Origin: an uncultured Clostridia bacterium
GTDB taxonomy: Bacteria; Bacillota; Clostridia; Christensenellales; UBA1242
Direction of reading: 5' to 3'
NCBI GenBank assembly: GCA_934747805.1
Contig: CAKVHC010000003.1
Coordinates: forward strand, 64,402 to 128,401
Length of the DNA stretch: 64,000 nucleotides
Shown here: piece by piece, positions 1 through 64,000 of the stretch
Position numbering within the stretch: position 1 is the stretch's first letter
How the letters are laid out: each line of letters begins with the position of its first letter
Made by a program: the position numbers and the translations under genes
Notes under the pieces: model-generated
The model's input: only the letters and a program-made list of their open reading frames with translations
What the model was told of the DNA's origin: nothing
The model's database searches: none

Positions 1-444
1 AAATATCATCGTTACGAAGTGAGCAATTTTGCTCGCATAGGCTACGAGTCAAGGCACAACTTTAAATATTGGAATAGGAGCGAATATATCGGTTTGGGCG
101 TGAGTGCGCACAGCTATTATGGTGGCTATCGCTATTCCAACACCAACCGCCTTGACACCTACAATCAGAAACTTGATGCACACGAATTGCCAATTGCCAG
201 CCGTGAATATATCGACAAAAAGACAGCCCGCACCGAATATATTATGTTGTCCCTTCGCACCACACGTGGACTCAACCTTGACCAATTTAAGAAGGATATG
301 GGCGAGGACTTGCGCTACACCAAAGGAACGATAATCAGTCGACTCAGTCAGCTTGGAATGGTTAAAGTGGAAGACGGATATTTAAAGATTGCTGACGACC
401 AGTTCTATGTTGCCAACCAAATCATTCAAGAATTTGTGGACTAA
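1..444 (+). CDS. hemW: HemW-like radical SAM protein (coproporphyrinogen III oxidase family), C-terminal part; 5' end outside window
   Basis: Frame 1 is open from base 1 (KYHRYEVSNFARIGYESRHNFKYW...GLGVSAHS), matching the HemN_C-type domain pattern. Stop at 442-444. Confidence 0.7.
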   Translation, partial: KYHRYEVSNFARIGYESRHNFKYWNRSEYIGLGVSAHSYYGGYRYSNTNRLDTYNQKLDAHELPIASREYIDKKTARTEYIMLSLRTTRGLNLDQFKKDMGEDLRYTKGTIISRLSQLGMVKVEDGYLKIADDQFYVANQIIQEFVD

Positions 445-489
445 TTTTATACAAAATTGGACATTTTGTTTTTTAACTTAAAAATTTAG

Positions 490-524
490 ATGACAATGTT
501 TGACACAGACATTGTCATTTTGTT
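490..524 (+). terminator. Rho-independent terminator after hemW; a TTGACA -35 hexamer (500-505) lies in its loop
   Basis: Perfect 10-bp inverted repeat ATGACAATGT/ACATTGTCAT with a 9-nt loop, followed by TTTTGTT. Confidence 0.5.
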
Positions 525-556
525 AAAATAGACATATCAAATAAAGGAGGTTGTTT

Positions 557-1051
557 ATGAAGAAGTATATTGGAGCGTTTGCTTCAGCACTTGCAGGCAT
601 TTTGACATTCGTGTTCTTGAGCCTTGATGGTATATTTAGAAAGACATCGGCTGCTGGCTTGTCAACATCAAGCGGTACTAGCGGTTGGGACATCATCAAA
701 GACGAGAATGGTATTTACGCCAATGCTGATGGCTACACTCTTTACAAAGTTGCCGCTATCATACTATTAGTTTTGGCTTGTCTGCTTATCATTTCGGCAG
801 TAGTCATTATATTGCGTAATCTCAAAGTGTTCAAGTCAAAAGTAAAGTTCAATGCTTTGAACAATTTGCTATTGGTTGTCAACGCAATCTGCGCAATTTT
901 GGTATTCGTAGGCGCTTGCGTAATGGGCGGAAATATGTCTGTTGGCGAAACTATTAAAGTTACCGCTGGCGTAGGCTCTTGGCTCGTTATGGTTACAGGC
1001 GTTGTAACTTGCGCATTGGGCTGTTTGTTCGCTCGTGACACAAAAAAGTAA
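557..1051 (+). CDS. Hypothetical integral membrane protein
   Basis: AAGGAGG lies 6 nt upstream of ATG 557 (the track ORF starts at TTG 551). Several long hydrophobic segments. Confidence 0.6.
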   Translation: MKKYIGAFASALAGILTFVFLSLDGIFRKTSAAGLSTSSGTSGWDIIKDENGIYANADGYTLYKVAAIILLVLACLLIISAVVIILRNLKVFKSKVKFNALNNLLLVVNAICAILVFVGACVMGGNMSVGETIKVTAGVGSWLVMVTGVVTCALGCLFARDTKK

Positions 1052-1077
1052 TTAATAACCATTAATTAAAAAAAACA

Positions 1078-1105
1078 GAAATGACCCATCAGGGTCATTT
1101 TTTTA
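1078..1105 (+). terminator. Rho-independent terminator
   Basis: GAAATGACCC/GGGTCATTTT stem with a 4-nt loop and a T-run. Confidence 0.65.
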
Positions 1106-1197
1106 TATTTCAAACCAAATAGCATTAATTTTTATCACAATACAAGACTTTCTTCACAATATTTGCCTTTTTGCCGTATAAAACTACGGAGTTAAAT

Positions 1198-2268
1198 ATG
1201 AAGATTTGTGTTTATGCTATTTGCAAAAATGAAGAAAAGTTCGTGCACAGTTGGTTAGAGAGTATGCAAGAAGCAGACTACATTTGCGTGCTTGATACAG
1301 GCAGCACGGACAAAACGGTGGAACTATTGCGAGCACATCCGAAAGTGATTTTGAAAAAGAAAGTTATCAAGCCATGGCGGTTTGACGTGGCACGTAACGA
1401 GAGTATGAAACTCATTCCAGCCGATGCAGATATCTGCTGCTGCATAGATTTGGACGAAACCTTCAATAAGGATTGGCGAAAAGTATTGGAAAATGGCGTA
1501 ACGAAAAAGACCAAGCAGGTGCGTTATCGCTACACTTGGAACTTTAACCCAGACGGAAGCGAAGGCATTGTCTTTTTCGCCGACAAAATCCATGCACGTG
1601 ACGGCTTTTACTGGCGACATCCAGTGCATGAAGTGATTACGCCCATAAATGACGAGCCGTACGAAACGGTCACATTGCCAACATTACAACTCAATCACCA
1701 CGCCGATGACACAAAATCTCGTGGACAATATTTGCCACTGTTGGAGCTCGCTGTGAGCGAAGACCCCGAAAATGACCGTAATATGCACTATCTTGGGCGT
1801 GAATACTATTTTCACGCTGACTATGATAAAGCAATAGAAACTCTAATTCGTCATCTATCTCTCAAAAAATCTACATGGGCGGACGAAAGAAGTGCAAGTT
1901 TGCGTCTAATCGCTAAGTGCTACCTTGCCAAAGGCGACCTAGACAATGCAGAAAAATATTACAAACTGGCTGTATGTGAGCAACCTTTCACACGAGAAAG
2001 TTTGTATGAATTGGGCGAGTTTTACTACGAGCAAAACCGCATTATCGATGCAACTGCAACGCTCACGGCAATGCTTAACATTCGCCACCGTGAACTCAAT
2101 TACATTTCAAATCCAAACTGCTGGAATGCAATGCCTTACGACATTCTCTCAGTCTGCTATTATCAGCTAGACAACATAAAGAACGCCGAAAAATACTGCC
2201 ACCTTGCCCTAAGCCTTGACCCCGACAACGATCGCATAAAAAACAACCTAAAAATAATCACAAAATAA
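1198..2268 (+). CDS. Glycosyltransferase family 2-like domain fused to TPR repeats
   Basis: MKICVYAICKNEEKFV...CVLDTGSTDKT...IDLDE is a GT-A type N-terminus. The C-terminal half has TPR-like A/Y/L periodicity. ATG 1198 follows ACGGAG; the track ORF starts at TTG 1171. Confidence 0.6.
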   Translation: MKICVYAICKNEEKFVHSWLESMQEADYICVLDTGSTDKTVELLRAHPKVILKKKVIKPWRFDVARNESMKLIPADADICCCIDLDETFNKDWRKVLENGVTKKTKQVRYRYTWNFNPDGSEGIVFFADKIHARDGFYWRHPVHEVITPINDEPYETVTLPTLQLNHHADDTKSRGQYLPLLELAVSEDPENDRNMHYLGREYYFHADYDKAIETLIRHLSLKKSTWADERSASLRLIAKCYLAKGDLDNAEKYYKLAVCEQPFTRESLYELGEFYYEQNRIIDATATLTAMLNIRHRELNYISNPNCWNAMPYDILSVCYYQLDNIKNAEKYCHLALSLDPDNDRIKNNLKIITK

Positions 2269-2321
2269 CATTTGACTATCTTAGTTCGCTACTATACAAT
2301 GAAAATTAAGGAGATAAACAT

Positions 2322-2810
2322 ATGATAAAAATGGAACAATATCGGGATCCTTGGCTGGCAGAGAAATTTAATGATTTTATTGGTTTTTATCCAAGAGAGT
2401 TTTTTGTTTTTGACAATTTCTCATCGTTTAGAGTGTTGGTTGACGGTGTGCTTTATTGCACAGTCGAACACGCTTATCAAGCCACCAAATTTCTGAAGAG
2501 TGCACCAGATATCGCTAAACAGATAACTGACTGTTATTCTGCTCACGAAGCACAAAAAATAGCATATGCCAATAAAGATAAGCAATGTGAAAATTGGGAT
2601 GAAATCAAACTAGATGTGATGGAACGTCTACTAAGATTGAAACTTGAACAAAACCCTTATGTAAAAAAGAAATTGTTGCAAACCGAGAATCTACTAATAT
2701 GTGAGGATTCACCAAAAGACAGTTTTTGGGGCATTGGACCAAATAGAAATGGTCGTAATGAACTAGGAAAACTATGGATGAAGCTTCGTGAAGAATTGAA
2801 AGCAAAATAA
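2322..2810 (+). CDS. NADAR (YbiA/DUF1768) family protein
   Basis: FSSFRVLVDGVLYCTVEHAYQATKF and the later SFWGIG pattern are typical of the NADAR domain. AAGGAG RBS. Confidence 0.75.
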   Translation: MIKMEQYRDPWLAEKFNDFIGFYPREFFVFDNFSSFRVLVDGVLYCTVEHAYQATKFLKSAPDIAKQITDCYSAHEAQKIAYANKDKQCENWDEIKLDVMERLLRLKLEQNPYVKKKLLQTENLLICEDSPKDSFWGIGPNRNGRNELGKLWMKLREELKAK

Positions 2811-2814
2811 TCAC

Positions 2815-2841
2815 AAAAAAAACGGATTAAGCCGTTTTTTT
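2815..2841. terminator. Bidirectional terminator-like hairpin
   Basis: An A-run, an AACGG/CCGTT stem and a T-run. A near-identical sequence recurs at 3881-3908. Confidence 0.45.
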
Positions 2842-2920
2842 AAACTATTGACGGACTGAAATCAGATAACGGTGTTGTTAATTTAAATACAAACAGCAGT
2901 TATTTGTTTTATCGTATTTA

Positions 2921-3721
2921 TTATATTTTTTTTATTTCTTTAAGGTCTTCTACAAATTGATTTTTAGTTAAACTTGGAATATTTCCATCAAAGAAATTTT
3001 GCATTATTTCTGTACCTTTTCTAAAACTGTAACCACCAAAGCCACTTAACCACGACATTCCGTCTTTGAAATATTCAAATGCACCTTCTGGTAATAATTT
3101 AAAACATTTCTTAAACATGGTTTCATCGGAAAGGAAAGCACTTTTAATTAATTGCTTTATATCTGTCATATTTGCCAGTTTCTCAATACTTTTTGTTTGC
3201 ATTAAATACATACCGTTTTTTTTACCGTATATTTGTATTGAGATATAATTAACAATGGCTTCCATAAAAACATCGGTGCCGTCAACTAGCTTAGTTTTGT
3301 CATCATTTTTAGCATACTCACCAAATACTTGTATTTCTCTTTGTTCATAAAAATGATCGGTTTTTATGGTGTAAGCACAATGTGTTAATTCATGTAGTAA
3401 AACGCTTGTAAAATCCTCTCGCAGTTGCTCACTTTTCAAGCTGTCTTTGGTAAAAAAGAGTGATATGCTATTTTTGTCGAACCCTTCATATAAGCCAACA
3501 GCACCTTGGACTTTAAGTTCAGCAGGCTCTTTATCTGGATCAATCATCTGAATAGAATCAAGATTCTGGGTTAGTCTTTCCATCAGACTTGAAAACGGAA
3601 TCATTTCACCATACAATTTGGTGTGCTTATGAATAAAACCAGTAACTATTTTTCGGACAAACTCGTCTGTGATGTTTTTATCATTCAAAAAAGAGTCTAT
3701 AATATCATTCATTTCTTGCAT
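2921..3721 (-). CDS. Hypothetical protein with HExxH zinc-metallopeptidase-like motif
   Basis: 266-aa ORF containing LLHELTHC (HExxH). No other family recognised. Confidence 0.4.
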   Translation of the reverse strand: MQEMNDIIDSFLNDKNITDEFVRKIVTGFIHKHTKLYGEMIPFSSLMERLTQNLDSIQMIDPDKEPAELKVQGAVGLYEGFDKNSISLFFTKDSLKSEQLREDFTSVLLHELTHCAYTIKTDHFYEQREIQVFGEYAKNDDKTKLVDGTDVFMEAIVNYISIQIYGKKNGMYLMQTKSIEKLANMTDIKQLIKSAFLSDETMFKKCFKLLPEGAFEYFKDGMSWLSGFGGYSFRKGTEIMQNFFDGNIPSLTKNQFVEDLKEIKKI

Positions 3722-3910
3722 ATTTGATCGTTCCTATGGAAATAGTTTACAAATTTAAAGATTATTTGTCAAGTAAACAAGTATACAAGCCCATGCCAAG
3801 ACCTTTATTGTAAAGCTTTATTTAAATAATGTTAATACGGCTGCTTGCCGACAATTTCCGATAATGTTATATCTAATCACAAAAAAAACGGGCTGAGCCG
3901 TTTTTTTTAA

Positions 3911-4516
3911 CTACTTATTATTTAAGTCTGCACCACAACTGTCGCACTTAGTTTTGTCTGCAGTCATTGTGCTGCCACAGAATGGGCAAGTTTTGGTCGC
4001 ATTGTCAGATGCGTCTGTGTTTGGAGTAACGCCATTTTCGTTGATTTCAGTATATTCTGTTGGACGGATTGTCTTGTCGCTCTTAGCGGCTCTGTTACGT
4101 TTCTCATATTGCACGTAACTAAACAAGCCCAATACAGTGAACACGGCGCTGATAATCCAGTCTGTGATGACATCAGAAGCAATTTCGCTCCACGCCATGC
4201 GGAAAGCCTGATTGGCAATCTCGAAACTGCATTTCATCTCAATCATGGCATTGAAGATGATTGACAAATAGCAAGCGAGAGTGTTGAGTCCGAGGCTGAT
4301 AACTGCAATCCAGACATAAGCGAACCAGTTAAGTTTGTAAAACTTTTTGTAAAGATAAATCATTCCGAATGCACTGAAATATGCTACGAACGAAGCAATC
4401 CAGCCGAAAGAGTAAAGCAGACCCCACAGGCCAGCTCCAACGACCGCAACACCGAATGAAGTGAGAAGTGCAAGGGCAAGACTTTCTCTATGTGGTTTAT
4501 TTTGAGTATTTTCCAT
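3911..4516 (-). CDS. Membrane protein with C-terminal zinc-ribbon
   Basis: Four hydrophobic helices followed by CPFCGSTMTADKTKCDSCGADL (CxxC-x10-CxxC). Confidence 0.55.
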   Translation of the reverse strand: MENTQNKPHRESLALALLTSFGVAVVGAGLWGLLYSFGWIASFVAYFSAFGMIYLYKKFYKLNWFAYVWIAVISLGLNTLACYLSIIFNAMIEMKCSFEIANQAFRMAWSEIASDVITDWIISAVFTVLGLFSYVQYEKRNRAAKSDKTIRPTEYTEINENGVTPNTDASDNATKTCPFCGSTMTADKTKCDSCGADLNNK

Positions 4517-4623
4517 AGATTTCTCCTTTGTAAAATGTATGCTCTAATTTTGAACAAAAGCACACCAACTTGCTTAAAATATATCACTTTAACGTGTATC
4601 TGTCAACGTTTTGCGGCTTTAGT

Positions 4624-5328
4624 TTACATAATCATAGATTTTTTTAGGTTGTTCAGAATTTTCTTTTCCAGTCGAGAAATGTAACTTTGCGAAATTCCCA
4701 TCATATCTGCCACCTGTTTTTGCGTGAACTCATCCTTGCCGTAAAGCCCATATCTCAGCTCGATAATCTTTCTGTCACGTGGGTGCAGTTTGCAAATTGC
4801 CTTACGCAGATAGTCTTTTTCGCAATCCTGCTCGAGTTCTTCGCTCACGGAGTGTTCGTCCGCCAAAATGTCTTGTAACAAAAGTTCGTTGCCGTCGCTA
4901 TCTTGCGAGAGCGGAGCTTCAAGGCTGATGTCGCCGTTAGACTTGCTCGTTTTTCGCAAGTGCATCAAAATCTCGTTTTCAATGCAGCGGCTGGCATATG
5001 TGGCAAGCTTGATATTTTTGTCCGCCTTGAACGACCCCACCGCCTTGATAAGCCCGATTATGCCAATCGACACAAGGTCGTCGAGTTCGACATTGGTGTT
5101 AGAAAACTTTTTGGCAATGTAAATCACCAGTCGCAAGTTGTGTTCAATCAGTGTGGCACGAGCGAAATCGTGCTGGTCGGTGTCAAGCAAGCTCACATAT
5201 TTATTTTCGTCGTCATCACTGAGTGGGTTGGGCAGAGCTTCTTGGCTTATTATGAAGCACACAAGGTCGTCAATGTCGTAATCTAAAAAGTTGTTTATAA
5301 TATTAGTAATCTTATTAAATATATTCAT
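4624..5328 (-). CDS. sigE: Sporulation sigma factor SigE (pro-sigma-E)
   Basis: Sigma-70 regions 2-4 (DLVSIGIIGLIKAV, ATYASRCIENEI, QKQVADMMGISQSYISRLEKK) with an N-terminal pro-sequence. Lies immediately downstream of the spoIIGA-like gene. Confidence 0.8.
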   Translation of the reverse strand: MNIFNKITNIINNFLDYDIDDLVCFIISQEALPNPLSDDDENKYVSLLDTDQHDFARATLIEHNLRLVIYIAKKFSNTNVELDDLVSIGIIGLIKAVGSFKADKNIKLATYASRCIENEILMHLRKTSKSNGDISLEAPLSQDSDGNELLLQDILADEHSVSEELEQDCEKDYLRKAICKLHPRDRKIIELRYGLYGKDEFTQKQVADMMGISQSYISRLEKKILNNLKKSMIM

Positions 5329-5337
5329 AAAATTCTC

Positions 5338-6165
5338 CTAACTTATTTGTTGACAGTTTAAAAGTGCCGTGTAGTTGGCAAAAGTCTTGTAGCATAGTCC
5401 ACAACTCACATCGTTCAGCACTTGCTTTTTGCCGTCTTGCTTTATTTCAAGTCGGTCAATTTTGAAGACCATAATCTTTTGCCCGCTCGACACAGTGTCA
5501 AGGCTTATATAATGCATATCTTTCAGCCCAAGTCCGTCGAAATCTTTCTTAAATAGCCTCTCGAGGCTAATGTCACAAATGTTGGTCATCACTTTTGGCG
5601 TAATAATCACCACAGGCGAGTTGTCTTCGTCAGTAAGGTTGTTGCCCGAGTCAAGATAGGCAAGAGTGGAGTATTTTTTGTCTCCACACACAAATGTGGT
5701 GTCGAAATAGAATTGTTTTTTCTTTTGTCGTTTGGCGAGCATTTTCGTCCAAATCTTAGCCAATATGAAAAATATTACAATGCCGCCGCACATCAGCCAC
5801 ATGATCTGGCTGGGCAGGGCATAACCATTAGCGACTTGTTCGCCACCAAGTGCAAAGACCAGTCCACCGAATCCATATGTATAGGCACACAGGCTCAAAA
5901 GGCAGAAGCACACCTTTTTGAAAGTGGTTTGTCCAAGACAGACAATGACCATAGCACTAGCCAAAGCCACCTTGAACAGATTGATGACGAACGGAGAATT
6001 TAGATATGGAAAAATTAGACTGAAACACGCACCTAATAGACTTGCAAGCATAATCCTAATTTTTTTAGGGTGGATATGGATTGTGCTTGCAGATAAGAAA
6101 AGGAGAAAATAGTCAATTATTGCGTTTTGCAGCAGTGCGTACTCCAAAATTATTTCCATAGCCAA
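5338..6165 (-). CDS. spoIIGA: Sigma-E processing aspartic peptidase SpoIIGA
   Basis: Five N-terminal TM helices plus a C-terminal domain with the YLDSGNNL (DSGN) motif. Adjacent to sigE. Confidence 0.8.
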   Translation of the reverse strand: MAMEIILEYALLQNAIIDYFLLFLSASTIHIHPKKIRIMLASLLGACFSLIFPYLNSPFVINLFKVALASAMVIVCLGQTTFKKVCFCLLSLCAYTYGFGGLVFALGGEQVANGYALPSQIMWLMCGGIVIFFILAKIWTKMLAKRQKKKQFYFDTTFVCGDKKYSTLAYLDSGNNLTDEDNSPVVIITPKVMTNICDISLERLFKKDFDGLGLKDMHYISLDTVSSGQKIMVFKIDRLEIKQDGKKQVLNDVSCGLCYKTFANYTALLNCQQIS

Positions 6166-6310
6166 ATTGTAGCAAAATAAAAATAAATCGCATCCGAAAA
6201 AAATGTTGGTTCAAATCGTCTTTATACTTTTTTTGTTATTTTTTGGAAAAATGAATTTTGTACGCATAATTTTTCTCATGCGGTTAAGAATATAGGAACT
6301 AGGAGTGTGT

Positions 6311-7084
6311 ATGGTAAAGAGAGTGTTTATCAGCGGCATCAACACCGCCACACTACCAAAGATAACCTATAAAGAAGCCAACGACCTATTATATAAGATA
6401 AAGCAGGGTGACGAGCAGGCAAAAGACTATTTCTTTATGTGCAACATTCGTCTTGTGCTGTCAATCACTCAGCGATTTATGACCACCAAAGAAAACGTCA
6501 ACGACGTATTCCAAGTGGGATGTCTAGGTCTGCTTAAAGCCATTGATAATTTTGATTTGAGTGTGGGCGTGAGGTTCTCGACCTATGCCGTGCCGATGAT
6601 TGTGGGCGAGATTAAAAGGTTTTTGCGAGACAATAGTGCAATGCGAGTCAGCCGAAGTCTGCGTGACACGGCATACAAAGTGCTAAAGAGCAAAGAGCGA
6701 CTTTCAAAAGAATATGATGATGTGTCACTTGAACAAGTTGCACTTGACCTGAACATCACATTGAAAGAGGTGATAGATTCAATCGACGCACTTGCCGACC
6801 CAATCTCACTTAGCGACCCTGTCTATACCGACGGCGAAGATGCAATCACAATGCAAGACAGCCTTGTTGACAACGTTTCCACCACTGAGCGACTCACCAA
6901 CAACCTTGACCTCGCTGATGCCATTCGCTTGCTTGAACCACGAGAAAGGCAAATTCTGTCAATGAGATATTTTTCAGGCAAAACCCAAATGGAAGTCAGC
7001 GACACTGTAGGCATTTCACAAGCTCAAGTCAGCCGACTCGAAAAGAACGCTTTGAACCATATCAAGCGATATTTTGACGTATAA
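6311..7084 (+). CDS. sigG: Forespore sigma factor SigG
   Basis: Aligns almost colinearly by eye with B. subtilis SigG (CNIRLVLSITQRF, FQVGCLGLLKAIDNFDL, FSTYAVPMIVGEIKRFLRDN, GKTQMEVSDTVGISQAQVSRLEK). ATG 6311 follows TAGGAG. Confidence 0.8.
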   Translation: MVKRVFISGINTATLPKITYKEANDLLYKIKQGDEQAKDYFFMCNIRLVLSITQRFMTTKENVNDVFQVGCLGLLKAIDNFDLSVGVRFSTYAVPMIVGEIKRFLRDNSAMRVSRSLRDTAYKVLKSKERLSKEYDDVSLEQVALDLNITLKEVIDSIDALADPISLSDPVYTDGEDAITMQDSLVDNVSTTERLTNNLDLADAIRLLEPRERQILSMRYFSGKTQMEVSDTVGISQAQVSRLEKNALNHIKRYFDV

Positions 7085-7111
7085 CTCGTTCGACATTTTA
7101 AACACTAAAAA

Positions 7112-7142
7112 CGCAGGTAATTACAAATTATCTGCGTTTTTT
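7112..7142 (+). terminator. Rho-independent terminator after sigG
   Basis: 10-bp stem CGCAGGTAAT/ATTATCTGCG, a 5-nt loop and a T-run. Confidence 0.7.
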
Positions 7143-7210
7143 ACATTTTAACTTGTCATAAAAAGAAACAAATCTAAATAAGGTATTATAAAATGGAGAG
7201 GTAGATATCT

Positions 7211-7975
7211 ATGAAAGTAATTTTTATCAAAAAACGCAGACTCTTAACTGTGTTAGCGCTTGTTTTTTTGCTGACTCTATGCTTTGTTGGTGGGCTGGGA
7301 CGCACTGCCAGTGCAGTATATCTTGCCAGCACCAATCGTGAGTTGCCAATTTACAACGTGCAGACAGACGAGTCAAAATGTGCCATAAGTTTTGATGCTG
7401 CGTGGGGTGCAGATAAAACTCTCGCAATCATCAACACATGCAAAAAATATAATGTCAAAGCCACATTTTTCTTGGTTGGCTTTTGGGTGGAAGAAAACCT
7501 AGAAACAGCCAAACAAATCGTGGAAAATGGCTTTGAGGTGGGATTGCATTCCAACACTCACCGTGACCTAGCCAAACTCAGTGCGGACGAGATTCGTTCT
7601 GATGTCGGCAAAAATATTGAGATAATCAAAACCAATCTTGGCGTCGAACCAAAACTTATTAGAGTGCCTTACGGCTCGTATAACGACAGAGTAATCACTA
7701 CTCTCCGAGATATGAACCTACAAGTCGTGCAATGGGACGTTGACAGTCTGGATTGGAAAGGTTTAACTAGTGCACAGATTGCCGGCAGAATCAATAGCCG
7801 TGCCAAAGCAGGCAGTATAATTCTCTGCCACAACAACGCAGACAACATTGTTCCTGCACTTACGCTAGTATTTGAAAATCTCAAAAACAAAAACCTAACA
7901 GTCGTGCCAGTTGGCGAACTAATCTATACTGACAACTACACAATCAACAATCAAGGCACACAAATAAAAAAATAA
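7211..7975 (+). CDS. Polysaccharide deacetylase (NodB domain; PdaB-like sporulation type)
   Basis: Signal/TM N-terminus, then FDAAWG...ATFFLVGFW...HSNTH...LIRVPYG...ILCHN NodB motifs. Confidence 0.7.
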   Translation: MKVIFIKKRRLLTVLALVFLLTLCFVGGLGRTASAVYLASTNRELPIYNVQTDESKCAISFDAAWGADKTLAIINTCKKYNVKATFFLVGFWVEENLETAKQIVENGFEVGLHSNTHRDLAKLSADEIRSDVGKNIEIIKTNLGVEPKLIRVPYGSYNDRVITTLRDMNLQVVQWDVDSLDWKGLTSAQIAGRINSRAKAGSIILCHNNADNIVPALTLVFENLKNKNLTVVPVGELIYTDNYTINNQGTQIKK

Positions 7976-7987
7976 AGGAAAAATATT

Positions 7988-8605
7988 ATGAATCACGAAT
8001 TATTAGAAAACAACAAAGTTTATCTTTCAGGGCAGATATCTAGCAAGCCCGAATTTAGCCATGAAGTGTTTGGCGAATCGTTTTACCAGTTTGATATGTC
8101 AATCTTGCGCTTGTCGGGGCAGTATGACATAATTCCAATCACGATTAGCGAGCGTATTATGGGCAACCTGCCGTTTGAAATCGGCTCGCCAATTGCCATA
8201 AAAGGTCAGTTTAGAAGTTACAACAAACTTGTCGGCGACAAAAGTAAACTCGTGCTAACCGTCTTTGTGCGTGAAATCGTTGACGTGGAAGACGATGCCA
8301 ATCCAAATGTTGTAGAGTTGTCAGGTTACATTTGCAAAGAACCAATATATCGCACCACACCATTCAACCGTGAAATTGCGGACATATTGCTTGCCGTCAA
8401 CCGTGCATACAACAAAAGCGACTACATTCCTTGCATCGCTTGGGGCAGAAATGCTAGATTTGTCAGCGACGTGAAAGTGGGCACACGAATAACGTTGATT
8501 GGCCGTGTGCAGAGCAGAGAATATACAAAACTAGTGGAAGAAGACAAAGAACCAGAAGTTAGACGTGCCTATGAAGTGTCAATTTCAAAGATAGCTTTGG
8601 AATAA
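7988..8605 (+). CDS. Hypothetical protein, possibly OB-fold / SSB-like
   Basis: 205-aa ORF with two repeated halves reminiscent of OB-fold ssDNA-binding proteins. Assignment is weak. Confidence 0.3.
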   Translation: MNHELLENNKVYLSGQISSKPEFSHEVFGESFYQFDMSILRLSGQYDIIPITISERIMGNLPFEIGSPIAIKGQFRSYNKLVGDKSKLVLTVFVREIVDVEDDANPNVVELSGYICKEPIYRTTPFNREIADILLAVNRAYNKSDYIPCIAWGRNARFVSDVKVGTRITLIGRVQSREYTKLVEEDKEPEVRRAYEVSISKIALE

Positions 8606-8629
8606 AAAATTAAAATTTTAATAAATCGA

Positions 8630-8666
8630 AAAAATATTTGTCATAAAATCGTTGACAAATATTTTT
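8630..8666 (+). terminator. Terminator hairpin whose 3' arm contains the next promoter's -35
   Basis: 14-bp perfect inverted repeat AAAAATATTTGTCA/TGACAAATATTTTT with a 9-nt loop. Confidence 0.55.
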
Positions 8667-8701
8667 ATTGAAATATAATGAAATCGTCGAACAAATGTTC
8701 G
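8652..8701 (+). promoter_or_regulatory. Sigma-A-type promoter with LexA (Cheo) box at the start site
   Basis: TTGACA 8652-8657, a 16-nt spacer, TATAAT 8674-8679, then CGAACAAATGTTCG at 8688-8701 (consensus CGAACRNRYGTTYC). Confidence 0.65.
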
Positions 8702-8727
8702 ATAATGTTCGATAAAACTGCGATATA

Positions 8728-8765
8728 TTTGTACAAAATGCAGACTTTCGACAATTTTGTACAAA
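8728..8765. promoter_or_regulatory. Two copies of the perfect palindrome TTTGTACAAA (candidate repressor operators)
   Basis: Copies at 8728-8737 and 8756-8765, 28 bp centre to centre. Confidence 0.45.
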
Positions 8766-8779
8766 ACTCGCAAAAATAA

Positions 8780-8809
8780 TTGACAATTCAAAATCCTATA
8801 ATATACAAT
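8780..8809 (+). promoter_or_regulatory. Second sigma-A-type promoter upstream of 8827
   Basis: TTGACA 8780-8785, an 18-nt spacer, TACAAT 8804-8809. Confidence 0.4.
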
Positions 8810-8826
8810 TTAAATAAGGAGAAAAT

Positions 8827-9291
8827 ATGTTAGATAAAAAGCACGCTCAATCATTATTGTATTCCTATCGATATTTATTCAAAACTTGTGATTTAATCGA
8901 TAAGATGATAAACAATTACGCCACAAATTTTGGGGTAATGTACGCTCATTCCGACACAGAAACTTTGGCTGAGAAAATGATTGATCTGATGCAGAGAAAA
9001 AAGCACCTAATCAATCTCAAACTCTACATTGACAAGGTGATTAGCCTCACCAATGAGAGCAGTAAAAAGATTTTGGTGCTAATGAGCCAGTTTGAATTTA
9101 AAATTGGCAAAATTCAAGAGATTTTTGGTGTTAGCGAACGCACGGCTTTTCGTTATATGAGAACTGCAGTCGACGAGTTTGTGTCGGTTGCCAATCGTGT
9201 CAAGGGAATAGATATGGAAGCTTTGCAGCAGAATGACTCTTGGATTTTCAACCTATCGCATACATATGCTTGCTCACGCATCACTGCCTAA
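8827..9291 (+). CDS. Putative phage late-gene transcriptional activator (ArpU/RinA-like, C-terminal HTH)
   Basis: 154 aa with a helical N-terminus and a C-terminal IQEIFGVSERTAFRYMRTAVDEF HTH-like segment. Position is upstream of terL. Family call is tentative. Confidence 0.35.
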   Translation: MLDKKHAQSLLYSYRYLFKTCDLIDKMINNYATNFGVMYAHSDTETLAEKMIDLMQRKKHLINLKLYIDKVISLTNESSKKILVLMSQFEFKIGKIQEIFGVSERTAFRYMRTAVDEFVSVANRVKGIDMEALQQNDSWIFNLSHTYACSRITA

Positions 9292-10052
9292 AACTCGCTA
9301 ATTTCTCTCTTTCGTGCTTTTTCTTTCGGTTCTTTGTTAGACAATAATTTCTGCCCTGCGATTAACATAAATGTTATAATTCCAGTAGGCACAGCCAAAA
9401 TACCGATAATAATATTGGTATTTTTTTTGCTTAATTTTGTTTCGGCAACGCTTGGTCTTAGCCAGCTCGGCTCGTCAGTGTATGTCATATTTTCCGTATT
9501 CAAAAGCACTTTGTTCATTTTGTCACACATATCGCTATACACATAGCCGTACAGAGTTTTTTCACCAGTGTATTTGCAATAATACCATACGTTAGTGCGT
9601 TCCTTGATGACTTCCACGCCCTCAATTGCACCTAGATAGGTTATGTTGGTGGTGTAGAGTGGCAGATATTCAATGAGCGTGCTGCTTCCGCCCTCGTCAC
9701 TAGGCTCGCTCCTAAGACTTCGGCTTTGGTCGCCATAAATGCGAAAACTTATGCCAGACGCATACGGACAGTTCGGTTCGCCATCCACAAATGACACCAG
9801 GTTTTTCTTCACATAACCTTTTATGCCGTTATATTCCGCTTTGTAGAAGTTGTCGTTCGCACTGGCAGTAATTTTCACAAAATATGTGCGGTCTATGGCA
9901 AAATACTTGTTGTCAAAATCTTCGCTAATTACAGGCGAACGATACAGATACACATTATATCCATTAACTCGTGCAAAACACGACTGCGATGCGGACGTGT
10001 TTTTTATAGGACAAAATGCCAAAAGTATGGCAAGAACGATTAGAATTTTCAT
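9288..10052 (-). CDS. Secreted/anchored protein with two SH3b-like segments
   Basis: Signal peptide (MKILIVLAILLAFCPI), two regions of the type YNVYLYRSP...GYVKK and LRSEPS...YGYVYS, and a C-terminal TM helix plus basic tail. Confidence 0.4.
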   Translation of the reverse strand: MKILIVLAILLAFCPIKNTSASQSCFARVNGYNVYLYRSPVISEDFDNKYFAIDRTYFVKITASANDNFYKAEYNGIKGYVKKNLVSFVDGEPNCPYASGISFRIYGDQSRSLRSEPSDEGGSSTLIEYLPLYTTNITYLGAIEGVEVIKERTNVWYYCKYTGEKTLYGYVYSDMCDKMNKVLLNTENMTYTDEPSWLRPSVAETKLSKKNTNIIIGILAVPTGIITFMLIAGQKLLSNKEPKEKARKREISEF

Positions 10053-10166
10053 AACACAATTTTAGCAAAACGTACATTTGCGCACATATTTTGGACTTTG
10101 ACAAAATCCGTAAAATAAGCACCAGTTTTGTAGTTTTTTTTGCTAAATTGAACTTTTGGAGAGAAA

Positions 10167-11594
10167 ATGAATAGAGAATTAGTCATCAAATTATTGAAAA
10201 TCAAGCGTGAGCAGGCTCGCAGATACAAAAACAATCGTCTCAGCCGATACAACATGGGCGAGAAGATACACGAGAAACAACTTTTGTTTCACAAATGCCC
10301 CAAGAAGAACCGCTGGGTTTTTGGCGGCAACCGTTCGGGCAAAACAGAGTGCGGAGCGGTGGAAACAATATACTTTGCACGTGGCAACCACCCATATCGT
10401 CATTTGACCCACGCTACGAGCGGCTGGGTGGTGTCACTCACCACGCAGGTTCAACGTGACGTTGCTCAAGCCAAAATTTTGCAATATTTGAACCCAGATT
10501 GGATAGTGGACATAACAATGAGTCAGGGGCGAAAGGATAGCCCACAGCGAGGCGTTATCGACCAATTGGTCATAAAAAACATATTCGGTACGACCAGTAC
10601 AATCGGCTTTAAGAGTTGTGATCAAGGGCGTGAGAAATTTCAAGGCACGTCGCTAGATTATGTCTGGTTTGACGAAGAACCGCCAGAAGATATTTACACC
10701 GAATGCAAAATGCGTCTTTTAGACAAAGACGGCGATATGTTCGGCACTATGACGCCATTAAAAGGCTTGACGTTTGTCTATGACCAAATCTATCTCAACA
10801 AGTCCAGTGACCCAGAAATTTGGACAACGCAAATGTCGTGGGACGACAATCCGTTCATCAGTGAACGTGCCAAAAAGGAAATGTGTGCCAACTTAAGCCC
10901 AGAAGTCTTGCGTTCACGCAAATATGGTGAATTTATGAGTGAAGGCGGACAGGTCTATCCCGAGTTTGACCCGGAAATCAATGTGATTGAGCCATTCAAC
11001 ATTCCTTACGATTGGCAGGACAAACTCTCAATTGACCCGGGACTCAAAAATCCTCTGTCTTGCCATTGGTACGCAGTGGACTATGACGGCAACGTGTATG
11101 TCGTGGCTGAGCATTATGACCGAGAAAAAGACATCAGCTATCACGCAGACTGCATACACAAGATCTGCGAGCGACTAAACTGGCACACCCTGCCAAATGG
11201 CAACATCGAAGCCCTTATAGACAGCGCCGCCAACCAAACAACGCTTGCCAGCACACGCAGTGTGGCTGACCTTTTTTATGACTACGGCATAAGCGTGAAC
11301 ACGAATGTAAACAAGGATCTGTTTTCAGGCATCAACCGAGTGAAGTCCTATCTGTGTGATGCCAACGGCAACCGCAAACTTTTCATATTTTCCACTTGCA
11401 CCAACATGATAAGAGAAATGAAAGGCTATTTGTGGGGCAACGCCGACCATCCAATCAAGCGTGATGATCACTCAATGGACGAGCTTCGCTATTACATAAT
11501 GTCACGCCCAGAAAATCACCAAACTAAGCCTGTGCAAAACGACCGACAAAAGCATTTGAATAGGCTAATTAGGAGGAATAAATATGGCATCTAA
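10167..11594 (+). CDS. terL: Phage terminase large subunit
   Basis: Walker A GGNRSGKTECG, Walker B LDYVWFDEEP, and a C-terminal nuclease-like domain (LSIDPG...VAEHY...DELRY). Confidence 0.85.
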   Translation: MNRELVIKLLKIKREQARRYKNNRLSRYNMGEKIHEKQLLFHKCPKKNRWVFGGNRSGKTECGAVETIYFARGNHPYRHLTHATSGWVVSLTTQVQRDVAQAKILQYLNPDWIVDITMSQGRKDSPQRGVIDQLVIKNIFGTTSTIGFKSCDQGREKFQGTSLDYVWFDEEPPEDIYTECKMRLLDKDGDMFGTMTPLKGLTFVYDQIYLNKSSDPEIWTTQMSWDDNPFISERAKKEMCANLSPEVLRSRKYGEFMSEGGQVYPEFDPEINVIEPFNIPYDWQDKLSIDPGLKNPLSCHWYAVDYDGNVYVVAEHYDREKDISYHADCIHKICERLNWHTLPNGNIEALIDSAANQTTLASTRSVADLFYDYGISVNTNVNKDLFSGINRVKSYLCDANGNRKLFIFSTCTNMIREMKGYLWGNADHPIKRDDHSMDELRYYIMSRPENHQTKPVQNDRQKHLNRLIRRNKYGI

Positions 11595-11895
11595 AACCAA
11601 GCGAACCACCACCACAAAGTCGCTCAAGGGCAAACTGAAAGACTATGCTTTTGGCTATACTTTGACCGAAACTGTCAGTGAATATAACAAAACAGAAAAT
11701 GATGGGTTACAATTAGTGAAACAAAAGATAACAGAAAAAACTGTTCCGCCAGACGTGAATCTAATCAAACTCATATACGACCTAGACGGCGAGCAAGGGG
11801 AGTATGCGAGCATGACAGACGACGAGCTAGAAGCGGAAGCCAATAAGATTATGAAAACTTTAAAGAACGGAGATAAAAATGGAACTAAAACTTAA
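11584..11895 (+). CDS. Hypothetical phage protein
   Basis: AGGAGG RBS. Overlaps the terL stop. 103 aa, acidic C-terminus. Confidence 0.45.
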   Translation: MASKTKRTTTTKSLKGKLKDYAFGYTLTETVSEYNKTENDGLQLVKQKITEKTVPPDVNLIKLIYDLDGEQGEYASMTDDELEAEANKIMKTLKNGDKNGTKT

Positions 11896-12094
11896 TGTCG
11901 TCACCAAATGTGACAACTGTGGCAAGGATGCCCACTTTCGTTTATCTCAAAAGAAAAAATTCACTCGTGCAAACGTGGACTTGTGCGAAGAGTGTTTTCG
12001 TGCGTTGTACGCCTTTATGGGCTGTTATATCACGCCAACCAGTCCAGCACCACCATTCAAACTAAAAAAGGAGAACAAACAAAGTGAAGACTAA
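11879..12094 (+). CDS. Hypothetical small zinc-ribbon phage protein
   Basis: CDNCGK...CEEC (CxxC-x24-CxxC). Translationally coupled on both sides. Confidence 0.4.
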   Translation: MELKLNVVTKCDNCGKDAHFRLSQKKKFTRANVDLCEECFRALYAFMGCYITPTSPAPPFKLKKENKQSED

Positions 12095-13979
12095 ACAGTT
12101 AAAAGAAGAAGAACTTGTCGCCAGCGTAAAACGGGATTTTATCTCTCGCCAACAAGCCCGCAAAAGTTATGAAGCACAGTGGCAACTCAATCTCAATTTT
12201 TTAATGGGCAACCAGTATAGCCAAATTGCACCTAACGGATCGGTTACGACGGCGGACAAACAATATTTTTGGCAAGAAAAAGAAGTGTTCAATCATATCG
12301 CACCGACAATTGAAGTACGCTCTGCCAAAATCGCAAGGCTCAGACCAAATATGGCGGTCTTGCCAGCCAGCACGGACGAACGAGATATGCAGTCGGCTAA
12401 GGTCAGCAAAGATATTTTGAGTGCAGTCAGCAACAAAATCGCTCTCAACGACCTAACCAAACAAGCGATTATTTGGAGCGAAGTGTGTGGCACGGCATTC
12501 TATAAAGTCGTGTGGAACAATGCTCTTGGCAAGGTGATTGCCACTGACGAAAAGGGCAAACTCGTGCGAGAAGGTGACGTGGACGTCATTGTCTGCTCGC
12601 CATTTGAAATCTTTCCTGAAAACTTGTCGTGTGAAAACATTGCCGACCAAAAGAGCATCATTCACGCCAAAGCTTATCATGTAAGTGAAGTCAAGGACAT
12701 TTGGGGCGTGGACGTTATGCCTGAAAGGGTGCATTCATTCTCACTCACCAATCAAACCAATTCGATTGGCGGACTGGGTTATGATGCGAGCATAAATAAA
12801 ATCAGCGACATTGAACTCAAGGACCACTGCGTAGTCATCGAACGATATGAACGACCTACTACAGACCGTCCTAATGGCAGACTTACAATCGTTGCAGGCG
12901 ACAAACTTCTGTTTGACGGCGACCTGCCTTATATCAACGGCGATCAAGGACAGAGAGAACTGCCATTCATTAAACAAATCTCAATCTTTATGCCAGGCTG
13001 TTTCTATGGCACAAGCATCGTAGAGCGTATGATACCAATTCAGCGTGCATACAATGCTGTACGCAACCGAAAACACGAATATCTCAACCGTCTCACAATG
13101 GGCGTTCTCACTGTGGAAGACGGCTCAGTCGACACCGAAATGCTGGAAGAAGAAGGACTTTGCCCAGGCAAAGTGCTTGTCTATCGTCAAGGTGGCAAAG
13201 CCCCAGCCATTATGTCCACAGCCAATAACAACACGGATTTCGATACCGAAGAAAGCAAACTTTTGGACGAGTTTAAGTCGATTTCTGGTGTCAGCGACCT
13301 GATGCGTGAATCTTTTGCCAATTACACGAATATGTCAGGCGTGGCATTGCAACTTTTGAGTGAACAAGACGACACTCGCATTGCTAGTTCGCTAGACAGT
13401 GTCAAGTCGGCAATGTGCATAATCGGTAAATATGTGCTTCGCTTATACAAACAATTCGCTGTCATTCCACGTCTACTTAAACTCGTGGGTGAGAATGGCA
13501 AGGTGGAAATGTATTATTGGTCAAGCAACGAAATTTGCTCGGACGACGTTGTGCTGGACACCACCAGTGACGCTAGTGAAACGATTGCCCAAAAACGCAC
13601 TATGGTACTCGACCTATTGAAGAGTGGCTTGCTCTATGACAATGAAGGCAAACTTTCACAAAATATGCGTAAAAAATGCCTAGATCTTCTCGGCTTTGGC
13701 GTGTGGGAGCATACTCAAGACCTCACCACTTTGCAGATCAATCACGCACACCAAGAGTGCATAGACATGCTGGCTGGCAAGGAAATAACCCCAACGTCAA
13801 TCGACGACCACAAATTGCACATTGATGAGCATATTGCTTTTATGCTCAGTGAAGATTTTAGACAAGCTGTGGAAAAGACTCCAGACTTGTTCAAAAAGTT
13901 TGAACACCATGTCAACATACATAAACAGATTTTAGCCAAAGAAAACATAAACGAAAATGAAGATAAAAAAGGAGATTAA
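12084..13979 (+). CDS. Phage portal protein
   Basis: 631-aa ORF between terL and the scaffold/capsid genes, with a GTG start after AAGGAG. Call rests on size and gene order. Confidence 0.6.
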   Translation: MKTKQLKEEELVASVKRDFISRQQARKSYEAQWQLNLNFLMGNQYSQIAPNGSVTTADKQYFWQEKEVFNHIAPTIEVRSAKIARLRPNMAVLPASTDERDMQSAKVSKDILSAVSNKIALNDLTKQAIIWSEVCGTAFYKVVWNNALGKVIATDEKGKLVREGDVDVIVCSPFEIFPENLSCENIADQKSIIHAKAYHVSEVKDIWGVDVMPERVHSFSLTNQTNSIGGLGYDASINKISDIELKDHCVVIERYERPTTDRPNGRLTIVAGDKLLFDGDLPYINGDQGQRELPFIKQISIFMPGCFYGTSIVERMIPIQRAYNAVRNRKHEYLNRLTMGVLTVEDGSVDTEMLEEEGLCPGKVLVYRQGGKAPAIMSTANNNTDFDTEESKLLDEFKSISGVSDLMRESFANYTNMSGVALQLLSEQDDTRIASSLDSVKSAMCIIGKYVLRLYKQFAVIPRLLKLVGENGKVEMYYWSSNEICSDDVVLDTTSDASETIAQKRTMVLDLLKSGLLYDNEGKLSQNMRKKCLDLLGFGVWEHTQDLTTLQINHAHQECIDMLAGKEITPTSIDDHKLHIDEHIAFMLSEDFRQAVEKTPDLFKKFEHHVNIHKQILAKENINENEDKKGD

Positions 13980-13981
13980 TT

Positions 13982-14686
13982 ATGGAAAATTTGGAACAAC
14001 CAAACGTTAGTTGTCCATTAGCAGACGATGAGCAAATTTTAAATCAAGGAGGCGAGGGCAATAGACAAGTTGTTACTCATTCTACGAATGATTCGCTTGG
14101 CTCTACTAATCTTGAATCGGCATCGCAAAATGCGAAAATAGACACTAGCAACGGCTCCAAAGATTATGGCAAATTCGCCAGTGCGGACGAACTCTTGAAG
14201 GCTTACAATAGCCTTCAAGCCGAGTTCACACGAAAATGTCAGGCACTCAATGCCTTAGAGTCCAATACAAGTTCGGTCGAACCATTGGAACTTATTCAAA
14301 AGATAAAACAATCGGTTGACGAGTTTAGTGCCAGTCGTCCGCTTGCCCAAAAGTACGCCAAAGAGATTATGGACAAAGTTATTTCTAGCGAGAGTCCACT
14401 AGACCCAAAAAGTCTAAACAAGGCATACACTTCAGTTTTGGAATCACATTTTGCCGAGCCAGAAAACTTGGTGCGTGACGAAAACTTTTTGTCTAACTAT
14501 ATTTTTAGCGACAGTGCTTTGTGCGACCAAATCGTGACCAAATATCTTTCCAAACTCGCCGACAAAAAGACTGTGCCGCTCGTGGCAAAGTCGTCAAAGT
14601 CGAGCGTATCTCTCAGGCAAATAACCAATCCTCAGACAATCAACGAAGCAGGGGAAATGGCGAGAAAAATTATCACTAAAAAATAG
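13982..14686 (+). CDS. Putative capsid scaffolding protein
   Basis: 234 aa, low complexity and helical (ADELLKAYNSLQAEFTRKCQAL). Sits directly between portal and capsid. Confidence 0.45.
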   Translation: MENLEQPNVSCPLADDEQILNQGGEGNRQVVTHSTNDSLGSTNLESASQNAKIDTSNGSKDYGKFASADELLKAYNSLQAEFTRKCQALNALESNTSSVEPLELIQKIKQSVDEFSASRPLAQKYAKEIMDKVISSESPLDPKSLNKAYTSVLESHFAEPENLVRDENFLSNYIFSDSALCDQIVTKYLSKLADKKTVPLVAKSSKSSVSLRQITNPQTINEAGEMARKIITKK

Positions 14687-14694
14687 GAGATTTT

Positions 14695-15912
14695 ATGATT
14701 AGTTTACAATCAGCAGAAAACGCTTTGAAAGAAGCGTATCTTTCAGTGGCTTGCAACCAACTGAACACCAATGCCAATCCACTTTTGGCTAAAATCAAGC
14801 AATCTAGCACCGACGTATATGGCAAAAATATCATCAAGCCTTGCCAAGTAGGTCTTAACGGCGGTGTAGGTGCAGGAACGGAAACAGGCAGTTTGCCAAC
14901 TGCATCAGGCAACAACTACAAACAATTCAAGACCACACTCAAAAACCTTTATGGTACATTTGAAATCAGCGACAAAGCCATTCGTGCATCCAGTGCAAAT
15001 CCTGGCGCATTCGTAAACCTTTTGAACGCTGAAATTGACGGACTTTTGACTGCCAGCAAGTTCAATCTTGGCAGAATGTTGTATGGTGACGGCAGCGGCA
15101 AAGTTTGCACAGTTGCTTCATACAATTCTACAAGCAAAGTTGTCACAGTAGATAGTGTAAAAGGCGTTGCCGAAGGCATGATCCTTGACTGCTACTCTGG
15201 TGACTCAATCGTTGCCAACAACTCTGGTCTTAAAGTAGCGGCTGTTGACCGTGTCAACAAAACTATCAAGTTTGCTACAGATCCAGGCACAGCATTGACA
15301 ACTTCACATGCCTTCTACATTCAAGGCTCAAAGGACAATGAAATCACTGGTCTTGGAGCAATCTTTGGTTCAAGCACAAGCTTGTACGGACTCACTCGTG
15401 CCGACAACACTTGGCTCACTCCATACAAATCTACTAGCGCAATCGAAATCAGTGACAGCGCAATGCAAACTGCAATCGACTCTCTAGAAGAAAACACTGG
15501 AGCAAACATCGACTTCATCACTTGTGCAAGTGACGTGCGTCGTGCATATCAACAATATCTTGCTAACTACAGCCGCAACATTGACGTTGTGAATTTGGAA
15601 GGCGGTTTCAAAGCCTTGACTTTCAACGGCATTCCTGTAATCAGCGACCGTTTCATTGACAACGGCACAATGTATATGTTGGACACATCGAAATTCACTC
15701 TTTGTCAGCTCTGCGATTGGGAATGGTTAGAAGGTGAAGGCGGTAACATCATTCGTCAAAAACCAGGTTATCCGGCTTACACTGCAACATTGGTTAAATA
15801 CGCTGACTTGTTGTGCGAATTGCCAGCAGGCCAAGCAAAGTTCACCAACGTTAAGTCTACTGTGACTAACCCATTTGTGACAGTCGTTGAAAAGAGTGCT
15901 AGCAGCAACTAA
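14695..15912 (+). CDS. Phage major capsid protein (HK97-fold type)
   Basis: 405 aa in the capsid position. The FNLGRMLYGDGSGKV segment resembles the HK97-family LxGDGxG motif. High codon-bias appearance. Confidence 0.6.
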   Translation: MISLQSAENALKEAYLSVACNQLNTNANPLLAKIKQSSTDVYGKNIIKPCQVGLNGGVGAGTETGSLPTASGNNYKQFKTTLKNLYGTFEISDKAIRASSANPGAFVNLLNAEIDGLLTASKFNLGRMLYGDGSGKVCTVASYNSTSKVVTVDSVKGVAEGMILDCYSGDSIVANNSGLKVAAVDRVNKTIKFATDPGTALTTSHAFYIQGSKDNEITGLGAIFGSSTSLYGLTRADNTWLTPYKSTSAIEISDSAMQTAIDSLEENTGANIDFITCASDVRRAYQQYLANYSRNIDVVNLEGGFKALTFNGIPVISDRFIDNGTMYMLDTSKFTLCQLCDWEWLEGEGGNIIRQKPGYPAYTATLVKYADLLCELPAGQAKFTNVKSTVTNPFVTVVEKSASSN

Positions 15913-15935
15913 TTTGTCTTGGACAGGGGAGAAAA

Positions 15936-16271
15936 ATGAAAATCAGACTTTTTCACGATTTATTTAATATTGTTGGGCGAGTAAAGAGTATAGATTCGCA
16001 TTATGAGATTGTATTTGACACAGAGCGAAAATGTTTTGAGATTCATAATAGCAGACAGGCAGGCAACACGTTCTGCCTGTCTGTTGATTCTGCCTCGCTA
16101 GACAGTCGTGTCGTGGACAAACTTTTACGCTCACGCACCGAATTTGCACGAGATATCTTCAACGAAATTGACGATTACAATGCAAAAATTACTAGATTAA
16201 ACAATGAAAAATCCAAAGAAGAAATTTATTCAAAAATACACCATCAATCACAAAAAAGGAGTGAATTATGA
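15936..16271 (+). CDS. Hypothetical phage protein
   Basis: GGGGAG RBS. 111 aa. Confidence 0.45.
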   Translation: MKIRLFHDLFNIVGRVKSIDSHYEIVFDTERKCFEIHNSRQAGNTFCLSVDSASLDSRVVDKLLRSRTEFARDIFNEIDDYNAKITRLNNEKSKEEIYSKIHHQSQKRSEL

Positions 16272-16912
16272 ACGCCTTACATATTATTTTGAATAGTGCT
16301 AGGCTACTCGACGACAGCGAACTTGCCACCAGCGAAACGCTTTTAGCAGTGGAAGACAGATATTCGCCTTTCAACACCACTGTCACCGAAGGCAGTGAAA
16401 GCGGAACGAGCAGTGAACAAGCTACTGAGTTGGAGTCAATTTACACATCTTATCCACGCCTAAAAACCTATCTTTCCGCATTAAATTTTGTCGTTAGCGA
16501 GTTGGCAGAAGGATATTATCGCATCCCAGCCAGCGTCAAAGCTGTGACGACGGATAACAAAGTTTTTATTCGCAAACTAGGTGGTTTTGCCGGAATTATT
16601 TCAGTGACCGATGCGTTAGGAAATTATGTCGACTATTCAATGGCGGAAGACAATGCCATAGTTTTTGAAAAAAACGGTGTCTACACCATTAACTATTATC
16701 AAATTCCAGTTGTCAAAGACATATATTCCAAACTTGGTTATTTTGCCGATAGGGTAGATTTCAATCTGCTCGCATACGGCGTGTGTGCCAGTTATTGTTT
16801 GATGACAGGGCGATATGCCGAGTTTAACGAGTTCGATAAAATCTACCGTGCAAGACTGCCTAAAAAGGTGGTTGGCAAAGTCATAACAATGCCATACAAG
16901 AGGTGGGTATGA
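16268..16912 (+). CDS. Hypothetical phage structural protein (possible head-tail adaptor by position)
   Basis: ATGA overlap with the upstream gene. 214 aa. Confidence 0.4.
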   Translation: MNALHIILNSARLLDDSELATSETLLAVEDRYSPFNTTVTEGSESGTSSEQATELESIYTSYPRLKTYLSALNFVVSELAEGYYRIPASVKAVTTDNKVFIRKLGGFAGIISVTDALGNYVDYSMAEDNAIVFEKNGVYTINYYQIPVVKDIYSKLGYFADRVDFNLLAYGVCASYCLMTGRYAEFNEFDKIYRARLPKKVVGKVITMPYKRWV

Positions 16913-18372
16913 TTAGCACCAAAACCACAAAATATGTCCTTAACGATTTCACTGTAGACAAGACGGACTACGCCGACAAGTTTGTGGTTAAAGAGCAATA
17001 CGGTTATCTACTCAAAAACCGCAAACTTACTACAGGTTTGGGTTTTGAAAGCCTGACTTTACCACAGAATATGACAGTTGGTAGCACAGAAGATTCTGTA
17101 GACTATTCCTCGCTAAAAGACACAATGACAAAATTGCAAATATTCTCATATTTTAAAGGTTATCACAAGGATAGCTCGGCAACTAATAAGTATGATAGAC
17201 GTTTGCAATTCTATGGTGAGGACGGCGGAATATATGAACTGTCCCCATTCGTCAACGACACAGAAATTTATCGCATCTACCCAAACAATCTGACGCTAAC
17301 CAGCATTCCAGTGGCACTCAACTTTAGGCAAAACGGCGAAGACATGGTAATCTTGTCCAATTCAACGGACAATATGCTAGTTTGGAAATGTGCGACCAAC
17401 GCACCGCAAGCGTTCAACTTGGATTATCATCTCACCAGCCTGTGCGAAAACGACGGCATTTTGTATGCAACAACTGACGGCGATGCCAAAACGCTTTTCT
17501 TCACCACCACGCTAGACCCAACTCTAGTGGATGAAACCAATAGTGGCACGATTGACTTGACGGATAACAGAGGTGCAAGTCTCAAGGTTATCTCATTCAA
17601 GGGCTATGTGTATGTGTTTAGAGAATATGGAATCACCAAACTCACACGTTTGGCAAGCGGCACTTACGCCATTTCACAGCTCTATTCCAGTCCAAGCCGA
17701 ATTTATGACAAAACGGTGACAGTGTGCGGCGACAAAATCATCTTCTTGTCACGCAACGGACTCAATAGTTTCAATGGCATTAATGTCACGAAAATCACTA
17801 CACCATACGATGACGTCTTGTGTCAAACCGAAAATTCCCATGCAATGGCTGAGTGTTTGGGCAACAAATACTATCTAGCTTGCACGTTAAACTTTCCAGA
17901 TTTAAAGGCAAGCGAGCAAAACTTGACTCACAACGCCTTTATGGCGGTTGACATCACCAATTTTGACACGAGCGTCGTGCGTAGCGTAGATATTGCGTCA
18001 ATGCTCGCCGTCAACGATTTCGCAATGCAAAAATTGGTCGTCACCTTCAACAACGCCAACCAGCGTGAGATAGGGCAGTTGAGCGAGAAAGGAAAATTTC
18101 TGACACAAAATACCACCAAAACAATTTCAACCAATAAGATAGACTTTGGTGAAAAAGGCAGACGCATTTCCAAACTGGAAATCAATGCATCGCTCGGCAC
18201 AAAAGTCGACATTGTGACCGACCAAGCAACCCTGCACTTCGTTTGCACCAAAGACGGTTACAACGCTTTTGCACCATATGCGAAGGCAACCAGTGCCAAA
18301 ATTTTGGTGGACGCCAACAGCGATTCGGCGTTTCTGGATGAAATAACTTTAACCTCTACGGAGATAAAATGA
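16909..18372 (+). CDS. Hypothetical phage structural protein, repeat/beta-rich (possible short tail or receptor-binding component)
   Basis: ATGA overlap at 16909-16912 (the track ORF starts at GTG 16903). 487 aa with recurring beta-strand-like segments. Confidence 0.4.
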   Translation: MISTKTTKYVLNDFTVDKTDYADKFVVKEQYGYLLKNRKLTTGLGFESLTLPQNMTVGSTEDSVDYSSLKDTMTKLQIFSYFKGYHKDSSATNKYDRRLQFYGEDGGIYELSPFVNDTEIYRIYPNNLTLTSIPVALNFRQNGEDMVILSNSTDNMLVWKCATNAPQAFNLDYHLTSLCENDGILYATTDGDAKTLFFTTTLDPTLVDETNSGTIDLTDNRGASLKVISFKGYVYVFREYGITKLTRLASGTYAISQLYSSPSRIYDKTVTVCGDKIIFLSRNGLNSFNGINVTKITTPYDDVLCQTENSHAMAECLGNKYYLACTLNFPDLKASEQNLTHNAFMAVDITNFDTSVVRSVDIASMLAVNDFAMQKLVVTFNNANQREIGQLSEKGKFLTQNTTKTISTNKIDFGEKGRRISKLEINASLGTKVDIVTDQATLHFVCTKDGYNAFAPYAKATSAKILVDANSDSAFLDEITLTSTEIK

Positions 18373-18515
18373 CAAAACAGCAATACCAAAATTGGATAAG
18401 AAACATAGAATGTAACGAGTGCGGATGTAGTGATTATATTGGTTGGATAGTTAGTCCTGTTGCCAAAGTGGACACGCAGCCACACTCAAAAAGGAGCAAA
18501 AATGAAAAAGTTTAA
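18369..18515 (+). CDS. Small Cys-rich hypothetical protein (48 aa), not in ORF track
   Basis: ATG 18369 overlaps the upstream TGA as ATGA. Hand translation gives MTKQQYQNWIRNIECNECGCSDYIGWIVSPVAKVDTQPHSKRSKNEKV. Its end overlaps the holin start. Confidence 0.3.
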   Translation: MTKQQYQNWIRNIECNECGCSDYIGWIVSPVAKVDTQPHSKRSKNEKV

Positions 18516-18780
18516 GAATGGCGGTTTTTGGGTTAGCCTAGTAAGTGCCATACTGCTCATTTTGCAAGCCATTTTTGGCTGGAAAATCGACAATGCACTT
18601 GTGACGGAAATTTCAAGTAGCGTGCTTGGACTTTTGGTAGTGGTTGGCATTATTAAGGATCATGACACCGCAAAAAAGTCAAATGACACCACTGACCCTA
18701 CGCCTGATGAAACTATTTCACCAGACGACAACAAGGAAAACTCAGAAACAGAAACCGAGCAGGATTCAAACAAAAATTAA
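18502..18780 (+). CDS. Phage holin (phi-LC3-like family pattern)
   Basis: AAGGAG RBS. FKNGGFWVSLVSAILLILQAIFGW plus a second TM (VLGLLVVVGIIKD) and an acidic tail. The track ORF starts at TTG 18460. Confidence 0.65.
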   Translation: MKKFKNGGFWVSLVSAILLILQAIFGWKIDNALVTEISSSVLGLLVVVGIIKDHDTAKKSNDTTDPTPDETISPDDNKENSETETEQDSNKN

Positions 18781-18806
18781 AGGAGTATGCAAATACTCCT
18801 TTTTTT
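18779..18806 (+). terminator. Rho-independent terminator after the holin gene
   Basis: AGGAGTAT/ATACTCCT stem, a 4-nt loop and TTTTTT. Confidence 0.7.
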
Positions 18807-18808
18807 CA

Positions 18809-18919
18809 GGCCTAATGTTCGGACACGAGATTGGAAGCACGATCACAAAGTCAGTTTACACACATGCTAGTGTCGAAAGCGAAAAAGAGAGTATAACTCT
18901 CTTCGAAACCAAATTTTAA
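18809..18919 (+). pseudogene. Relic of a tyrosine recombinase (integrase) gene: last ~36 codons only
   Basis: Hand translation gives GLMFGHEIGSTITKSVYTHASVESEKESITLFETKF*. This matches the integrase C-terminal LGH-x5-T-x4-Y-x-H box with the catalytic Tyr. There is no upstream catalytic domain, since the frame runs into the holin gene. Confidence 0.5.
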
Positions 18920-18952
18920 CAACAAAACTGTACACTTTCTGTACACTTTTTT

Positions 18953-18990
18953 TAAACAAAAAAATATATAGACATTTTCAGTCTATATAT
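18953..18990 (-). terminator. Terminator of the tRNA-Gln(CUG) transcript
   Basis: ATATATAGAC/GTCTATATAT 10-bp stem. The minus strand is followed by ATTTTTTTGTTT. Confidence 0.6.
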
Positions 18991-19020
18991 TGTGGTAGTA
19001 GTCGTTTCAAAAACACTATA

Positions 19021-19095
19021 TGGCTGGGGTAGCTGGATTCGAACCAGCGGATGACGGATTCAGAGACCGTAGCCTTACCACTTGGCGATACCCCA
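19021..19095 (-). tRNA. tRNA-Gln (anticodon CTG)
   Basis: Hand-folded cloverleaf: UGGGGUA acceptor, anticodon loop CTCTGAA, T-loop TTCGAAT, encoded CCA. Confidence 0.85.
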
Positions 19096-19106
19096 ATACA
19101 CCGACT

Positions 19107-19135
19107 ATTATATGTTGAGATTCGACTTTTGTCAA
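19107..19135 (-). promoter_or_regulatory. Consensus sigma-A promoter for tRNA-Gln(CUG)
   Basis: Minus strand reads TTGACA (19135-19130), a 17-nt spacer, TATAAT (19112-19107). Confidence 0.7.
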
Positions 19136-19314
19136 GCGGATTTTGGCGTTAAAGTAAAAAAATAAAATCATAGATAAATAGGGCAATCTAGCGTCCACTG
19201 GGCAAATTCTGTACAACTCTTTAATGCTTTTTTAACGTTACAATACAATCTTCATAAATACATGCATGTGTTCGATGAACACATATTTTTTCACGCATTC
19301 GCATATATTAAATT

Positions 19315-19743
19315 ATGTATAGTAACAAGATTATGCGAGCGATAAAAACTCACTATCCAAGAGATTTTGAGATACTCAAAGGCATTTTGCAGACCATTCC
19401 ATTGTCGTGTAAATTGGCAATGAAGGGCGGAGCAGAGTATATGTACGTTGACACCAAAGAAGACGAGATTAATTACGAGATAATCAATAACAAAAGTGCG
19501 AACACATTTGCAATAAGTTTCTACTCGCCATTTTCATATTTGGATGCAATGTTTTCGCCAACATTAATCGACGTCGAATTTTCCATAGACAAAGGCATGG
19601 AATACAACGATGAGTACTCACTCGGCACGCTCAAAGGAATGTATGGCACAGAGTTCAAAATGGAGAATAACGGCAAGCTTACTTGCACACGAAAAGGAAA
19701 TCGACACACAAAAGAGCCAATCGAACCTACATTTAGTAGATAA
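19315..19743 (+). CDS. Hypothetical protein
   Basis: 142-aa ORF. No recognisable motif. Confidence 0.4.
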   Translation: MYSNKIMRAIKTHYPRDFEILKGILQTIPLSCKLAMKGGAEYMYVDTKEDEINYEIINNKSANTFAISFYSPFSYLDAMFSPTLIDVEFSIDKGMEYNDEYSLGTLKGMYGTEFKMENNGKLTCTRKGNRHTKEPIEPTFSR

Positions 19744-19767
19744 AAAAATAACTAGCAAAACCGCTAG

Positions 19768-20292
19768 TTATTTATTTTTTCTATGCATTTTTTGTTTTTT
19801 CTTAGCCTTGATATCCTTTTGCAAACGCACTTTGCGTACGTTTTGGGCGTGTGCTTGACGAGCCAGTTTGTTTTTAGTAGTTAAATCACGGAAAACTCGT
19901 TCCATACTCTTAGCATCGTTCTCGTCCACAAGGCAGTCGTCGCACTTAGAGTAGAAGTGTAGTTCGAATCCGTTTGCATTGTTATGGCTCACCACCACGC
20001 AAGGAATTGAACTCTTCTTTGCCATTCTTTGAGCCAACTTTTGCGCTGGGTTGGCATTGGTCACGAGGACCACGTCCGCACCGTCCAGCGTTTTCGCAAT
20101 GGCCAGCTTGTCCGCTTTGGCAAAAGAGATATTCTTGTTAAACAATTTGTGTCCAATTTCCGCTTTGATTACGCCTTGAGCATTGTCCACGTCAGTAGAG
20201 TAGATGTTGACAAGATGCTTGTTATCTTTAAAAACTTTTACATTGTTTTTCAAACTTTCGCTCAATATGTCAGCAACGATAGCAATTTTCAT
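19768..20292 (-). CDS. Hypothetical protein with highly basic C-terminal tail
   Basis: 174 aa, ending KVRLQKDIKAKKKQKMHRKNK. Apparently co-transcribed with 20301-20837. Confidence 0.45.
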   Translation of the reverse strand: MKIAIVADILSESLKNNVKVFKDNKHLVNIYSTDVDNAQGVIKAEIGHKLFNKNISFAKADKLAIAKTLDGADVVLVTNANPAQKLAQRMAKKSSIPCVVVSHNNANGFELHFYSKCDDCLVDENDAKSMERVFRDLTTKNKLARQAHAQNVRKVRLQKDIKAKKKQKMHRKNK

Positions 20293-20300
20293 AATAACTC

Positions 20301-20837
20301 CTAGTTTTCAATTAGTTTTGAATAAATTTGTTCATACACACTAGCTGCCGTTTCACGCCATTTTTTGCATACGTTAATGGCACTGGCACGTGTTGGCACT
20401 TTAAATTCCAAATCGAAATAACTGTCAGTGGTGTGTGGCTCGACGATGCGCAGATTCACATTGTATGAGCCGTCAATGTTTTTGAAATATTTACCGACAT
20501 ATTCCTGTGTGCGTTTGTAGTGCATTTTTTTGTTTTTGGCGAACTCGCTAATTGCGTCACGCATACTAGCAGGAATGCGTGTGTAGAACTGAGATAGACA
20601 CGTTCTGCCGTTGTAAGTGATGTTGTAACGCTCTTCGTTGTTTTGCGTGTTTGGGCGATAGACGAGTTTGCTTTCCAGCAACTGATACAATATGTCTTTC
20701 AGGTCCATATAGTTAATCCAGTTGTTGTAACTGCAACAAATCTCCAAAATAGAGTTCTCAGTGAGCGGAATCTCCATTTTGTCCAAAACGTAGAGCAGGA
20801 TTAACTTATTGGTGGTTGAATCATTGGCAAAATCCAT
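20301..20837 (-). CDS. DUF4364-like (PadR-type winged-helix) protein
   Basis: The N-terminus TNKLILLYVLDKMEIPLTENSILEIC resembles the DUF4364 family common in Clostridia. Confidence 0.45.
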   Translation of the reverse strand: MDFANDSTTNKLILLYVLDKMEIPLTENSILEICCSYNNWINYMDLKDILYQLLESKLVYRPNTQNNEERYNITYNGRTCLSQFYTRIPASMRDAISEFAKNKKMHYKRTQEYVGKYFKNIDGSYNVNLRIVEPHTTDSYFDLEFKVPTRASAINVCKKWRETAASVYEQIYSKLIEN

Positions 20838-20988
20838 AAAACCTCACATTTTTGCAAGCGCATTATATCATAAATTTTGAAAAAGTACAACAAAATTGCT
20901 AAAATCATTTATTTTAATTGTAAAAAAATTTTTCATTTGTTACAATATAACCATAGTTAGATATGCACAAAGGAGCAAATAGGCGATT

Positions 20989-21687
20989 ATGACAGAAAAA
21001 GATTTTAAAGCAATCAACAACTTTAACGATAAATGCAATGACTTTTTGAATGGCAAATATATTTTGGCAGACATTAAGGTTCGTGCCATTTTGCGTGCCA
21101 TCAACGAGAGCGACGTGCTCACCAGTTTGGTCGCTCGCTGCGTCAACAATTATGACTTTAACGAGGGCTTCAAAAAGGCCACTGGCGACGAACTAGGTCA
21201 GACCAACACCCTCACTTTGCCAGACAAAGACCGTGAACGCATTGCCCTCATCTACCACATTTTGCGTTACATTGACGAAGAGGTCATCAGCTTCTACGAC
21301 TTTGTCAACAAATATATCCGTCAAGGCAACGAGATTGGCAATGAAGAATTCACCACTTTTGCCAATCTGCTAATCAAACCATTCAATGACTCAATCAACA
21401 ACCTTCTAAAGAGTGAGTATAGTGACAAGGATTTGGCTTCCAGCACACGCTCAATGCGTGCAATGGACGCCTACGTCAATCAAACACTTGAAAATATTGA
21501 CGACTATCGCCTAAATGCTCTCGACACCAAAGATCTCAAGACGCTCTTGACAGCACTTTCCACAGCACTGACTCGCAGCGACGACCAACTCGTCAACGCC
21601 TTAATGATAGGCATAGACAATTTCTGCCAGTGTCACCACCGTGCACGCCCAATCATCAAAGAGCTCAACAAACTCTCGGTTGAATAA
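20989..21687 (+). CDS. Hypothetical protein
   Basis: 232-aa ORF followed by a terminator at 21691-21717. Confidence 0.45.
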   Translation: MTEKDFKAINNFNDKCNDFLNGKYILADIKVRAILRAINESDVLTSLVARCVNNYDFNEGFKKATGDELGQTNTLTLPDKDRERIALIYHILRYIDEEVISFYDFVNKYIRQGNEIGNEEFTTFANLLIKPFNDSINNLLKSEYSDKDLASSTRSMRAMDAYVNQTLENIDDYRLNALDTKDLKTLLTALSTALTRSDDQLVNALMIGIDNFCQCHHRARPIIKELNKLSVE

Positions 21688-21690
21688 CCA

Positions 21691-21717
21691 AAAGGACTCT
21701 TTTGAGTCCTTTTTTTC
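21691..21717 (+). terminator. Rho-independent terminator
   Basis: AAAGGACTC/GAGTCCTTT stem, a TTTT loop and a T-run. Confidence 0.7.
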
Positions 21718-21810
21718 TAGCTGCATTGGCAAAAGGCGACTAAATCTCGTATTGTAGTACAACTTTTCAATGTAATTCTAATCAACATTTTTCTACAATT
21801 TATTCCAATT

Positions 21811-21844
21811 CGCTTGCGTAAAATGTCGCTATTGAGATAAAATA
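21811..21844 (+). promoter_or_regulatory. Conserved upstream block / promoter of GLUG paralogue A
   Basis: TTGCGT 21814-21819, an 18-nt spacer, TAAAAT 21838-21843. 31 of 34 nt are identical to 54463-54496. Confidence 0.5.
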
Positions 21845-21874
21845 TATTTAATACTAAAGTGAAGGAGTCGTCGT

Positions 21875-23917
21875 ATGGATTATGAATCAAAAAGATTAAG
21901 AATTACATTGTGGACAGTGGTCGCATTACTCATATTTAGCATTGTAGGCGTGTGCATTTTGTTCGCAGTGAAAATGCACCCTGAAACTCCAACTCCAAAT
22001 GTTGTCAACGTAGGCACTCGAATTAGTCGAGGGAAGGGGTTCAAAAGCACCTCAACCAACGCTAATATTTGGGACGGCACCAGCACAACCGACTGGACAG
22101 GCTCAGGCACAGAAACCGACCCATACTTAATCACCAAAGGTAGCCAGTTGGCGGGTCTGGGAGAGCATGCAAGTGACTATGCCAATATGTTCTTTAAACT
22201 TGCCAATGACATAGATATGTGTGGAGAATCATATGGTTTTATGCCAATTGTTGACTTTCGGGGAACTTTTAATGGTGATAATCATTGCTTGACCAACTTG
22301 CAATTTTCCCCATTCTGGAGTTATGAATCAGGTCTGTTCTATAGGCTAAATGATTCTACCATATCTAACCTAATTATCGAAGTTATCTTTGTCGAGAACC
22401 CGACATCATCTTTTGGAGGATTGGCATATTCTGTTGAAAATTCAACAGTTTCAAATGTTAATATTTCTTTTTTGAATGCGTTGACTACGAAGTATTCAGA
22501 ATATTACGATGGAATGAAATTTGCTGGTCTAGTAAACGAGGCAAGAAGTTCAACAATAGAGGATTGTACAGTTAACAATTTTACGATTGAAGCAAAAATG
22601 GATCAATCTGGTGCACTAACAAATCTTGGTGGTCTTGTTGCAGAAGCTTATGATTCTACGATAACTAGTTGTAATGCTGAAAGTTATATAAATATTGAAT
22701 TTACAAAGGCGACAACTAATACGGCGTTATATTCTGCAATCGGTGGTCTAATTGGGTATGAGGAAGGTAACAATAGAATATATACCAACAATATTTCTTG
22801 TGGAAAAATATTAGTAACCGATATAAAAACATCGCATACTGCGTACATTGGCGGAATGTTAGGATTGTCTGGTTCACAAAATGGTGACGCACTAAAAATG
22901 TGCAATAACCTATCTCAATGCGATATAGAAATAACTAGCCGCAACGCAAACATTTTAGTTGCTGGACTAGGAAATAATATACATAACTACATTTCTAGCA
23001 AATACAACATTGTAAATGCTACGATAAAAGCAAGTTCCAAGTTGAAGTCAGCGGGAGGAGTAGATAGTAACGCACTGTCAACATCTAAAGTTGTATATAA
23101 TAAAAACAAATATTCGGTCAGTGGTGCAAGTAAGAATAATACGGTTGGCGCAACTAGTGACGCAAATATGAAACTTCGTTCCACCTATTCAAGTTGGACG
23201 GACTTTGATACATATTGGGTTATCGATGAAAAATACAACAATGGCTATCCATATTTAAAAGCGTTAATTCCAGTTGCCAATGTTACACTTTTCGAAGGCA
23301 AGGGTACAGAAACTGAACCATATTTAATTAAAACACAGCAAGATTTGTTAAATATTAATGAATACTATGCAGATACAGACAATGCGAAAGCAGACGCGTA
23401 TTTCAAGTTGATGAACGACATTGACGTGAGCAAAGACTCAAACAACTTGCCAATCCATTTCAAACCAATTTGCTACAACAGAGAATTCGACGGCTATTTC
23501 GACGGCAATGGCAAAACTATTAGCGGACTTCTTATCGACAACCAGTATGAATATGCAGGGTTGTTCGGCACTGTCGCAGCTAACCACTGGGTGAAAAACC
23601 TAACCGTGAAGGGTAATATTTACTGGGATCAAGCGTATGCAGTAGGTGGTGTTGCTGGCAGAGTGTTGGCAGGTGGATACTTACAAGATTGCACATTCGA
23701 AGGCAATATCATCGGCGTACTCAACACCAAAACTAGCACTGAAACCAGTGGCGTGATAGGTAAGTATGAAATAAATGGAACAATCGACTGCACAGCAACA
23801 TACACCGACCTAAAATACGCCAAGATAGGTGGCACGACCGACGCACCAACTTACACATATTACTTATACGACTGGGCGCAGCTCACCACCAGTTTGTACA
23901 ACAAAAAGGTTAGCTAA
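21875..23917 (+). CDS. GLUG-motif repeat surface protein, N-terminal membrane anchor (paralogue A)
   Basis: N-terminal TM (ITLWTVVALLIFSIVGVCILFAV). Repeated GGL[AVI]G-type GLUG units (FGGLAYS, LGGLVAEA, IGGLIGYE, VGGVAGRV). Paralogue of 54525-56621. Confidence 0.6.
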   Translation: MDYESKRLRITLWTVVALLIFSIVGVCILFAVKMHPETPTPNVVNVGTRISRGKGFKSTSTNANIWDGTSTTDWTGSGTETDPYLITKGSQLAGLGEHASDYANMFFKLANDIDMCGESYGFMPIVDFRGTFNGDNHCLTNLQFSPFWSYESGLFYRLNDSTISNLIIEVIFVENPTSSFGGLAYSVENSTVSNVNISFLNALTTKYSEYYDGMKFAGLVNEARSSTIEDCTVNNFTIEAKMDQSGALTNLGGLVAEAYDSTITSCNAESYINIEFTKATTNTALYSAIGGLIGYEEGNNRIYTNNISCGKILVTDIKTSHTAYIGGMLGLSGSQNGDALKMCNNLSQCDIEITSRNANILVAGLGNNIHNYISSKYNIVNATIKASSKLKSAGGVDSNALSTSKVVYNKNKYSVSGASKNNTVGATSDANMKLRSTYSSWTDFDTYWVIDEKYNNGYPYLKALIPVANVTLFEGKGTETEPYLIKTQQDLLNINEYYADTDNAKADAYFKLMNDIDVSKDSNNLPIHFKPICYNREFDGYFDGNGKTISGLLIDNQYEYAGLFGTVAANHWVKNLTVKGNIYWDQAYAVGGVAGRVLAGGYLQDCTFEGNIIGVLNTKTSTETSGVIGKYEINGTIDCTATYTDLKYAKIGGTTDAPTYTYYLYDWAQLTTSLYNKKVS

Positions 23918-23956
23918 CGCATTGCGTTTTAACGCGAAAACAACCAAATAATTAAA

Positions 23957-23988
23957 CAAAAAAAGGAACATCGATTGTTCCTTTTTTC
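23957..23988. terminator. Bidirectional terminator between convergent genes
   Basis: An A-run, an AGGAACA/TGTTCCT stem and a T-run. Confidence 0.65.
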
Positions 23989-24046
23989 TACTCGAAAATA
24001 TATTCGTAAGGTAGGGCATTACACGCACAATCTGCCCGTGCCACAA

Positions 24047-24955
24047 CTAATACACCACTAGGCAAATCACTAGGCAGAATAGTGCGCACAAGACGGCTTG
24101 CGTAAGTTTTTGCACAATCAGGCGTCCACGCTTTACGGCAGGTGGCAAGAAGCACACCGTCTGCAAGAATACACTCACTGCGCCCGAACCAATCAATGCC
24201 GAGCATATGGTTAGGGCAGTGGTCATGCTTACGCCTGTGTTCGCAATTTCCACACAACCACGAGTCATCTCGATCGAGCCACACAGCACAGCACTCACAA
24301 CGTCAGCATTTAGCCTAAAAACCTTGCCCACAGCACTCGCCACAATTCCAATCACGCCAAATTCGACCAGCATATCCACCACGACAAAGCACAGCGCAAT
24401 AAATCCGCCCACCATAAGAATACTGATAATGCTGTCATACATTGTGTCGCCAATGTTTATGCTTTTCTGCGGAGTAGGGCTCATCTTGGTAGTACTCTTG
24501 CGGAAGTAAATTAGCCCATTCGCCACGCTGCCGAGAATGTGGCTCACCAGCAAGACAATGCCAGCCCTATAACTGTGAAAAATACCTATTCCCACCGCAC
24601 CCAGCAGAAACAGTGGACCGCTCGTTGAACACAGCGCCAACGCACGTGTGCAATAGTCCCCATCGATTTCGCCCGCACGACACTTGTCCGCCAAAAGCTT
24701 TGCCCCCACAGGATAGCCAGACACGATGCTAATGGCGAAAATATTCGCACTCACAGACTTGAAAGGTGGCATTGAGTTGGTGAGCAGTTTTGACACCACA
24801 AAAAACGGAAACAGTGACGGCAAAACCGAGTTGAGCCACACCATAAGCCCACGCAGAGTCGACTGCATAAAGACATCCGGCTTGACTACGAAAAGTGAGA
24901 TGAACAAAATGCAAAATATCATCACAAAGGCATTTGACTTTATTCTAGTTGTCAT
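24047..24955 (-). CDS. YlbJ-like sporulation integral membrane protein (nucleoside-recognition domain type)
   Basis: STLRGLMVWLNSVLPSLFPFFVVSKLL resembles the B. subtilis YlbJ N-terminus. Polytopic membrane protein, shorter than YlbJ. Confidence 0.6.
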   Translation of the reverse strand: MTTRIKSNAFVMIFCILFISLFVVKPDVFMQSTLRGLMVWLNSVLPSLFPFFVVSKLLTNSMPPFKSVSANIFAISIVSGYPVGAKLLADKCRAGEIDGDYCTRALALCSTSGPLFLLGAVGIGIFHSYRAGIVLLVSHILGSVANGLIYFRKSTTKMSPTPQKSINIGDTMYDSIISILMVGGFIALCFVVVDMLVEFGVIGIVASAVGKVFRLNADVVSAVLCGSIEMTRGCVEIANTGVSMTTALTICSALIGSGAVSVFLQTVCFLPPAVKRGRLIVQKLTQAVLCALFCLVICLVVY

Positions 24956-24985
24956 ATAATATTATATTTGTAAGGACGGCAAAAA

Positions 24986-25777
24986 ATGAAGAAGTTTGGA
25001 CTAGTTTTATCTGGCGGTGGAGCAAAGGGTTACGCCCACATCGGCGTGTTGAAAGCATTAGAAGAGAACGGACTGACCCCAGATTTCATCGTGGGCACAT
25101 CAATGGGTGCAATAGTGGGCGGATTGTATGCTTTCAAGCCAGACGCCAATTGGCTCGAGAGTTGGGCATACAAGTTCCGCACACGTAGTTTTGTGGACGT
25201 AGACCCATTGCTTGCTTTCCGAGATAGTCTGCTAATAGGCAAGAAAGTGGACAAAATCTTCCAAAACATTTTCCACGACACCGATTGCACTCAAACAGAC
25301 ATAAAATTTATGGCAATCGCCAGCAGTCTAGACACAGGCAAATGCTATGTGTTAGACAAAGGCCCTTTGTGGCAAGCCGTGCGTGCCAGTATGTCTATGC
25401 CAATCGTTTTTCCGCCAGTCAAAATCAATGGAATCGATATGTGTGACGGCGGCGTAGCCAACAATCTTGCCGACGACGTGGCACGCAAGTTTGATAAAGA
25501 TGCTGTCATTGTGGGCATTGATGTCATCGGCAAATACAAGCCAGAAACCAGCAAACTCAGTTACTTAGCAGACAGTTTTAACATGGTCAATCTTTTCCAC
25601 AGCCGTTGCACTGCGCTCACTCCACGCTATGACGACTTGCGAATAATGACAGACACGTGTGGACTTAGTTCACTAGGCTACAACAAAGAAACTGCCACCG
25701 TTGCCATATCTGCAGGCTACAAGGCGATGAAACGCAACATAAATAAATTGAAAAAACTTTTAAATGACGTTAAATAA
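24986..25777 (+). CDS. Patatin-like phospholipase
   Basis: GGGAKGYAHIGV (oxyanion GGxxG), GTSMGA (GxSxG) and a DGG motif. Confidence 0.8.
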   Translation: MKKFGLVLSGGGAKGYAHIGVLKALEENGLTPDFIVGTSMGAIVGGLYAFKPDANWLESWAYKFRTRSFVDVDPLLAFRDSLLIGKKVDKIFQNIFHDTDCTQTDIKFMAIASSLDTGKCYVLDKGPLWQAVRASMSMPIVFPPVKINGIDMCDGGVANNLADDVARKFDKDAVIVGIDVIGKYKPETSKLSYLADSFNMVNLFHSRCTALTPRYDDLRIMTDTCGLSSLGYNKETATVAISAGYKAMKRNINKLKKLLNDVK

Positions 25778-25815
25778 CTTTGACTATAGCCAATAAAAAT
25801 GATATAATTCTAAAC

Positions 25816-26766
25816 ATGGAACAAATAGAAAAACTCACCGCAAAAGCCAAAGGCATGCGAGCCAGAATCATTTTTCCAGAAGCGGACAAATGTGAACGAA
25901 TACGTGACGCCATAGATTTGCTTTTGCAGGAAGATATTTGTGAAGTATGCGTAATAGGCAAACGCTTTCTCTTTCCTGACCCACGCATCACGGTGTTCGA
26001 CCCAGAGAAAATGCGAATAGAAGAGTTGGCGATCAAACTTTACGAAATGCGCAGGCACAAAGGCATCAAACTTGCCGATGCTCGTGAGATGCTCACCGAC
26101 CGCATGTATCTTGCCACAATGCTTGTCTACACGGGTGCTGTGGACGGAATGGTCGCAGGTGCAATCACCACCAGCGCTGACGTTCTTCGCCCTGCTTTGC
26201 AGATTTTGCGTTCACGCAGACAGTTTATCAATTCGGCAATGCTCATGATCAAACCGAATGCTCAACCTTTGCTCTTTGCCGACATTGCACTCAACATTGA
26301 CCCAACGGCTGAAGAGTTGAGCAACATAGCCAACAATTCTCTTGCTTTCTACAATCAGATTATGGGCAAGGGCAAAATGGCGCTGCTTAGCTATTCCTCA
26401 CTTGGCTCAGGCAAGGGCGACAGTGCGGACAAAGTGCGTGAATGTGCACGCCTTCTCAGTGAACAGAACGTTGACTTTTTGGGCGAAGTGCAAGCGGACG
26501 TGGCACTCAGCACCGAAGTCGCCAAGCAGAAGAATGTCAAGTCTAACATCGCAGGCAAAGCAAATGTGCTAATATTCCCAAACATTGATTCTGGAAACAT
26601 TGGCTACAAACTAGTCCAGCGACTCGCAGACTACACCGCAATAGGACCTATCACTGTCGGACTCGACCGACCAGTCAACGACTTGTCACGTGGCTCGACT
26701 GTGCAGGACATATTTTACACAACCATAATCACAATTTTACAAACAGAACACAAGGAGAATTTATGA
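25816..26766 (+). CDS. pta: Phosphate acetyltransferase
   Basis: Short-form Pta pattern (RIIFPEADKCERI, DGMVAGAITTSADVLRPALQIL, GPITVGLDRPVNDLSRG). Directly upstream of ackA. ATG 25816 is preferred over the track's TTG 25780. Confidence 0.88.
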   Translation: MEQIEKLTAKAKGMRARIIFPEADKCERIRDAIDLLLQEDICEVCVIGKRFLFPDPRITVFDPEKMRIEELAIKLYEMRRHKGIKLADAREMLTDRMYLATMLVYTGAVDGMVAGAITTSADVLRPALQILRSRRQFINSAMLMIKPNAQPLLFADIALNIDPTAEELSNIANNSLAFYNQIMGKGKMALLSYSSLGSGKGDSADKVRECARLLSEQNVDFLGEVQADVALSTEVAKQKNVKSNIAGKANVLIFPNIDSGNIGYKLVQRLADYTAIGPITVGLDRPVNDLSRGSTVQDIFYTTIITILQTEHKENL

Positions 26767-27953
26767 AAATTTTAGTTATCAACGCAGGCAGTAGCACACT
26801 CAAATTTCAACTTATCGACACTGTAAGTGAAGACACACTTGCCAGTGGTGCTGTTGAAAGAATCGGCTTTAAAGAGAGTTTCGCTCGCTTTAAGTCACCA
26901 AAAGGCAAAGACCAAAAAGAGATGCCTATTCCAGACCACAATGTCGCAACAGACATTGCTCTCAAATACTTGACCGACGAAAAATTGGGCGTTGTAAAGT
27001 CGCTTGACGAGATTGACGCCGTAGGTCACCGTATTGTGAGTGCTGGTCCAAAATATGACCACACTGTGATTGTTACTGATGAAGTATTGGCAGATTTTGA
27101 AAACAATTTGCAATACAGTCCTCTTCACTTGCCAGGACATATCAAAGGCATTAAGGGTTGTATGAAAGCAATGCCAAACACAATCCAAACTGCCACTTTT
27201 GACACAGCATTCCACAGCACAATGCCAGAAAAAGCATATTTGTACGCCATTCCATACGAGCTCTACACCGACCACCAAATTCGTCGTTACGGTTTTCACG
27301 GCTCTAGCCACCAATTCATCCGTGACGAAGTTGAACGCATTTTAGGTTCTGTTTTAGACAAAAAGATCGTTTCTTGCCACATCGGCTCTGGTGCATCTGT
27401 TTGTGCCATCAAGAACGGCAAGAGCGTTGACACCAGCATGGGCTACACACCACTTGAAGGCGTGATTATGGGCACACGCAGTGGCGATATCGATGCTAGC
27501 ATCTTGCCACAAATCGCCAAGATTTACAATTTAAAAACTATTGAAGAAGTTGTTGATTTCCTAAATAAGAAATGTGGTCTTCTCGGCATCACTGGTTACA
27601 CCAATGATATGCGTGATATCGAAGCCAACCTTGACAAACATAGAGAGAACTTGGCAATGGATATGACAGCATATCGCATTGCAAAATATGTCGGCGCATA
27701 TGCCGCAGCAATGGGTGGCATCGACGTGCTAGTCTTCACAGCTGGTGCTGGCGAAAACACTGCCGAAATGCGTAAGCGTGTTTGTGAATATCTCGAATTC
27801 TTGGGCGTAAATATGGATTATCACAAGAACAAAGTAATGCCTCGTGGCACAGTGGAAGACATTTCTCTTCCAACATCTCGTGTGAAGATTTATCGCATTC
27901 CTACTAACGAAGAATTGGTAATCGCACGTGAAACAGCAAAACTTGCGAAATAA
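26763..27953 (+). CDS. ackA: Acetate kinase
   Basis: MKILVINAGSSTLKFQL, GHRIV, RYGFHGSSH and NEELVIA motifs. Confidence 0.95.
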   Translation: MKILVINAGSSTLKFQLIDTVSEDTLASGAVERIGFKESFARFKSPKGKDQKEMPIPDHNVATDIALKYLTDEKLGVVKSLDEIDAVGHRIVSAGPKYDHTVIVTDEVLADFENNLQYSPLHLPGHIKGIKGCMKAMPNTIQTATFDTAFHSTMPEKAYLYAIPYELYTDHQIRRYGFHGSSHQFIRDEVERILGSVLDKKIVSCHIGSGASVCAIKNGKSVDTSMGYTPLEGVIMGTRSGDIDASILPQIAKIYNLKTIEEVVDFLNKKCGLLGITGYTNDMRDIEANLDKHRENLAMDMTAYRIAKYVGAYAAAMGGIDVLVFTAGAGENTAEMRKRVCEYLEFLGVNMDYHKNKVMPRGTVEDISLPTSRVKIYRIPTNEELVIARETAKLAK

Positions 27954-27960
27954 TTGTGAA

Positions 27961-27992
27961 AAGTTGTCAAGCTTGACCTTGACAACTTTTTT
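27961..27992 (+). terminator. ackA terminator; its 3' arm carries the next -35
   Basis: 11-bp perfect stem AAGTTGTCAAG/CTTGACAACTT, a 6-nt loop and TTTTTT. Confidence 0.75.
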
Positions 27993-28006
27993 GTTCGCTG
28001 TATAAT
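27979..28006 (+). promoter_or_regulatory. Sigma-A-type promoter for 28023 gene
   Basis: TTGACA 27979-27984, a 16-nt spacer, TATAAT 28001-28006. Confidence 0.55.
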
Positions 28007-28022
28007 ACAAACAAAAGAGGGG

Positions 28023-28562
28023 ATGGATATGACAGCTGTAGAAATGATTGATAAATATACTTATTGGCACAGAGAGTATAAAAAGGGGGTTTTAGGTGTA
28101 AAGGAACTTGCATCTATTAAAGGCTATTTGACAATGCTAGAAGCAGAATTCGACAATGCGAGAAAGCCAAAAATCACTTTCGGTGAGTTTGTCAACGCTT
28201 TAAACAAGGAATTGGGAACTAGCCCAAAATACGCCAGCATATTTGTATCAAATAGTACTGGCGGTGACTACACTGAAGCCAATCTGAAACGTAAAGAGAA
28301 TGCACTTGTTCAATACGTCATCAAGTATGATGACAAAAAGGTGATGTTTATTGTCGACCAACCAATAGACGCGACAAATGCAAAATTTTTAAAACAGGAT
28401 TACACAACATACACTTATGCCACAGTGACAGGAGATAATGTTGCCAAGTTTAACATGCAGATGCCATTGCGTCAGATTGCTGAGCTGGGTGCTGTGGGCA
28501 ATGTTTATACACAAATTTTGACGGATAAAACAATGAAAGAAAATATAAAAACTCCTAAGTAG
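28023..28562 (+). CDS. Hypothetical protein
   Basis: 179-aa ORF (ATG 28023 or 28029 after AGAGGGG). No recognised motif. Confidence 0.45.
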   Translation: MDMTAVEMIDKYTYWHREYKKGVLGVKELASIKGYLTMLEAEFDNARKPKITFGEFVNALNKELGTSPKYASIFVSNSTGGDYTEANLKRKENALVQYVIKYDDKKVMFIVDQPIDATNAKFLKQDYTTYTYATVTGDNVAKFNMQMPLRQIAELGAVGNVYTQILTDKTMKENIKTPK

Positions 28563-28632
28563 GAGTTTTTTGGTTGAGAAGACCTTGTAATTTTTTGCCA
28601 GAAGTGTATAATTAAATCAAAGTGAGATAAAT

Positions 28633-29637
28633 ATGAGAAAATACGGAATAGGTGAACTTGCCTTTAACATTGTTGATGACAGCGAAGCAATTGAAGGTTT
28701 TAGATATACAGCCAACAATGTAGAATCTTCGGACAAAAGCCTAATGAAAAATATTAGCAAAGAAGTCATACTTGAATTTCTGCAATGCGATGGCACAAAG
28801 GTGTGGGCGGTCAAAAACGAAGCTGGTGATTACGACATTATCGCTTACAACAAGGTCTCTAAAGAACAAGTTCGTGTGTCAGGACTGGGCAATCATTTTA
28901 TGGCACTGATCAAAATTGTGAAAGAAGCTGAAAAGAAAACTGCCAACCCAGACCAACCTTTGCTTACTAATAAATTTATCAAAACCATCAATCAGCAGAT
29001 TCTTCTCAACCGAGAAGGCGAGGTGGGCATTGGCGAGTATAGATACAAAGATTATTTCGGCAGGCCAATCGTGATAGGCTTTGGCAAGATTGAAGACGGA
29101 CAAAAGGTGCGCACGGCAAGGTGTGTGGAACTCGAGCCAAGCATTGACAAAAACATTTACAAGAAAATGGATGAACTCGTTGATTGGGTTAATAACGAAG
29201 CTTTCAAAGACGAAAACAATGTTATGGCAGACATTGCACAGTTCCATGCACGATTTATTAAAATCCACCCATTCTGCGACGGCAACGGCAGAACTTGCCG
29301 ACTGCTAACCAATTACCTTCTCTTGACACAAGGTCTGAATATGCTTAACGTTCCAGCCAACGTTAAACGTCAGTACATTTTGGCACTGAACTATGCCAAC
29401 GCTAAATCCACCGAAGCATTTTTAAGTGAAGGCGAAGATTACAAAACCTTTTATGAAAAGGTGAAAGCAAAATTCGGCGAGAGGAGTGACGAAAATAAAT
29501 ATTTACCGCTTACTGAATTTTTGAAAAAATATACAATTGTAAACAGTAATGATCTGATTAACGAAATATTGAATTATCGGGGCAATAATCTACGTAATTT
29601 CTCAGCAAATCAAATTCCATGCAATACTCGAAATTAA
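28633..29637 (+). CDS. Fic/DOC family protein (AMPylase-type)
   Basis: Canonical Fic motif HPFCDGNGRTCRLL (HPFxxGNGR). Confidence 0.85.
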   Translation: MRKYGIGELAFNIVDDSEAIEGFRYTANNVESSDKSLMKNISKEVILEFLQCDGTKVWAVKNEAGDYDIIAYNKVSKEQVRVSGLGNHFMALIKIVKEAEKKTANPDQPLLTNKFIKTINQQILLNREGEVGIGEYRYKDYFGRPIVIGFGKIEDGQKVRTARCVELEPSIDKNIYKKMDELVDWVNNEAFKDENNVMADIAQFHARFIKIHPFCDGNGRTCRLLTNYLLLTQGLNMLNVPANVKRQYILALNYANAKSTEAFLSEGEDYKTFYEKVKAKFGERSDENKYLPLTEFLKKYTIVNSNDLINEILNYRGNNLRNFSANQIPCNTRN

Positions 29638-29638
29638 T

Positions 29639-29677
29639 AAAAAAAAGAGATTTATGAATTTTAAATCTCTTTTTTTA
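29639..29677. terminator. Bidirectional terminator between Fic gene and rarA
   Basis: 10-bp stem AAGAGATTTA/TAAATCTCTT flanked by an A-run and a T-run. Confidence 0.7.
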
Positions 29678-29706
29678 ACGTTTTTTTGTATTTTTAATTA
29701 TTTTTT

Positions 29707-30978
29707 TTAATCTTTTAATTTTTTTCTAACAATATCTTTTTCTTTTCCATTTTTACTTGGATGATAATATATTCTGTCTTTTAAACTATCAGGCAAATAT
29801 TGTTGTTTAACATATCCACCGTAATTATGTGGATATTTATAATTTTTACTCTCTTCAGTGTGATTTTTCAAATATGCTGGAATTTTGTCATCTGGGTTTT
29901 GTTCGGCATCGATCCTTGCTGAGTCCATTGCCATAACCACAGAATTGGATTTCTCAGCTTCACACACATAAATGATTGCGTGGGTGAGTGGCAACAAACA
30001 TTCAGGCACGCCCATATTCTTGATTGCATACAATGCTGAGCACGCCATAAGAAGTGCTTGACTGTCCGCCATTCCCACGTCTTCGCTGGCATGAGCAATG
30101 AGTCTTCGTGCAATTAGTTGTGGGTCACACCCAGCCGTAATTAACCTTTGTGAATAGTAAATCGCTGCATCGGCATCACTGCCACGCAAACTTTTGCAAA
30201 ATGCACTCAAAAGATTGTAGTACATAGTTTCGTCCACGCTCATTACAGGTTGCTGAATGCTCTCTTGTGCGACCGTTTTGTCTATAACAATTTCACCATT
30301 TGAATCCGGTTCAGTAGTGAGTATGGCGAGTTCAAGTGCGTTGAGTGCATTCCTAAGGTCGCCAGAGCTAGCACTCGCAAAGTGGTTAAGTGCGTCAACA
30401 TCAATCTTTACATTATAGTTTCCCATTCCACGACTCTTGTCTTTCAGAGCACGAAGCAAAGCGTCCTTTATGTCAGCAGTTGTAAGCGGCTTGAACTCAA
30501 AAAGTCGGCACCTTGACACGATTGCCGGAGTCATCGAATAGTTTGGGTTTTCGGTCGTCGAACCGATGAAAGTGATATATCCACGTTCAATCGCTTCCAA
30601 CACGCAATCGCTTTGTGCTTTATTCCAGCGGTGACATTCGTCGAGCAACAGATAAGTCTTCTTGCCATAGATTTCCATGTCTTTTTTGGCTTGGTCAATT
30701 ATTTTTTTTGCATCAGTCACACCGCTGGAAACGGCATTAAGTTTCACAAACTTGCCATTGAACGTGCTGGCAATTATGTTCGCAAGAGTAGTTTTTCCGC
30801 ACCCTGGTGGGCCGTAGAAAATACAACTGCCTAAACGATTGGATTTGATTGCACGAGATAGGAGCGTATTTGGTCCAACGATATGTTTTTGTCCGACGAA
30901 TTCTTCTAGGCTGGTCGGACGCATTCTTTCATACAAAGGCGCATTTGTTCGTGCCATTTCTTCAAACATATTTTCCAT
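29707..30978 (-). CDS. rarA: Replication-associated recombination protein A (MgsA/RarA AAA+ ATPase)
   Basis: GPPGCGKTTLA Walker A, LLLDECHRWNK Walker B, and the conserved C-terminal YKYPHNYGGYVKQQYLP. Confidence 0.92.
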   Translation of the reverse strand: MENMFEEMARTNAPLYERMRPTSLEEFVGQKHIVGPNTLLSRAIKSNRLGSCIFYGPPGCGKTTLANIIASTFNGKFVKLNAVSSGVTDAKKIIDQAKKDMEIYGKKTYLLLDECHRWNKAQSDCVLEAIERGYITFIGSTTENPNYSMTPAIVSRCRLFEFKPLTTADIKDALLRALKDKSRGMGNYNVKIDVDALNHFASASSGDLRNALNALELAILTTEPDSNGEIVIDKTVAQESIQQPVMSVDETMYYNLLSAFCKSLRGSDADAAIYYSQRLITAGCDPQLIARRLIAHASEDVGMADSQALLMACSALYAIKNMGVPECLLPLTHAIIYVCEAEKSNSVVMAMDSARIDAEQNPDDKIPAYLKNHTEESKNYKYPHNYGGYVKQQYLPDSLKDRIYYHPSKNGKEKDIVRKKLKD

Positions 30979-30997
30979 ATCGCCATTATATCACAAA

Positions 30998-32164
30998 CTA
31001 ATATAAAATACAATCTAGTTTTGCAATATCTTCATAGTTTATTGGAATGCTTGCGGAAAAAACTTTTCCGTCTAACAAATAGCATGCTTTGTTGCCTTTC
31101 TTTACTTCCACGCCCAAATCTTTCATCACAAAGTCGCATCCAATCAACCGTGTATTAGGATGCACGATAAGAGCATTGTTTTCGCTGCGTAGTCCAACAA
31201 TCTCACGCATGAAGAAATTGTATGCTTTCGAGTGTGGGTTGTGATTAAACAACTTTGTCAGGTCGGCACAGATTTGTTGAGTGTCAGTTTGCACTAGTTC
31301 GTTGTAAATTCTTTGCACACGATTATCATAAAATTTAATGTCATATCCGTCAAAAACATTGTTGAATTTGATTTCACTGTTTACGAACATATCGAATAAA
31401 TTTAGATGCCTGACCACACTTGTTTGGCAAACAAATTTTACGTTGTCAAAATATATTTTCAATAAACTTTGATTGAACACATTTTTATATTCCACTCGGT
31501 TTCTGTAACACACTCGAATAACGTCGCAGGTTTGGTAGTTTCCAAACATTTCCACACATTTAATTTTTGGTGATTGGCAGTTTGATTTGAGCACATATTT
31601 TCGCTTCGTTTTTGTGGACAGGTTGCCAAGCAGATTGTAAGCGTCAAATACATCAAAATTTTTAACACCATCACCATTCGCAATTACAACATTTTTCATT
31701 CGTGACTCATCGGCAAATACTATGCCTAACTGTCCACCTTTTTCAATAAATTTTTCACATGCAGAAATAATAATATTTTTATCTATTTTTTTATTAATAA
31801 TTAAAAAATTAAAATTAAATAAATTATTATATTTTTTATTTAATTCTAAAATAAAATTAAAAAATTTAAAATCATAATTTTTAGCATCTTTTTTCATAAA
31901 ATTATTGAAATTTCGTGAAAAATATTGTGTAGTTATATTTTTTTGTAATAATTTTGCATTTATTTGGCTATTTTTTATTTTGTAGACCAATATATCTGCA
32001 ATTATATTATTAATATCTTTTTTGCAAAAAATGTACTCTTTATTTTTAAATACGTAGGGCTCAAAATGAAAAATAAATTTATTTGCATTTTTTTGTTTTT
32101 GGATTAAAAAAATTGCCATTAAAAAAGCAGGGATAATAAATATACAAATATTAATAAATAACAT
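30998..32164 (-). CDS. Hypothetical membrane-anchored protein with extremely AT-rich 5' third
   Basis: 388-aa ORF with an N-terminal TM. Codons 1-140 are almost entirely K/N/I/F. No motif recognised. Confidence 0.45.
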   Translation of the reverse strand: MLFINICIFIIPAFLMAIFLIQKQKNANKFIFHFEPYVFKNKEYIFCKKDINNIIADILVYKIKNSQINAKLLQKNITTQYFSRNFNNFMKKDAKNYDFKFFNFILELNKKYNNLFNFNFLIINKKIDKNIIISACEKFIEKGGQLGIVFADESRMKNVVIANGDGVKNFDVFDAYNLLGNLSTKTKRKYVLKSNCQSPKIKCVEMFGNYQTCDVIRVCYRNRVEYKNVFNQSLLKIYFDNVKFVCQTSVVRHLNLFDMFVNSEIKFNNVFDGYDIKFYDNRVQRIYNELVQTDTQQICADLTKLFNHNPHSKAYNFFMREIVGLRSENNALIVHPNTRLIGCDFVMKDLGVEVKKGNKACYLLDGKVFSASIPINYEDIAKLDCILY

Positions 32165-32263
32165 ATCTAAATTATTGGCACAAATGCAAAAGTTATACAG
32201 CCGAAATCGTTTGACAAAACGTGTGCAAAATTATAGATTTAAATTAAGCAAAATAAGGAGTGA

Positions 32264-33286
<1,023 letters not shown>

Positions 33287-33289
33287 AAC

Positions 33290-33312
33290 AACGCCCGCAG
33301 CGGCGTTTTTTT
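33290..33312 (+). terminator. gap terminator
   Basis: AACGCC/GGCGTT stem and TTTTTTT. Confidence 0.7.
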
Positions 33313-33370
33313 AATAAAAAAGATAAACTAAGTTTACCTTTATTCTATAAGTGGGGTGGATACAAGGACT
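33313..33370 (-). repeat. Direct-repeat copy: last 19 nt of tRNA-His (33352-33370) plus its 39-nt downstream terminator region
   Basis: 57 of 58 nt are identical to 33468-33525. Identity ends inside the T-loop. Confidence 0.85.
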
Positions 33371-33390
33371 TAGTCTATGTGGCTGCAAGC

Positions 33391-33449
33391 CATATATTTC
33401 GGGTGACGACGGAGTCGGCGGGGTCCCGAATACCGAAGGTGAGAGTCCG
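33391..33449. ncRNA. Candidate structured element, copy 1 (conserved with 39036-39091)
   Basis: CATATATTTCGG...CGGGGTCCCGAATAC...GTGAGAG.CCG is shared with copy 2. A compensatory change occurs in the inner hairpin. Strand and function unknown. Confidence 0.35.
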
Positions 33450-33467
33450 TGTACTTTGTGTTAAAAA

Positions 33468-33505
33468 ATAAAAAAGATAAACTAGGTTTACCTTTATTCT
33501 ATAAG
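33468..33505 (-). terminator. Terminator of the tRNA Gly-Arg-His operon (part of the 58-nt direct repeat)
   Basis: Minus strand reads AAGGTAAAC-CTA-GTTTATCTT followed by TTTTATTTTTT. Confidence 0.55.
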
Positions 33506-33582
33506 TGGGGTGGATACAAGGACTCGAACCTTGGACAACCAGATCCACAATCTGGCGCTCTACCAACTGAACTATATCCACC
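33506..33582 (-). tRNA. tRNA-His (anticodon GTG)
   Basis: Encoded G-1, acceptor GTGGATA, anticodon loop TTGTGGA, discriminator C, CCA. Confidence 0.9.
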
Positions 33583-33586
33583 ATAC

Positions 33587-33663
33587 TGGTGTGCTCGGGG
33601 GGATTCGAACCCTCGACCCTCGCCTTAGAAGGGCGATGCTCTATCCAACTGAGCTACGAGCAC
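33587..33663 (-). tRNA. tRNA-Arg (anticodon TCT)
   Basis: Acceptor GTGCTCG/CGAGCAC, anticodon loop CTTCTAA, T-loop TTCGAAT, CCA. Confidence 0.85.
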
Positions 33664-33722
33664 ATATTAATTTGTTTTATGAGCCTGTATTTGTTTGCAC
33701 ACATTACAAATATACTTATTGT

Positions 33723-33741
33723 GGAGCGGGTGATGGGAATA
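33723..33741 (-). repeat. Isolated copy of the last 19 nt of tRNA-Gly(UCC)
   Basis: Identical to 33855-33873 (TGGAGCGGGTGATGGGAAT). It starts at the same T-loop position as the tRNA-His fragment. Confidence 0.8.
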
Positions 33742-33854
33742 ATAATCTGACGATTATTGGCTTCGCACGAACTTTGTCCGCTTCAAACGACTGTCGTCGT
33801 TTTGTTGCTAACGCAACTCCATCACCTTGCAAAGCAAAGCAGAAATACAAACTA

Positions 33855-33928
33855 TGGAGCGGGTGATGGGAATCGGACCCACGCAGCCAGCTTGGAAGGC
33901 TGGAACTCTACCATTGAGCTACACCCGC
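33855..33928 (-). tRNA. tRNA-Gly (anticodon TCC) with non-canonical T-loop TCCGATT
   Basis: Acceptor GCGGGTG/CACCCGC, anticodon loop CTTCCAA, CCA. Position 55 is C instead of the near-invariant U. Confidence 0.8.
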
Positions 33929-33946
33929 ACAATGTCGTACTTTGAC

Positions 33947-33975
33947 ATAATAACACACAACACGACGTCAGTCAA
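33947..33975 (-). promoter_or_regulatory. Sigma-A promoter of the tRNA Gly-Arg-His operon
   Basis: Minus strand reads TTGACT (33975-33970), a 17-nt spacer, TATTAT (33952-33947). Confidence 0.65.
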
Positions 33976-34136
33976 TCGTTTTTTACAAAAAAGTTGGCAC
34001 CAAATTCTCATAATTACCAAAAAATAGCAGATAAATTTTGCAGAAACGCAAATAACACAGACCAAACCACACAATATAATAGTGCAAACATAATCCAACA
34101 TATAAGTTGCCAATGTGTTTGTAAAAGGGGGTTAGA

Positions 34137-34256
34137 ATGAGAAAGAAAGACTGTGCAAGAAATTGCTCAAATAAATCTCAAACTAACAGTGCAAAGAACT
34201 GCTCTAACAAAAGTCGAGCATGTTCAAACAAGTCGACATCTAGCCAAGAAGACTAG
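34137..34256 (+). CDS. Small Cys-rich repeat peptide (39 aa), not in ORF track
   Basis: AAAGGGGG RBS 5-12 nt upstream. Hand translation gives MRKKDCARNCSNKSQTNSAKNCSNKSRACSNKSTSSQED, with three (N/A)CSNKS repeats. Confidence 0.35.
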   Translation: MRKKDCARNCSNKSQTNSAKNCSNKSRACSNKSTSSQED

Positions 34257-34328
34257 TTCGACTCAGTGCCTAGTGGCACAATTTAGGTATTAGATTACTA
34301 ATACCAGTGTAGGCGACCGCCTACGTTT

Positions 34329-34357
34329 AAAAAGACTGCCAATTGGCAGTCTTTTTT
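34329..34357 (+). terminator. Rho-independent terminator; partially re-duplicated at 34368-34392
   Basis: AGACTGCC-AATT-GGCAGTCT followed by TTTTTT. GCCAATTGGCAGTCTTTTTTAAACT is repeated 30 nt downstream. Confidence 0.65.
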
Positions 34358-34593
34358 AAACTCCTTAGCCAATTGGCAGTCTTTTTTAAACTTCTTTGCC
34401 AAACGGCAAATCCATAACTCCTTCTGCACTTTGGCAATTATTTTAGATTATATTGTCAAAAGACTCATTGTCACAAAGTCATAAGTCGTGTGGCAGTTTT
34501 CTCTAAATATTTTCCACTTCAGAATACTTTTTTACAACCTTAGTGAAAAATATCTATGAATTAAACAACATTAAATGCATTCACGCACCAAAA

Positions 34594-36591
34594 TCAATCC
34601 GTCAGATAAAACGTGCAAGTTGAAAGCTTTTTGCGTTTTAGTTTGAGCACCTTGCCGCTTTGCGTCTCAAAGTAATAGTCCTTGTTGTATGGGCATTTTC
34701 CGCAATTTGCGTTAAGGTCGTTTTTCATAGGGCAGTGGCGGAGCGTCATATATGGGAACGGCGTCTTATTTATGAAGCAATCTTCACTGCACATCACCGG
34801 TAGACTGAGCAAGTTTGCAGTGTATTTGTTAAACACGTTCATGCCGCCACCAATCACTTTTTCGCATTTGAAATCTAGTGCGTACATATTGTTCACAATG
34901 ACCGCAATGTCGTTTTTCTCGACCAATTTTTTAAGATACGCCACATCGGCATCCAGTGCAAAATTCGGCAGATTAAGATAAAGTTTTTTGCCAAAACATT
35001 TGCACATTTCTTTCAAACTTGTGATCTCATTCTCATCATATATTTCAGGCGAGTAAATAACGTTCTTCGCAGGAGTTAAGCTAGGATTTTCTTCAAAGAT
35101 TTCAAAGTCGCTGAATATTTCGTATTTTAAATCCGTGTCAATTTTTAAATGCGGAAGGTTATGTTTATATTTCTCTTTAACTGCATCCAAAAGGACAGAG
35201 TAAAACACCCTTCTAAATTCGTTTAGTTTGCTCTTTTGAATGAACACGCCGTCAGTTTTGAACTCAATTTCAGGTGAGAAATACTCGTTTCTCTCAAAGT
35301 TGGCTTGTAATTCATCTTTGGATAAAGCTTGCGATTTTGCCTTGTCCAGCACGTCTCCAGTTAGTGTGACGTTGTAGAAATCTGTGCAAGCAGTAAGTCT
35401 TTTGCCTGCGAACGCTTCGATTGTAATTAGTATCGGCTTTTTGTGGACATAAGACAGGATTTCACTTTCCAATTCGGCGTCGGTTATTAGGTTGACCGAG
35501 TCGCCTTTTCTGGCTGGCTGTGTGGTGGTGACTAAGTATGTTTTATCTGCATTTTGTTTAAGGTCAAACAAGGCAATTGTGCTGATTTCCTTTTCTCCGT
35601 CAAAAATCTTGATAGACGACTTCGCACTCAGTGGGCGAGTCGAAGTGAACATTATCTCGTTGAACCTTTTACCTTTCTTCACATTCACCACTTCGCCAAT
35701 GCGACTGCCGATGTGGTTGTTGAATTTTGAAATGATGCTTCCGTTTCCGTCAAAATAACCAGCCGTAAATCCACGATTGAACGCAAGCTCCAAGTTTTTC
35801 TGATTTGCGGTCAGCCCGTCTACAGCCTTTCTATATTCCATTGTTGCCGTCGCCACATAAAAAGGTCGTCTAGCTCGCCCCTCAATTTTTAGTACGTCAA
35901 CGCCAGCGTATTCAAGTTTTGGTAGGGTGGTGGACATATTGAAGTCCTTTGCGCTTAATAGATAGCCCTCTGCCAGCGTCTTGCCCTGATTTTTGAGTTT
36001 GTATGGCAGGCGACAAAGCTGTTTGCATCTTCCACGATTTCCGCTAGCATCATACAAATACGAACTCAAATAGCAGTTGCCCGAGAAGCAAACACAGAGT
36101 GCCCCTTGTGCGAAATATTCAATCTCAACGCCTGCATTTTCCTTTATGTTCTTGATTTCTTCTAGCGGAGTCTCTCGTGCCAGAACCACTCTTTTGAAAC
36201 CAAACTTTTTCGCATTCAACACGCCTTCAAGATTGTGAAGCCCCAACTGTGTGCTGGCGTGCAACTCAATCTCAGGATAGTTAGTGTGCAGAATGTGCGC
36301 TAGCCCAAGGTCTTGAATAATGAAACAATCCACACCAAAATTGAAAGCGTCAATCACAAGGTTGACTGCGTCTTCGAGTTCGTCGTCGCGAAAAAGAATA
36401 TTCACCGCCAGATTGACCTTCACGCCGTGAATGTGCGCAAAACACACGACTTCGTCCAAGTCGTCCAGCGTAAATCCCTCGATATTGTTGCGTGCATTAA
36501 AATTGCTGATGCCCAAATACACTTCGTCCGCGCCATAATACACTGCCATTTTTAAGCTCTCAAAATTTCCAACAGGAGATAATATTTTCAT
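34594..36591 (-). CDS. Peptidase U32 family protein, long form (with C-terminal extension)
   Basis: MKILSPVGNFESLKMAVYYGADEVYLG, ARE..L, and the U32 Cys cluster region CVCFSGNCYLSSY...GNRGRCKQLCR. Confidence 0.8.
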   Translation of the reverse strand: MKILSPVGNFESLKMAVYYGADEVYLGISNFNARNNIEGFTLDDLDEVVCFAHIHGVKVNLAVNILFRDDELEDAVNLVIDAFNFGVDCFIIQDLGLAHILHTNYPEIELHASTQLGLHNLEGVLNAKKFGFKRVVLARETPLEEIKNIKENAGVEIEYFAQGALCVCFSGNCYLSSYLYDASGNRGRCKQLCRLPYKLKNQGKTLAEGYLLSAKDFNMSTTLPKLEYAGVDVLKIEGRARRPFYVATATMEYRKAVDGLTANQKNLELAFNRGFTAGYFDGNGSIISKFNNHIGSRIGEVVNVKKGKRFNEIMFTSTRPLSAKSSIKIFDGEKEISTIALFDLKQNADKTYLVTTTQPARKGDSVNLITDAELESEILSYVHKKPILITIEAFAGKRLTACTDFYNVTLTGDVLDKAKSQALSKDELQANFERNEYFSPEIEFKTDGVFIQKSKLNEFRRVFYSVLLDAVKEKYKHNLPHLKIDTDLKYEIFSDFEIFEENPSLTPAKNVIYSPEIYDENEITSLKEMCKCFGKKLYLNLPNFALDADVAYLKKLVEKNDIAVIVNNMYALDFKCEKVIGGGMNVFNKYTANLLSLPVMCSEDCFINKTPFPYMTLRHCPMKNDLNANCGKCPYNKDYYFETQSGKVLKLKRKKLSTCTFYLTD

Positions 36592-36782
36592 ACGCCACCA
36601 TTATACCATTTCCGCCCCAAAAAGTAAATCCATTGCGACCGAAACTTTGCCATCCATTTCCAAATCCCCAACAGTCCGTCGGAAGCACCAATATATTTGA
36701 CCTTTAGATAGCCAATCGTTTCCTTGTACAGATTTTAGCGAATGATAACATCAAAAGATAATTTCAAGGCAACTAATGGAAA

Positions 36783-36812
36783 CAAAAAAGCAGACTGTGT
36801 TAGTCTGCTTTT
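36783..36812 (-). terminator. Terminator of cassette gene 1 (hairpin family GCAGAC-N-GTCTGC)
   Basis: AGCAGACT/AGTCTGCT stem. The minus strand is followed by TTTTTT. Confidence 0.7.
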
Positions 36813-36823
36813 GGTAATTAAAT

Positions 36824-37414
36824 TTAGAAATCTCTGGTTCTATCGTATGCTTCTTGGTCTTTAACTTCTCTTTTAGTTTTAGAAACAGTGTCTTGAACTT
36901 CTTTTTTAGCTTTAGGAACAGTATTTGCTATTGCTCGTTCGAGTTTGGTGACGCATTTTACATCAACAATCTCGTTGCGATTATCATTACAGAATTCGTC
37001 TTCTTTATCGTCAATTCCTAAAGCCTTATAAAGTATTTTCTCGATTTTTTTCACTCTACCACTCTTATCGCCGCCACATCTTCTAATGAAATGGTCGAAA
37101 ACATCTCCTATTTGGTCACATTCAGTGAAAACATCGTGTCCAGTAAGGTCAGTTGCTCTTTTGCTATAAATGAGCGGACAAGCTACAGTAGTTTTTCCTG
37201 TACTACTCTTGATCTTATAAGCGTGGATCTCATAAGAATAACCGAGATCTTCAAAGATACGAGTTTCCAAACGACTTTCTACATCACAAATTTCTTTGCT
37301 CGTAAGGAACTTATATCTAGTTTCGTCATTATTCAAAATACCAAATTCCACTTTACCATCTTTGCCGATTACAGCACAAAGGTTTTTCAATTTAACTTTT
37401 TCGTTTTTGTTCAT
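36824..37414 (-). CDS. Hypothetical protein, tandem paralogue 1
   Basis: The true start is probably ATG 37414 (AGGAGGG RBS). The track's upstream extension translates the promoter. Shares the run SYEIHAYKIKSSTGKTTVACPLIY with paralogue 2. Confidence 0.55.
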   Translation of the reverse strand: MNKNEKVKLKNLCAVIGKDGKVEFGILNNDETRYKFLTSKEICDVESRLETRIFEDLGYSYEIHAYKIKSSTGKTTVACPLIYSKRATDLTGHDVFTECDQIGDVFDHFIRRCGGDKSGRVKKIEKILYKALGIDDKEDEFCNDNRNEIVDVKCVTKLERAIANTVPKAKKEVQDTVSKTKREVKDQEAYDRTRDF

Positions 37415-37439
37415 ACACCCTCCTAATTTTTGCAAGAGC

Positions 37440-37468
37440 ATTATAGCATATGCCAAAGTCGAATACAA
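37440..37468 (-). promoter_or_regulatory. Sigma-A promoter of paralogue 1
   Basis: Minus strand reads TTGTAT (37468-37463), a 17-nt spacer, TATAAT (37445-37440). Confidence 0.6.
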
Positions 37469-37486
37469 TACTTTTCTCAAAATTTA

Positions 37487-37518
37487 ATAAAAAAGCAGAC
37501 TATTAGGGTCTGCTTTTT
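37487..37518 (-). terminator. Terminator of cassette gene 2
   Basis: AAAGCAGAC/GTCTGCTTT stem with a 7-nt loop, flanked by A/T runs. Confidence 0.7.
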
Positions 37519-37528
37519 GTAATTAAAA

Positions 37529-38089
37529 TTAGAAACTTCTAGTTCTATCGTATGCTTCTTTGTCTTGGTCTAGGTCTTTTTTTCTAACCCCAGAAGCAGT
37601 ATTTGCGATTGCTTGTTCGAGTTTGGTAATGTATTCTACATCAACAATTTTGTTGCGATTATCATTACAGAATTCGTCTTTTTCATCGTCAATTCCTAAA
37701 GCCTTATAAAGTATGTTCTCGATTTTCTTTACTCTGTTAAGCTTATCATTACGACTTCTTTTGATGAAATGGTCGAAAATAGTGCATATTTGGTCATATT
37801 CAGTGAAAACATCGTGTCCAGTAAATGTGACAGTTTCTTTTTTTCGATAAATGAGCGGACAAGCTACAGTAGTTTTTCCTGTACTACTCTTGATCTTATA
37901 AGCGTGGATCTCATAAGAACAACCGAGATCTTCAACGTCATAGGTTTGCAATCCGCCTTTCACATTGCAAATCTCTTTGTCGGTAAAGAATTTAAATCTA
38001 GTACCTTCCTTGTTCAAAATGCCAAATTTCACATCACGACCTTTTTCGATTACGACCAAAAGGTCTTTCAATTTAACTTTTTCAGTCAT
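37529..38089 (-). CDS. Hypothetical protein, tandem paralogue 2
   Basis: ATG 38089 follows GGGAGGG. Colinear with paralogue 1 (same length class and conserved core). Confidence 0.55.
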   Translation of the reverse strand: MTEKVKLKDLLVVIEKGRDVKFGILNKEGTRFKFFTDKEICNVKGGLQTYDVEDLGCSYEIHAYKIKSSTGKTTVACPLIYRKKETVTFTGHDVFTEYDQICTIFDHFIKRSRNDKLNRVKKIENILYKALGIDDEKDEFCNDNRNKIVDVEYITKLEQAIANTASGVRKKDLDQDKEAYDRTRSF

Positions 38090-38114
38090 ACACCCTCCCA
38101 ATTTTTGCAAGAGC

Positions 38115-38143
38115 ATTATAGCAGATGCTAAAGTCGAATGCAA
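38115..38143 (-). promoter_or_regulatory. Sigma-A promoter of paralogue 2
   Basis: Minus strand reads TTGCAT (38143-38138), a 17-nt spacer, TATAAT (38120-38115). Confidence 0.6.
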
Positions 38144-38217
38144 TACTTTTTTTCAAATTTAATAAAAAAGCAGACCTTGTTAGGCTAACGTTAGTTCAAC
38201 AATGCAAGGAAGAATTT

Positions 38218-39027
38218 ATGCTTGGTTATGAAAAAATGTTGGAAATAATTAACCCTAGTGCTATACTGAGAACTATGATATTAAACAAATTAAATGAAGA
38301 GCAACTTAAAAGAACAAACAATTTAAAAGAGCGAAAGATATATGAATTTTTGCTGGATTCACGCAGAAATGAAAGGAAAAATAAATATATTTATGTTTTA
38401 ACATTAAATACAAATGAAAAAGTTGTGGCTCAGTTTGAAACCGAAATAGAGTTGGAAGAAATAATAAATGGACAGAAAGAAAAATACTGTGAATTGTCAT
38501 TTACAATATTAAACGTTGTGAAAAAGAATAAGAACAGCAAATTAAGAAAAAATAAGGTTCTATATTTTAATTATAGAAATGTTTTCACGGCATATGAATT
38601 ATTGGAAGATGACAGTAATCACACAGAAATTTTAACTAAAAATCAAATTTTAAAGTATAATTTTGAAGAATCATTCAGTATTCAAACGCTATACGATAAA
38701 ATTAATAGAACATTATGTATGCACCTATATTTTCACCCTTGGGCTCAAAAAGAAAAATTCAAACTTTCGCCAAAATCTGATTTGGAAATTCTATTAACTT
38801 TTTATAATGTTAAAAACGAAAAAGGTATTAAAAACAAAGATAACAGCGAGTGGGAAATTCGTGATACATATATCAAAGATGACAAAATCTGCTTTAAAAC
38901 AAGCGCTAATGACGATGATTTGCGTCTAGAAAAACTTGCTGAAATTAGTTTTGATTTTGATAAGGCAGAACTTAAAGTTGTTAAAGAAAAATATATTTAT
39001 TATTATAAAGGAAAATATGTGGACTAA
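38218..39027 (+). CDS. Hypothetical K/N/E-rich protein (AT-rich gene)
   Basis: ATG 38218 follows AAGGAAG. The track start 38125 would overlap the divergent promoter. No motif recognised. Confidence 0.45.
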   Translation: MLGYEKMLEIINPSAILRTMILNKLNEEQLKRTNNLKERKIYEFLLDSRRNERKNKYIYVLTLNTNEKVVAQFETEIELEEIINGQKEKYCELSFTILNVVKKNKNSKLRKNKVLYFNYRNVFTAYELLEDDSNHTEILTKNQILKYNFEESFSIQTLYDKINRTLCMHLYFHPWAQKEKFKLSPKSDLEILLTFYNVKNEKGIKNKDNSEWEIRDTYIKDDKICFKTSANDDDLRLEKLAEISFDFDKAELKVVKEKYIYYYKGKYVD

Positions 39028-39035
39028 TTTTAAGT

Positions 39036-39091
39036 CATATATTTCGGATGGCAACGAAGTTGACGGGGTCCCGAATACAAGTGAGAGCCCG
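39036..39091. ncRNA. Candidate structured element, copy 2 (conserved with 33391-33449)
   Basis: Same sequence frame as copy 1, with only transition differences and one 3-nt indel. Lies between the 38218 gene and the tRNA-operon terminator. Confidence 0.35.
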
Positions 39092-39108
39092 ACAAAACCG
39101 AAAAGAAA

Positions 39109-39137
39109 ATAAAAAAAACAGACTATGCTAGTCTGCT
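39109..39137 (-). terminator. Terminator of the tRNA Val-Gly-Cys-Leu operon
   Basis: CAGACT/AGTCTG stem. The minus strand is followed by 8 T. Same hairpin family as the cassette terminators. Confidence 0.65.
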
Positions 39138-39152
39138 TTGTTTGAAATAAGT

Positions 39153-39240
39153 TGGTGCCGATGGTCGGACTCGAACCGACATGGAGTTTGCACCCCGAAG
39201 GATTTTAAGTCCTTTGCGTCTGCCATTTCGCCACATCGGC
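39153..39240 (-). tRNA. tRNA-Leu (anticodon TAA)
   Basis: Acceptor GCCGATG/CATCGGC, anticodon loop CTTAAAA, long variable arm, CCA. Confidence 0.9.
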
Positions 39241-39245
39241 TCATT

Positions 39246-39320
39246 TGGAGGCACCACCCAGACTCGAACTGGGGAATAAGGGTTTTGCAGACCCTTGCCT
39301 TACCACTTGGCGATGGTGCC
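39246..39320 (-). tRNA. tRNA-Cys (anticodon GCA)
   Basis: Acceptor GGCACCA, anticodon loop CTGCAAA, discriminator U, CCA. Confidence 0.9.
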
Positions 39321-39368
39321 AGACAATAATTTATATGCACGTACAAAGTTTTCTGTTATATAAAAAAA

Positions 39369-39443
39369 TGGAGCGGAAGACGAGATTCGAACTCGCGACA
39401 TTTACCTTGGCAAGGTAACGCTCTACCACTGAGCCACTCCCGC
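39369..39443 (-). tRNA. tRNA-Gly (anticodon GCC)
   Basis: Acceptor GCGGGAG, anticodon loop TTGCCAA, canonical T-loop TTCGAAT, CCA. Confidence 0.9.
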
Positions 39444-39450
39444 ATAATAT

Positions 39451-39526
39451 TGGTGGGAACTATAGGGATCGAACCTATGACAATCTGCTTGTAAGGCAGG
39501 CGCTCTCCCAGCTGAGCTAAGCTCCC
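39451..39526 (-). tRNA. tRNA-Val (anticodon TAC)
   Basis: Acceptor GGGAGCT, anticodon loop CTTACAA, T-loop TTCGATC, CCA. Confidence 0.85.
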
Positions 39527-39547
39527 ATATGTGCTGTTGACTTTTCA

Positions 39548-39576
39548 AATATACCATAACTGAAAAAGTGTGTCAA
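39548..39576 (-). promoter_or_regulatory. Sigma-A promoter of the tRNA Val-Gly-Cys-Leu operon
   Basis: Minus strand reads TTGACA (39576-39571), a 17-nt spacer, TATATT (39553-39548). Confidence 0.65.
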
Positions 39577-39594
39577 CAGTTTTTCACGCATTTT

Positions 39595-40200
39595 TTAAAA
39601 TTTTTCGTCCAAATTTTGTTGAGCCCTGCCAAACTCGCAACCGCAGTAGTGCTGGCGGTAGATATTCAATTTCTCGCACAGACGTAAACTATGTAAATAG
39701 CCATCCTTCTTCTTGAAATCGGAAACGAGATAATTAATTTTGAACTCTTGCGCCAATTTTAAACCTGTTTGGTTGATGAATTCGGCGTCTTTCATAGGGC
39801 TGGACGTTAGAGTAGTGGCGACATAGTCAAAGCCGTTGTCCTTGGCATATTCAAATGCTTTTGCCAAACGCAAAGCGATACAGCCTTTGCAACGCAATCC
39901 GCCTTCACGCTCGTCAGCCAGGTGCGAAAGCTTGCTCAAAAACTCGCTGTGCTCGTATTTCTGTGCCACCAGTCTAAACTCAAACACGCTTTTAAGTTTA
40001 TCAAACTGGGCGAGTCGCAGGTCAAATTCCTCAACGCTGTCGATATTGGGGTTGTAAAAGTATAGCGTGACGTCAAAATACTTGTCCAATTTTTCCAGCG
40101 CAGAAATGGAGCAGGGCGCACAGCAGGCGTGCAACAAAAGGCGAGGTTTGCTCACCAAATTTGCAATCACATTTTCCATTTCTTTTTGATAATTTGTCAC
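39595..40200 (-). CDS. queH: Epoxyqueuosine reductase QueH (DUF208)
   Basis: LLLHACCAPCS N-terminal Cys motif and C-terminal YRQHYCGCEF. GTG start after GCGGAG. Confidence 0.85.
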   Translation of the reverse strand: MTNYQKEMENVIANLVSKPRLLLHACCAPCSISALEKLDKYFDVTLYFYNPNIDSVEEFDLRLAQFDKLKSVFEFRLVAQKYEHSEFLSKLSHLADEREGGLRCKGCIALRLAKAFEYAKDNGFDYVATTLTSSPMKDAEFINQTGLKLAQEFKINYLVSDFKKKDGYLHSLRLCEKLNIYRQHYCGCEFGRAQQNLDEKF

Positions 40201-40355
40201 TTTAGCTCCGCTTTAGACTAGAAATCTAACATTACAACCCATAGAATATATCATGAAAACGCTTTTGTCAAATGCTATTTTTCACCAAATTTTCACAAAG
40301 GTATTGACATTTAGTATTTTATATAATAATATTTAGTTATAGAGGAAGGGGTTTT

Positions 40356-40664
40356 ATGAAAAATTTCTTGTATTTTATGTTATATCTCTGCTGTTTTGTA
40401 TTGTTGGCATCGCTATTGCTAGCATACTTGCCAGCCGACATTGTTGCCAAAATTCCAGCGAAGGTCTTGGACATTGTCAACAATTACGTTTTGCCTTATG
40501 GCGCATTGGCAACTTCTGGCTTGTTTGGTTGCATCTACTTGTTTGGCAAGAGCCCACTCAAGATGATTCTTTTCATCTTGCACTGCATCATAGTTGCCGC
40601 TTTGGTTATTGCCATCTTCTTCCCAGAAACTTGGGCAAAGATTCTCAATGTCTTTGTAAAATAG
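40356..40664 (+). CDS. Small hypothetical membrane protein
   Basis: 102 aa with three hydrophobic helices. GAGGAAGGGG RBS. Confidence 0.55.
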   Translation: MKNFLYFMLYLCCFVLLASLLLAYLPADIVAKIPAKVLDIVNNYVLPYGALATSGLFGCIYLFGKSPLKMILFILHCIIVAALVIAIFFPETWAKILNVFVK

Positions 40665-40844
40665 ACGAGCATAACTAACAAGATTTAACTCAGTCAGCCG
40701 ATTGATTAGTTTTTAGTCGGCTGATTTTGTTGTTTAAGGTGATGAATGCGTACACAAATATGTGCCTTCAAATTCCTAATTTTGCACGAATATTAGATTT
40801 TTCAAATTATTTAACCATTTGAACAAAAATTTTGTAAAAAATAA

Positions 40845-40873
40845 TTGACAAAACGCATTTTTAAATATATTAT
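40845..40873 (+). promoter_or_regulatory. Sigma-A promoter of tRNA-Gln(UUG)
   Basis: TTGACA 40845-40850, a 17-nt spacer, TATTAT 40868-40873. Confidence 0.65.
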
Positions 40874-40885
40874 GTAAAAAGTCGA

Positions 40886-40960
40886 TGGGGTATCGCCAAG
40901 CGGTAAGGCACTAGACTTTGACTCTAGTATCCGCTGGTTCGAATCCAGCTACCCCAGCCA
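40886..40960 (+). tRNA. tRNA-Gln (anticodon TTG)
   Basis: UGGGGUA acceptor, anticodon loop CTTTGAC, T-loop TTCGAAT, CCA. Confidence 0.9.
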
Positions 40961-41126
40961 GTTGTGGGGATATGTCGAACTAAACCACAGCCAAAGTGAG
41001 TGCAGGTCACTCGCTTTTTTATTTGTAGCTGGATTGTGTTGCTGTTCGCAACACTTTTGGCTAATTGCCAAAACGAACCAGCATGCTTTGAATTATATTT
41101 TTTCATCTCGCTAACAAAAAAATGCT

Positions 41127-42197
41127 CTAGTTTGAGCATTTTTTCATATTAGTTAAAATTAATTTAATAGTTTTGTTTTTTCCGTTTGGGAGCTTTAGCT
41201 TTTCAATGTTGGAATTGTATTTTTCCAAGTTGTTAGAGATTTTGTTTAGCTTATCTAATAGGCATTTAGTGTTAAGTTCATCCTGTCTTATTATCTCAAC
41301 AACGCCACGTTCGGCGAAATAGTTCGCATTTTGCAGTTGGTCACCACGACTTGCCTTATTTTCAAGCGGCACAAGGAGTAGGGGCTTGTGAGAATACAGG
41401 CTCTCGAAAATCACGCCAGCCCCAGCACGCCCCAGCACAATGTCGCACACGGCATACAAATCGCTCATATTGTTAGAATAATCCAGCACGTTGTAGTTGC
41501 CTTCCGCTTTATATAGCCCCGCATTTTTCTTGCCCACGATGTGAATTACGTTGTAGTTGCGTTCCAGTTCGGTTTTGGCCTCATAAAGTTTGTCGTTCAA
41601 AAACACCGACCCTTGCGAACCGCCCACCACAAGTATAGTTTTCTTGTTTTTGTCCAAATTTAATGACGGCTGAGTCATAGACCTTTTGCCAAAACTATCT
41701 GGCAAAATTGGTCCAGTGTAGACAATTTTGTCACCATTCACCAAATGCGAGTAGTTGACGCACATTTTGTTGCAGTTGCGCATAATGAGTTTGTTCGCCA
41801 ATCCGAACGAAAAGTCGCTCTCGTGTGAGATTACAGGGACTTTAAGTTTGCGGCCAGCCATACATACAGGCAGTGCCACATAACCGCCTTTGGAGAATAT
41901 TATATTTGGCTTTACTTCTCGCAAAATCCGTTTGCATTGACACACACTTTTCATGAGCACAAATGGAATTTTTAGGTTTTGCCAAAATTTTCCACGCACC
42001 AATTTACACGAATCCACCGCATAATATCTTACGCCGTACTTTTGACACACGTCACGCTCCAGTCCAGTTTTCGAGCCAATGTATATAATGTTATCAAAAT
42101 GTTTTTTCAGCTCAGGCAGGAGATAAAAGTTGGGCATACAGTGCCCAGCCGTGCCACCGCCAGTGAGCACAATTGTTGTAGAATTTTTGTTTTTCAT
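41127..42197 (-). CDS. murG: MurG-type glycosyltransferase (family 28)
   Basis: IVLTGGGTAGHCMP G-loop, 356 aa, and a C-terminal GT-B pattern (GRAGAGVIFE). Confidence 0.75.
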   Translation of the reverse strand: MKNKNSTTIVLTGGGTAGHCMPNFYLLPELKKHFDNIIYIGSKTGLERDVCQKYGVRYYAVDSCKLVRGKFWQNLKIPFVLMKSVCQCKRILREVKPNIIFSKGGYVALPVCMAGRKLKVPVISHESDFSFGLANKLIMRNCNKMCVNYSHLVNGDKIVYTGPILPDSFGKRSMTQPSLNLDKNKKTILVVGGSQGSVFLNDKLYEAKTELERNYNVIHIVGKKNAGLYKAEGNYNVLDYSNNMSDLYAVCDIVLGRAGAGVIFESLYSHKPLLLVPLENKASRGDQLQNANYFAERGVVEIIRQDELNTKCLLDKLNKISNNLEKYNSNIEKLKLPNGKNKTIKLILTNMKKCSN

Positions 42198-42249
42198 AAT
42201 ATATTTTTATGTAAAAGGCAAAAAAATATAATATTTCGCCTAAAATTTA

Positions 42250-42278
42250 TTGACAAGACAAAACTTGTGAGTTATAAT
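42250..42278 (+). promoter_or_regulatory. Perfect-consensus sigma-A promoter upstream of the tRNA-Lys locus
   Basis: TTGACA 42250-42255, a 17-nt spacer, TATAAT 42273-42278. Confidence 0.75.
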
Positions 42279-42295
42279 CACAAAGTACGATCAAT

Positions 42296-42316
42296 ATGGA
42301 CCATTAGCTCAGTTGG
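42296..42316 (+). repeat. Copy of the first 19 nt of tRNA-Lys plus 2 upstream nt
   Basis: ATGGACCATTAGCTCAGTTGG is identical to 42461-42481. It diverges in the D-loop. Confidence 0.85.
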
Positions 42317-42460
42317 GGCGAAGTGTTAAATCAAGTTGCCGGTGGCAAGTTGATAGCCAGAGCCGACGAGTCGACTTGCGACGAAGGCCGGAAGAGCTCG
42401 CTCTACCAATTCGCTATAGTCTGTGTACAAGTCAAACTAAATAAACACCATATAACTATT
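42317..42460 (+). ncRNA. Transcribed structured spacer of unknown nature between the tRNA-Lys 5' fragment and tRNA-Lys
   Basis: Downstream of a consensus promoter. 11-bp hairpin ATCAAGTTGCC-GGT-GGCAAGTTGAT (42330-42354). Possible closing helix GGCGAA (42317-42322) / TTCGCT (42409-42414). Confidence 0.3.
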
Positions 42461-42462
42461 AT

Positions 42463-42538
42463 GGACCATTAGCTCAGTTGGTAGAGCACGCGACTCTTAA
42501 TCGTGTTGTCCGGAGTTCGAGTCTCCGATGGTCCACCA
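42463..42538 (+). tRNA. tRNA-Lys (anticodon CTT)
   Basis: Acceptor GGACCAT/ATGGTCC, anticodon loop CTCTTAA, T-loop TTCGAGT, CCA. Confidence 0.9.
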
Positions 42539-42687
42539 GAATTCAACTTAACAAAAGACAATAGATAATTCCACAATTATCTGTATTTACTTGGCATATT
42601 GTGTCAAGTTGACGAGATTTTTATAATCTTGCTTGTTTTGTTGATTTTACAAATATATAATTATGTTTACAATAGAAAGGAAATATT

Positions 42688-44658
42688 ATGGAAAATAAAG
42701 AAAATATACAAAACTTAGTTGCAGAGTCGGTTGCACCAGTGCTAGACCACACAAACGCAGCCAATCGACCAATAAGCAACACTAAAAGACAACCACGTAT
42801 GCCAAAAGAAAAGGTGACGGCGGCTAACAATCACACACGTATGGACAGAGCCAATTGCCGTCAAAACGTGGCAAAGCAAAAAGCAAACAAAAAGCCAGCA
42901 CAAAACAAAATTGCGGACAATGTTGAAGAGAATGTGGTGGCAGAATTTTCACCAATCAATCGTACAATGCGCACACTAAACATTGCCGACAAACGTCAAA
43001 AAAAGACGGACAATTTAAAGATAATGTTCTTGGGTGGCGTAGGCGAAATCGGTAAAAATATGACCGTTTTTGAGTATAAAAACGACATTTTCGTGCTTGA
43101 TTGCGGACTCATTTTCCCAAGTGACGATATGCTCGGCATTGACCTAGTCGTGCCAGACATCACATATTTGGAGGAGAATAAGGATCGTATTCGTGGCATA
43201 GTGATTACTCACGCTCACGAAGACCACATCGGTGCACTTCCATATGTGCTAGACACTATCAAAGCACCAGTTTACGGCTCAAAAATGACACTTGGCTTCA
43301 TTGCTCGAAAGTTTGAAGAGTATCGCAAAATCAGTTACAAGGCGACCGCTGTGAAAGAGGGTCAAAAGATTAAACTCGGTTGTTTTGAAATCGAGTTCAT
43401 TCACGTCAACCACTCAATTCCGGGAGCATTTGGTGTGGCAATCAAGACACCAGTAGGCATGGTAGTTCACACAGGCGACTTCAAGATTGACTTTTGTCCA
43501 ATCAAGGACGAGCCGCTTGACCTCAACCGCTTTGCCGAGATTGGCAATCAAGGGGTTTTGCTCTATATGGCAGACTCCACCAACGCTGATCGTCCGGGCT
43601 ATTCACTCAGTGAGTCGGTTGTCAAACACACAATGGAACAACTCTTTGAAGAGCACAAAGACCGCCGTATCATCGTGGCAACCTTTGCCAGCAACTTACA
43701 CCGTTTGCAAGAAATTATGCGTATAGCAGGTCAGCACAACCGCAAGGTTATGTTTGCAGGCCGTAGTATGATTGCCAACACTGACGTTGCAGCCAAAATT
43801 GGCGAAATGGAAGTGGATAAGAAAAACATTGTAGATATAGATAAGGTGAACAAACTTGCAGACAACGAAGTTTGCATCTTCTGCACAGGCAGTCAAGGTG
43901 AACCAATGAGTGCACTTAGCCGTATGGCATCTGGCGAGTTCAAAGGCCTTACAATCGGCGACAATGATACAATCATTTTCTCATCATCGCCAATTCCGGG
44001 CAATGAACGTGCAATCACCAACACCATCAATGCACTTATGGCAATGGGTGCAAAGATTATCTACAACCAGCTTGCCGACGTACACGCATCAGGCCACGCA
44101 AAGCAAGAAGAATTGAAGACAATGTTGTCTATTATCAAACCTAAGTATTTCATTCCAGTGCATGGTGAGATTTGTCACCTAATGGCGCACAAACAACTTG
44201 CTACATCAATGCGTATGGACGAAAGGAACATAATAATCGCATCTCTTGGCGACAAAGTGGAAGTCAATAAAAACTTCTTCCGCACAACAGGCAGTGTACC
44301 TTTCGGCAGCCGATTGATTGACGGCTCGGGCGTAGGTGAGATGGATAGCAATGTTTTGCGTGAACGTAAGCAGCTTAGCGAAGACGGACTTTGTGTCATC
44401 ATTCTCAATATCAACACCAAGACAGCCAGCCTATGTGCACGTCCAGAGATTATGTCACGTGGTTTCACTTATCAGGGCGAAGCAGAAGTGTGGCTGAACG
44501 AAGCAAAAGAGAATATTATCAACAGTTGTGAGTCGGTTGACCTAACAACAAGAGATTATCAACAACTTAAACTCACAGTGAAGAAAAATCTAACTAATTT
44601 CTTAAACAAACGTTTGCAACGTAAACCACTCATCATCCCAATCATTGTGGAGAGTTAG
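42688..44658 (+). CDS. rnj: Ribonuclease J with ~100-aa basic N-terminal extension
   Basis: KIMFLGGVGEIGKNMTVFEY, the ITHAHEDHIGALPY metallo-beta-lactamase motif and a beta-CASP region. Good RBS at 42688. Confidence 0.9.
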   Translation: MENKENIQNLVAESVAPVLDHTNAANRPISNTKRQPRMPKEKVTAANNHTRMDRANCRQNVAKQKANKKPAQNKIADNVEENVVAEFSPINRTMRTLNIADKRQKKTDNLKIMFLGGVGEIGKNMTVFEYKNDIFVLDCGLIFPSDDMLGIDLVVPDITYLEENKDRIRGIVITHAHEDHIGALPYVLDTIKAPVYGSKMTLGFIARKFEEYRKISYKATAVKEGQKIKLGCFEIEFIHVNHSIPGAFGVAIKTPVGMVVHTGDFKIDFCPIKDEPLDLNRFAEIGNQGVLLYMADSTNADRPGYSLSESVVKHTMEQLFEEHKDRRIIVATFASNLHRLQEIMRIAGQHNRKVMFAGRSMIANTDVAAKIGEMEVDKKNIVDIDKVNKLADNEVCIFCTGSQGEPMSALSRMASGEFKGLTIGDNDTIIFSSSPIPGNERAITNTINALMAMGAKIIYNQLADVHASGHAKQEELKTMLSIIKPKYFIPVHGEICHLMAHKQLATSMRMDERNIIIASLGDKVEVNKNFFRTTGSVPFGSRLIDGSGVGEMDSNVLRERKQLSEDGLCVIILNINTKTASLCARPEIMSRGFTYQGEAEVWLNEAKENIINSCESVDLTTRDYQQLKLTVKKNLTNFLNKRLQRKPLIIPIIVES

Positions 44659-44659
44659 A

Positions 44660-45259
44660 ATGGCGGACAATATCGATTTGTTGCACCAAATTAATAGCTA
44701 CGGCAGGGCAAATAAAGTTCCAATCATTTTGGACGAAAGTTTGCCCTTGCTTTGTTCCACAATACGCAAACATGGAGCGAAACGCATCTTGGAAATAGGC
44801 ACGGCAATAGGATATAGTGCAATTGCAATGGCAAGCGAGTGCAAGGTCGAGCATATCACCACACTTGAACTCGACACTAAAAGATTTGACATTGCCCAAC
44901 AAAACATTGCCAAATCTAATTTGAATGGTATAATAGAAGCAATCAATATTGATGCAATGCAATATTTACAGTCATGTGACCAGAAATTCGATTTCGTTTT
45001 CTTGGACGGAGCAAAAGGTCAGTACATACACTATTTGCCATATTTAAAGCAAGTGCTCAATGACGGCGGACTCATTTTCGCAGACAATGTGTATTTCAAA
45101 GGCATGGTCAATGGCAAAATACCAGTCTCTAAAGGCGTAAAGACCATGGTAAACAATCTTCGAGCCTATTTGACGGCGGTCACGTCCGACCCTGAACTCA
45201 AGACTGAAGTGTTGGACATTGGCGACGGCATTGCAATCAGTCAAAAGATAAAAGTATAG
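44660..45259 (+). CDS. trmR: Class I SAM-dependent O-methyltransferase, YrrM/TrmR-like
   Basis: ILEIGTAIGYSAI SAM motif and FDFVFLDGAK. Immediately upstream of a U32 peptidase, as in B. subtilis yrrM-yrrN-yrrO. Confidence 0.6.
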   Translation: MADNIDLLHQINSYGRANKVPIILDESLPLLCSTIRKHGAKRILEIGTAIGYSAIAMASECKVEHITTLELDTKRFDIAQQNIAKSNLNGIIEAINIDAMQYLQSCDQKFDFVFLDGAKGQYIHYLPYLKQVLNDGGLIFADNVYFKGMVNGKIPVSKGVKTMVNNLRAYLTAVTSDPELKTEVLDIGDGIAISQKIKV

Positions 45260-45267
45260 GAGTAAAA

Positions 45268-46470
45268 ATGGAACTATTAGCCCCAGCAGGCGATATGCAG
45301 AAACTCAAAATGGCATTGGCATTCGGTGCAGATGCCGTATATTTTGCCAGCAAAAAATTTGGTCTTCGCACCTTTGCAGGCAATTTTGAAGAACCAGAAC
45401 TCAAGACTGCTATTGACCTTGTGCACTCAAAGGGTAAACGTGCATATGTCACGGTCAATGTCTTTCCTAGAGATAAAGATATTCCTGAGATTGTGGCGTA
45501 TTGCAAACGACTATACGATATGCACGCCGATGCAATAATCGTTGCTGATCTTGGCGTGTTTAGTGCCGTTAGACGTGAAGTTCCAGACCTTGAGACGCAT
45601 ATCAGTACACAAGCCAACGTGGTTAATAGCGAAACAGCCAATTTGTATTATAAAATGGGAGCCAAACGAATAGTATTGGCACGAGAACTAACACTTGAAC
45701 AGATTAAAGAAATCCGTGACAACACGCCACCAGACCTAGAGCTTGAAGCTTTTGTGCATGGTGCAATGTGCATAAGTTATTCAGGCAGATGTCTTCTCAG
45801 CAATTTCTTCACGTCACGTGATGCTAACGCCGGCAGTTGCGTGCAGGCGTGCAGGTGGTGTTATGAACTCCGTGAGGTTAGTCGTGAAAACACCAATCCG
45901 ATTGAAGAGGATTCGCATGGCTCATACATACTTAACTCATACGACATTTGTATGATAGAATATATAGACAAACTTGCACAGGCAGGTGTCACCAGCCTAA
46001 AAATCGAGGGCAGAATGAAAAGCGAATATTACGTGGCAAATGTGGTGAATGCATATCGCCACGCACTCGACCTTTATTATGCTGACCCAGACAATTACAA
46101 ATGTCCACAAGTTCTGCTCGACGAACTCGACAAAAGTTCACACAGAGGATATAGCACTGGTTTCTATCTTGGCGGACAGGGTAAAATTGACTTAAACAGC
46201 AGCGTTCAAACTGCCACCTGCAACTTTGTCGGACTTGTTTTGGAAGATAGTCATGACAAAAAAGCACGTGTGCAAATGCGTAATAGATTCTATTTAAACG
46301 ATGAATTGGAGATTTTATCACCTTATTCGCTTGGCAAAACTTTGAAAATGACTAAAATAATAGACGACAAGGGTAATGAAATAGACGATGTGAAGGTTGT
46401 TATGCAAGAAGTGGAAATATACACTGACCAACCTTTGCATAAGAACGATATTTTAAGGAAAAAGATATGA
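45268..46470 (+). CDS. Peptidase U32 family protein (TrhP/YrrO-like)
   Basis: MELLAPAGDMQKLKMALAFGADAVYFA, ARELTLEQI, CISYSGRCLLSNF...GSCVQACRW. Confidence 0.85.
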   Translation: MELLAPAGDMQKLKMALAFGADAVYFASKKFGLRTFAGNFEEPELKTAIDLVHSKGKRAYVTVNVFPRDKDIPEIVAYCKRLYDMHADAIIVADLGVFSAVRREVPDLETHISTQANVVNSETANLYYKMGAKRIVLARELTLEQIKEIRDNTPPDLELEAFVHGAMCISYSGRCLLSNFFTSRDANAGSCVQACRWCYELREVSRENTNPIEEDSHGSYILNSYDICMIEYIDKLAQAGVTSLKIEGRMKSEYYVANVVNAYRHALDLYYADPDNYKCPQVLLDELDKSSHRGYSTGFYLGGQGKIDLNSSVQTATCNFVGLVLEDSHDKKARVQMRNRFYLNDELEILSPYSLGKTLKMTKIIDDKGNEIDDVKVVMQEVEIYTDQPLHKNDILRKKI

Positions 46471-47369
46471 GAGCAGTGATTGTATACAACCCAAGTGCAA
46501 TGCGTGGCAAGATTAATAAGAAAATTCCTTACATACAACAGCGACTGCGTACCAAGTTTGACGATTGTGATGCGGTGGAAACTTTGCAGGACAATATGAC
46601 GGCGGATTTGGTGCAATCTCTTTGCGATGACCACGATGTTATTGTTGCTGTCGGTGGCGACGGCACGGTCCATTATGTCGCCAATGGCATTGCCAAGAGT
46701 GGCAAGAATGTCACTATGGGCGTTATTCCGCTTGGCACGGTGAACGACGTGGCACACAACTTGCGTGTGCCAAAAAACTTGGACAAGGCCATCGACATCA
46801 TTTTGCGTGGTTATACGCTCAATTACGACCTAATCAGCGACGGCAACGACTATATTGTCTACACCATTGCAGGCGGAATTTTCGTCAGCAGTTCATTCTC
46901 TACGCCACGCAAGCTCAAATCCGTTTTCGGTCGCCTAGCGTATGGTTTTGTAGGTATGCGTGGGCTTTTTACTCACAGATCTCTCCCATTGTCAGTGATT
47001 GACGGAGATAAAAAGTATTCAGGCAAATACATGCTTTGTCTGGTGCTCAACTCATACTCAACAGCCGGCAAAATGATTAACGGCGAGAGTAGTCTGAGCG
47101 ACGGACTTATGGAAATAGTCTTAATCCGTCGTGCCAAGAAAGGCTTTTTCGGTTTTTGGAGAGCATTCAACTTGGTTGCAAGACTGTTTTTGTTTGGCCT
47201 TAAATCTGTGAAAAAAAACAAGGACGTGGACATCATTTATGCATCAAACATAAAGTTGGAAAACCACGCAGATTCAGACTTTACAGTAGACGGCGAGAAA
47301 TGTAAGTTTTTAAACAAAACTCTTACAATCAATTGCCAAATCCCAATGTTTCATGGTGTCAATTTCTAG
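46467..47369 (+). CDS. Diacylglycerol kinase family lipid kinase (YegS/DagK-like)
   Basis: VAVGGDGTVHYVANG and IPLGTVNDVA motifs. ATGA overlap with the upstream gene. Confidence 0.75.
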   Translation: MRAVIVYNPSAMRGKINKKIPYIQQRLRTKFDDCDAVETLQDNMTADLVQSLCDDHDVIVAVGGDGTVHYVANGIAKSGKNVTMGVIPLGTVNDVAHNLRVPKNLDKAIDIILRGYTLNYDLISDGNDYIVYTIAGGIFVSSSFSTPRKLKSVFGRLAYGFVGMRGLFTHRSLPLSVIDGDKKYSGKYMLCLVLNSYSTAGKMINGESSLSDGLMEIVLIRRAKKGFFGFWRAFNLVARLFLFGLKSVKKNKDVDIIYASNIKLENHADSDFTVDGEKCKFLNKTLTINCQIPMFHGVNF

Positions 47370-47397
47370 TTGACACTTTCTTTTTTTGTGGTATAAT
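47370..47397 (+). promoter_or_regulatory. Sigma-A promoter of rnpB
   Basis: TTGACA 47370-47375, a 16-nt spacer, TATAAT 47392-47397. Confidence 0.7.
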
Positions 47398-47403
47398 ATT
47401 TGT

Positions 47404-47734
47404 GCGTGAACAGATGGTCGCTGGGCAGTGATGAGAGCTGCCGAGAGGAAAGTCCGGGCTTCATAGAGCAGGGTGCTGGCTAACTACCAGTGGAGGCGAC
47501 TTTAAGGAAAGTGCAACAGAAAATTACCGCACGCAAGTGTAAGGTTGAAAAGGCGAGGTAAGAGCTCACCGCACACTAGGTGACTAGAGTGGCAATGTAA
47601 ACCCCACCCGAAGCAAGATTAAGCAAGGTCTAAGGTTGCTCGCCAGACCTTCAAAAGTATCGCTTGACCGTATTGGCAACAATGCGGCTAGATAGATGAC
47701 CATCAAATACAGAACTCGGCTTATAGTTCACCGC
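47404..47734 (+). ncRNA. rnpB: RNase P RNA
   Basis: Universally conserved GAGGAAAGTCCGGGC (47446-) and ACAGAACTCGGCTTAT (47709-). P1 pairs GTGAAC (47406) with GTTCAC (47726). Confidence 0.9.
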
Positions 47735-47757
47735 AACAGTCCTCGGACTGTTTTTTT
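47735..47757 (+). terminator. rnpB terminator
   Basis: ACAGTC-CTCG-GACTGT followed by TTTTTTT. Confidence 0.7.
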
Positions 47758-47777
47758 GTTCAATGTTACAAAATGTA

Positions 47778-47806
47778 TTGACAAAACAATTTTTCAGTAT
47801 TATTAT
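47778..47806 (+). promoter_or_regulatory. Sigma-A promoter of the four-gene operon
   Basis: TTGACA 47778-47783, a 17-nt spacer, TATTAT 47801-47806. Confidence 0.6.
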
Positions 47807-47827
47807 TTGGAGTAATTGGAGAAAACA

Positions 47828-48559
47828 ATGAAAAACAAGTCCGTTGTATTTTCAATAATTACACTAGTCATCTCTATTATTTGCACCTGTGTCACACTGG
47901 GTGCAATTTTTGTATTAGATAGTAAGTTGGATTCAGCAAATTGTGAGGAGAACATCTATAACGAATCATTAAGCAGTGTAGTAGAACTGAAAGCAGTCAC
48001 TAATTCAATAGGTGAAAGTTATGGGTCAGCCTTTTTTGTGAGCGAAAGCGGACATCTTGTTACAAACGCGCACGTTGTAACATTCAATAGAAGTGGACAG
48101 ATTATCGCATTTGATGAGTTTTATATAAGATTTGCTTTTGAAGATATATATAGACCTGCAACTTTAATAAAGTTTGACAGCACGATTGATATAGCCTATC
48201 TAAAATTAGACGAGGTTAACTGCGAATTTAAAAAAGTGGTGATTGGAAATTCTGATAAAATCAAAACTGGACAAAAAATCTACGCTATAGGCAATTTAAA
48301 TAAGGTTGGACTATCAATTACGCAGGGTAGTATCTCGAATGCGAATATAATTGTAGAGTACAACAATATAGATAGAAGTGTTATACAATGCGACCTTACA
48401 ATTGCAGAAGGCAATAGCGGCGGAGTTTTACTAGATAATAAAGGTCGAGTAATTGGTGTGACAACTTTTAGGTTAAAAGACACTTCAAATAATGTTATTT
48501 ATGGAATCTCGTATTGTGTGCCAATTAACACAGTATTGGATTATATAAAAGAGAAATAG
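47828..48559 (+). CDS. Membrane-anchored trypsin-like serine protease (S1 family)
   Basis: N-terminal TM, then TNAHVV (His), DIAYLKL (Asp) and GNSGGVLLD (Ser) catalytic-triad contexts. Confidence 0.75.
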   Translation: MKNKSVVFSIITLVISIICTCVTLGAIFVLDSKLDSANCEENIYNESLSSVVELKAVTNSIGESYGSAFFVSESGHLVTNAHVVTFNRSGQIIAFDEFYIRFAFEDIYRPATLIKFDSTIDIAYLKLDEVNCEFKKVVIGNSDKIKTGQKIYAIGNLNKVGLSITQGSISNANIIVEYNNIDRSVIQCDLTIAEGNSGGVLLDNKGRVIGVTTFRLKDTSNNVIYGISYCVPINTVLDYIKEK

Positions 48560-48567
48560 GAGGATGT

Positions 48568-49812
48568 ATGAAAACAAGACGAATGAAAAATGCGTTTAGT
48601 TTATTATTGGTGCTGGTAGTACTACTTATTCCGTGTTTTATGTCTTTCGGACAATCAAAAAATGTTAACTACTATACACCAAGAACAACTAGAGTTAGCG
48701 TTTCATCTCAATCAATAGACTGTGAAAGTATTTTCAATGAATTCCAGAATGCTAATTTACAGACTATTGATGACAAAACAACATTTGAAGGAACTAAAAC
48801 CTTCAATCTAATGGACTTTGCGGAATTAGACAATCTAAGCGATACAGATGTAGTTGCAGAAGCCAATATACAAGTAAAATATAGGTTTAGTTATGAAAAA
48901 GAAACAAACTTGGTGACTTTATCTGCATATACGATGGGCGATGACGGAGAAGTGCTGGTTGATACATTAATTGGCGCCGCGTTTGTTAATGAAAATGGAG
49001 ACTTGGATGCCCTACTCGACTGTGGCGAACAAGACTATATGTTGTTAAGCGATATGCAAGATTTAGGTATGATCGAAAATTGCGGCTGGTTCAAAAAAAT
49101 GTTTAATAAAGTTGCAAAGACTATCAAAAAAGTAATTTCAACAACTATCGGTGTGATTGGCGCAATCGCTACAGTTGCATTGCCAGTTGTATGTGGTGTA
49201 GTTATGGCTGCAACAGGCGTAGGATTGCTTGCTACTATTGCGGTCGGAGCAACAGTAGGTGCGGTTACAGCCGGAGCGACTGCCGCTGCCTCTACATATC
49301 AACAAGATGGAAAAGTAGATTGGGAAGCAGTTGGTATTTGTGCAGGAGTAGGTGCAGCAGTAGGTGCAGTTGCTTCAGCAACATCTTATGAAATTACAAA
49401 ACTACTATCTAGTATGCCAAAAGGAAGAATTTTCCAGGTAGCATTTGCAGTTGGTTCAAATCCACTAGTGATAACGCCTATTAAACTTACCTATCTGGAA
49501 GCACTTAGTGTTCTAACGTTATTTGCTGTAAAATTTGCAAATGAGTGTAATGGTCTAGGAATACCACTAATCTCAAAGAATCTATTCACGCAAGATATGA
49601 TTTCAGTGTTTAATACATTGACACAGAATCAAGTTTCACAAAAAAGAATAGGAGTCTATACTCCTTTGCAAACCAATGCTAGAGCCCTGGCTGTATTGTT
49701 GTGTAGAGATATTGTTCCAACATATGATTTGGCTCATTCTGCAGGATTTTATAATCACTATCACGATGAGAACCATTTGATACACGTATGGTTTGGAAGT
49801 CCAATTATTTAG
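48568..49812 (+). CDS. Secreted hypothetical protein with Gly/Ala-zipper membrane region and His-rich C-terminal motif
   Basis: Signal peptide. Residues ~195-270 are G/A/V-rich (GVIGAIATVALPVVCGVVMAATGVGLLATIAVGATVGAVTAGATAAA...GVGAAVGAVASA). The C-terminus reads AHSAGFYNHYHDENHLIHVWFG. Confidence 0.5.
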   Translation: MKTRRMKNAFSLLLVLVVLLIPCFMSFGQSKNVNYYTPRTTRVSVSSQSIDCESIFNEFQNANLQTIDDKTTFEGTKTFNLMDFAELDNLSDTDVVAEANIQVKYRFSYEKETNLVTLSAYTMGDDGEVLVDTLIGAAFVNENGDLDALLDCGEQDYMLLSDMQDLGMIENCGWFKKMFNKVAKTIKKVISTTIGVIGAIATVALPVVCGVVMAATGVGLLATIAVGATVGAVTAGATAAASTYQQDGKVDWEAVGICAGVGAAVGAVASATSYEITKLLSSMPKGRIFQVAFAVGSNPLVITPIKLTYLEALSVLTLFAVKFANECNGLGIPLISKNLFTQDMISVFNTLTQNQVSQKRIGVYTPLQTNARALAVLLCRDIVPTYDLAHSAGFYNHYHDENHLIHVWFGSPII

Positions 49813-49821
49813 TGAGTAAAT

Positions 49822-50403
49822 ATGAATATAGAAAATATAGTTAATAACATCAAGCAAAAATATAGTAGGTATGAAGTTGACGTCACGAATTTTGGTGGCG
49901 TGCATATTTTAGACCTAAACCAAGGCGGGAAATTGTATTGTAGAGTGAATTTGCGAAAGATAGACCAGCAAGTTAGAACCGATTTCTCGTGTGTATATGA
50001 TGACAAATATGTAGATGTTCAATGCGAAAATGACTTACAACATTTATTCTCCACTATCGACGAAGAAATTGCAGATATGACCGCCTATTATGCCGTAGAA
50101 CAAGACAAAAAGTCGCTTTGCAAAAGACTTGACGAACTAAACAAGCAGATTACGTCAACCTTGCGTAAAAATAAAGTGAGTGCTCACACCACGCACAACC
50201 TAGATAATTGCGTAATGGGGCATATAGATAGCACGGATGTAAAAAACAAAATTGCATATAGACTCCTACACGAGCCACGAGGTTTTATTGCCAGCATATT
50301 AGACGGTGAGAATACGACCGATTACAACGCAGACACAGAGTTTAATGAATTCATTGCAGATTTGATATCTGCCATTAACAACAAAGTCAACGAGAAAAAA
50401 TGA
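49822..50403 (+). CDS. Hypothetical protein, tandem paralogue a
   Basis: 193 aa. The C-terminal GFIASILDGENTTDYNADTEFNEFIADL is shared with the next gene. Confidence 0.5.
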   Translation: MNIENIVNNIKQKYSRYEVDVTNFGGVHILDLNQGGKLYCRVNLRKIDQQVRTDFSCVYDDKYVDVQCENDLQHLFSTIDEEIADMTAYYAVEQDKKSLCKRLDELNKQITSTLRKNKVSAHTTHNLDNCVMGHIDSTDVKNKIAYRLLHEPRGFIASILDGENTTDYNADTEFNEFIADLISAINNKVNEKK

Positions 50404-50969
50404 AATTAGAAGATTTAATAACTGAATTAAAAGTTCGTTATCCAGACATCGCAATAAAGCCATTTAACGAATGTCTATTTTTTGAAAGAACGGGCAAGGA
50501 CTATGATAAAATCTCATACAAGCAGATAAACGACAAGTTGGTCGTTAAAAATTATAAATATGGCAAAGACAATTATCAAACTATTGAAATTGTAAACTGC
50601 TTAGACTTGGCTAAGTTGTATCAAGTTTTGGACGCTAAATTTAAACTCTGCGACGAATATTACAACTGCCTTAAAAACGCAAAACTTGTTGAGGAAAAAT
50701 TTGCCAAGCTTAAAAACAACGTGCTGAACATTCTTGGACAAAATAACGTCGAGCAAAAAACCTTAACGAGCGGAATATGCAGTTTGGTTGAACTGACGAC
50801 CAGAAACTCGAACACAAAAATTTTGTATAGGCTAGAATGCTCAAAGGACGGCTTTATTGCCAGTATCATCGACGGTGAAGACACGACCGATTACAACGCA
50901 GACACCGAGTTTAATGAGTTTATTACAGACTTGAAAGCAAGATTGCACTACAATCTAAACGCAAAATGA
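50400..50969 (+). CDS. Hypothetical protein, tandem paralogue b
   Basis: ATGA overlap with the upstream gene. 189 aa. C-terminal GFIASIIDGEDTTDYNADTEFNEFITDL. Confidence 0.5.
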   Translation: MKLEDLITELKVRYPDIAIKPFNECLFFERTGKDYDKISYKQINDKLVVKNYKYGKDNYQTIEIVNCLDLAKLYQVLDAKFKLCDEYYNCLKNAKLVEEKFAKLKNNVLNILGQNNVEQKTLTSGICSLVELTTRNSNTKILYRLECSKDGFIASIIDGEDTTDYNADTEFNEFITDLKARLHYNLNAK

Positions 50970-50974
50970 CAATA

Positions 50975-51004
50975 AAGGAACCTTGATTCAAGGTTTCTTT
51001 TTTC
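50975..51004 (+). terminator. Terminator of the four-gene operon
   Basis: AAGGAACCTT/AAGGTTTCTT stem (10 bp, one G-U pair), a 5-nt loop and a T-run. Confidence 0.7.
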
Positions 51005-51065
51005 AAACACACATTTGTGGCTAAATGGGAATATATAATAAAATAAAAAAATATGAAAAAAAGTA

Positions 51066-51094
51066 TTGCAATTTGTATTTCTATATGTTATACT
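51066..51094 (+). promoter_or_regulatory. Sigma-A-type promoter for 51127 gene
   Basis: TTGCAA 51066-51071, a 17-nt spacer, TATACT 51089-51094. Confidence 0.5.
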
Positions 51095-51126
51095 AAAAGT
51101 CTCAAAAACAGGGGATAGGGGAAAAT

Positions 51127-51738
51127 ATGAGTTTAGTTAGGGATATGCTCAACCGTACACAATCGTCTAGCACAAAAGGTGACGCACGTTTTTTGCGTGC
51201 AAACAATAACCCACAAACTCAGCAAAACCATCCTCGTTCACAATACGTGGCAGTCAAGGGTGGATACTTTTTAGACGGACTACGCGATGTGATGAGCATT
51301 GACGTAGTGTTCGCCGACATTACCAGCCGTGCATACGACAGACAGAACAATCAGGCATTCGAGCAATCTCTCACCACAGCAATGCGCAACAGAACCAATC
51401 TAAACGCCAACTTGCTCATCGTCTACGAGCGTCGCACTGCCAACGGCAAGTATGTCCGTTCTAGCAAGATGTTGCCTTGCCAAATTCGTCCAAGCGACAT
51501 CAGCACTGAGTCGGGCAAGGAATTGAACGACCTTTGCAGTTTCACCATTATTCGTGAAAATCGTGAAAACGAAAGCCCGAAGTTGTATTATGGTTTTGAC
51601 GATGTAAATGTTGACCATACCACATTGATTTTCGACATGAATACATACCGAACGCATACAATGCTCACGAGCGCGATAAACATGGCGAATCAAACACAGA
51701 AATATCAACGAGACTATGAAAATGGAAAAACAAAATAA
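51127..51738 (+). CDS. Hypothetical protein
   Basis: 203-aa ORF with a GGGGA RBS, its own promoter and a terminator (51737-51757). No motif recognised. Confidence 0.45.
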   Translation: MSLVRDMLNRTQSSSTKGDARFLRANNNPQTQQNHPRSQYVAVKGGYFLDGLRDVMSIDVVFADITSRAYDRQNNQAFEQSLTTAMRNRTNLNANLLIVYERRTANGKYVRSSKMLPCQIRPSDISTESGKELNDLCSFTIIRENRENESPKLYYGFDDVNVDHTTLIFDMNTYRTHTMLTSAINMANQTQKYQRDYENGKTK

Positions 51739-51779
51739 GGTCGCACGACCTTTTTTTGTGGCAAATATGGCAAATGTAG

Positions 51780-51808
51780 TTGACAGACGCAAAATTTTGA
51801 GATATAAT
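51780..51808 (+). promoter_or_regulatory. Consensus sigma-A promoter of rpmF
   Basis: TTGACA 51780-51785, a 17-nt spacer, TATAAT 51803-51808. Confidence 0.7.
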
Positions 51809-51863
51809 GCAAGAGTAAGTTAGAGTGCTTCACTATGCGAAGCAAATACAATAGGAGGTTATC

Positions 51864-52058
51864 ATGGCAGTACCTAAGGGTAAAACAAGTAAAGCAAGAA
51901 AACATGCTCGTAGTGCTAACTGGAAAGTTAATGTTCCAGCAGTCGTAGATTGTCCACATTGCCACGAAAAGAAAGTGGCTCACCAAATTTGCAAGAAATG
52001 CGGTTATTATGATGGTGAACAAAAAGTGGCTGACAAGAAGGCAGACGCTACCAAATAG
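51864..52058 (+). CDS. rpmF: 50S ribosomal protein L32
   Basis: MAVPKGKTSKARKHARSANWK and the CPHC...CKKCGYY zinc ribbon. Confidence 0.92.
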   Translation: MAVPKGKTSKARKHARSANWKVNVPAVVDCPHCHEKKVAHQICKKCGYYDGEQKVADKKADATK

Positions 52059-52062
52059 TTTT

Positions 52063-52087
52063 AAAAATACGCCGAAAGGCGTTTTTT
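52063..52087 (+). terminator. Terminator/attenuator after rpmF
   Basis: ACGCC-GAAA-GGCGT followed by TTTTTT. Confidence 0.6.
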
Positions 52088-52136
52088 GTTTGCCAAAAGC
52101 GTGTCAAGGTGATATATTTAAGCCAAGAGGTAGATT

Positions 52137-53147
52137 ATGAAAATAGTAGTTGATGCGTTTGGTGGCGATTACGCTCCAGACGAAATATTGATGGGTTGTG
52201 CAATGGCACTTGAAACTCGTGCAGATTTAAATTTGGTTATAACCGGTGATGAAAAAGTGGTCACAGACCAGCTCACAGCATACAATGCCGACCTTAATCG
52301 TGTGGAAATCGTTCACGCACCCGACATCATCTCAAACAGCGAACACCCTGTGTCCGCAGTCCGCAACAAACTCAATTCGTCGCTCGTCAAGGCGTTCGAT
52401 TTGCTTCGCACACGTGAAGATATTAGTGCGTTTGTGGGTGCAGGCAGCACAGGAGCAACGCTAGCTGGCGCAACGCTGAGACTGGGCCGCATCGATGGTG
52501 TTTCTCGTCCTGCACTTGCTCCAATCTTGCCAACCAAAACGGGTAAGAATGTGCTGCTCATCGACTGTGGCGCAAATATGGACAGCAAGCCTATTAACCT
52601 TGTGCATTTTGCACAAATGGGCAGCGAATATATGAAGGCCATAGGTTATGACAATCCACGTGTTGCACTTCTGAACGTTGGCGTAGAAGAAGGCAAGGGC
52701 AATGACCTGACAAAAGAAGCCTTTAATATGCTGAAAGACTGCGGAGTCAATTTCATCGGCAATATGGAAGCACGAGAAGTCCTTTCCGGCAGCGCAGACA
52801 TTGTGGTCTGTGATGGTTTCGCAGGCAACGTTTTGCTCAAAGCCACCGAAGGTGCGGCACTCTTTATGATGGGCGAGGTAAAGAAAGCTATTAAGAGCGG
52901 TTTTTGGTCTAAAGTCGGTGCACTTTTCCAAAAACGTGCTTTCAAGCAACTCAAAAAAACAATGAATTACAACGAAGCCGGTGGCGCACCATTCTTGGGC
53001 GTGAAGAAAGTGGTTGTAAAATCTCATGGCGACAGCAAAGCCAAGACAATCTGCAATTCAATTATGCAAGCCGCCAACCTTGTAGACAAAGATATGGTCA
53101 ACCGCATCAAAGACTCGGTCGCAAAATACACTCAACCTGAGGCATAG
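52137..53147 (+). CDS. plsX: Phosphate acyltransferase PlsX
   Basis: MKIVVDAFGGDYAP, LIDCGAN, VCDGFAGNVLLK and GVKKVVVKSHG. Confidence 0.92.
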   Translation: MKIVVDAFGGDYAPDEILMGCAMALETRADLNLVITGDEKVVTDQLTAYNADLNRVEIVHAPDIISNSEHPVSAVRNKLNSSLVKAFDLLRTREDISAFVGAGSTGATLAGATLRLGRIDGVSRPALAPILPTKTGKNVLLIDCGANMDSKPINLVHFAQMGSEYMKAIGYDNPRVALLNVGVEEGKGNDLTKEAFNMLKDCGVNFIGNMEAREVLSGSADIVVCDGFAGNVLLKATEGAALFMMGEVKKAIKSGFWSKVGALFQKRAFKQLKKTMNYNEAGGAPFLGVKKVVVKSHGDSKAKTICNSIMQAANLVDKDMVNRIKDSVAKYTQPEA

Positions 53148-53148
53148 T

Positions 53149-53850
53149 ATGCAAGATTTTAATTTAAAAACTATGGCAAAGGGCAAATACAAAGATTTTC
53201 TCAACACATTTTTGTCCAGCCAACCAGCACTCATAGATTTGGCATTGACGCACAGTTCTTATGCCAATGACCATAATCTTACGAGCAATGAGCGAATAGA
53301 ATTTTTGGGCGACAGCGTGCTAGGTTGCATCGTGGCCGAATATCTCTACGACCACACCAAAAAGGCCGAAGGTTCGCTTTCCAAGATGCGTTCAGCACTC
53401 GTCTGCGAGCAAGCATTGTCCAGTTTTGCACGAGCAATGCAGTTAGAAAAGGCACTTCGTTTGGGTCGCAGCTGCAAAAACAAGCCAGTAAGCGATGCCA
53501 TGCTTTGTGACACGGTCGAAGCAATGATAGGGGCAATGTTCCTTTCATTCGGTTTTGAGAAGATTAAAGCCCCAATTCTGAAGATGCTGGATATCGACGA
53601 ATTTTTAAAGACTGGCAACGACAAGGGCGACTACAAAACAATCTTGCAAGAATATTGTCAGGCGAACAAAATGAAAATAGAATATCAGCACACTAGCGAG
53701 ACAAATAAGGGCGGACAAGAAACATTCACCGTCACCGTCATCGTGGACGGCAAACGCCTTGCACACGGCAAAGGAAGTAAGGTGAAAATCGCCGAAAAGA
53801 ATTGCGCCCGTCTAGCTTATGAGAAACTAACAAAAAATGCACTCAAATAG
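53149..53850 (+). CDS. rnc: Ribonuclease III
   Basis: NERIEFLGDSVL signature and a C-terminal dsRBD (GKGSKVKIAEKNCARLAYEKL). Confidence 0.92.
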   Translation: MQDFNLKTMAKGKYKDFLNTFLSSQPALIDLALTHSSYANDHNLTSNERIEFLGDSVLGCIVAEYLYDHTKKAEGSLSKMRSALVCEQALSSFARAMQLEKALRLGRSCKNKPVSDAMLCDTVEAMIGAMFLSFGFEKIKAPILKMLDIDEFLKTGNDKGDYKTILQEYCQANKMKIEYQHTSETNKGGQETFTVTVIVDGKRLAHGKGSKVKIAEKNCARLAYEKLTKNALK

Positions 53851-53860
53851 TGCATTTTTT

Positions 53861-54340
53861 TTACTTAGGATATATTTCATCATGAGTTTTTGCCCATTCA
53901 ATCGCACTGTTAATGTCTTGAATGTATTTCATCCGTTCAGCGTCGCTGCTAAACTTCTTGCTTTTGGCAGTGAGCAAAAGCTTTTTGCAATACGTTTCTG
54001 CCGCCTTTTCGTTGCGTGCACAGATAATGCGGTAAATGTAAGCACGCCATTGCTGGCTAACCAAACTGTTGAATCTGGCTTGCGTCGACCTTGTGTCAAG
54101 AGAGTTGTTGCTGTCAGCCACGTATTTCGCATTGAAAGCATCAAAATACATCTCCACCCACGCTCTATTTTCGCCAGTTCGTTCAAAAAACTTAACTTTC
54201 CACCTTTCGTCCATAGGAGTGATGACAATGCTTAGAGGACGGAATGGATTGTCGTGGAAAAAACCTTCTAGGTAACTGTCCCTAGCAAACTTTGTCCACG
54301 CACTCCTATCCAGGTTTTGCAAAAATTCTATACTTTTCAT
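53861..54340 (-). CDS. Hypothetical protein
   Basis: 159-aa ORF. No motif recognised. Confidence 0.4.
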   Translation of the reverse strand: MKSIEFLQNLDRSAWTKFARDSYLEGFFHDNPFRPLSIVITPMDERWKVKFFERTGENRAWVEMYFDAFNAKYVADSNNSLDTRSTQARFNSLVSQQWRAYIYRIICARNEKAAETYCKKLLLTAKSKKFSSDAERMKYIQDINSAIEWAKTHDEIYPK

Positions 54341-54462
54341 ACTCTTGTTCTCATTTAAGTTTTTACATTATATATCTTCCAAAAATAAAGTCAATAAATA
54401 CAAACAACATTTGTTTCAATTTTGTAAATTATTTCATTTTTTTATTTTTTTTTGGATATTTT

Positions 54463-54496
54463 TGCTTGCGTAAAATGTCGGAATTGAGATAAAATA
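54463..54496 (+). promoter_or_regulatory. Conserved upstream block / promoter of GLUG paralogue B
   Basis: TTGCGT 54466-54471. 31 of 34 nt are identical to 21811-21844. Confidence 0.5.
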
Positions 54497-54524
54497 AACT
54501 TAATAAAGTTAAAGGAGCGACTAG

Positions 54525-56621
54525 ATGGATTACGAAACTAGAAGACTAAAAATTACATTGTGGATAGTGGTTGCAATTCTTATGGCAAGTATTGCAGGCG
54601 TAAGTTTGTTTTTCTTCCTTAAAACACATACGCCCATCGAGAAGCCCAATCGTGTCAATGTCGGCACACGTATTGACCGCTCAGGCACGTTTTTACTTAA
54701 ACCACCAGGTTCATCTGCTGGAGACAATTTCGCAGATGATTACACTTCCGACGGCGTTTCTTATTGGGGCGGCAGAAGCTACACTGGATGGGACGGTGAT
54801 GGAACTAGCACAAGCCCGTATCTTATTACATATGCAGGACAGTTGGCAGGACTTAGTGCATCTGTAAATAGTGGAACAACCTATGCAGGCAAGTATTTTA
54901 AACTAGTAAACGATATGAATATGCAAGCACTAGCAGATTTTGGCATTGCGACCTTGACTTTCACTCCAATCGGTAACTCAAGTCACAGTTTTCAAGGCAA
55001 TTTTGATGGTGATGGACATACAATATCCAATTTACATATTAGTGAAACGAGTAGTTATAGTGGTCTGTTTGGATACATAAGAACTAACAACTCTAGTGTT
55101 AAAATATCTAACATAAACATTGAAGTTCTTTTTCAACAGACCAATTATACATGTGAGTATTTTGGAACGCTAGTTGCGTATAGTGTAGGCACATCTCAAA
55201 ATAATGTAATCATTGATAATTGTAAGGTAACTACTGCGAGTGCAAGTACAACATTTTTGTTCTCTGGAAACGGAGATGAATATACAGGCGTCGCAGGTGG
55301 TTTGGTCGGTTATGCCGGATATACAAATTTTAACGATTGTTCGGTTAGCTCAATGTACACAATTGTGCAAAAGTCATCATTTGCAAAGAATATGGGTGGT
55401 CTTGTAGGTATATTGCTAAATGGTAAAGTAACTGGTTGTCAATCAAGCATGGACGTGACAGGTGTGTGCCAATTTACAGGTGTTGCAGGTTTAATAAGTT
55501 CTGCAACAAAATCGACGATTAATAATTGTTATATAGTGTTAAACTACTCAACAAGCGGTGACATGGGTTCACCTGCTTATTATGGTGTTATCGGGACATC
55601 TAATAATACATCTATTTACAATTGCTTAATTCAGGGAACGATTAATACTCCAAGAGAACCTGTCATGGTTTGTGCAATAAGTGAAGACGCATTGAATGAG
55701 TGTAAGAATGTGATATTTAATGCAGACCTGAACATCACAAAGGTTAAGCCTAGATTTTCTACGGTATCTACTAGTTCGAGTAGTAGTTCTCAATTTCTGT
55801 ACAACTCAACAAAAATTAACAGCACTAACGCAAACGTAAGCAGTGATACTGGTGCAACGACTGACGTAAATATGAAACTTAGTTCTACGTATGCGGATTG
55901 GACTGATTTCGATACATATTGGATAATTAATAACAACATAAATAGCGGATATCCAATGTTGAAAAAATTTATTGAAGTTGCCAAAGTAACAGGCTTTGAA
56001 GGTGATGGTACTGAAAACAGTCCGTATTTAGTCAAAACACATCAAGACCTATTAGGACTAGCAAGTTATTACAATGATAATTATATGTTTGTTCACGAAA
56101 TATATTGGAAACTCGCCAACGACATTGATATAAGCCGTGACGCAAACAATGCTCTCATTCACTTCACGCCAATCTGTTATGCGAAAGAGTTTGACGGCTA
56201 TTTCGACGGCAATGGCAAAACAATCAGCGGACTCCTCATCGACAAACAGTACGAGTACACAGGTTTATTCGGTACAATAGGTGCTAACCATTGGGTGAAA
56301 AACCTAACTGTGAAAGGCAAAATCTACTGGGACCAAGCCTATGCAGTAGGTGGTGTTGCTGGCAGAGTAATGGCAGACGGATATCTGCAAGACTGCAAGT
56401 TTGAAGGAGATATAATCGGCTTGCTTAATACAAAACCAAGCACCGAGTGTAATGGCGTGGTAGGAAAGTATGAACTAAATGGTGCAGTAGATTGTACTGC
56501 GACTTACACTGACCTAAAGTATGCTAAAATTGGCGGAACGACCGACGCACCAACTTACACATATTACTTATACGACTGGGCACAATTAACGACTAGTTTG
56601 TATAATAAAAAAGTAGGGTAG
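54525..56621 (+). CDS. GLUG-motif repeat surface protein, N-terminal membrane anchor (paralogue B)
   Basis: Same architecture as 21875-23917. By hand count, the last 143 residues are 125/143 identical to paralogue A. Confidence 0.6.
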   Translation: MDYETRRLKITLWIVVAILMASIAGVSLFFFLKTHTPIEKPNRVNVGTRIDRSGTFLLKPPGSSAGDNFADDYTSDGVSYWGGRSYTGWDGDGTSTSPYLITYAGQLAGLSASVNSGTTYAGKYFKLVNDMNMQALADFGIATLTFTPIGNSSHSFQGNFDGDGHTISNLHISETSSYSGLFGYIRTNNSSVKISNINIEVLFQQTNYTCEYFGTLVAYSVGTSQNNVIIDNCKVTTASASTTFLFSGNGDEYTGVAGGLVGYAGYTNFNDCSVSSMYTIVQKSSFAKNMGGLVGILLNGKVTGCQSSMDVTGVCQFTGVAGLISSATKSTINNCYIVLNYSTSGDMGSPAYYGVIGTSNNTSIYNCLIQGTINTPREPVMVCAISEDALNECKNVIFNADLNITKVKPRFSTVSTSSSSSSQFLYNSTKINSTNANVSSDTGATTDVNMKLSSTYADWTDFDTYWIINNNINSGYPMLKKFIEVAKVTGFEGDGTENSPYLVKTHQDLLGLASYYNDNYMFVHEIYWKLANDIDISRDANNALIHFTPICYAKEFDGYFDGNGKTISGLLIDKQYEYTGLFGTIGANHWVKNLTVKGKIYWDQAYAVGGVAGRVMADGYLQDCKFEGDIIGLLNTKPSTECNGVVGKYELNGAVDCTATYTDLKYAKIGGTTDAPTYTYYLYDWAQLTTSLYNKKVG

Positions 56622-56685
56622 TTCAGTCTGAAGGCTTAAGGCAAAAATATAGCTTAGCAGGAAAAGACAATTTAAATAAGGAAAA

Positions 56686-56716
56686 TAAAAAACGGACTTA
56701 TTCTAGTCCGTTTTTT
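56686..56716. terminator. Bidirectional terminator between convergent genes
   Basis: An A-run, an ACGGACT/AGTCCGT stem and a T-run. Confidence 0.65.
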
Positions 56717-57156
56717 ACATTGATTAATCTTGCCTCCAGCTCGAGTGTTTGCTCGTCCAATTCACGTTTCAGTCGTTGTAATTTTTGCTGCACAAATTCA
56801 TGTCTAAACGCATTAAATCCGCCGATAAATTCGTCCAAATAATTGGCATAATTTTTAGCAATAAATTCGCCAAATGCTGTTAACCAAATTTCATCGTAAT
56901 TGACCGCTTGTGGATAAGGCGAATATTCAATGCCATTGCAGTTGTAGTCGCCAGCGGAGAGCATAAGCACATTTTTACTCCCCACACAAAATTTCAGATT
57001 TACACGACCTTCTTCGCTAAATCCGCAGAACACACAATCGGCATTATTGCACCCAAGTTTATTTAATTCATCGATAAAATAATTTTTAAATAAATCGCAA
57101 TTATTTCGATTAATTAATCCAATAAATTTATTTTCCATAATTAAAATTATATTCAA
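56698..57156 (-). CDS. Hypothetical protein
   Basis: 152-aa ORF with a coiled-coil-like C-terminus. Confidence 0.4.
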   Translation of the reverse strand: MNIILIMENKFIGLINRNNCDLFKNYFIDELNKLGCNNADCVFCGFSEEGRVNLKFCVGSKNVLMLSAGDYNCNGIEYSPYPQAVNYDEIWLTAFGEFIAKNYANYLDEFIGGFNAFRHEFVQQKLQRLKRELDEQTLELEARLINVKNGLE

Positions 57157-57307
57157 AAAAAATAGTTTGTCAAATTGAAAAAATACGCCAAAAAAGCCTA
57201 AATTAAATATTTTTGAGCAATAATATATAAAATTATTTTACAAAAAATAAAAAATGTGATATAAAACAAATAAATAAATAATTTTCATTAAAAAAGGAGA
57301 GTTAATT

Positions 57308-57502
57308 ATGTTATTTGAACCACCTATTGATGATTTGGTAAAAAAGGTAGGCAATAAATACGCCTTGACAGTATTGATGGCTGGTCGTGCTCGTGAATTG
57401 CAAAAGAAGATTCCAGCAATGACGAATGACAATGCCAACAATGCAATTTTAATGGCTGCCGAAGAAGTTTTGGCTGGTCAAATAACAGCAGTCAAAGGCT
57501 AA
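57308..57502 (+). CDS. rpoZ: DNA-directed RNA polymerase subunit omega
   Basis: PPIDDLVKKVGNKYALTVLMAGRAREL. Synteny with priA-def-fmt. Confidence 0.8.
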   Translation: MLFEPPIDDLVKKVGNKYALTVLMAGRARELQKKIPAMTNDNANNAILMAAEEVLAGQITAVKG

Positions 57503-59679
57503 TGATTTACAAAGTTATTGTTGACGTTTCCAACGACAATGTAGACCGCATTTTTGACTACCAATATGACGGCACGTTGCCCATCGGCAGTCGTGTTTTA
57601 GTGCCTTTTGCCAATCGACAAATTCAGGGCACAATCGTGGACAAAAGTGACCACACAGATTGCCCTGACAAGATAAAGAATATTACTCGAGTTCTCGACC
57701 CTTCGCTGACCATTAGCGAAGAATTTTTGTTTGTCGCAGGCGTTATGGCAGACAAATATTTTTTACGTAAAAATGACATTTTCAAACTCATTTTGCCTAG
57801 CCAATTGCGTGACGAAAGCGTGGGAGATAAATTCAAGCAGACAGTCATCCCAGGTTCTCTCTCGCTAGCCGATGCACTCGCACTTGTCAAATCCGCCCGA
57901 AAACAAGCCGAACTCGTCAGTTATATTTACGACACAGGCGAAAAGGACTTATCCGACTTGCTCAAATTTTTCTCACGCCCAGTCGTCAACGAAGCTGTCA
58001 AAAAAGGCGCACTCAACTACAAAAAAGTGGTCGAGTCCAGACTCAGTTTCAACACCACAATCAAGCCATGCGACATCACACTCACTCCAGAACAACAGCA
58101 CGCATTTGACACAATAATTTCTGCACCCAAAACATATCTTTTGCACGGCATCACCGGCAGTGGCAAGACCGAAGTGTATCTGCACGTCATCGACCACGCC
58201 TTGAAGCAGGGCAAAACCGCAATTATGCTCGTGCCGGAAATCTCGCTCACCCCACTGATGATGAAGCGATTTACCGAGCGTTTTGGCGACCAGATTGCCG
58301 TGTTGCACAGCCGCCTTTCAGCCGGCGAAAAATATGAACAGTGGAAGCGTTTGAAAGAGGGCAAAGCTAAGGTCGCATTAGGTGCACGCAGTGCGATTTT
58401 CGCTCCATTAGATAATCTCGGAGCAATCATTATTGACGAAGAACATGACGGCAGCTACACCAGCGAAAACAATCCACGTTTTGAGACCAGTTTCGTGGCG
58501 CAGCTGCGTGCCAAATACAATGTTTGTCCTCTTGTTCTCGGCAGTGCCACGCCAAAGATTGAAGACTATTACAAAGCCAAACAGGGCGAATTCACTCTGC
58601 TCACTCTCACAAAACGCACCAACAATGCCAGCTTGCCAGACTTTGAAATTGTGGACATGGTGGGGCAGGCTATGGACGGCAATACGTCCTGCTTTTCAAA
58701 CGAACTTCTGTCCGCCATAAAGCATAACGTGGAAAAGGGCAAACAGACAATGTTGTTTGTCAACCGTCGTGGTTGGGCAAGTTTTATGATGTGCCGGGAC
58801 TGTGGCTATATTGCCAAGTGCAAGGACTGTGACATCGCACTCGTGTATCACAAAGACGACGAGCAACTCAAATGTCACTATTGTGGCAAGAGATATTATG
58901 CACTCACCGAATGCCCAAATTGTCATAGCCGTTACATACGCTATGGCGCAACCGGCACTCAGCGTATTGTGGAAGAATTGCAAAACATTTTTCCCGACCT
59001 TCCAATATTCAGAATGGACAACGACACCACACGAGGCAAAGACTCGCATGAGAAAATCCTCTCCGCATTCGGCGCCACAAGTCCAGCCGTGCTAGTCGGC
59101 ACACAGATGATTGCCAAAGGTCACGACTTTGAAGGCGTTAACCTAGTTGGCATAATTGATGCTGATGTCAGCCTTTTCACCAACGATTATCGTGCCACCG
59201 AGAACACCTTTCAGCTCGTCACTCAGGTGGCGGGCAGAGCAGGACGCAAGTCCAACGACGGCAAGGTTATTTTGCAGACCTATGCACCAAAGCACTATGT
59301 CTATCGCCTTGCTCGCACCTATGACTACGAACACTTCTACGAGCATGAAATCAATGTCCGTCAGACCACTCAGTTTCCACCATTCAGCAACATTGTACGT
59401 GTGTTAGTGACCAGCGAAAACGAACTTTTGGCGCAGAAAACGGTGAAATCTCTCATCACACCGCTTATGAGCCTGAAGACCAATTTTCCACGTGAAATCT
59501 ACAATCTACAGGCAATGCCTTCACCAATCAAGCGAATTCAGAACAAATTTAGATACCAAATTATCATTCGATACGCATTAAATGAAAACATCACTTGCAA
59601 AATATATAGCATTTGTGATATAATGCCAAAAGGAAAGGTTTCAATATTTATTGAAAATAACCCAAAGAATATAAGGTAG
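57502..59679 (+). CDS. priA: Primosomal protein N' (PriA helicase)
   Basis: GITGSGKTEVY Walker A, IIDEEHD, and the zinc-binding CRDCG...CKDCD...CHYCG...CPNC cluster. Confidence 0.92.
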   Translation: MIYKVIVDVSNDNVDRIFDYQYDGTLPIGSRVLVPFANRQIQGTIVDKSDHTDCPDKIKNITRVLDPSLTISEEFLFVAGVMADKYFLRKNDIFKLILPSQLRDESVGDKFKQTVIPGSLSLADALALVKSARKQAELVSYIYDTGEKDLSDLLKFFSRPVVNEAVKKGALNYKKVVESRLSFNTTIKPCDITLTPEQQHAFDTIISAPKTYLLHGITGSGKTEVYLHVIDHALKQGKTAIMLVPEISLTPLMMKRFTERFGDQIAVLHSRLSAGEKYEQWKRLKEGKAKVALGARSAIFAPLDNLGAIIIDEEHDGSYTSENNPRFETSFVAQLRAKYNVCPLVLGSATPKIEDYYKAKQGEFTLLTLTKRTNNASLPDFEIVDMVGQAMDGNTSCFSNELLSAIKHNVEKGKQTMLFVNRRGWASFMMCRDCGYIAKCKDCDIALVYHKDDEQLKCHYCGKRYYALTECPNCHSRYIRYGATGTQRIVEELQNIFPDLPIFRMDNDTTRGKDSHEKILSAFGATSPAVLVGTQMIAKGHDFEGVNLVGIIDADVSLFTNDYRATENTFQLVTQVAGRAGRKSNDGKVILQTYAPKHYVYRLARTYDYEHFYEHEINVRQTTQFPPFSNIVRVLVTSENELLAQKTVKSLITPLMSLKTNFPREIYNLQAMPSPIKRIQNKFRYQIIIRYALNENITCKIYSICDIMPKGKVSIFIENNPKNIR

Positions 59680-59685
59680 GAAGAA

Positions 59686-60150
59686 ATGGCAGTTAGAGAT
59701 ATAGTTTTATCTACAGACGAATTTATCAGAAAGAAATCACGTCCAGTCGAAAAGTTTGACGAAAATTTGCACGACTTGTTGGACGACATGCGTGAGACAT
59801 TGCTTGACGCAGACGGAGCAGGCTTGGCGGCAGTGCAAGTAGGCGTTTTGAAGCGTGTGTTCATCACTTATGCCAACGGCGCACTTATCGAGTTTGTCAA
59901 TCCTAAGATTGTTGACCAGTCAGGTGAGCAATGTCATAAAGAAGGATGCTTGTCCGTCAAACAGCCATGGGCGTACGTCCGCCGACCAAAGAAAGTCACA
60001 ATCAAAGCGTTCGACCGTTTCGGCAGTCCGTTCACTCTCACTGTGGAAGATTTCACCGCAACTGCAGTCTGCCACGAAAACGACCACTTAGACGGCATTT
60101 TGTATATTGACAAGGCCGTGCCAGAGAGCGAAGTTAAGAATAAAAAATAA
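59686..60150 (+). CDS. def: Peptide deformylase
   Basis: GAGLAAVQVG, EGCLS and HENDHLDG motifs. Confidence 0.92.
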   Translation: MAVRDIVLSTDEFIRKKSRPVEKFDENLHDLLDDMRETLLDADGAGLAAVQVGVLKRVFITYANGALIEFVNPKIVDQSGEQCHKEGCLSVKQPWAYVRRPKKVTIKAFDRFGSPFTLTVEDFTATAVCHENDHLDGILYIDKAVPESEVKNKK

Positions 60151-60191
60151 TTCCACTCTAACCTGAGTGGTTTTTGTCTTTTGGAGCAAAT

Positions 60192-61112
60192 ATGAGAATA
60201 GTCTTTTTAGGCAATAACGATTTTTCCACAACGGTGCTAGATGCACTAGTAAATAGCCAACACCAAGTCGTTGGTGTTGTTTGCAGTTTAGACAAACCAA
60301 CAGGTCGTGGACAAAGACTCGAAATGTGTGCAGTCAAGAAATACGCCCTTGCTCACAACATTCCAGTTTTGCAATATAAATCGGTCAGCCGTGAAGGTGA
60401 GTCAGACGTCCGTGCACTCAATCCAGACGTGCTAGTCACCGCCAGTTTCGGCCAGATGCTCCGTGAGAACATTCTCACACTTGCTCCGCACGGTGTAATA
60501 AACGTTCATGGCTCACTGCTTCCAGCCTTGCGTGGTGCAACTCCAGTGCAGACAGCTCTCTTTTTGGGGCTCGACCACACAGGCGTAACCATTATGCAGA
60601 CGGATATCGGCATGGACACAGGCGACATCTTGTGTCAGCGAGAGATTCCAATCTTCGACACCGACACGTCCGCCGAACTCTTTGACCGTATGGCTAAGGT
60701 GGGCGCAGAATGCCTAATCACCGTGCTAAATGACCTAAATCATTATGTCACGGCTCGTCGCAAACAAGACGACTCCAAAGCCACCACAACCAGCCTAATC
60801 AAAGACAGCAAAATCGACTTCACCTTGCCAAATGACCAAATCGTAAATTTCATTCGTGGCAACTATCCATATTCGACAGCTTACTGCACATTCAGGGGCG
60901 ATAAGTTCAAGGTGGGCTTTGCCAAGACGGTGGACAGCGACCGACACGGCAACGCAGGTGAGATTGTCAACGCCAACAAGTTTGGACTTATCGTTGCATG
61001 TGGCAAAGGTTATGTCGAATTTGTTCGAGTTCAGCCTGCCAACAAGAAGATGATGTCAGCACGTGATTTTATTAACGGCGCACACATTGAAATAGGGGAG
61101 AAGTTTGAATGA
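60192..61112 (+). CDS. fmt: Methionyl-tRNA formyltransferase
   Basis: MRIVFLGNNDF and HGVINVHGSLLPALRGATP. ATG 60192 follows GGAG (the track starts at TTG 60174). Confidence 0.9.
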   Translation: MRIVFLGNNDFSTTVLDALVNSQHQVVGVVCSLDKPTGRGQRLEMCAVKKYALAHNIPVLQYKSVSREGESDVRALNPDVLVTASFGQMLRENILTLAPHGVINVHGSLLPALRGATPVQTALFLGLDHTGVTIMQTDIGMDTGDILCQREIPIFDTDTSAELFDRMAKVGAECLITVLNDLNHYVTARRKQDDSKATTTSLIKDSKIDFTLPNDQIVNFIRGNYPYSTAYCTFRGDKFKVGFAKTVDSDRHGNAGEIVNANKFGLIVACGKGYVEFVRVQPANKKMMSARDFINGAHIEIGEKFE

Positions 61113-62152
61113 AAATTTTAGCAGACTACACCTACGACCAATTGCTTGACCTAATGCAATCTCTCGGCTATCCAAAGTTTCGAGGCGAGCAGGTCTACAA
61201 GGCAATCATACAGAGCAAAGATTATTACGACCTAACCAACATTCCAAAGGATATGCGAGCCAATCTTTCGCAAGAATACCTTTTGAAACCAGTTAAAATC
61301 AAAGAAGTCGTCAAATCTGACATTGACGGCACCAAAAAATATCTAATCTCGCTCCACGACGGACACGTTGTAGAGAGCGTTTTCCTAAAGCAGAACTACG
61401 GCAACACAATATGTTTAAGCACCCAAGTGGGCTGCCGAATGGGTTGCAAGTTTTGTGCCAGCACTCTTGACGGTCTTGTCCGCAACCTATCGAGTGGCGA
61501 AATGCTGTCAATCATAGCGCTCATCAACGCCGACAACGGCAGACCCACCGAACGCAATTTCACCAACATTGTGCTAATGGGCAGCGGAGAACCGCTAGAC
61601 AATTTTGACAACGTGATTGCATTCTTGCATGCGGTCAATGACCCACATGGATTCAACATTGCAATGCGCAACATTTCGCTCAGCACGTGCGGACTAGTGG
61701 AGAAGATTAACGACCTTGCCAAACTCAACCTTGACATCACACTGTGCATATCTCTCCACGCACCCAACGACGCAATTCGCCGCACCATAATGCCAATTGC
61801 CAACAAATATACAATTGCCGAGATAGTCACCGCACTCAGAAATTACATAAAAACGACAGGCAGACGTGCCGTGCTGGAATACACGTTGATTGAAGGCGTG
61901 AACGACAGCGACAACGCCGTGCGAGAACTTGCCAACACATTTAAAAATATGCTAGTGCATTTTAACGTAATTTGCATCAATCCATACGATAGCAAGTTTG
62001 TCCGCCCAGCACAAAAGAAAGCCTACGCCTTTGTCGACAAACTGAACAAGGCAGGCTTGTCTGCCACTCTGCGTGCCAGTCACGGCACAGATATTCAAAG
62101 TGCATGCGGACAGCTCCGCAACCAAAGAAAAAAGGAAGGTCAACAAGTATGA
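61109..62152 (+). CDS. rlmN: 23S rRNA/tRNA adenine-C2 methyltransferase RlmN (radical SAM)
   Basis: FRGEQVYKAI, the CRMGCKFC radical-SAM cluster, MGSGEP, and the C-terminal DIQSACGQL. Confidence 0.9.
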   Translation: MKILADYTYDQLLDLMQSLGYPKFRGEQVYKAIIQSKDYYDLTNIPKDMRANLSQEYLLKPVKIKEVVKSDIDGTKKYLISLHDGHVVESVFLKQNYGNTICLSTQVGCRMGCKFCASTLDGLVRNLSSGEMLSIIALINADNGRPTERNFTNIVLMGSGEPLDNFDNVIAFLHAVNDPHGFNIAMRNISLSTCGLVEKINDLAKLNLDITLCISLHAPNDAIRRTIMPIANKYTIAEIVTALRNYIKTTGRRAVLEYTLIEGVNDSDNAVRELANTFKNMLVHFNVICINPYDSKFVRPAQKKAYAFVDKLNKAGLSATLRASHGTDIQSACGQLRNQRKKEGQQV

Positions 62153-62802
62153 AAAATCGTAAAATAAGCGTATCAAGTTTGCCAGCAGGCAACCAAATCG
62201 ACGACCAGATTGCATACGCCAAGCAAGTCGAACTTGCGGGTGCTGATGCCTATCACGTGGACGTAATGGACGGCAGAATTGTGCCAGCCACCACCATTGA
62301 CTACAACGCCACGCTTGCAGTCAAGCAAAACACCAACCTAATAATCGACGTACACCTAATGTGTGACCGACCAAAACGCCTTATCGAAAAATACGTCCGT
62401 GCAGGTGCAGATATGATAACTGTGCATGTGGAGGCTTTTAGGCATTCGTGCACGCTAAAGAGTGTGCTTCGCCACATCCACCGCCACAACTTGCTCGCAT
62501 GTTTGGCTGTCGACCTAGACACCGAAGTGGAAACCATTTTCCCATTCTTGAGCTGTGTTGACGCCGTGCTAGTAATGTCCGTCAAGGCGGGAGCAGGCGG
62601 TCAGAAATTTGACCCAATCGCACTTGACAAGGTTCGCACACTACGTGCATTAGACAAAAATCTACTAATCAGTGTTGACGGCGGTGTCAATGCAGATAAC
62701 GCAAAAGAAATTTGGTCGGCAGGTGCGGACGTTGTCGCTGTTGGCAGTTTTGTCGCCAAAGCCAAGGACAAACGCCAAGCAATCGCCGATCTTAAAAGAT
62801 AA
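62149..62802 (+). CDS. rpe: Ribulose-phosphate 3-epimerase
   Basis: ATGA overlap with rlmN. HVDVMDG, DVHLM, ITVH, MSV.AG.GGQKF and VDGG motifs. Confidence 0.85.
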   Translation: MKNRKISVSSLPAGNQIDDQIAYAKQVELAGADAYHVDVMDGRIVPATTIDYNATLAVKQNTNLIIDVHLMCDRPKRLIEKYVRAGADMITVHVEAFRHSCTLKSVLRHIHRHNLLACLAVDLDTEVETIFPFLSCVDAVLVMSVKAGAGGQKFDPIALDKVRTLRALDKNLLISVDGGVNADNAKEIWSAGADVVAVGSFVAKAKDKRQAIADLKR

Positions 62803-62805
62803 AAT

Positions 62806-64000
62806 ATGAAAGAGAGAGTAAACATTATAACGCTGGGCTGTCGTGTCAACGAAAACGAGTCACGCCAAATGTTCAACATTTTGCAAAAGGCGGGTTACGA
62901 TGTGCACGAAGGCTTTGACGTTGCGGACATATACATTATAAACAGTTGTGCCGTGACTTCAATGAGCGAGAAAAAGTCTCGCCAGCTGTTCAGCCGTGCA
63001 CAGTCGCTCAACCCTAATGCAAAGATCATTGTTTGTGGTTGCGCCAGTCAAAACAACCCTGAGCAGTTTATCAAGAAAGGCGCATATAGCGTCATAGGCA
63101 CAGCAGGCAAGAATCACATTTTAGAGATAATAGAGAGCGCTCGCCTTGAAGCCTACGCCCAGCCAGTGTGCTATGAACCCAGTGCCAAAGCCACAGACAC
63201 TCAGTCAAGGCAATATATCAAGGTGCAGGATGGCTGCAACAATTTTTGTTCGTACTGCCTTATTCCATACTTGCGTGGCCGCAGCAGGAGTCGAGATTTA
63301 GGCGAAATCATTGACGAAATCAATTCCACCAGTTGCAAGGAAGTCGTGCTAACAGGCATTGACACCAGCGACTATAAAATTGACGGCAAGCCAGCACTGG
63401 ACGTTCTCGCTAGAGCAGTGGATAATACGGGCAAGCGTTTCCGTTTCGGCTCACTGGAAGAGCGAGTAATCACCGAAGACTTTGTCAAGCTTCTCAGTGA
63501 ATGCACGCATTTCGCACCCAATTTCCACCTTTCGCTCCAATCCGGCTGTGATGCCACTCTCAAACGTATGAATCGCAAATACACCACCGAGCAATACGCA
63601 AAGGCGGTGGACATCATCCGTGCCCACTTTCATAACCGTGCCAGCATCACCACCGATGTCATCGTTGGCTTCAAAGGTGAAACTGACCAAGAGTTTGAAG
63701 CCACATACAATTTTTGCCAGCGAATAGGCTTCGCATTCATGCACATTTTCCCATACAGCCCACGCAAAGGCACATACGCCGACACACTCAGCGGCGATGT
63801 GGACGGCAATGTGGTGAAAGAGCGTCTAAAACGCCTAGAAGCCCTCAACCGAGCCAACCAACACGCATTCTTGACAGCGAACGTCGGCGCCACCCACACC
63901 GTGCTTGTTGAAAAGGTGATAGACAACACCGCAACAGGCTACACAGACAACTATCTTCGTGCCACCTTCCCAGCCAACAATACACACGTCGACGATTTGG
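62806..64000 (+). CDS. mtaB: MiaB-family radical SAM tRNA methylthiotransferase (MtaB-like), 3' end outside window
   Basis: Not in the ORF track because there is no stop in the window. Hand translation gives MKERVNIITLGCRVNENES...YIINSCAVT...VQDGCNNFCSYCLIPYLRGRSRS... Confidence 0.75.
   Translation, partial: MKERVNIITLGCRVNENESRQMFNILQKAGYDVHEGFDVADIYIINSCAVTSMSEKKSRQLFSRAQSLNPNAKIIVCGCASQNNPEQFIKKGAYSVIGTAGKNHILEIIESARLEAYAQPVCYEPSAKATDTQSRQYIKVQDGCNNFCSYCLIPYLRGRSRSRDLGEIIDEINSTSCKEVVLTGIDTSDYKIDGKPALDVLARAVDNTGKRFRFGSLEERVITEDFVKLLSECTHFAPNFHLSLQSGCDATLKRMNRKYTTEQYAKAVDIIRAHFHNRASITTDVIVGFKGETDQEFEATYNFCQRIGFAFMHIFPYSPRKGTYADTLSGDVDGNVVKERLKRLEALNRANQHAFLTANVGATHTVLVEKVIDNTATGYTDNYLRATFPANNTHVDDL

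Follow-up and report, generated by a model that had tools for sequence, protein, structure and literature searches.

A conserved podovirus-type head operon in gut Christensenellales as a probable host-owned, gene-transfer-agent-like element

Why would a gut Christensenellales bacterium keep a compact operon of phage head genes, of about 10 kb, next to a tRNA gene in its chromosome? The preliminary description of the window, that is, the whole 64-kb stretch of DNA analysed here, left two answers open, namely a decaying prophage or a retained particle-forming module, the latter being a gene transfer agent (GTA), a capsid-forming satellite that borrows tails, or a minimal short-tailed particle. 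Conservation, purifying selection and co-divergence with the host favour the retained module over the decaying prophage. Judging from gene content and sequence comparison, the operon probably descends from a short-tailed phage of the P22/SU10 type and has become the host's own, inherited vertically; most likely it is GTA-like, a reading to which we assign a probability of roughly 60%. Among the forms that a retained module could take, a minimal short-tailed particle or GTA-like element appears to fit best.

ORF calling over the 64-kb window recovered the plus-strand ORFs at the positions already described, and the tight coupling noted for them was confirmed, with overlapping junctions and gaps of at most 23 nt. 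The unit runs from the regulator through a minus-strand gene for an SH3-domain membrane protein, TerL, two small ORFs, portal, scaffold, capsid, and the 111-aa, 214-aa and 487-aa ORFs to the holin, and the array ends at a terminator shortly before tRNA-Gln. While the ORFs of the array had been described correctly, the minus-strand SH3 gene between regulator and TerL had been overlooked, and the 48-aa Cys ORF, present in the window, recurs only in the closest relative. The features are as follows.

8652..8679, plus: sigma-70-type promoter of the regulator, TTGACA-16-TATAAT (12/12 matches in consensus scan and sequence), predicted function
8688..8701, unstranded: LexA-type (Cheo) box CGAACAAATGTTCG, putative SOS operator (sequence motif)
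8728..8767, unstranded: TTTGTACAAAA in duplicate, after the SOS box and before the regulator start (sequence)
8827..9291, plus: 154-aa sigma-region-4-type activator, candidate switch (phrog_36; Sigma70_r4_2 in orthologues)
9288..10052, minus: 254-aa SH3-domain membrane protein (SH3_2, SH3_3)
10098..10150, plus: late-promoter-like motif, TTGACA ... AGTTTTGTAG ... GCTAAATTG (alignment upstream of TerL)
10167..11594, plus: TerL, large terminase with packaging ATPase and nuclease (Terminase_6N/6C, phrog_2)
11584..11895, plus: 103-aa small protein, possible packaging accessory (conserved; no family or PDB match)
11879..12094, plus: 71-aa Cys4 zinc-ribbon-like protein (Cys pattern)
12084..13979, plus: portal, P22/SU10 type (P22_portal PF16510, 1e-18; phrog_156)
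13982..14686, plus: scaffold-like protein, putative role (position and helical low-complexity sequence)
14695..15912, plus: major capsid protein, podovirus type (NF033394 capsid_maj_Podo, 3e-84; phrog_14242, 4e-58)
15936..16271, plus: 111-aa protein, perhaps for head completion or decoration (conservation)
16268..16912, plus: 214-aa probable head-to-tail adaptor (P22 gp4 position; weak fold matches)
16909..18372, plus: 487-aa tail nozzle or hub, beta-propeller (AlphaFold and Foldseek); the mechanical ORF call begins at GTG 16903
18369..18515, plus: 48-aa Cys-rich ORF, doubtful and lineage-specific (window and closest relative, L004)
18502..18780, plus: holin, 92 aa, true start ATG 18502 (Phage_holin_1, phrog_297, TIGR01598)
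18780..18806, plus: operon terminator, stem-loop and T-run (sequence); the scan also picked up the stem-loop on the opposite strand
19021..19095, minus: tRNA-Gln(CTG), conserved right-hand boundary (ARAGORN)

This gene order is common to 67 loci from about 65 species-representative genomes of gut Christensenellales, never with extra genes between capsid and holin, and the core ORFs are all intact in 54–63 species. The location is that of SigG, PdaB, SSB, element and tRNA-Gln; sigE, spoIIGA, sigG and pdaB adjoin the locus in most species, and a tRNA gene follows the holin within 3 kb in 46 of 56 loci, about 38 of these being tRNA-Gln(CTG). Contigs of ~16 kb that resembled small genomes turned out to be fragments of chromosome, flanked on either side by host genes. 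None of the loci of the ~65 species has additional genes for a tail, lysin, integrase or replication; the 64-kb window as a whole showed no gene for an integrase, replication, a repressor, fibres or an endolysin, and no att-like repeats remain at the locus.

Values of dN/dS were computed against the nearest relative (dS 0.3–1.1), since dS is saturated in more distant pairs and makes their ratios unreliable. They amount to 0.017 for TerL, 0.022 for the portal, 0.032 for the capsid, 0.02 for the regulator, 0.044 for the SH3 gene, 0.06 for the 214-aa protein and 0.065 for the nozzle, with 0.006 for SigG and 0.024 for Pda as host genes for comparison. Thus, selection on the element is strongly purifying. 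Moreover, mean pairwise identity is 0.79 for TerL, 0.78 for the capsid and 0.79 for SigG, and the distance matrices of the element and of host genes correlate with a Mantel r of 0.935, a value reached in 0 of 2000 permutations. The impression of intact reading frames given by the window alone is borne out by the 54–63 species and by dN/dS of 0.02–0.07 for the large genes, and the conserved synteny and low dN/dS expected of a retained module are both found, together with co-divergence with the neighbouring host genes.

Upstream of the regulator, CGAACAAATGTTCG starts 8 nt past the perfect TTGACA-16-TATAAT promoter and is the sole GAAC-N4-GTTC within the 64-kb window. The spacer between SSB and regulator contains a LexA-type box with at most two mismatches in about 46 of 52 loci, compared with 4.6% for random 250-nt pieces. 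In most species the box falls inside the spacer of the promoter itself, as TTTGTACAAAATAGAACAAATGTTCGATAAAA; in distant lineages the module has no such box. This frequency, in about 46 of 52 species versus 4.6% of controls, upholds the SOS-regulated switch proposed previously, at which LexA would bind. The word TTTGTACAAAA, which in most other species directly adjoins the LexA-type box, may represent a -35-like element or a second operator. The assignment of the regulator as ArpU/RinA-like did not hold, as the family search returned no ArpU or RinA model and a sigma-70 region-4 domain instead: the protein matches phrog_36 'transcriptional regulator' at 5e-8, and 18 of its 27 orthologues match Pfam Sigma70_r4_2 (best E 2e-6). 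The regulator gene is found upstream of TerL even where capsid identity is only ~50%. In most species, the alignment upstream of TerL contains TTTTGRCAAGTTTRGG, a spacer and then CGAGTTTTRGTGTAAATTA, and this motif is probably what the 154-aa regulator recognises.

Portal and capsid are of podovirus type. TerL keeps its Walker A, Walker B and nuclease SIDPG motifs in 54 of 54 species checked, and no recognisable small terminase precedes it, the SH3 gene on the opposite strand occupying that place. The capsid protein is 62–97% identical across ~65 species and gave no N4-gp56 match, while the scaffold-like protein is conserved yet fast-evolving and gave no family match. Family and PDB searches returned nothing for either the 103-aa protein, conserved in 56 loci, or the 111-aa protein, present in 64, and the slot of the 71-aa ORF holds a ~70-aa ORF with the pattern KCDxxGC...LCxxC in most of the loci listed. 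P22/T7-type podoviruses normally have neither a prohead protease nor long-tail genes. Therefore, the list of missing genes in the preliminary description stands in that no small terminase, integrase or endolysin was recognised, but it overstated the oddity of the locus, several of the genes being unexpected in podoviruses.

The same description had recognised no tail genes, and here the 487-aa protein changes the picture. Its AlphaFold model (pLDDT 89.8) retrieves from the PDB, with Foldseek, only podovirus tail or portal-tail complex chains as top matches, namely the Pa223 tail (E 1e-18, TM 0.72), VP1 portal-tail, P22 gp10-gp26, GP4 portal-tail complex, Sf6 gp8 complex, SU10 tail and T7 nozzle gp12. 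The predicted fold is thus established as that of a podovirus tail nozzle; by sequence, the protein has no detectable counterpart among deposited phages. For the 214-aa protein the model is weak (pLDDT 54), and the folds that it resembles most are those of phage connector or adaptor chains (E 6e-3 to 3e-2), which, with a position between capsid and nozzle like that of P22 gp4, is only suggestive of a head-to-tail adaptor. A nozzle and a probable adaptor of its own would make the product a minimal short-tailed particle, without fibres, ejection proteins or endolysin. Since no tail fibre or receptor-binding, ejection-protein or endolysin gene was found in the 64-kb window, the idea that DNA reaches a recipient lacks support, and even lysis needs a partner. 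The holin of relatives carries a long acidic disordered tail, often ending in FNIVN. The SH3 protein has a signal peptide, two SH3b-like domains and a C-terminal membrane anchor; its gene, on the opposite strand, invariably separates regulator from TerL in the 56 genome loci where it was detected, does so too in several distant IMG/VR loci, and belongs to the unit as a conserved accessory gene.

Among known phages, P22 has the gene order TerL, portal, scaffold, capsid, adaptor and nozzle. The element shares this order, a P22/SU10-type portal and a nozzle fold like the chains of P22, Sf6, T7, SU10, Pa223 and VP1, and like P22/SU10/T7-type podoviruses it has neither prohead protease nor tape measure. 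Unlike them, it lacks tailspikes or fibres, needle or plug, ejection proteins, a recognisable small terminase, endolysin, and replication and lysogeny genes, and it is not mobile. The nearest deposited phages by capsid are the actinobacteriophages Shocker and Jasmine-like, at 22–28% identity over more than 90% of the length. The head module of Microbacterium phage Shocker follows the same order of terminase, two small genes, portal, scaffold-position gene and capsid, although Shocker and the Jasmine-like phages, unlike the element, are complete ~45-kb genomes of Actinobacteria phages.

That the locus is a prophage remnant whose head block survived by chance is very improbable. It does lack integrase, replication, lysogeny, fibre and endolysin genes and adjoins a tRNA gene, a typical site of phage integration. 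However, chance survival would have to account for a 10-kb block with all core ORFs intact in ~65 species, for dN/dS of 0.02–0.07 at dS up to ~1, and for TerL and capsid conservation equal to that of SigG; none of the relatives compared carries a fuller prophage at the site, no att-like repeats remain, and co-divergence with host genes argues against the shared loci being recent horizontal copies. Equally improbable is a complete, very small active podovirus in integrated form: the module is compact and brings regulator, packaging, head, stub-tail and holin genes of its own, but it includes no replication, integration or lysogeny gene and sits at the identical site in ~65 species while diverging with their hosts.

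A capsid-forming satellite, or a fibre-less particle completed by parts of a helper phage and spreading its own DNA, is unlikely, though less so. Capsid-forming phage-inducible islands (cf-PICIs) possess an integrase, TerS and modules for regulation and replication, pass from host to host and rely on the tails of helpers. The element resembles them in being small and chromosomal, in having its own terminase, portal, scaffold and capsid, and in depending, without fibres, on something else for infectivity; moreover, SOS induction would coincide with that of helper prophages, and in some distant lineages further genes of unknown kind stand between nozzle and holin, so that tail accessories appear exchangeable. 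In contrast to cf-PICIs, the element has neither integrase nor excisionase, primase/replicase or a recognisable small terminase, its chromosomal position is fixed with co-divergence across the clade, and the nozzle and probable adaptor would make a helper tail unnecessary, which disfavours the tail-borrowing option of the preliminary description. The strongest competitor, still rather doubtful, is a particle or lysis module selected for something other than gene transfer, such as SOS-triggered altruistic lysis with DNA release, phage interference by sequestering DNA or parts, or a sporulation-linked role. It would accommodate the lack of receptor-binding or ejection proteins, the holin and the conserved, cell-wall-binding SH3 membrane protein that the unit includes, and the adjacency of sigE, spoIIGA, sigG and pdaB in most species, and PBSX, as presented in PMC12946183, offers the precedent of a DNA-packaging particle that acts as a killing agent. 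Nevertheless, TerL, portal and capsid are under the strongest selection and TerL keeps its ATPase and nuclease motifs, which indicates that DNA packaging itself is maintained. No sporulation-type regulation was found, the conserved operator being LexA-like, and in its more distant copies the module has other surroundings, not beside sigG, so that the linkage to sporulation genes looks like inherited synteny.

The GTA-like reading can be compared with two characterised systems. The RcGTA type of Alphaproteobacteria and the element are both phage-derived clusters of head, tail and packaging genes, vertically inherited under purifying selection, without replication or integration genes and wired into host regulation. 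They show no sequence relationship: RcGTA resembles a siphovirus in having a long tail, a protease and HK97-type head genes, and is controlled by CtrA and quorum sensing, not LexA, whereas the element is podovirus-like and much smaller. Fibres and lysis genes are among the RcGTA parts encoded at other loci (summarised in PMC12946183).

The closer likeness, in layout, is to FpGTA of Faecalibacterium prausnitzii, whose ~40 nm, tail-less-looking heads carry ~8.5-kb random fragments of host DNA (PMC12946183, Nat Commun 2026). Both are chromosomal ~10-kb operons of about ten ORFs in gut Clostridia, with TerL, portal, a scaffold-position gene, capsid and several short-tail-type proteins, without replication or lysogeny genes and near-ubiquitous in their own clade. 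The FpGTA capsid is annotated as N4-gp56 and that of the element as capsid_maj_Podo; a Prp-like protease gene lies between portal and capsid in FpGTA, in place of the scaffold-like protein; and FpGTA has a TerS-like gene, unlike the element, in which none is recognisable before TerL. Holin, endolysin and fibre genes of FpGTA form a second locus; the element has its holin at the end of the main operon, and the window showed no further locus of this kind. The SOS box and sigma-type activator of the element have no counterpart mentioned in the sections of the FpGTA description consulted here (PMC12946183).

Taken as a GTA-like element, the operon would have kept only the genes for a DNA-filled head with a stub tail and for opening the membrane. 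DNA damage would free the box at the regulator promoter from LexA, and the 154-aa sigma-region-4 activator would then switch on the conserved TerL promoter. Portal, scaffold and capsid protein would build procapsids, into which TerL, without a recognisable sequence-specific small terminase, would load any available DNA, probably chromosomal headfuls that fall short of the 10 kb of the locus. The portal would be closed by the probable 214-aa adaptor and the 487-aa nozzle, and particles would be released by the holin with a lysin encoded elsewhere or with host autolysins; receptor-binding fibres, if any, would have to be encoded elsewhere. In Christensenellaceae metagenome-assembled genomes (MAGs), GTA-like packaging of ~4–7-kb fragments has been reported with its locus unassigned (PMC12946183). 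If those MAGs carry the operon described here, it may explain the GTA-like packaging reported for Christensenellaceae.

The description that fits the element best is that of a minimal particle operon of podovirus type, inherited vertically and putatively controlled through an SOS box. The ORF map agrees with the plus-strand array from 10167 to 18780 that the preliminary description had laid out, with gaps of no more than 23 nt and several overlapping stop/start junctions. The main features, in window positions, are the following:

8827-9291, plus strand: regulator, 154 aa, convergent with the SH3 gene
9288-10052, minus strand: SH3 protein, 254 aa, with a signal peptide, SH3b-type domains and a C-terminal membrane anchor
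10167-11594, plus strand: TerL, matching Terminase_6N/6C
12084-13979, plus strand: portal of P22/SU10 type
14695-15912, plus strand: capsid, NCBIfam NF033394 capsid_maj_Podo (E 3e-84)
18502-18780, plus strand: holin, the last gene, with its real start at ATG 18502
18780-18806: stem-loop and T-run, 3' of the holin
19021-19095, minus strand: tRNA-Gln(CTG)

The left flank consists of host genes for SigE, SpoIIGA, SigG, a PdaB-like deacetylase and a PRK05813-type SSB, and the remainder of the window carries ordinary host genes (Pfam on the other large ORFs). The spoIIGA-sigE pair lies on the minus strand, divergent from the plus-strand sigG (4624-7084), and the same holds in the related loci that reach this far; the usual arrangement is a co-directional spoIIGA-sigE-sigG. 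Downstream, the window holds a patatin-like phospholipase (24986-25777), a Fic-domain protein (28633-29637) and two tRNA clusters (33506-33928 and 39153-39526), as well as genes for RNase J, a methyltransferase-position protein and a U32 peptidase (42688-46470), which are the direct flanks of the module in L071, a distant locus.

Over 6,400 relatives were retrieved in a search with the capsid; hundreds share about 70% identity with it and are located on long chromosomal contigs of Clostridia MAGs. A scan with one genome per species gave 67 loci in about 65 genomes, which are labelled Candidatus Onthoplasma (Christensenellaceae according to NCBI), uncultured Christensenella or Christensenellaceae, or 'Clostridia bacterium'. 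Gene order is constant in all loci whose contig is long enough: sigE and spoIIGA (both minus strand), sigG, pda, ssb, the regulator and the minus-strand SH3 gene are followed by TerL, a small ORF, a Cys ORF of about 70 aa, portal, scaffold, capsid, ORFs of about 108, 186 and 476 aa, and the holin. A few loci (e.g., L026, L035 and L044) have no sigE, spoIIGA or sigG match inside the 10-kb flank. The distance from capsid to holin is about 3.6 kb in every relative, and a tRNA lies within 3 kb past the holin in 46 of 56 loci, being tRNA-Gln(CTG) in about 38 of those. The core ORFs are all full length in 54-63 species, and the Walker A, Walker B and SIDPG nuclease motifs of TerL are retained in 54 of 54. 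The ORF of about 70 aa, with its Cys4 pattern, fills the pre-portal slot in most loci printed; apart from the window, only its closest relative has the 48-aa ORF. These two also share a short holin of 92-106 aa; in most species (orthologues in L006-L063) the holin is about 220 aa long, with a long, acidic, low-complexity and highly variable C-terminal tail that often terminates in a conserved FNIVN.

Selection was assessed against the nearest relative, L004; values across distant pairs were saturated and were left out.

dN/dS of element and host genes relative to L004 (dS 0.3-1.1)
TerL: 0.017
Portal: 0.022
Capsid: 0.032
214-aa protein: 0.060
487-aa protein: 0.065
Regulator: 0.020
SH3 protein: 0.044
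SigG (host): 0.006
Pda (host): 0.024
SpoIIGA (host): 0.071

Over 33 species, the mean pairwise identity of TerL (0.79) and capsid (0.78) equals that of SigG (0.79), and distances of the element genes follow those of the host neighbours with a Mantel r of 0.935, a value reached in 0 of 2000 permutations. The element is under strong constraint and is inherited vertically; it is thus a set of chromosomal phage genes under purifying selection, which is one of the marks of a gene transfer agent (GTA). The preliminary description had weighed a decaying prophage against a retained particle-forming module and had proposed synteny and dN/dS as the comparison to make. With synteny in about 65 species and dN/dS of 0.02-0.07, the comparison strongly supports the retained module, and the intact ORFs, the shared synteny, the purifying selection and the co-divergence with host genes effectively exclude a decaying remnant. 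A full-length prophage in close relatives, which that description had named as evidence for decay, is not among the relatives, none of which has a fuller prophage at the site, and no att-like repeats of at least 10 nt are shared between the two element boundaries. A small free phage was suggested by recurrent contigs of about 16 kb; those contigs are chromosomal.

The 487-aa protein is modelled by AlphaFold with a pLDDT of 89.8. The best Foldseek matches of this model in the PDB are all podovirus tail or portal-tail complex chains, headed by the Pa223 tail (E 1e-18, TM 0.72) and including the VP1 portal-tail, P22 gp10-gp26, the GP4 portal-tail complex, the Sf6 gp8 complex, the SU10 tail and the T7 nozzle gp12. 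From these fold matches, the modelled protein is identified as the tail nozzle, with the beta-propeller fold of a P22/T7-type podovirus nozzle or hub, matched over most of its length. Tail genes are thus present in the array, in which the preliminary description had recognised no tape-measure, tube or baseplate gene. The 214-aa protein yielded a poor model (pLDDT 54, built from 5 sequences only), whose top fold matches, with E values of 6e-3 to 3e-2, are chains of phage connectors or adaptors and serve as leads only; its gene occupies the same place as the adaptor gene of P22, and the protein is a probable adaptor. The fold check proposed for the unassigned ORFs has thus named the nozzle and left the 214-aa protein with leads. 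Both the 103-aa and the 111-aa protein are conserved, and for neither could a relative with a known function be detected. No significant match to a PDB sequence was obtained with profiles of six families (103-aa, 111-aa, 214-aa, regulator, nozzle and SH3). For the 214-aa and 103-aa families, PHROGs returned unnamed families or chance-level matches only, and tblastn with the nozzle against deposited phages gave no match.

No replication, integration/excision or lysogeny gene was found by Pfam, PHROGs and NCBIfam in the element or in the rest of the 64-kb window, so that within the window the element shows the lack of autonomy genes that characterizes GTAs. The same three databases gave no protease signature in the gene between portal and capsid, and there is no recognisable TerS before TerL, where the opposite-strand SH3 gene occupies the place. 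P22/T7-type phages would not be expected to carry a prohead protease or long-tail genes, and these entries drop out of the earlier list of missing genes, whose endolysin, replication and lysogeny entries stand. To judge from the sequence, the true absences are fibres or spikes, needle, ejection proteins, endolysin, and replication and lysogeny genes. The window holds no fibre, receptor-binding or ejection protein that we could find, which weakens the claim of DNA delivery, and Pfam on its other large ORFs gave host functions only and no second locus for fibres or endolysin. Two large GLUG-motif proteins, encoded at 21875-23917 (680 aa) and 54525-56621 (698 aa), are probably surface proteins, and in other species they show no linkage to the element. 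The former weakly matches a PHROG family that has no name. It was examined as a possible fibre and rejected, as its N terminus holds a membrane anchor and it is not kept next to the element.

The region upstream of the regulator contains a perfect promoter, TTGACA-16-TATAAT, at 8652-8679 (consensus scan), and 8 nt past its -10 hexamer lies CGAACAAATGTTCG (8688-8701), a Cheo-type LexA box. An operator of the form GAAC-N4-GTTC at a promoter is what marks the LexA regulon in Bacillota. The motif occurs once in the 64-kb window, a frequency equal to the chance expectation of one per 64 kb; its position is conserved. In 18 of 52 loci the spacer between SSB and regulator contains the exact core, and in 46 of the 52 it contains a match with at most two mismatches to CGAAC-N4-GTTCG, versus 4.6% of random 250-nt pieces. 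The common variant across species is AAAACAAATGTTCG, and in most species the box sits inside TTTGTACAAAATAGAACAAATGTTCGATAAAA and therefore lies within the spacer of a promoter-like element. The SOS box claimed earlier for the regulator gene is thus borne out as a putative LexA operator whose position is conserved across species. TGTACA words occur between 8000 and 19500 at 8730, 8758, 18929, 18940 and 19210, all five in the non-coding ends of the element and none within its 10 kb of genes; those upstream of the regulator form TTTGTACAAAA, which abuts the LexA-type box in other species.

The regulator itself had been labelled ArpU/RinA-like, a label that finds no counterpart in the models: the 154-aa protein has no NCBIfam match at 1e-4 (phage_arpU and phage_rinA included) and no Pfam match at 0.01. 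Since it matches phrog_36, and Sigma70_r4_2 is matched in 18 of 27 orthologues (best E 2e-6), it is classed as a sigma-region-4-type regulator, which may work like the ArpU/RinA activators and is not a shown member of their families. The minus-strand SH3 gene separates the regulator from TerL, which consequently requires its own promoter. Upstream of TerL, the alignment shows in most species TTTTGRCAAGTTTRGG, a spacer and then CGAGTTTTRGTGTAAATTA, which we infer to be the late promoter, at which the regulator would assist transcription; a search for this motif elsewhere with a regular expression gave nothing convincing. The circuit proposed from this motif conservation would run from LexA to the sigma-type activator and on to the operon. 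The minus-strand SH3 gene is preceded, only 6 nt from its ATG, by an extended -10 that is conserved; it is TGCTAAAAT in the window (10052-10067) and TGYTAAAAT in most species. A Shine-Dalgarno sequence is missing, and the arrangement suggests a leaderless, constitutive mRNA divergent from that of TerL. Sporulation control, which the sigE, spoIIGA and sigG neighbours had brought to mind, was set aside, as the operator is LexA-like and distant copies are located elsewhere.

In a library clustered at 50%, 2,667 clusters are related to the capsid, and 303 of these have an E value below 1e-30. Where capsid identity is 39-44%, the compact module is found at different chromosomal sites, flanked on either side by host genes, and comprises TerL, a small ORF, portal, scaffold, capsid, ORFs of about 106, 175-185 and 497 aa, and a BhlA-type holin; the LexA-type box is absent from the distant lineages. 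The capsid family is also found on 62 'viral' contigs of IMG/VR (L076-L137), the longer of which show the same module. The regulator and the minus-strand SH3 gene accompany it on some of these contigs, down to a capsid identity of about 49%, which makes both genes part of the unit. Several of the contigs hold host genes, e.g., ssb and pda, and virus-calling pipelines thus count a host-owned element as a provirus. In some distant lineages, 1-4 extra genes without known function lie between nozzle and holin, and these are candidate fibres or needles that were lost or moved in the Christensenellales lineage; tblastn with them found no relative in the window. In L093 (13573-16861) they encode proteins of 340, 485, 282 and 85 aa without a Pfam match, and in L090 (13427-14326) a 299-aa DUF7934 protein. 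In L074, a 487-kb contig with 44% capsid identity, the module (7000-14800) begins with small ORFs and the portal; no TerL adjoins it, ABC transporter genes lie upstream, and its TerL may have moved to another locus. The nearest deposited phages by capsid are actinobacteriophages (22-28% identity), one of which, Shocker, shares the order of terminase, two small genes, portal, scaffold-position gene and capsid; given this common order, the missing upstream small terminase could be characteristic of the lineage.

The closest described parallel in design is FpGTA, the GTA of Faecalibacterium prausnitzii. According to its description and supplement, FpGTA is a 10.5-kb operon of ten ORFs (TerS-like, TerL, portal, scaffold, capsid and short-tail-type proteins) that forms heads of about 40 nm loaded with random host DNA fragments of roughly 8.5 kb, has a second locus with fibre, holin and endolysin genes, and carries a Prp-like protease gene adjacent to a capsid (RCH50849.1) annotated as N4-gp56 family (PMC12946183). 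Both systems are operons of about 10 kb with tail proteins of the short-tailed-phage type, which shows a likeness of design, not homology. The capsid of the element matches capsid_maj_Podo only, with no N4-gp56 match at E up to 0.01, whereas that of FpGTA is N4-gp56; neither the TerS-like gene of FpGTA nor its Prp-like protease between portal and capsid, as annotated there, has a recognisable counterpart in the element, and the gene layout around TerL differs. Compared by annotation and layout, the element is therefore close to FpGTA in design and not a shown member of its family. Capsid-forming phage satellites (cf-PICIs) would offer another model; their integrase, att sites, replication and mobility genes were not found in the element, whose site is fixed and which co-diverged with its host, and, whereas cf-PICIs use the tail of a helper, the element encodes its own nozzle and a probable adaptor. 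The same source reports GTA-like packaging in Christensenellaceae MAGs, of about 4.1 and 7.1 kb in HGM11616 sp900761075 and about 6.3 kb in QANA01 sp019420265, with no locus identified (PMC12946183). The operon is an obvious candidate for the source of this packaging. Full-text searches of the literature on Christensenellales and gene transfer agents, and on sporulation- or Clostridia-linked domesticated capsid modules, gave no description of this locus.

Taken together, we put the probability that the element is a selected, functional particle module at roughly 0.9. Its probable role is that of a gene transfer agent or of a related particle that packages DNA, and the GTA-like mechanism as stated has somewhat better than even odds; the weak points of this reading are the fibre, ejection and endolysin genes, for which the window yielded no candidates. 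The joint reading, which unites an independent podovirus-to-GTA domestication, an age before the radiation, a circuit readable from sequence and the origin of Christensenellaceae packaging, is tentative and falls somewhat short of even odds. If true, the element would represent a second podovirus-type GTA family, with a capsid lineage unrelated to that of FpGTA, retained from a time before much of the Christensenellales radiated and shared, in modified form, by other Clostridia. The circuit of the element would be legible as a LexA box, a sigma-type activator and a late promoter, and it would be the source of the 4-7-kb GTA-like DNA packaging of Christensenellaceae in human faecal virus-like particles. 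To our knowledge, few GTA families are known, and FpGTA (2026) is the sole described podovirus-like example. As the 62 IMG/VR matches show, virus-prediction pipelines place this host-owned element among the 'viral contigs', and prophage counts in these taxa are inflated accordingly. Moreover, the element offers a simple and checkable regulatory model, GTA-like packaging in Christensenellaceae, to which no gene cluster had been assigned, becomes directly testable, and a separate GTA family would be added in the Christensenellales, an order of mostly uncultured gut bacteria.

What the first reader, a model, noticed from the sequence alone, without database searches (positions are those of the whole stretch)
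33391..33449. Conserved ~56-nt motif with compensatory base changes, present twice, each time just 3' of a minus-strand tRNA operon
**Sequences.**
- Copy 1 (33391-33449): CATATATTTCGGGTGACGACGGAGTCGGCGGGGTCCCGAATACCGAAGGTGAGAGTCCG.
- Copy 2 (39036-39091): CATATATTTCGGATGGCAACGAAGTTGACGGGGTCCCGAATACAAGTGAGAGCCCG.

Apart from one 3-nt indel region, all differences are transitions.

**Structure.** The inner hairpin changes from CGAC-GGA-GTCG to CAAC-GAA-GTTG, a G-C to A-T compensatory pair. It is extended by conserved G-C and T-G pairs around a swapped A.G / G.A purine pair. An outer helix TTCGG/CCGAA encloses it, and CGGGGTCCCGAATAC is invariant.

**Context.** Both copies sit immediately beyond the terminator of a tRNA operon (His; Leu). 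Copy 1 is the core of the 97-nt insert flanked by the tRNA-His direct repeat. Copy 2 lies at the tRNA-proximal edge of the cassette island.

I could not match it to any riboswitch or sRNA family I know. It could be a structured RNA (either strand) or a protein-binding DNA site of an integrative element, such as an arm site.
Basis: seen in the sequence. Interest (0 to 1): 0.6.

Follow-up and report, generated by a model that had tools for sequence, protein, structure and literature searches.

The report
Structured hairpin module beside tRNA genes
The repeated motif is the conserved two-hairpin core of small non-coding cassettes that sit at the 3' flank of tRNA operons in uncultured gut Clostridia; strains gain, lose, stack and tandemly amplify them, and they are built like the long-unexplained RtT repeats behind the E. 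coli tyrT genes.

Summary
The motif (M, about 60 nt) runs from 33371 to 33433 and from 39015 to 39078.

An exact-pattern scan of 185,579 genomes found M only in Clostridia MAGs. It always lies just 3' of the last tRNA of an operon, on the opposite strand. It is usually preceded by an 18-21 nt copy of that tRNA's 3' end, broken in the T-loop. Twenty distinct copies show compensatory changes in P1 and P3. No Rfam family matches, and no recombinase gene is adjacent.

Within the window's species, M units sit at tRNA-His, tRNA-Leu and tRNA-Gln. Between strains they are absent, single, stacked, flanking cargo genes, or in 58-nt head-to-tail arrays. G.U pairs, G..A loops and folding energy favour the strand antisense to the tRNA.

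The closest known architecture is the E. coli RtT/tyrT repeat. The best reading is a cis-acting folded-strand module of tRNA-T-loop-targeting cassettes. The mechanism is inferred, not shown.

The parts
33313..33351 (-). Displaced copy of the tRNA-His trailer and weak terminator (left half of the 58-nt direct repeat)
   Evidence: family D8: 33313-33370 is 98% identical to 33467-33524.
33352..33370 (-). tRNA-His 3' fragment (positions 58-76 including CCA), broken in the T-loop and abutting M
   Evidence: 19-nt identity with the intact tRNA-His 3' end. Homologous units in other genomes carry the equivalent fragment of their own tRNA.
33371..33433 (+). M copy 1: TTAGTC, P1 (33376-33384 paired with 33388-33396, loop GCA), T, P2 (33398-33403 paired with 33425-33430) enclosing P3 (33404-33410 paired with 33414-33420, loop GGA, A.G mismatch), a 3' bulge GGGT (33421-33424), then TAC
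   Evidence: The minimum-free-energy fold reproduces P1 and P2/P3, and P1 and P3 covary.
33434..33454 (+). Inverted, diverged copy of the tRNA-His T-arm and start of the acceptor 3' strand (CGAAGG TGAGAGT CCGTG TAC). It can pair with the 3' fragment at 33360-33369.
   Evidence: AAGGTGAGAGTCCGTGTA against AAGGTTCGAGTCCTTGTA, 15 of 18 positions. (0 of 300 shuffles reach the score).
33467..33505 (-). Trailer and terminator lying between the unit and the intact tRNA-His
   Evidence: family D8.
33506..33581 (-). Intact tRNA-His(gtg), the last gene of the Gly-Arg-His operon
39015..39078 (+). M copy 2: P1 (39016-39025 paired with 39033-39041, with a bulged G and loop AATTTTA), P2 (39043-39048 paired with 39070-39075, with an A.C mismatch), P3 (39049-39055 paired with 39059-39065, loop GAA, G.A mismatch). 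It has no recognisable tRNA fragment on its 5' side, and the stop codon of ORF 38125-39027 lies inside P1.
39079..39093 (+). Inverted, diverged copy of the tRNA-Leu(taa) T-loop and T-stem 3' strand (AAGTGAGAGCCCGAC against GGTTCGAGTCCGAC)
   Evidence: Compared by eye with the tRNA-Leu sequence printed. The same module recurs in strains L082 and L087-L095.
39107..39142 (.). Bidirectional terminator shared by the unit and the tRNA-Leu operon
39153..39240 (-). Intact tRNA-Leu(taa), the last gene of the Val-Gly-Cys-Leu operon

Best explanation
**What it is (well supported).**
- M is a module of about 60 nt made of two adjacent hairpins: P1, then P2 enclosing P3.
- It forms the conserved core of short non-coding cassettes lodged at the 3' flank of tRNA operons in uncultured Clostridia.
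- Read on the strand opposite the tRNA, a typical cassette runs as follows:
  1. A reverse-complement copy of the last 18-21 nt of the tRNA, ending in the T-loop.
  2. M.
  3. An inverted, diverged copy of the same tRNA's T-arm.
  4. A variable tail, sometimes with more hairpins.
  5. A terminator.
  6. The intact tRNA.
- Relative to a strain without the cassette, the inserted segment carries its own replacement tRNA 3' end and terminator. The tRNA therefore stays intact and the older end is pushed outward.
- Cassettes can stack, can flank cargo genes, and M alone can form 58-nt head-to-tail arrays.

**How it most likely works (inferred).**
- M is a cis-acting site that acts as a folded single strand. 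The strand is the one antisense to the tRNA. DNA is slightly favoured over RNA.
- It is recognised by shape rather than by stem sequence, by a recombinase or nuclease encoded elsewhere in the genome.
- Joining occurs next to a T-loop-like sequence, GGWCYCG(AA). That sequence is present in the tRNA gene and is mimicked by M's own 3' end, which would explain M-M arrays.
- This behaviour resembles integron attC sites or REP elements. The overall architecture is that of the E. coli RtT repeats.
For: **Family and context.**
- An exact-pattern scan of 185,579 genomes returned 12 true copies in 10 loci, all from Clostridia MAGs.
- Every copy lies 3' of the last tRNA of an operon and on the opposite strand.
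- The window itself comes from a 'Clostridia bacterium' MAG.

**Junctions.**
- The tRNA 3' fragment is 18-21 nt and matches the local tRNA: His, Leu(tag), Glu, Ile or Leu(taa).
- The break always falls in the T-loop, giving ..GGAC TCG|TCTATG.
- An inverted T-arm copy follows M directly in 8 of 9 units, with at most 6 of 300 shuffles reaching the observed score.

**Structure.**
- P1 and P3 covary, including between strains of one species: TGGCT/AGCCA, TGACT/AGTCA, and several P3 variants.
- The slid-partner controls give 22-45% of cells paired, against 92.4% for the real structure.

**Strand.**
- There are 19 G.T cells against 1 A.C cell.
- Of the 24 three- and four-nucleotide loops in P1 and P3, 15 are G..A (GNA or GNRA) on the + strand and none on the other.
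- The + strand folds better in 13 of 14 copies, with a mean of -18.9 against -14.9 kcal/mol.

**Mobility and plasticity.**
- At tRNA-His, four strains lack M and others carry M, N, M+N or M-N-M. The inserted block is exactly 154 nt.
- At tRNA-Leu the states are: empty, one full unit, a 58-nt M array with junction CCCGAAT|CTATG, or M copies flanking a 3.6-kb island.
- At tRNA-Gln, M is present in three strains and absent from the window.
- In L023 a 1-kb GNAT cassette is flanked by repeats of fragment, M and part of the tRNA.

**Conservation out of step with the flanks.**
- The L040 and L042 units are identical except at the tips of P1, P3 and P4.
- Their flanks and terminators are unrelated.

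**No coding capacity and no adjacent recombinase**.

**Architectural precedent.** E. coli RtT units also end in 19 nt of tRNA-Tyr and contain an inverted T-arm copy matching 19 of 22 positions.
Against: - No recombinase, transposase or other trans-acting factor was identified, so the mechanism is inferred from anatomy alone.
- Gain, loss and stacking between strains could come from homologous or unequal recombination between the repeated modules (18-58 nt). That needs no dedicated machinery.
- A 154-bp double-stranded circle is an implausible intermediate.
- P1 varies so freely in sequence that sequence-specific recognition, as in IS200/IS605 ends, does not fit.
- GNRA tetraloops are more typical of RNA than of DNA.
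- Some copies lack the tRNA fragment (window copy 2 and the tRNA-Gln units). Others carry a fragment that differs from the adjacent tRNA (L023, L037).
- P2 and the core are invariant partly because the search pattern required them.
- The structural alignment was fitted by hand.
Confidence: 0.45

Rival explanations
1. RtT-like processed small RNA on the tRNA-sense strand. The unit is read through from the tRNA operon. The terminal tRNA 3' fragment (CCA end), paired with the inverted T-arm copy, serves as a processing and stability signal. This releases a small RNA whose body is the reverse complement of M, as RttR is released from the E. coli tyrT transcript.
For: - The order of parts on the tRNA-sense strand is the same as in E. 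coli RtT: inverted T-arm copy, structured body, then the last 18-21 nt of the tRNA with CCA.
- In several units the fragment is followed by a terminator.
- RttR is documented as encoded by one of the tyrT repeat units (PMC3318445, citing Bosl and Kersten 1991).
Against: - An intrinsic terminator usually lies between the tRNA and the unit.
- M folds worse on this strand in 13 of 14 copies.
- On this strand the conserved T.G pair and the other wobble pairs become C.A mismatches, and the G..A loops are lost.
- Rfam's RtT model finds four copies in E. coli but nothing in the window or in 8 related loci.
- This reading does not explain M-only 58-nt arrays or the copies that lack a fragment.
Confidence: 0.2
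2. A functional RNA on the + strand, antisense to the tRNA. It could be an sRNA or a 3'-UTR element carried as the cargo of a tRNA-targeting integration backbone. It might use the 18-nt stretch complementary to the tRNA 3' end, which is partly masked by pairing with the inverted T-arm copy.
For: - The strand asymmetry of wobble pairs, the GNRA and GNA loops, and the folding energy all favour this strand.
- Window copy 2 lies in the 3' untranslated region of a + strand ORF and ahead of a bidirectional terminator.
- Other cargos share the same GA(A/G)TAC, T-arm copy and terminator backbone. Examples are cargo N, the remnant of a + strand gene at the tRNA-His locus, and cargo Q in L032.
Against: - No conserved promoter lies upstream, and the flanks left of the fragment are unrelated between genomes.
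- In the Christensenella-type units the downstream terminator works only for the tRNA strand, as read from the sequences.
- Head-to-tail M arrays and stacking look selfish rather than regulatory.
Confidence: 0.2
3. A passive remnant. M would be leftover arm DNA of classical integrase-mediated islands that once sat in these tRNA genes, with no function of its own.
For: - tRNA 3' fragments that start in the T-loop are the usual scar of such integrations (established knowledge: Williams 2002, Nucleic Acids Research 30:866).
- These loci are integration hot spots. Islands and cargo genes lie nearby.
Against: - Compensatory changes keep P1 and P3 paired, even between close strains.
- The unit interior is identical between genomes whose flanks are unrelated.
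- M is conserved across at least two Clostridia lineages and at 7 or more different tRNAs.
- No integrase lies within about 4 kb in 10 loci, or in the 21-kb strain loci.
Confidence: 0.1

Closest known systems
RtT RNA / 178-bp repeats of the E. coli tyrT-tyrV operon (Rfam RF00391; RttR sRNA)
   Same: - Non-coding units sit directly 3' of tRNA genes.
- Each ends in the last 19 nt of that tRNA, broken in the T-loop.
- Each contains an inverted copy of the T-arm (19 of 22 positions) that can pair with the fragment.
- The units are tandemly repeated.
- Their function and origin are unexplained.

   Different: - There is no sequence or structure homology. RF00391 scores four hits in E. coli and none here.
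- Here an intrinsic terminator usually separates the tRNA from the unit.
- The structured core folds better on the strand opposite the tRNA.
- The same core occurs at many different tRNAs.
- The core can flank cargo genes.
tRNA-targeting integrative elements and their gene-less derivatives (genomic islands, cis-mobilisable elements), T-loop sublocation
   Same: - The direct repeat is the tRNA 3' part, from the T-loop to the end of the gene.
- The element supplies a replacement 3' end.
- Presence and absence differ between strains.
- Elements stack, with the newest next to the tRNA.

   Different: - Units are only 96-430 nt and contain no gene, and no integrase lies nearby.
- The conserved part is a covarying hairpin module rather than arm-type protein sites.
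- One module is used with many different tRNAs.
Integron attC sites and gene cassettes
   Same: - Recognition would be by hairpin shape with free stem sequence.
- A constant non-Watson-Crick position sits inside the stem.
- The structure is strand-asymmetric.
- The module lies at cassette boundaries.
- Arrays grow at one primary site.
- Empty and gene-bearing cassettes both occur.

   Different: - There are no R/L boxes (GTTRRRY).
- No intI gene and no attI site are present. The primary site would be a tRNA T-loop.
- The host group (Clostridia) is not typical for integrons.
- The resemblance is in behaviour only and was not tested mechanistically.
REP/BIME elements with RAYT, and IS200/IS605-derived palindrome elements (PATEs)
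   Same: - They are short extragenic imperfect palindromes at gene 3' ends.
- They act as single-stranded DNA hairpins.
- They are non-autonomous.
- They occur singly or in clusters.
   Different: - M has only a few copies per genome, and they have diverged from one another.
- M is strictly tied to tRNA genes and accompanied by a duplicated tRNA end.
- P1 is not conserved in sequence.
- No Y1 transposase was looked for outside the loci held.
CTX-phage attP(+) forked hairpin (Xer-mediated single-strand integration)
   Same: Two inverted segments separated by about 75-90 nt could fold so that their stem reproduces one side of the chromosomal target. Here the target side is the tRNA gene at positions 59-69. 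Identity with the target stops inside the presumed crossover region.
   Different: The target here is a tRNA T-loop, not dif. The unit has no phage genes. No Xer-type site was recognised. This is an analogy recalled from the literature and was not tested.

Membership tests
Any Rfam 15 family (riboswitch, sRNA, ribozyme) | Match to a covariance model at or near its gathering score | tested here: not met
   - Whole window at gathering thresholds: only tRNAs and RNase P.
- Region 33000-39400 at E-value up to 10: nothing overlaps M.
- Eight related loci at E-value up to 1: nothing overlaps M.
RtT RNA (RF00391) | Unit 3' of a tRNA gene that ends in the last ~19 nt of that tRNA | tested here: met
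   Fragments of 18-21 nt, identical to the local tRNA 3' end, abut M. In E. coli the fragment is 19 nt.
RtT RNA (RF00391) | Inverted T-arm copy inside the unit | tested here: met
   Present in 8 of 9 units, with at most 6 of 300 shuffles reaching the observed score. In E. coli it matches 19 of 22 positions.
RtT RNA (RF00391) | Sequence and structure match to the family model | tested here: not met
   The positive control gives four hits of 133-138 bits in the E. coli locus. There is no hit in the window or the related loci.
RtT RNA (RF00391) | Processed out of the tRNA operon transcript | not testable with these tools
   No transcript data were available.
tRNA-targeting integrative element | Direct repeat of the tRNA 3' part, with precise presence/absence between strains | tested here: met
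   The 154-nt block is present in L076, L077, L067, L069 and the window. It is absent in L070 and L072-L074, and the tRNA is intact in all of them.
tRNA-targeting integrative element | Integrase or other recombinase gene within the element | tested here: not met
   - The units have no ORF.
- Neighbouring ORFs are GNAT, GrpB, amylase, LRR proteins and the like.
- The only recombinase seen is a resolvase in L078/L096, inside a separate island inserted at another point.
Integron attC | R''/L''..L'/R' boxes with GTTRRRY, and an adjacent intI/attI | tested here: not met
   No GTTRRRY box appears in the 20 aligned copies. No integrase gene lies in the loci.
IS200/IS605-type or REP-type hairpin element | Similar subterminal hairpins at both ends, insertion 3' of a short target, no duplication, and a Y1 transposase or RAYT in the genome | tested here: inconclusive
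   - The junctions are constant..TCG|TCTATG and CCCGAA|TCTATG.
- P1 and P2/P3 are unlike each other, and P1 is not conserved in sequence.
- Genome-wide presence of a transposase was not tested.
CRISPR array | Conserved repeats alternating with variable spacers | tested here: not met
   In the 58-nt array of L092 the whole period is identical, including the part between the hairpins.

The most novel reading that the evidence does not exclude
M is a non-autonomous mobile hairpin element of about 58-63 nt. It would insert, as a folded single strand, next to T-loop-like sequences. These are the T-arm of tRNA genes and M's own 3' end, which mimics that target. In this way it would build integron-like arrays of empty and gene-bearing cassettes at the ends of tRNA operons. 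The same process would account for the RtT repeats of E. coli, known since 1978 and never explained.
Probability: 0.25. Interest if true: 0.85.

Novelty: new variant of a known kind. Interest (0 to 1): 0.68.

Why it matters
- Three things are usually studied apart: tRNA genes as integration sites, hairpin-shaped recombination sites, and the unexplained tRNA-tail repeats of E. coli (RtT). This finding links them.
- If M is a cis-acting site for a T-loop-directed recombination system, it would be a new way of building cassette arrays, in a major group of gut bacteria.
- If M is instead an RNA, it is a new structured RNA family with clear covariation and an unusual tie to tRNA 3' ends.
- Either way, the strain-level polymorphism (empty, single, stacked, arrayed) makes the question directly testable in existing gut metagenomes and metatranscriptomes.

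Tried and rejected
**Searches that found nothing related.**
- Two viral-contig scans gave only chance matches: 22 for the 14-nt core and 1 for the second pattern.
- The single metagenome scan, with CTTCGGGTGGCA..TGACGGGG, gave 19 chance or unrelated matches, such as sites inside ClpA-like genes and a peat-soil repeat.
- blastn of the tRNA-His unit against plasmids and phages found nothing relevant.
- A literature search for the core sequence found nothing relevant.
- nhmmer with the family profile found no further diverged copies in about 0.69 Mb of held sequence.

**Tests that proved uninformative.**
The structure only became clear once P1 and the homologues were included.
- GC skew was too flat to give the replication direction.

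**Ideas considered by inspection and dropped.**
- A complete tRNA-like cloverleaf on either strand. No partner for the acceptor 3' strand exists.
- An HDV-like or other 5'-cleaving ribozyme. No P1 partner is present and Rfam gives no hit.
- A promoter hidden in P1. The spacer length is not constant: 16-22 nt.
- A retroviral-type primer-binding site or a copy of a mature tRNA. The repeats extend beyond the CCA into the trailer.
- A guide RNA of the IS110, TnpB or IscB type. No such gene lies next to any copy.
- A Tn3-family terminal repeat. Only about 10 nt resemble one recalled from memory, and there is no BLAST support.
- A terminal inverted repeat GTCTA..TAGAC. It is seen in some Christensenella-type units only.

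Full report
**1. The observation.**
They share a 47-nt stretch at 85% identity (D10) and an exact 15-mer that occurs nowhere else in the window, even with 3 mismatches allowed. Each lies just beyond the terminator of a minus-strand tRNA operon. The operons are Gly-Arg-His, ending at 33506, and Val-Gly-Cys-Leu, ending at 39153. Copy 1 sits in a 96-nt insert between 58-nt direct repeats (33313-33370 and 33467-33524, 98% identical). Each repeat holds the last 19 nt of tRNA-His plus 39 nt of trailer. Neither copy matches any Rfam 15 family, at gathering thresholds or at E-values up to 10.

**2. A real family, and its true extent.**
- I scanned one genome from each of 185,579 species for TTCGG-N12-20-GGGGTCCCGAATAC. 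This gave 24 loci.
- Ten loci hold 12 true homologues, all from Clostridia MAGs (Christensenella and unclassified Clostridiales). The other 14 loci are chance matches or an unrelated Treponema 21-nt repeat.
- The window itself comes from a 'Clostridia bacterium' MAG.
- The consensus is (G)TCTAT, hairpin P1, ATAC/ATAT, then P2 (TTCGGG/CCCGAA) enclosing P3 (T-GGCA..TGAC-G) with a 3' bulge GGGT, then TAC.
- RNAalifold on an unguided MAFFT alignment finds P2 and a P1 whose base is TAT/ATA.
- Single-sequence minimum-free-energy folds of the full module reproduce P1 and P2/P3 in most copies.
- On a hand-fitted alignment of 20 distinct copies:
  - 92.4% of cells are paired, against 79.5% in shuffles (0 of 500 reach it) and 22-45% when partners are slid.
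  - Eight pairs change on both sides (45 cells).
  - The covariation score is 0.253 against 0.083 (0 of 500).
- P1 has five covarying pairs and P3 has three.
- P2 never varies, but the search pattern partly forced that.
- One position inside P3 is G.A in 13 copies, A.G in 3, G.G in 3 and U-A in 1.

**3. Which strand folds.**
- The evidence points to the + strand, which is antisense to the tRNAs.
- There are 19 G.T cells against one A.C cell, including an invariant T.G at the base of P3.
- Of 24 loops of three or four nucleotides in P1 and P3, 15 are G..A (GNA or GNRA) on this strand and none on the other.
- Folding energy is better on this strand in 13 of 14 copies, with a mean of -18.9 against -14.9 kcal/mol.
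- This does not say whether the folded molecule is RNA or single-stranded DNA.

**4. Context: always a tRNA end.**
- Every copy lies 3' of the last tRNA of an operon, on the opposite strand.
- In most units M is preceded by an 18-21 nt reverse complement of that tRNA's 3' end, starting at TGG (the CCA end). It stops in the T-loop, giving ..GGAC-TCG|TCTATG.
- M is followed at once by a diverged copy of the same tRNA's T-arm in the opposite orientation. This is significant in 8 of 9 units.
CGAAGGTGAGAGTCCGTGTAC derives from tRNA-His, and AAGTGAGAGCCCGAC derives from tRNA-Leu.
- The two tRNA-derived segments are inverted repeats, so they can pair around M.
- After them come a variable tail (sometimes two or more hairpins), a terminator and the intact tRNA.
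- Units are 96-430 nt and contain no ORF. Neighbouring genes are ordinary or accessory (GNAT, GrpB, amylase, LRR proteins), never a recombinase.

**5. Strain comparison.**
Contigs encoding the same or nearly the same GAPDH gave 13 orthologous loci.

*tRNA-His locus.*
- Four strains lack M and five carry one unit.
- Others carry a different cargo, N, on the same backbone, or stacks M+N or M-N-M.
- The difference between an empty and a filled strain is exactly one 154-nt block. The block contains M, the T-arm copy, its own terminator and a tRNA-His 3' end, so the tRNA stays intact and the older end is displaced.
- P1 differs between strains by compensatory change: TGGCT/AGCCA, TGACT/AGTCA and TGGC/GCCA.

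*tRNA-Leu(taa) locus.*
- One strain is empty.
- One has a complete unit with a tRNA-Leu fragment.
- Two have head-to-tail arrays of M alone, with a 58-nt period and the junction CCCGAAT|CTATG.
- Several have M copies flanking a 3.6-kb island that encodes a small-terminase-like protein and a ParB/DUF4417 protein.

*tRNA-Gln(ttg) locus.*
- Three strains carry M. The window has the backbone but no M.

*Other genomes.*
- In L023, a 1-kb GNAT cassette is flanked by repeats of fragment, M and part of a tRNA.
- The L040 and L042 units come from genomes with unrelated flanks and terminators. They are identical except at the tips of three hairpins. This implies either transfer between genomes or very strong constraint.

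**6. Closest known thing.**
- The E. coli tyrT-tyrV locus carries the RtT repeats, one of which gives the RttR sRNA (PMC3318445, citing Bosl and Kersten 1991).
- I read that locus directly. Each 178-nt unit ends in the last 19 nt of tRNA-Tyr, broken in the T-loop.
- Each unit contains an inverted T-arm copy, GGGGAAGGATGAGAAGCTTCGA, matching 19 of 22 positions.
- On the tRNA-sense strand the order of parts is the same as here.
- Rfam finds RtT four times in that locus and never in the window or its relatives.
- M is therefore not a member of that family, but the units are built alike.

**7. How it most likely works.**

*Shown.*
- The anatomy of the units.
- The covariation in P1 and P3.
- The strand bias.
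- The tie to tRNA T-loops.
- The strain-level gain, loss, stacking and arraying.

*Inferred.*
- M is a cis-acting site that works as a folded single strand, recognised by shape.
- Joining takes place beside a T-loop-like sequence. M's own 3' end (GGTCCCGAA) resembles the target (GGACTCGAA). The M-M junction has the same form as the fragment-M junction, which would explain arrays.
- This is integron-attC-like or REP-like behaviour.
- I put this reading at about 0.45. The descriptive part stands at about 0.85.

*Main weaknesses.*
- No trans-acting enzyme was found.
- Unequal homologous recombination between the repeated modules could produce much of the polymorphism.

*Rivals.*
- An RtT-like RNA processed from tRNA read-through: 0.2.
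- A + strand sRNA or 3'-UTR element riding on an integration backbone: 0.2.
- A passive scar of past integrations: 0.1.

**8. Novelty and interest.**
- The motif matches nothing in Rfam 15, in the phage and plasmid collections, or in the paper library.
- The architecture has a precedent in RtT, and the integration footprint has a precedent in tRNA-targeting islands.
- I therefore rate it a new variant of a known kind, with a moderately high interest of 0.68.
- It is well supported and polymorphic within a species, and it bears on an old unexplained feature of E. coli.

Noticed in passing
window 33722-33854: A second kind of unit sits next to tRNA-Gly(tcc). It has a 19-nt reverse complement of the tRNA-Gly 3' end (33722-33740) and a hairpin AATAATC-TGAC-GATTATT. 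These are followed by a conserved box GGCTTCGCACGAACTTTGTCCGC and an inverted copy of tRNA-Gly positions 62-71 (CTCCATCACC). Other strains have one or two such units, and the hairpin covaries (AATGCC-ATAC-GGCATT in L067). The architecture is the same as the M units, but the core is different.
   Followed up: partly
window 42295-42462: A mirror-image unit lies on the 5' side of tRNA-Lys(ctt). It has a promoter-like TTGACA..TATAAT, then a 22-nt repeat holding tRNA-Lys positions 1-19, broken in the D-loop. These are followed by a GC-rich structured insert of about 85 nt and a diverged reverse-complement copy of tRNA-Lys positions 30-1. It is absent from strains L087 and L093, which have a different leader there. 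It has no Rfam match.
   Followed up: partly
window 40961-41110: Downstream of tRNA-Gln(ttg) there is a degenerate T-loop plus 3' fragment (GTCGAA CTAAACCACAGCCA, 40974-40993) and a terminator. After them comes a split inverted T-arm copy (GCTGGATT .. CGAACCAGC, 41028-41082) with two hairpins between its halves. Strains L091-L093 carry an M copy just beyond this backbone, but the window does not.
   Followed up: partly
window 36781-38175: There are two to three tandem paralogous segments of about 680-705 nt (82-86% identical). Each has a minus-strand ORF (218 and 204 aa, no Pfam match) and its own terminator hairpin AAAAAAGCAGACT..AGTCTGCTTT, which resembles the tRNA-Leu terminator. This region varies strongly between strains. 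Some carry a small-terminase-like gene and a ParB/DUF4417 gene here.
   Followed up: partly
L070 3545-3640 (also L071-L079); absent from the window: Just after the gapA terminator, other strains have a conserved GC-rich element of about 100 nt closed by a long-range helix (ggctgtgatgc .. gggcatcacagcc). Islands in L078 and L075 begin right after it, at AAATTTGTAC.
   Followed up: no
L078 3918-6017 / L096 8753-11778: In one strain, an island lies between gapA and tRNA-His. It encodes a small serine recombinase (Resolvase), a PIN-domain protein, and an RloB plus AAA_21 pair (a defence-like module).
   Followed up: no
L056, L058, L059, L063 (peat metagenome contigs): A different repeated structured element surfaced by chance in the metagenome scan. 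It is centred on CTTCGGGTGGCAAGGAACGCTTGCTGACGGGGTGCCC and closed by ctgtcgcgaaact / agtttcgcgacag. It is not obviously related to M.
   Followed up: no
L032 2062-2300: At the same tRNA as an M unit, an older stacked unit carries another cargo, Q. Q ends in CCGGG-TGGGGTT-CCCGG-CTATAC, which looks like M's P2 without P3. It is followed by the same T-arm copy and tail. This suggests P3 is an insertion into a simpler hairpin.
   Followed up: no
window 47403-47739: An ordinary bacterial RNase P RNA, class A (274 bits).
   Followed up: no

Follow-up and report, generated by a model that had tools for sequence, protein, structure and literature searches.

The closest known system to the locus described here is ABP (S8-PTS) of Bacillales and Actinomycetota, with the S8 protease AbpP, the BetaH toxin AbpT and the immunity protein AbpI as its components. 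Its genes are ordered protease, toxin, immunity gene. In its BetaH domain, an acidic seven-stranded sheet is combined with a dibasic motif and a cationic helix at the C-terminal end, and the toxin becomes active once the protease has cut it (PMC9424270, PMC13556192, PMC13460014). The ABP toxin is diffusible, and its activation occurs in trans in supernatants (PMC13556192); the C-terminal domains of ABP toxins are cationic with a mean pI of 10.2 (bioRxiv 10.1101/2025.04.13.648598). Glycine zippers have been described in toxins of other systems. The T6SS DNase Tde1 needs one for its translocation into target cells (PMC10240207), and TelE and EsxX, two LXG toxins, depolarise membranes through their Gly-zipper C-terminal regions (PMC10434224, PMC12744356).

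Here we analyzed four genes in a stretch of 64,000 nucleotides of Clostridia DNA, henceforth the window. From the sequence comparisons below, we consider it likely that they constitute a polymorphic toxin system for interbacterial competition in gut Clostridia, one that is self-contained, depends on Sec and comes with a protease.

Organization of the locus

The features of the locus are listed in Table 1. Its upstream boundary is rnpB, which lies outside the system; the match to RF00010 extends over 47403-47739 (274 bits, E = 1.9e-88), and a terminator-like hairpin at 47735-47752 is followed by a T-run. Every element of the original prediction was confirmed at its coordinates, including the promoter, the terminator and the packing of the four genes, with gaps of 8 nt and 9 nt and one ATGA overlap between gene 3 and gene 4. 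The TTGACA-17-TATTAT site is a plausible operon promoter, for which a match alone is no proof; the region contains 22 promoter-like sites against 17.3 expected, which is no enrichment. The hairpin at the operon end reads AACCTTGA-TTC-AAGGTT and has a T-run after it. The hairpin scanner listed this palindrome on the minus strand.

Table 1 Features of the locus and its upstream boundary. Coordinates are positions in the window.
Feature	Coordinates	Strand	Basis
rnpB, class A bacterial RNase P RNA, with terminator-like hairpin	47403..47752	+	RF00010
Sigma-70/SigA-type promoter-like site, TTGACA-17-TATTAT	47778..47806	+	11/12 consensus positions
Gene 1, predicted membrane-anchored S1 serine protease, 243 aa	47828..48559	+	PF13365
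Gene 2 residues 1-29, predicted Sec-type signal sequence	48568..48654	+	Sequence and charge
Gene 2 residues 30-171, conserved acidic beta-sheet domain, possibly BetaH-like	48655..49080	+	Charge, model
Gene 2 residues 172-192, cationic amphipathic helix	49081..49143	+	Charge, hydrophobic moment
Gene 2 residues 193-274, Gly/Ala/Val zipper hydrophobic module	49144..49389	+	Hydropathy/segment analysis
Gene 2 residues 288-414 and stop, predicted polymorphic C-terminal toxin domain	49429..49812	+	Alignments, AlphaFold2
Gene 3, predicted cognate immunity protein, 193 aa, cytoplasmic	49822..50403	+	Sister-locus comparison
Gene 4, predicted retained immunity protein, 189 aa	50400..50969	+	L024/L022 orthologues
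Intrinsic-terminator-like hairpin and T-run, operon end	50975..51004	+	Sequence

The identical four-gene set was present on two metagenome contigs that had been gene-called independently. The GC content of the cassette is 35.9% versus 42-43% for its flanks, and its chromosomal site differs from genome to genome. These two observations suggest that the cassette was horizontally acquired.

The polymorphic C-terminal domain of gene 2

The gene 2 ORF (48568-49812) encodes a protein of 414 aa. We found at least 102 homologous protein clusters, most of which match the query from residue 1 to about residue 285 only, and the C-termini of this family fall into at least 16 unrelated clusters. Because the homology of most relatives ends near residue 285 and is followed by unrelated C-termini, the alignments show the gene 2 product to be a modular putative toxin with its last ~127 residues as an exchangeable warhead. 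Pfam searches of the C-termini identified Ntox35 in eight family members, Colicin_D in three, Tox-REase-5 and DUF4258 in two each, and WHH, Colicin-DNase and Ntox37 in a single member each.

The exchange is visible between closely related strains. The sister strain L024 has a protease 98.8% identical to that of the window, a toxin N-terminal region 99.3% identical and a C-terminal domain 64% identical. At the DNA level, the identity drops from 97-100% to 42-65% at a sharp breakpoint around position 49437.

The C-terminal domain of the window had no sequence match in Pfam, NCBIfam or PDB, and its AlphaFold2 model (pLDDT 86.9) had no significant fold match. A search with the A3 profile at E <= 1e-3 matched 293 representative proteins, always with the domain at the extreme C-terminus, and six of the carriers are RHS-repeat proteins and one is a PT-HINT protein. 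In alignments A3 and A7, His397 and His406 are strictly conserved, His399 is almost so and His390 is frequent; the subfamily of the window has a helical insert of ~45 aa.

Genes 3 and 4 as candidate immunity genes

Genes 3 and 4 had been described as two paralogous small cytoplasmic proteins, in agreement with their 30% identity (E = 7e-24) and with a scan that found no hydrophobic segment in either. They have in common a near-identical stretch of ~27 aa near the C-terminus. Neither matched a known immunity family, gene 3 had no match among the family models, and their homologues amount to only 14 clusters.

The identity of the downstream genes was compared among loci. The downstream-gene cluster was the same in 19 of the 25 comparisons with a shared C-terminal cluster and in none of the 66 with different C-terminal clusters, which shows at the sequence level that the downstream genes co-vary with the warhead type. 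A distant homologue of gene 3 lies 3' of a 45%-identical C-terminal domain in L021. L024 lacks gene 3 and has a single downstream gene, an orthologue of gene 4 with 87% identity; the single downstream gene of L022 is 86% identical to gene 4. Since L024, with its 64% identical C-terminal domain, has only the gene 4 orthologue, gene 3 is probably the cognate immunity gene for the C-terminal allele of the window, and gene 4 is predicted to be an additional, retained immunity gene that matches the L024-type alternative allele. The earlier view of genes 3 and 4 as duplicated small partners thus stands with regard to their paralogy and is refined with regard to their roles.

The relatives also hold arrays of orphan C-terminal-domain and immunity modules. 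Such arrays are typical of interbacterial toxins and argue against an intracellular conflict system, either anti-phage or toxin-antitoxin, in which the protease would activate a membrane effector on infection. The low GC and island-like nature of the cassette would suit such a system, as would the partial PADLOC matches of the protease (RT-Protease_XI, 1e-19; PDC-M35A, 4e-12). However, these matches span the generic S1 domain only, genes 2-4 have no significant PADLOC match (gene 2 only E = 0.067), and the toxin family was absent from the viral contigs searched. The toxin and the protease both carry export signals, and the C-terminal domain is common to exported RHS and PT-HINT toxins. An intracellular role for the cassette is in our view highly improbable.

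The conserved scaffold of gene 2

Residues 1-285 of gene 2 are conserved in the family, and the comparisons show this region to be a putative trafficking scaffold. The signal peptide and the Gly/Ala/Val zipper of the original prediction are both in this region, and the His cluster that it had noted is present at the C-terminus. The signal sequence has a net charge of +4 with a hydrophobic core after it. The acidic domain (net charge -19, pI 4.1) was modeled by AlphaFold2 as seven strands and a long C-terminal helix with moderate confidence (pLDDT 64.8, core 70-85), and Foldseek found no significant neighbour for this model. The cationic helix that follows, CGWFKKMFNKVAKTIKKVIST, has a net charge of +6, dibasic KK pairs and a hydrophobic moment of 0.68 per residue, and an invariant ENCGWF motif is found at its start.

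Of 85 toxin family members, 37 matched NF038340 (SAR2788_fam), the best of them at E = 2e-5, and with signal peptides removed 11 of 30 members did so; all of these matches are far under the 50-bit cutoff of the model. No other family was matched by more than one member. The gene 2 protein of the window itself had no match to NF038340 at E <= 1, and hhalign against the BetaH alignment returned P = 4.7e-4 with a probability of only 33% over 32 columns. These results weakly suggest that the N-terminal domain of gene 2 is BetaH-like in its predicted topology and charge and remotely similar to the SAR2788 model. Genes 2-4 had been considered unassignable to any known family, which is not entirely the case, as the BetaH-like features and the weak NF038340 matches now offer a tentative affiliation for gene 2.

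The zipper module is conserved throughout the toxin family and consists of a 51-aa segment (about two transmembrane spans), a polar loop and a 19-aa segment (one span), in this order. The loop, YQQDGKVDWEAV (residues 244-255), is the recombination junction of orphan cassettes in relatives, and the orphan modules of L009, L016 and L004 start at it. The predicted topology places the N-terminus outside and the C-terminus inside with three spans in between. With such a zipper, Sec would be expected to leave the toxin integrated in the membrane of the producer itself and its C-terminal domain in the cytoplasm, which counts against the mechanism proposed below.

The family conserves no hydrophobic feature more strongly than the zipper, which might itself be the lethal element and make gene 2 a pore-forming or depolarising bacteriocin in the manner of TelE and EsxX. 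In that case the C-terminal domain would be accessory or targeting, and genes 3 and 4 would protect from membrane damage. The zipper, however, remains constant while the C-termini swap among bona fide nucleases, and the downstream genes track the C-terminal type and not the zipper. Moreover, genes 3 and 4 are soluble with no membrane segment, which suits the neutralisation of a cytoplasmic enzyme better than that of a pore. We consider a lethal zipper very unlikely.

The associated protease

Gene 1 encodes 243 aa from its ATG, or 247 aa from an alternative TTG start at 47816. The anchored trypsin-like protease of the original prediction was recovered in full, with a match to PF13365 Trypsin_2 (E = 2.8e-24), the catalytic residues His82, Asp121 and Ser197 (GNSGG) and a hydrophobic anchor at residues 6-24 (hydrophobicity 2.68, Kyte-Doolittle, 19-residue window). 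The triad, the anchor and two Cys are invariant across 14 aligned orthologues. An S1 homologue with 45-57% identity lies directly 5' of every full-length toxin gene examined at ~20 loci, all from metagenome-assembled Clostridia genomes and informative only where upstream DNA was available. The same arrangement is repeated in L005, where each toxin gene of three tandem cassettes has its own S1 homologue directly 5'. By its genomic context, gene 1 is thus shown to be an obligate partner of the toxin gene, and its product is predicted to be the toxin-processing protease. With this pair at ~20 loci and all four genes together on two contigs that are independent of each other, the genes do co-occur elsewhere.

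Gene 1 is of the trypsin/HtrA-like type, and its best NCBIfam similarities are DegP, HtrA and DegS, with partial matches that cover the protease domain alone. Accordingly, one could view the locus as housekeeping envelope biology, with an HtrA-type quality-control protease, its membrane substrate and two chaperone-like proteins. Gene 1, however, scores far under the family cutoffs (107 vs 416 bits) and has no PDZ. In addition, strains that are nearly identical differ greatly in the C-terminal domain, the cassette is patchy in distribution and differs in chromosomal site, and family members carry nuclease toxin domains. A housekeeping role has the least likelihood of all the explanations considered here and is effectively refuted by the polymorphism data.

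The protease anchor also bears on how the toxin would be delivered. The same toxin system could be contact-dependent or surface-tethered instead of diffusible. The zipper spans would then hold the toxin in the producer membrane or in shed vesicles until it is passed to a touching neighbour, and the anchored protease would trim or release it locally. Three transmembrane-length hydrophobic segments are normally retained by SecYEG, the signal anchor of the protease looks uncleaved and is conserved in the 14 orthologues, and the C-terminal domain of the window is also found on RHS toxins, which are linked to contact-dependent delivery. On the other hand, gene 2 has no cell-wall anchoring motif, stalk or repeats with which to cross a Gram-positive wall, and ABP as the closest analogue is diffusible and activated in trans in supernatants (PMC13556192). 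Delivery by contact is unlikely, although it deserves consideration.

Proposed mechanism

It is very probable that the cassette encodes a polymorphic toxin together with its protease and immunity as one system. The toxin idea of the original prediction is supported by the at least 16 alternative C-termini with known nuclease toxin families among them, by the invariable adjacency of the protease, by downstream genes that track the C-terminal type and by the reuse of the C-terminal domain on RHS and PT-HINT proteins; no known non-toxin family was matched by genes 2-4. For a specific mechanism of ABP-like activation followed by Gly-zipper translocation, we see the balance as even or tilted slightly in its favor.

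We infer the delivery steps and the warhead activity as follows. Sec would export or insert both the toxin and the protease, the latter remaining anchored on the outer side of the membrane. The protease may cleave the toxin around SDMQDLG/MIENCGWFKK, close to where the acidic sheet meets the cationic helix, and by analogy with AbpP and AbpT this cleavage would uncage the helix. The helix would dock the processed toxin onto a target Gram-positive membrane, where insertion of the Gly-zipper segments would bring the C-terminal domain into the target cytoplasm; such an entry fits the predicted topology. The C-terminal domain may then poison the cell as a His-dependent, probably metal-dependent enzyme. 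In the producer, the cytoplasmic gene 3 product would bind and neutralise its cognate C-terminal domain, and that of gene 4 would guard against the sister-allele toxin from neighbouring strains.

Comparison with known systems

Gene 1 resembles HtrA/DegP (S1C) in its chymotrypsin fold, His-Asp-Ser triad and GNSGG motif, and the HtrA of Gram-positive bacteria in its N-terminal membrane anchor. It differs from them in the absence of PDZ, in its low family scores and in its strict coupling to a toxin gene.

With Rhs/YD-repeat and CDI systems (Zhang et al. 2012, PMC3482391), the locus shares a constant delivery region, a variable C-terminal domain, a sharp recombination junction, predicted cognate immunity directly 3' and displaced orphan modules, and its C-terminal domain is also found on RHS-repeat and PT-HINT proteins. 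In contrast, gene 2 is small at 414 aa, a scan of it found no RHS/YD repeats, haemagglutinin repeats or type V/VI/VII secretion markers, and a separate operon-encoded protease would take the place of autoproteolysis.

Gene 2 resembles Tde1, TelE and EsxX in having repeated GxxxG/A in hydrophobic helices on an antibacterial toxin, a likeness at the level of the motif for which no homology is claimed. The zipper of Tde1 moves a nuclease across the target cytoplasmic membrane, and that of gene 2 may have the same role. Delivery of these toxins is by T6SS or T7SS, however, and in TelE and EsxX the zipper itself is the toxin, whereas the zipper of gene 2 is internal, constant in the family and upstream of interchangeable enzymes.

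The likeness to ABP is the closest. A stand-alone serine protease, a polymorphic toxin with a Sec signal and a small cytoplasmic immunity gene follow in the same order, which we confirmed at seven real ABP loci (L028-L034). The N-terminal domain of gene 2 is acidic with a predicted seven-stranded sheet and is followed by a cationic dibasic helix, and both warhead repertoires include Ntox35, Colicin D, the restriction-endonuclease fold and the HNH fold. There are differences as well. The protease here is S1 (PF13365) instead of S8, and it seems to be held in the membrane by an anchor, not freely secreted. A Gly-zipper module of ~80 residues lies between the helix and the warhead, whereas the ABP toxins that we retrieved show no more than a short hydrophobic-then-basic helix. 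Cationic character is not uniform among the warheads, with a median pI of 8.7 for the family and 7.1 for the window versus 10.2 for ABP; because the C-terminal domain of the window is not cationic, the electrostatic import model of ABP is not directly transferable to it. The relatives have tandem cassettes and orphan C-terminal-domain/immunity arrays, and Li et al. 2022 do not use the word 'orphan' in their main text. Finally, the hosts are anaerobic gut Clostridia, in which the cassette would be a cousin, not described before, of the ABP toxin systems that were discovered recently.

Organization of the cassette

The original prediction had placed a self-contained operon of four genes behind rnpB, and this description proved accurate, as a promoter-like site, four closely packed reading frames with their gaps and overlap, and a terminal hairpin were all found. 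An identical four-gene set was called independently on two metagenome contigs. The GC content of the cassette is 35.9%, as compared with 42–43% for its flanks.

Features of the locus and its surroundings (window positions unless stated)
Feature	Position	Strand	Remarks
tRNA genes	19024-19095; 33509-33928; 39156-39526; 40886-40957; 42463-42535
rnpB, class A RNase P RNA	47403-47739	+	own hairpin and T-run at its end
Promoter-like site TTGACA-17-TATTAT	47778-47806	+	3' of rnpB
Gene 1	47828-48559	+
Gene 2	48568-49812	+	8-nt gap after gene 1
Gene 3	49822-50403	+	9-nt gap after gene 2
Gene 4	50400-50969	+	ATGA overlap with gene 3
Genes compared for the motif common to genes 3 and 4	49822-50969; 20-601 in the related locus L022
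Hairpin and T-run	50975-51004	+	3' of gene 4
Gene 5, 203-aa protein	51127-51738	+	promoter-like site 51066-51094; terminator 51737-51752

Gene 5 was considered as a fifth component and rejected, because it is conserved beside rpmF, because it is missing beside the cassette at the other chromosomal site occupied in the related locus L021 and because it has its own promoter and terminator. It lies directly 5' of rpmF, plsX and rnc, and it is about 80% conserved beside rpmF in L022 and in the sister-strain locus L024. In Firmicutes, this position is usually taken by yceD/DUF177. Its product had no match in Pfam, NCBIfam, PHROG or PADLOC. Elsewhere in the window, ten tRNA genes lie in several clusters on both strands 5' of the locus, and the U32 gene at 45268-46470 has a second U32-family peptidase paralogue with 34% identity about 9 kb upstream (35734-36591, minus strand).

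The product of gene 1 is an S1 serine protease (PF13365, E = 2.8e-24; also PF00089), and no S8 match was obtained in Pfam or NCBIfam. Its catalytic triad consists of His82, Asp121 and Ser197. The N-terminus is a strongly hydrophobic anchor that looks uncleaved, and the protease appears to be membrane-tethered. All 14 orthologues compared conserve the anchor, the triad and two cysteines without exception. The protein is partially similar to DegP and HtrA. Membership in the HtrA/DegP (S1C) group was rejected, since there is no PDZ match and the protein stops after the protease domain; its score against TIGR02037 is 107 bits, where the cutoff is 416 bits.

A constant N-terminal region with exchangeable C-termini

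A search of a 5.8-billion-protein collection recovered 102 clusters homologous to gene 2, only six of which align with it end to end. Most of the others align over residues 1 to about 285 and then diverge completely, while a minority match the N-domain alone or the C-terminal region alone. Clustering of the family's C-termini gave at least 16 unrelated groups, and the domains that Pfam recognizes among them are Ntox35, Colicin D, Tox-REase-5, DUF4258, WHH, Colicin-DNase and Ntox37. The family thus displays what defines polymorphic toxins (Zhang et al. 2012), namely a constant trafficking region at the N-terminus and, at the C-terminus, toxin domains of many unrelated kinds.

The N-terminus of the gene 2 protein is signal-like as judged by sequence and charge analysis. 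A lipoprotein signal (LIPC) was rejected, by sequence inspection only, since a lipobox does not accommodate Pro or Val at position -1. Residues 30–171 carry a net charge of -19 and are followed by a +6 amphipathic helix at residues 172–192 (hydrophobic moment 0.68). The AlphaFold2 model of this N-domain, of moderate confidence (pLDDT 64.8), has seven strands and then a long helix. Between the helix and the C-terminal domain is a Gly/Ala/Val zipper of about 80 residues, a length that would accommodate three transmembrane spans. In PHROGs, phrog_342 (E = 2.6e-6) matched within this segment only (residues 188–277), and the protein otherwise gave only weak matches in its transmembrane region against Pfam, NCBIfam, PHROGs and PADLOC. 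We attribute all of these matches to the composition of the segment.

Genomic neighborhoods were compared at 18 genome loci from metagenome-assembled Clostridia, found by scanning genome contigs with a 30-sequence alignment, and at further metagenome loci, to which a scan of metagenome contigs added only three. The hosts of the genome loci include Christensenellales, Acutalibacteraceae and Candidatus Onthoplasma, among others. An S1 protease orthologue (45–57% identity) is present directly 5' of every full-length toxin gene for which upstream DNA is available, including three tandem cassettes in the related locus L005. The neighbors upstream and further downstream vary between genomes, and the unit is therefore the protease, the toxin and the small downstream genes. 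The adjacent downstream gene co-varies with the toxin domain: toxins paired within a C-terminal cluster also agreed in their downstream-gene cluster in 19 of 25 comparisons, versus none of 66 for toxins paired across clusters, and the comparison with L024 agrees. None of the downstream genes at other family loci matched a known Pfam immunity family. The swappable C-termini, the adjacency of the protease and this downstream co-variation support the proposal, made from the DNA of the window, of a toxin locus with immunity genes.

Arrays of orphan modules occur at several loci, where they start at a conserved loop, DGKVDWE.VG, and continue into a new C-terminal domain and a small gene. Such orphan cassettes of C-terminal domain and immunity gene were found in the relatives L004, L005, L009, L016 and L018; the window cassette has no orphan C-terminal domain and only an extra immunity paralogue, gene 4. 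Contigs often break inside the toxin gene, which is the expectation for a repeated, recombining element. This suggests that genomes contain several copies of the constant region and that short-read assembly breaks there, and the family is therefore probably under-counted in metagenome-assembled genomes. Contig ends within the toxin gene or at the Gly-zipper junction were recorded for L008, L014–L020, L022 and L023. In L005, from a single uncultured Clostridia genome, the tandem protease-toxin cassettes form part of a toxin/immunity island of about 11 kb (553-11625) that also holds fragments of truncated toxins and several small genes paralogous to one another; two of its protease copies appear identical to each other, as they agree in length, in termini and in their degree of identity to the window protease. 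Neither the C-terminal domain nor the N-terminal region of the toxin had a match in protein searches of plasmids, and a scan of viral contigs for the family likewise gave none.

Genes 3 and 4 as candidate immunity genes

Genes 3 and 4 encode soluble paralogues with 30% identity, and neither had a significant match in Pfam, NCBIfam, PHROGs or PADLOC. Their family is very small, with only 14 clusters. Near the C-terminus the two share a near-identical motif, GFIASI.DGE.TTDYNADTEFNEFI, where 74 of 90 nt are identical. In L022, the protein at the position of gene 3 shares only 33% identity with gene 3 but ends in the identical 23 residues, and an orthologue of gene 4 comes after it. The common motif and tail suggest that gene conversion has occurred, or that the 3' end is a recombination anchor at which cassettes are exchanged.

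L024 occupies the same chromosomal site as the window cassette. Its protease is 98.8% identical to that of the window and its toxin 99.3% identical over residues 1–285, as opposed to 64% in the C-terminal domain. It has no gene 3, and its single downstream gene is an orthologue of gene 4 with 87% identity. At the DNA level, identity drops from 97–100% to 42–65% at about position 49437 and returns to 77–88% over the His-rich end. The toxin of L021 is 51% identical to that of the window overall and 45% in the C-terminal domain, and downstream of it lies a gene distantly homologous to genes 3 and 4 (E = 4e-10). From the comparisons with L021, L022 and L024, we infer that gene 3 is probably the cognate immunity gene for the window allele and that gene 4 is a putative immunity gene retained against an allele of the L024 type.

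The C-terminal domain

The C-terminal domain of the gene 2 protein (residues 288–414) had no sequence match in Pfam, NCBIfam or the PDB, and a word-indexed homology search with the domain alone found nothing. When 26 diverse C-terminal domains were scanned singly against Pfam, the same approach that revealed the BetaH link described below, no recurrent family emerged; PDB sequence profiles likewise gave nothing. An exhaustive search with a 16-member profile identified 293 representative proteins carrying the domain. They range from 60 to 2,583 aa, and the domain is at the extreme C-terminus in every one. RHS repeats are present in all six of the longest carriers and in one shorter carrier, and pretoxin-HINT (PT-HINT) in another, such that the domain is shared with other delivery scaffolds of polymorphic toxins. 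The number of carriers, the invariable terminal position and the presence in RHS and PT-HINT proteins indicate that it is a genuine module.

In alignments of the domain, His397 and His406 are invariant, His399 is nearly so and His390 is frequent. [quoted passage not shown] Foldseek returned recurrent matches to HPPD, GLOD4 and UcmS2, all below threshold (E = 2–10, TM about 0.2), and we take these three to be VOC-fold proteins. The plasmid protein search, Pfam and PDB profiles gave nothing significant for a VOC or S8-VOC1 link. Li et al. [quoted passage not shown] The domain may be a tri-histidine toxin enzyme, possibly VOC-like. Its pI is 7.1 with no net charge; the family median pI is 8.7 (range 4.7–10.0).

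Of 48 unrelated carriers, most of them RHS tips (for example P0149, P0137, P0159 and P0213), 38 have a transmembrane-like segment in the 90 residues before the domain, versus 6 of 42 control windows. As judged by this difference, the transmembrane helix and the tri-histidine domain look like a functional unit. Some small secreted carriers (P0219, P0122, P0129, P0242 and P0215) have a signal peptide and a different, strongly acidic N-domain (net charge -10 to -24), and a transmembrane segment is also frequent among them. The related proteins P0130 and P0108 match the N-domain profile weakly. The architecture of acidic domain, transmembrane segment and toxin domain may represent a broader superfamily.

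Weak similarity of the N-domain to BetaH

The ABP or S8-PTS systems of Gram-positive bacteria, whose toxins are diffusible, were recognized only in 2022–2026 and are reported from Bacillales and Actinomycetota. They consist of a stand-alone S8 protease, a toxin with a Sec signal and with BetaH as its N-terminal domain, and an immunity protein of the cytoplasm (PMC9424270, PMC13460014, PMC13556192). BetaH is acidic, with a seven-stranded sheet around a C-terminal cationic helix bearing a dibasic motif, and the toxin is activated by a protease cut between sheet and helix (same sources). For comparison, we retrieved seven genuine ABP loci with annotated S8 peptidases from Bacillales plasmids (L028–L034). 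Such loci are common on large plasmids of the Bacillus cereus group and Priestia, where 31 plasmid records matched, in the order S8 peptidase, 'SAR2788 family putative toxin' and small gene. One record, labeled Klebsiella grimontii (CP079755.1), looks mislabeled or contaminated.

The NCBIfam model NF038340 (SAR2788_fam) covers the signal peptide and BetaH region of the retrieved toxins. In the gene 2 family, 37 of 85 proteins matched it, all below threshold (best E = 2e-5). With the signal peptide removed, 11 of 30 members still matched it, and any other model was matched by at most one. Profile-profile alignment of the N-domain with BetaH by hhalign gave P = 4.7e-4 on a common 'D.ET..VT' hairpin, and a relaxed alignment is collinear up to the terminal KK helix. 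The window protein itself did not match NF038340, and Foldseek found no significant neighbor for its N-domain. Remote homology between the N-domain and BetaH is likely from these profile comparisons but not established.

Discussion

Comparison among the loci brings out a modular toxin, an obligate protease partner, an immunity-like co-variation and recombination junctions. The locus belongs to a family of polymorphic toxins that are linked to an S1 protease and have a BetaH-like domain and a Gly-zipper; here they come with a new tri-histidine domain, the putative toxin enzyme, and a predicted two-gene immunity set. We propose that Sec would export the toxin and the protease, and that the tethered protease would cut the toxin near the sheet-helix junction. 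The cationic helix would then dock the toxin on the target membrane, and the Gly-zipper segments would insert and bring the C-terminal domain into the target cytoplasm, where a His-dependent enzyme would kill the target. Gly-zipper translocation has a precedent in the T6SS effector Tde1 (PMC10240207). In the producer cytoplasm, gene 3 would neutralize the cell's own toxin domain and gene 4 that of the other allele. This mechanism does not account for the release of a three-span toxin from the producer membrane.

More broadly, and with slightly less than even confidence, we suggest that gut Clostridia have a hitherto undescribed class of polymorphic toxins exported by Sec, which this locus would typify. 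In this class, a BetaH-like domain would be uncaged by a dedicated, tethered S1 protease. A built-in Gly-zipper would insert into the target membrane and carry interchangeable enzymes across it with no need for a protein receptor; among them would be a new tri-histidine, possibly VOC-like enzyme that, whatever the delivery system, nearly always comes with its own transmembrane helix. The family would take the principle of protease-activated toxins into strict anaerobes among the gut Clostridia, for example Christensenellales and Acutalibacteraceae. With a different protease clan and an added large Gly-zipper hydrophobic module, it would solve two steps in another way. The crossing of the target membrane by ABP toxins is the stated main open question of that field, and a built-in membrane-insertion module in place of a cationic toxin domain would be a contrasting natural variant for studying it. 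The tri-histidine domain is widespread, extending to RHS toxins. As a compact three-part scaffold, the cassette is a candidate for bringing enzymes into Gram-positive cells, and in gut metagenomes it may serve as a marker of antagonism between strains.

No description of such an S1-protease/Gly-zipper system was found in the open-access literature searched, and Zhang et al. (2012) and the ABP papers are silent on a trypsin-like partner and on a glycine zipper. The gene 2 protein resembles ABP toxins in its acidic N-domain and cationic helix, which match BetaH in predicted topology and in charge. However, ABP systems have an adjacent stand-alone S8 (subtilase) peptidase, AbpP, whereas the window protease is S1 and apparently membrane-tethered. 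ABP systems also carry Sec signal peptides on both proteins; of the window proteins, the toxin has a signal-like N-terminus and the protease what looks like an uncleaved anchor. The zipper of the gene 2 protein is absent from the retrieved ABP toxins. The strongly cationic toxin domain of ABP systems (mean pI about 10.2) likewise contrasts with the window domain and with the median of its family. Finally, orphan arrays are common in the gene 2 family, in difference to ABP systems, and its hosts are gut Clostridia instead of Bacillales or Actinomycetota.
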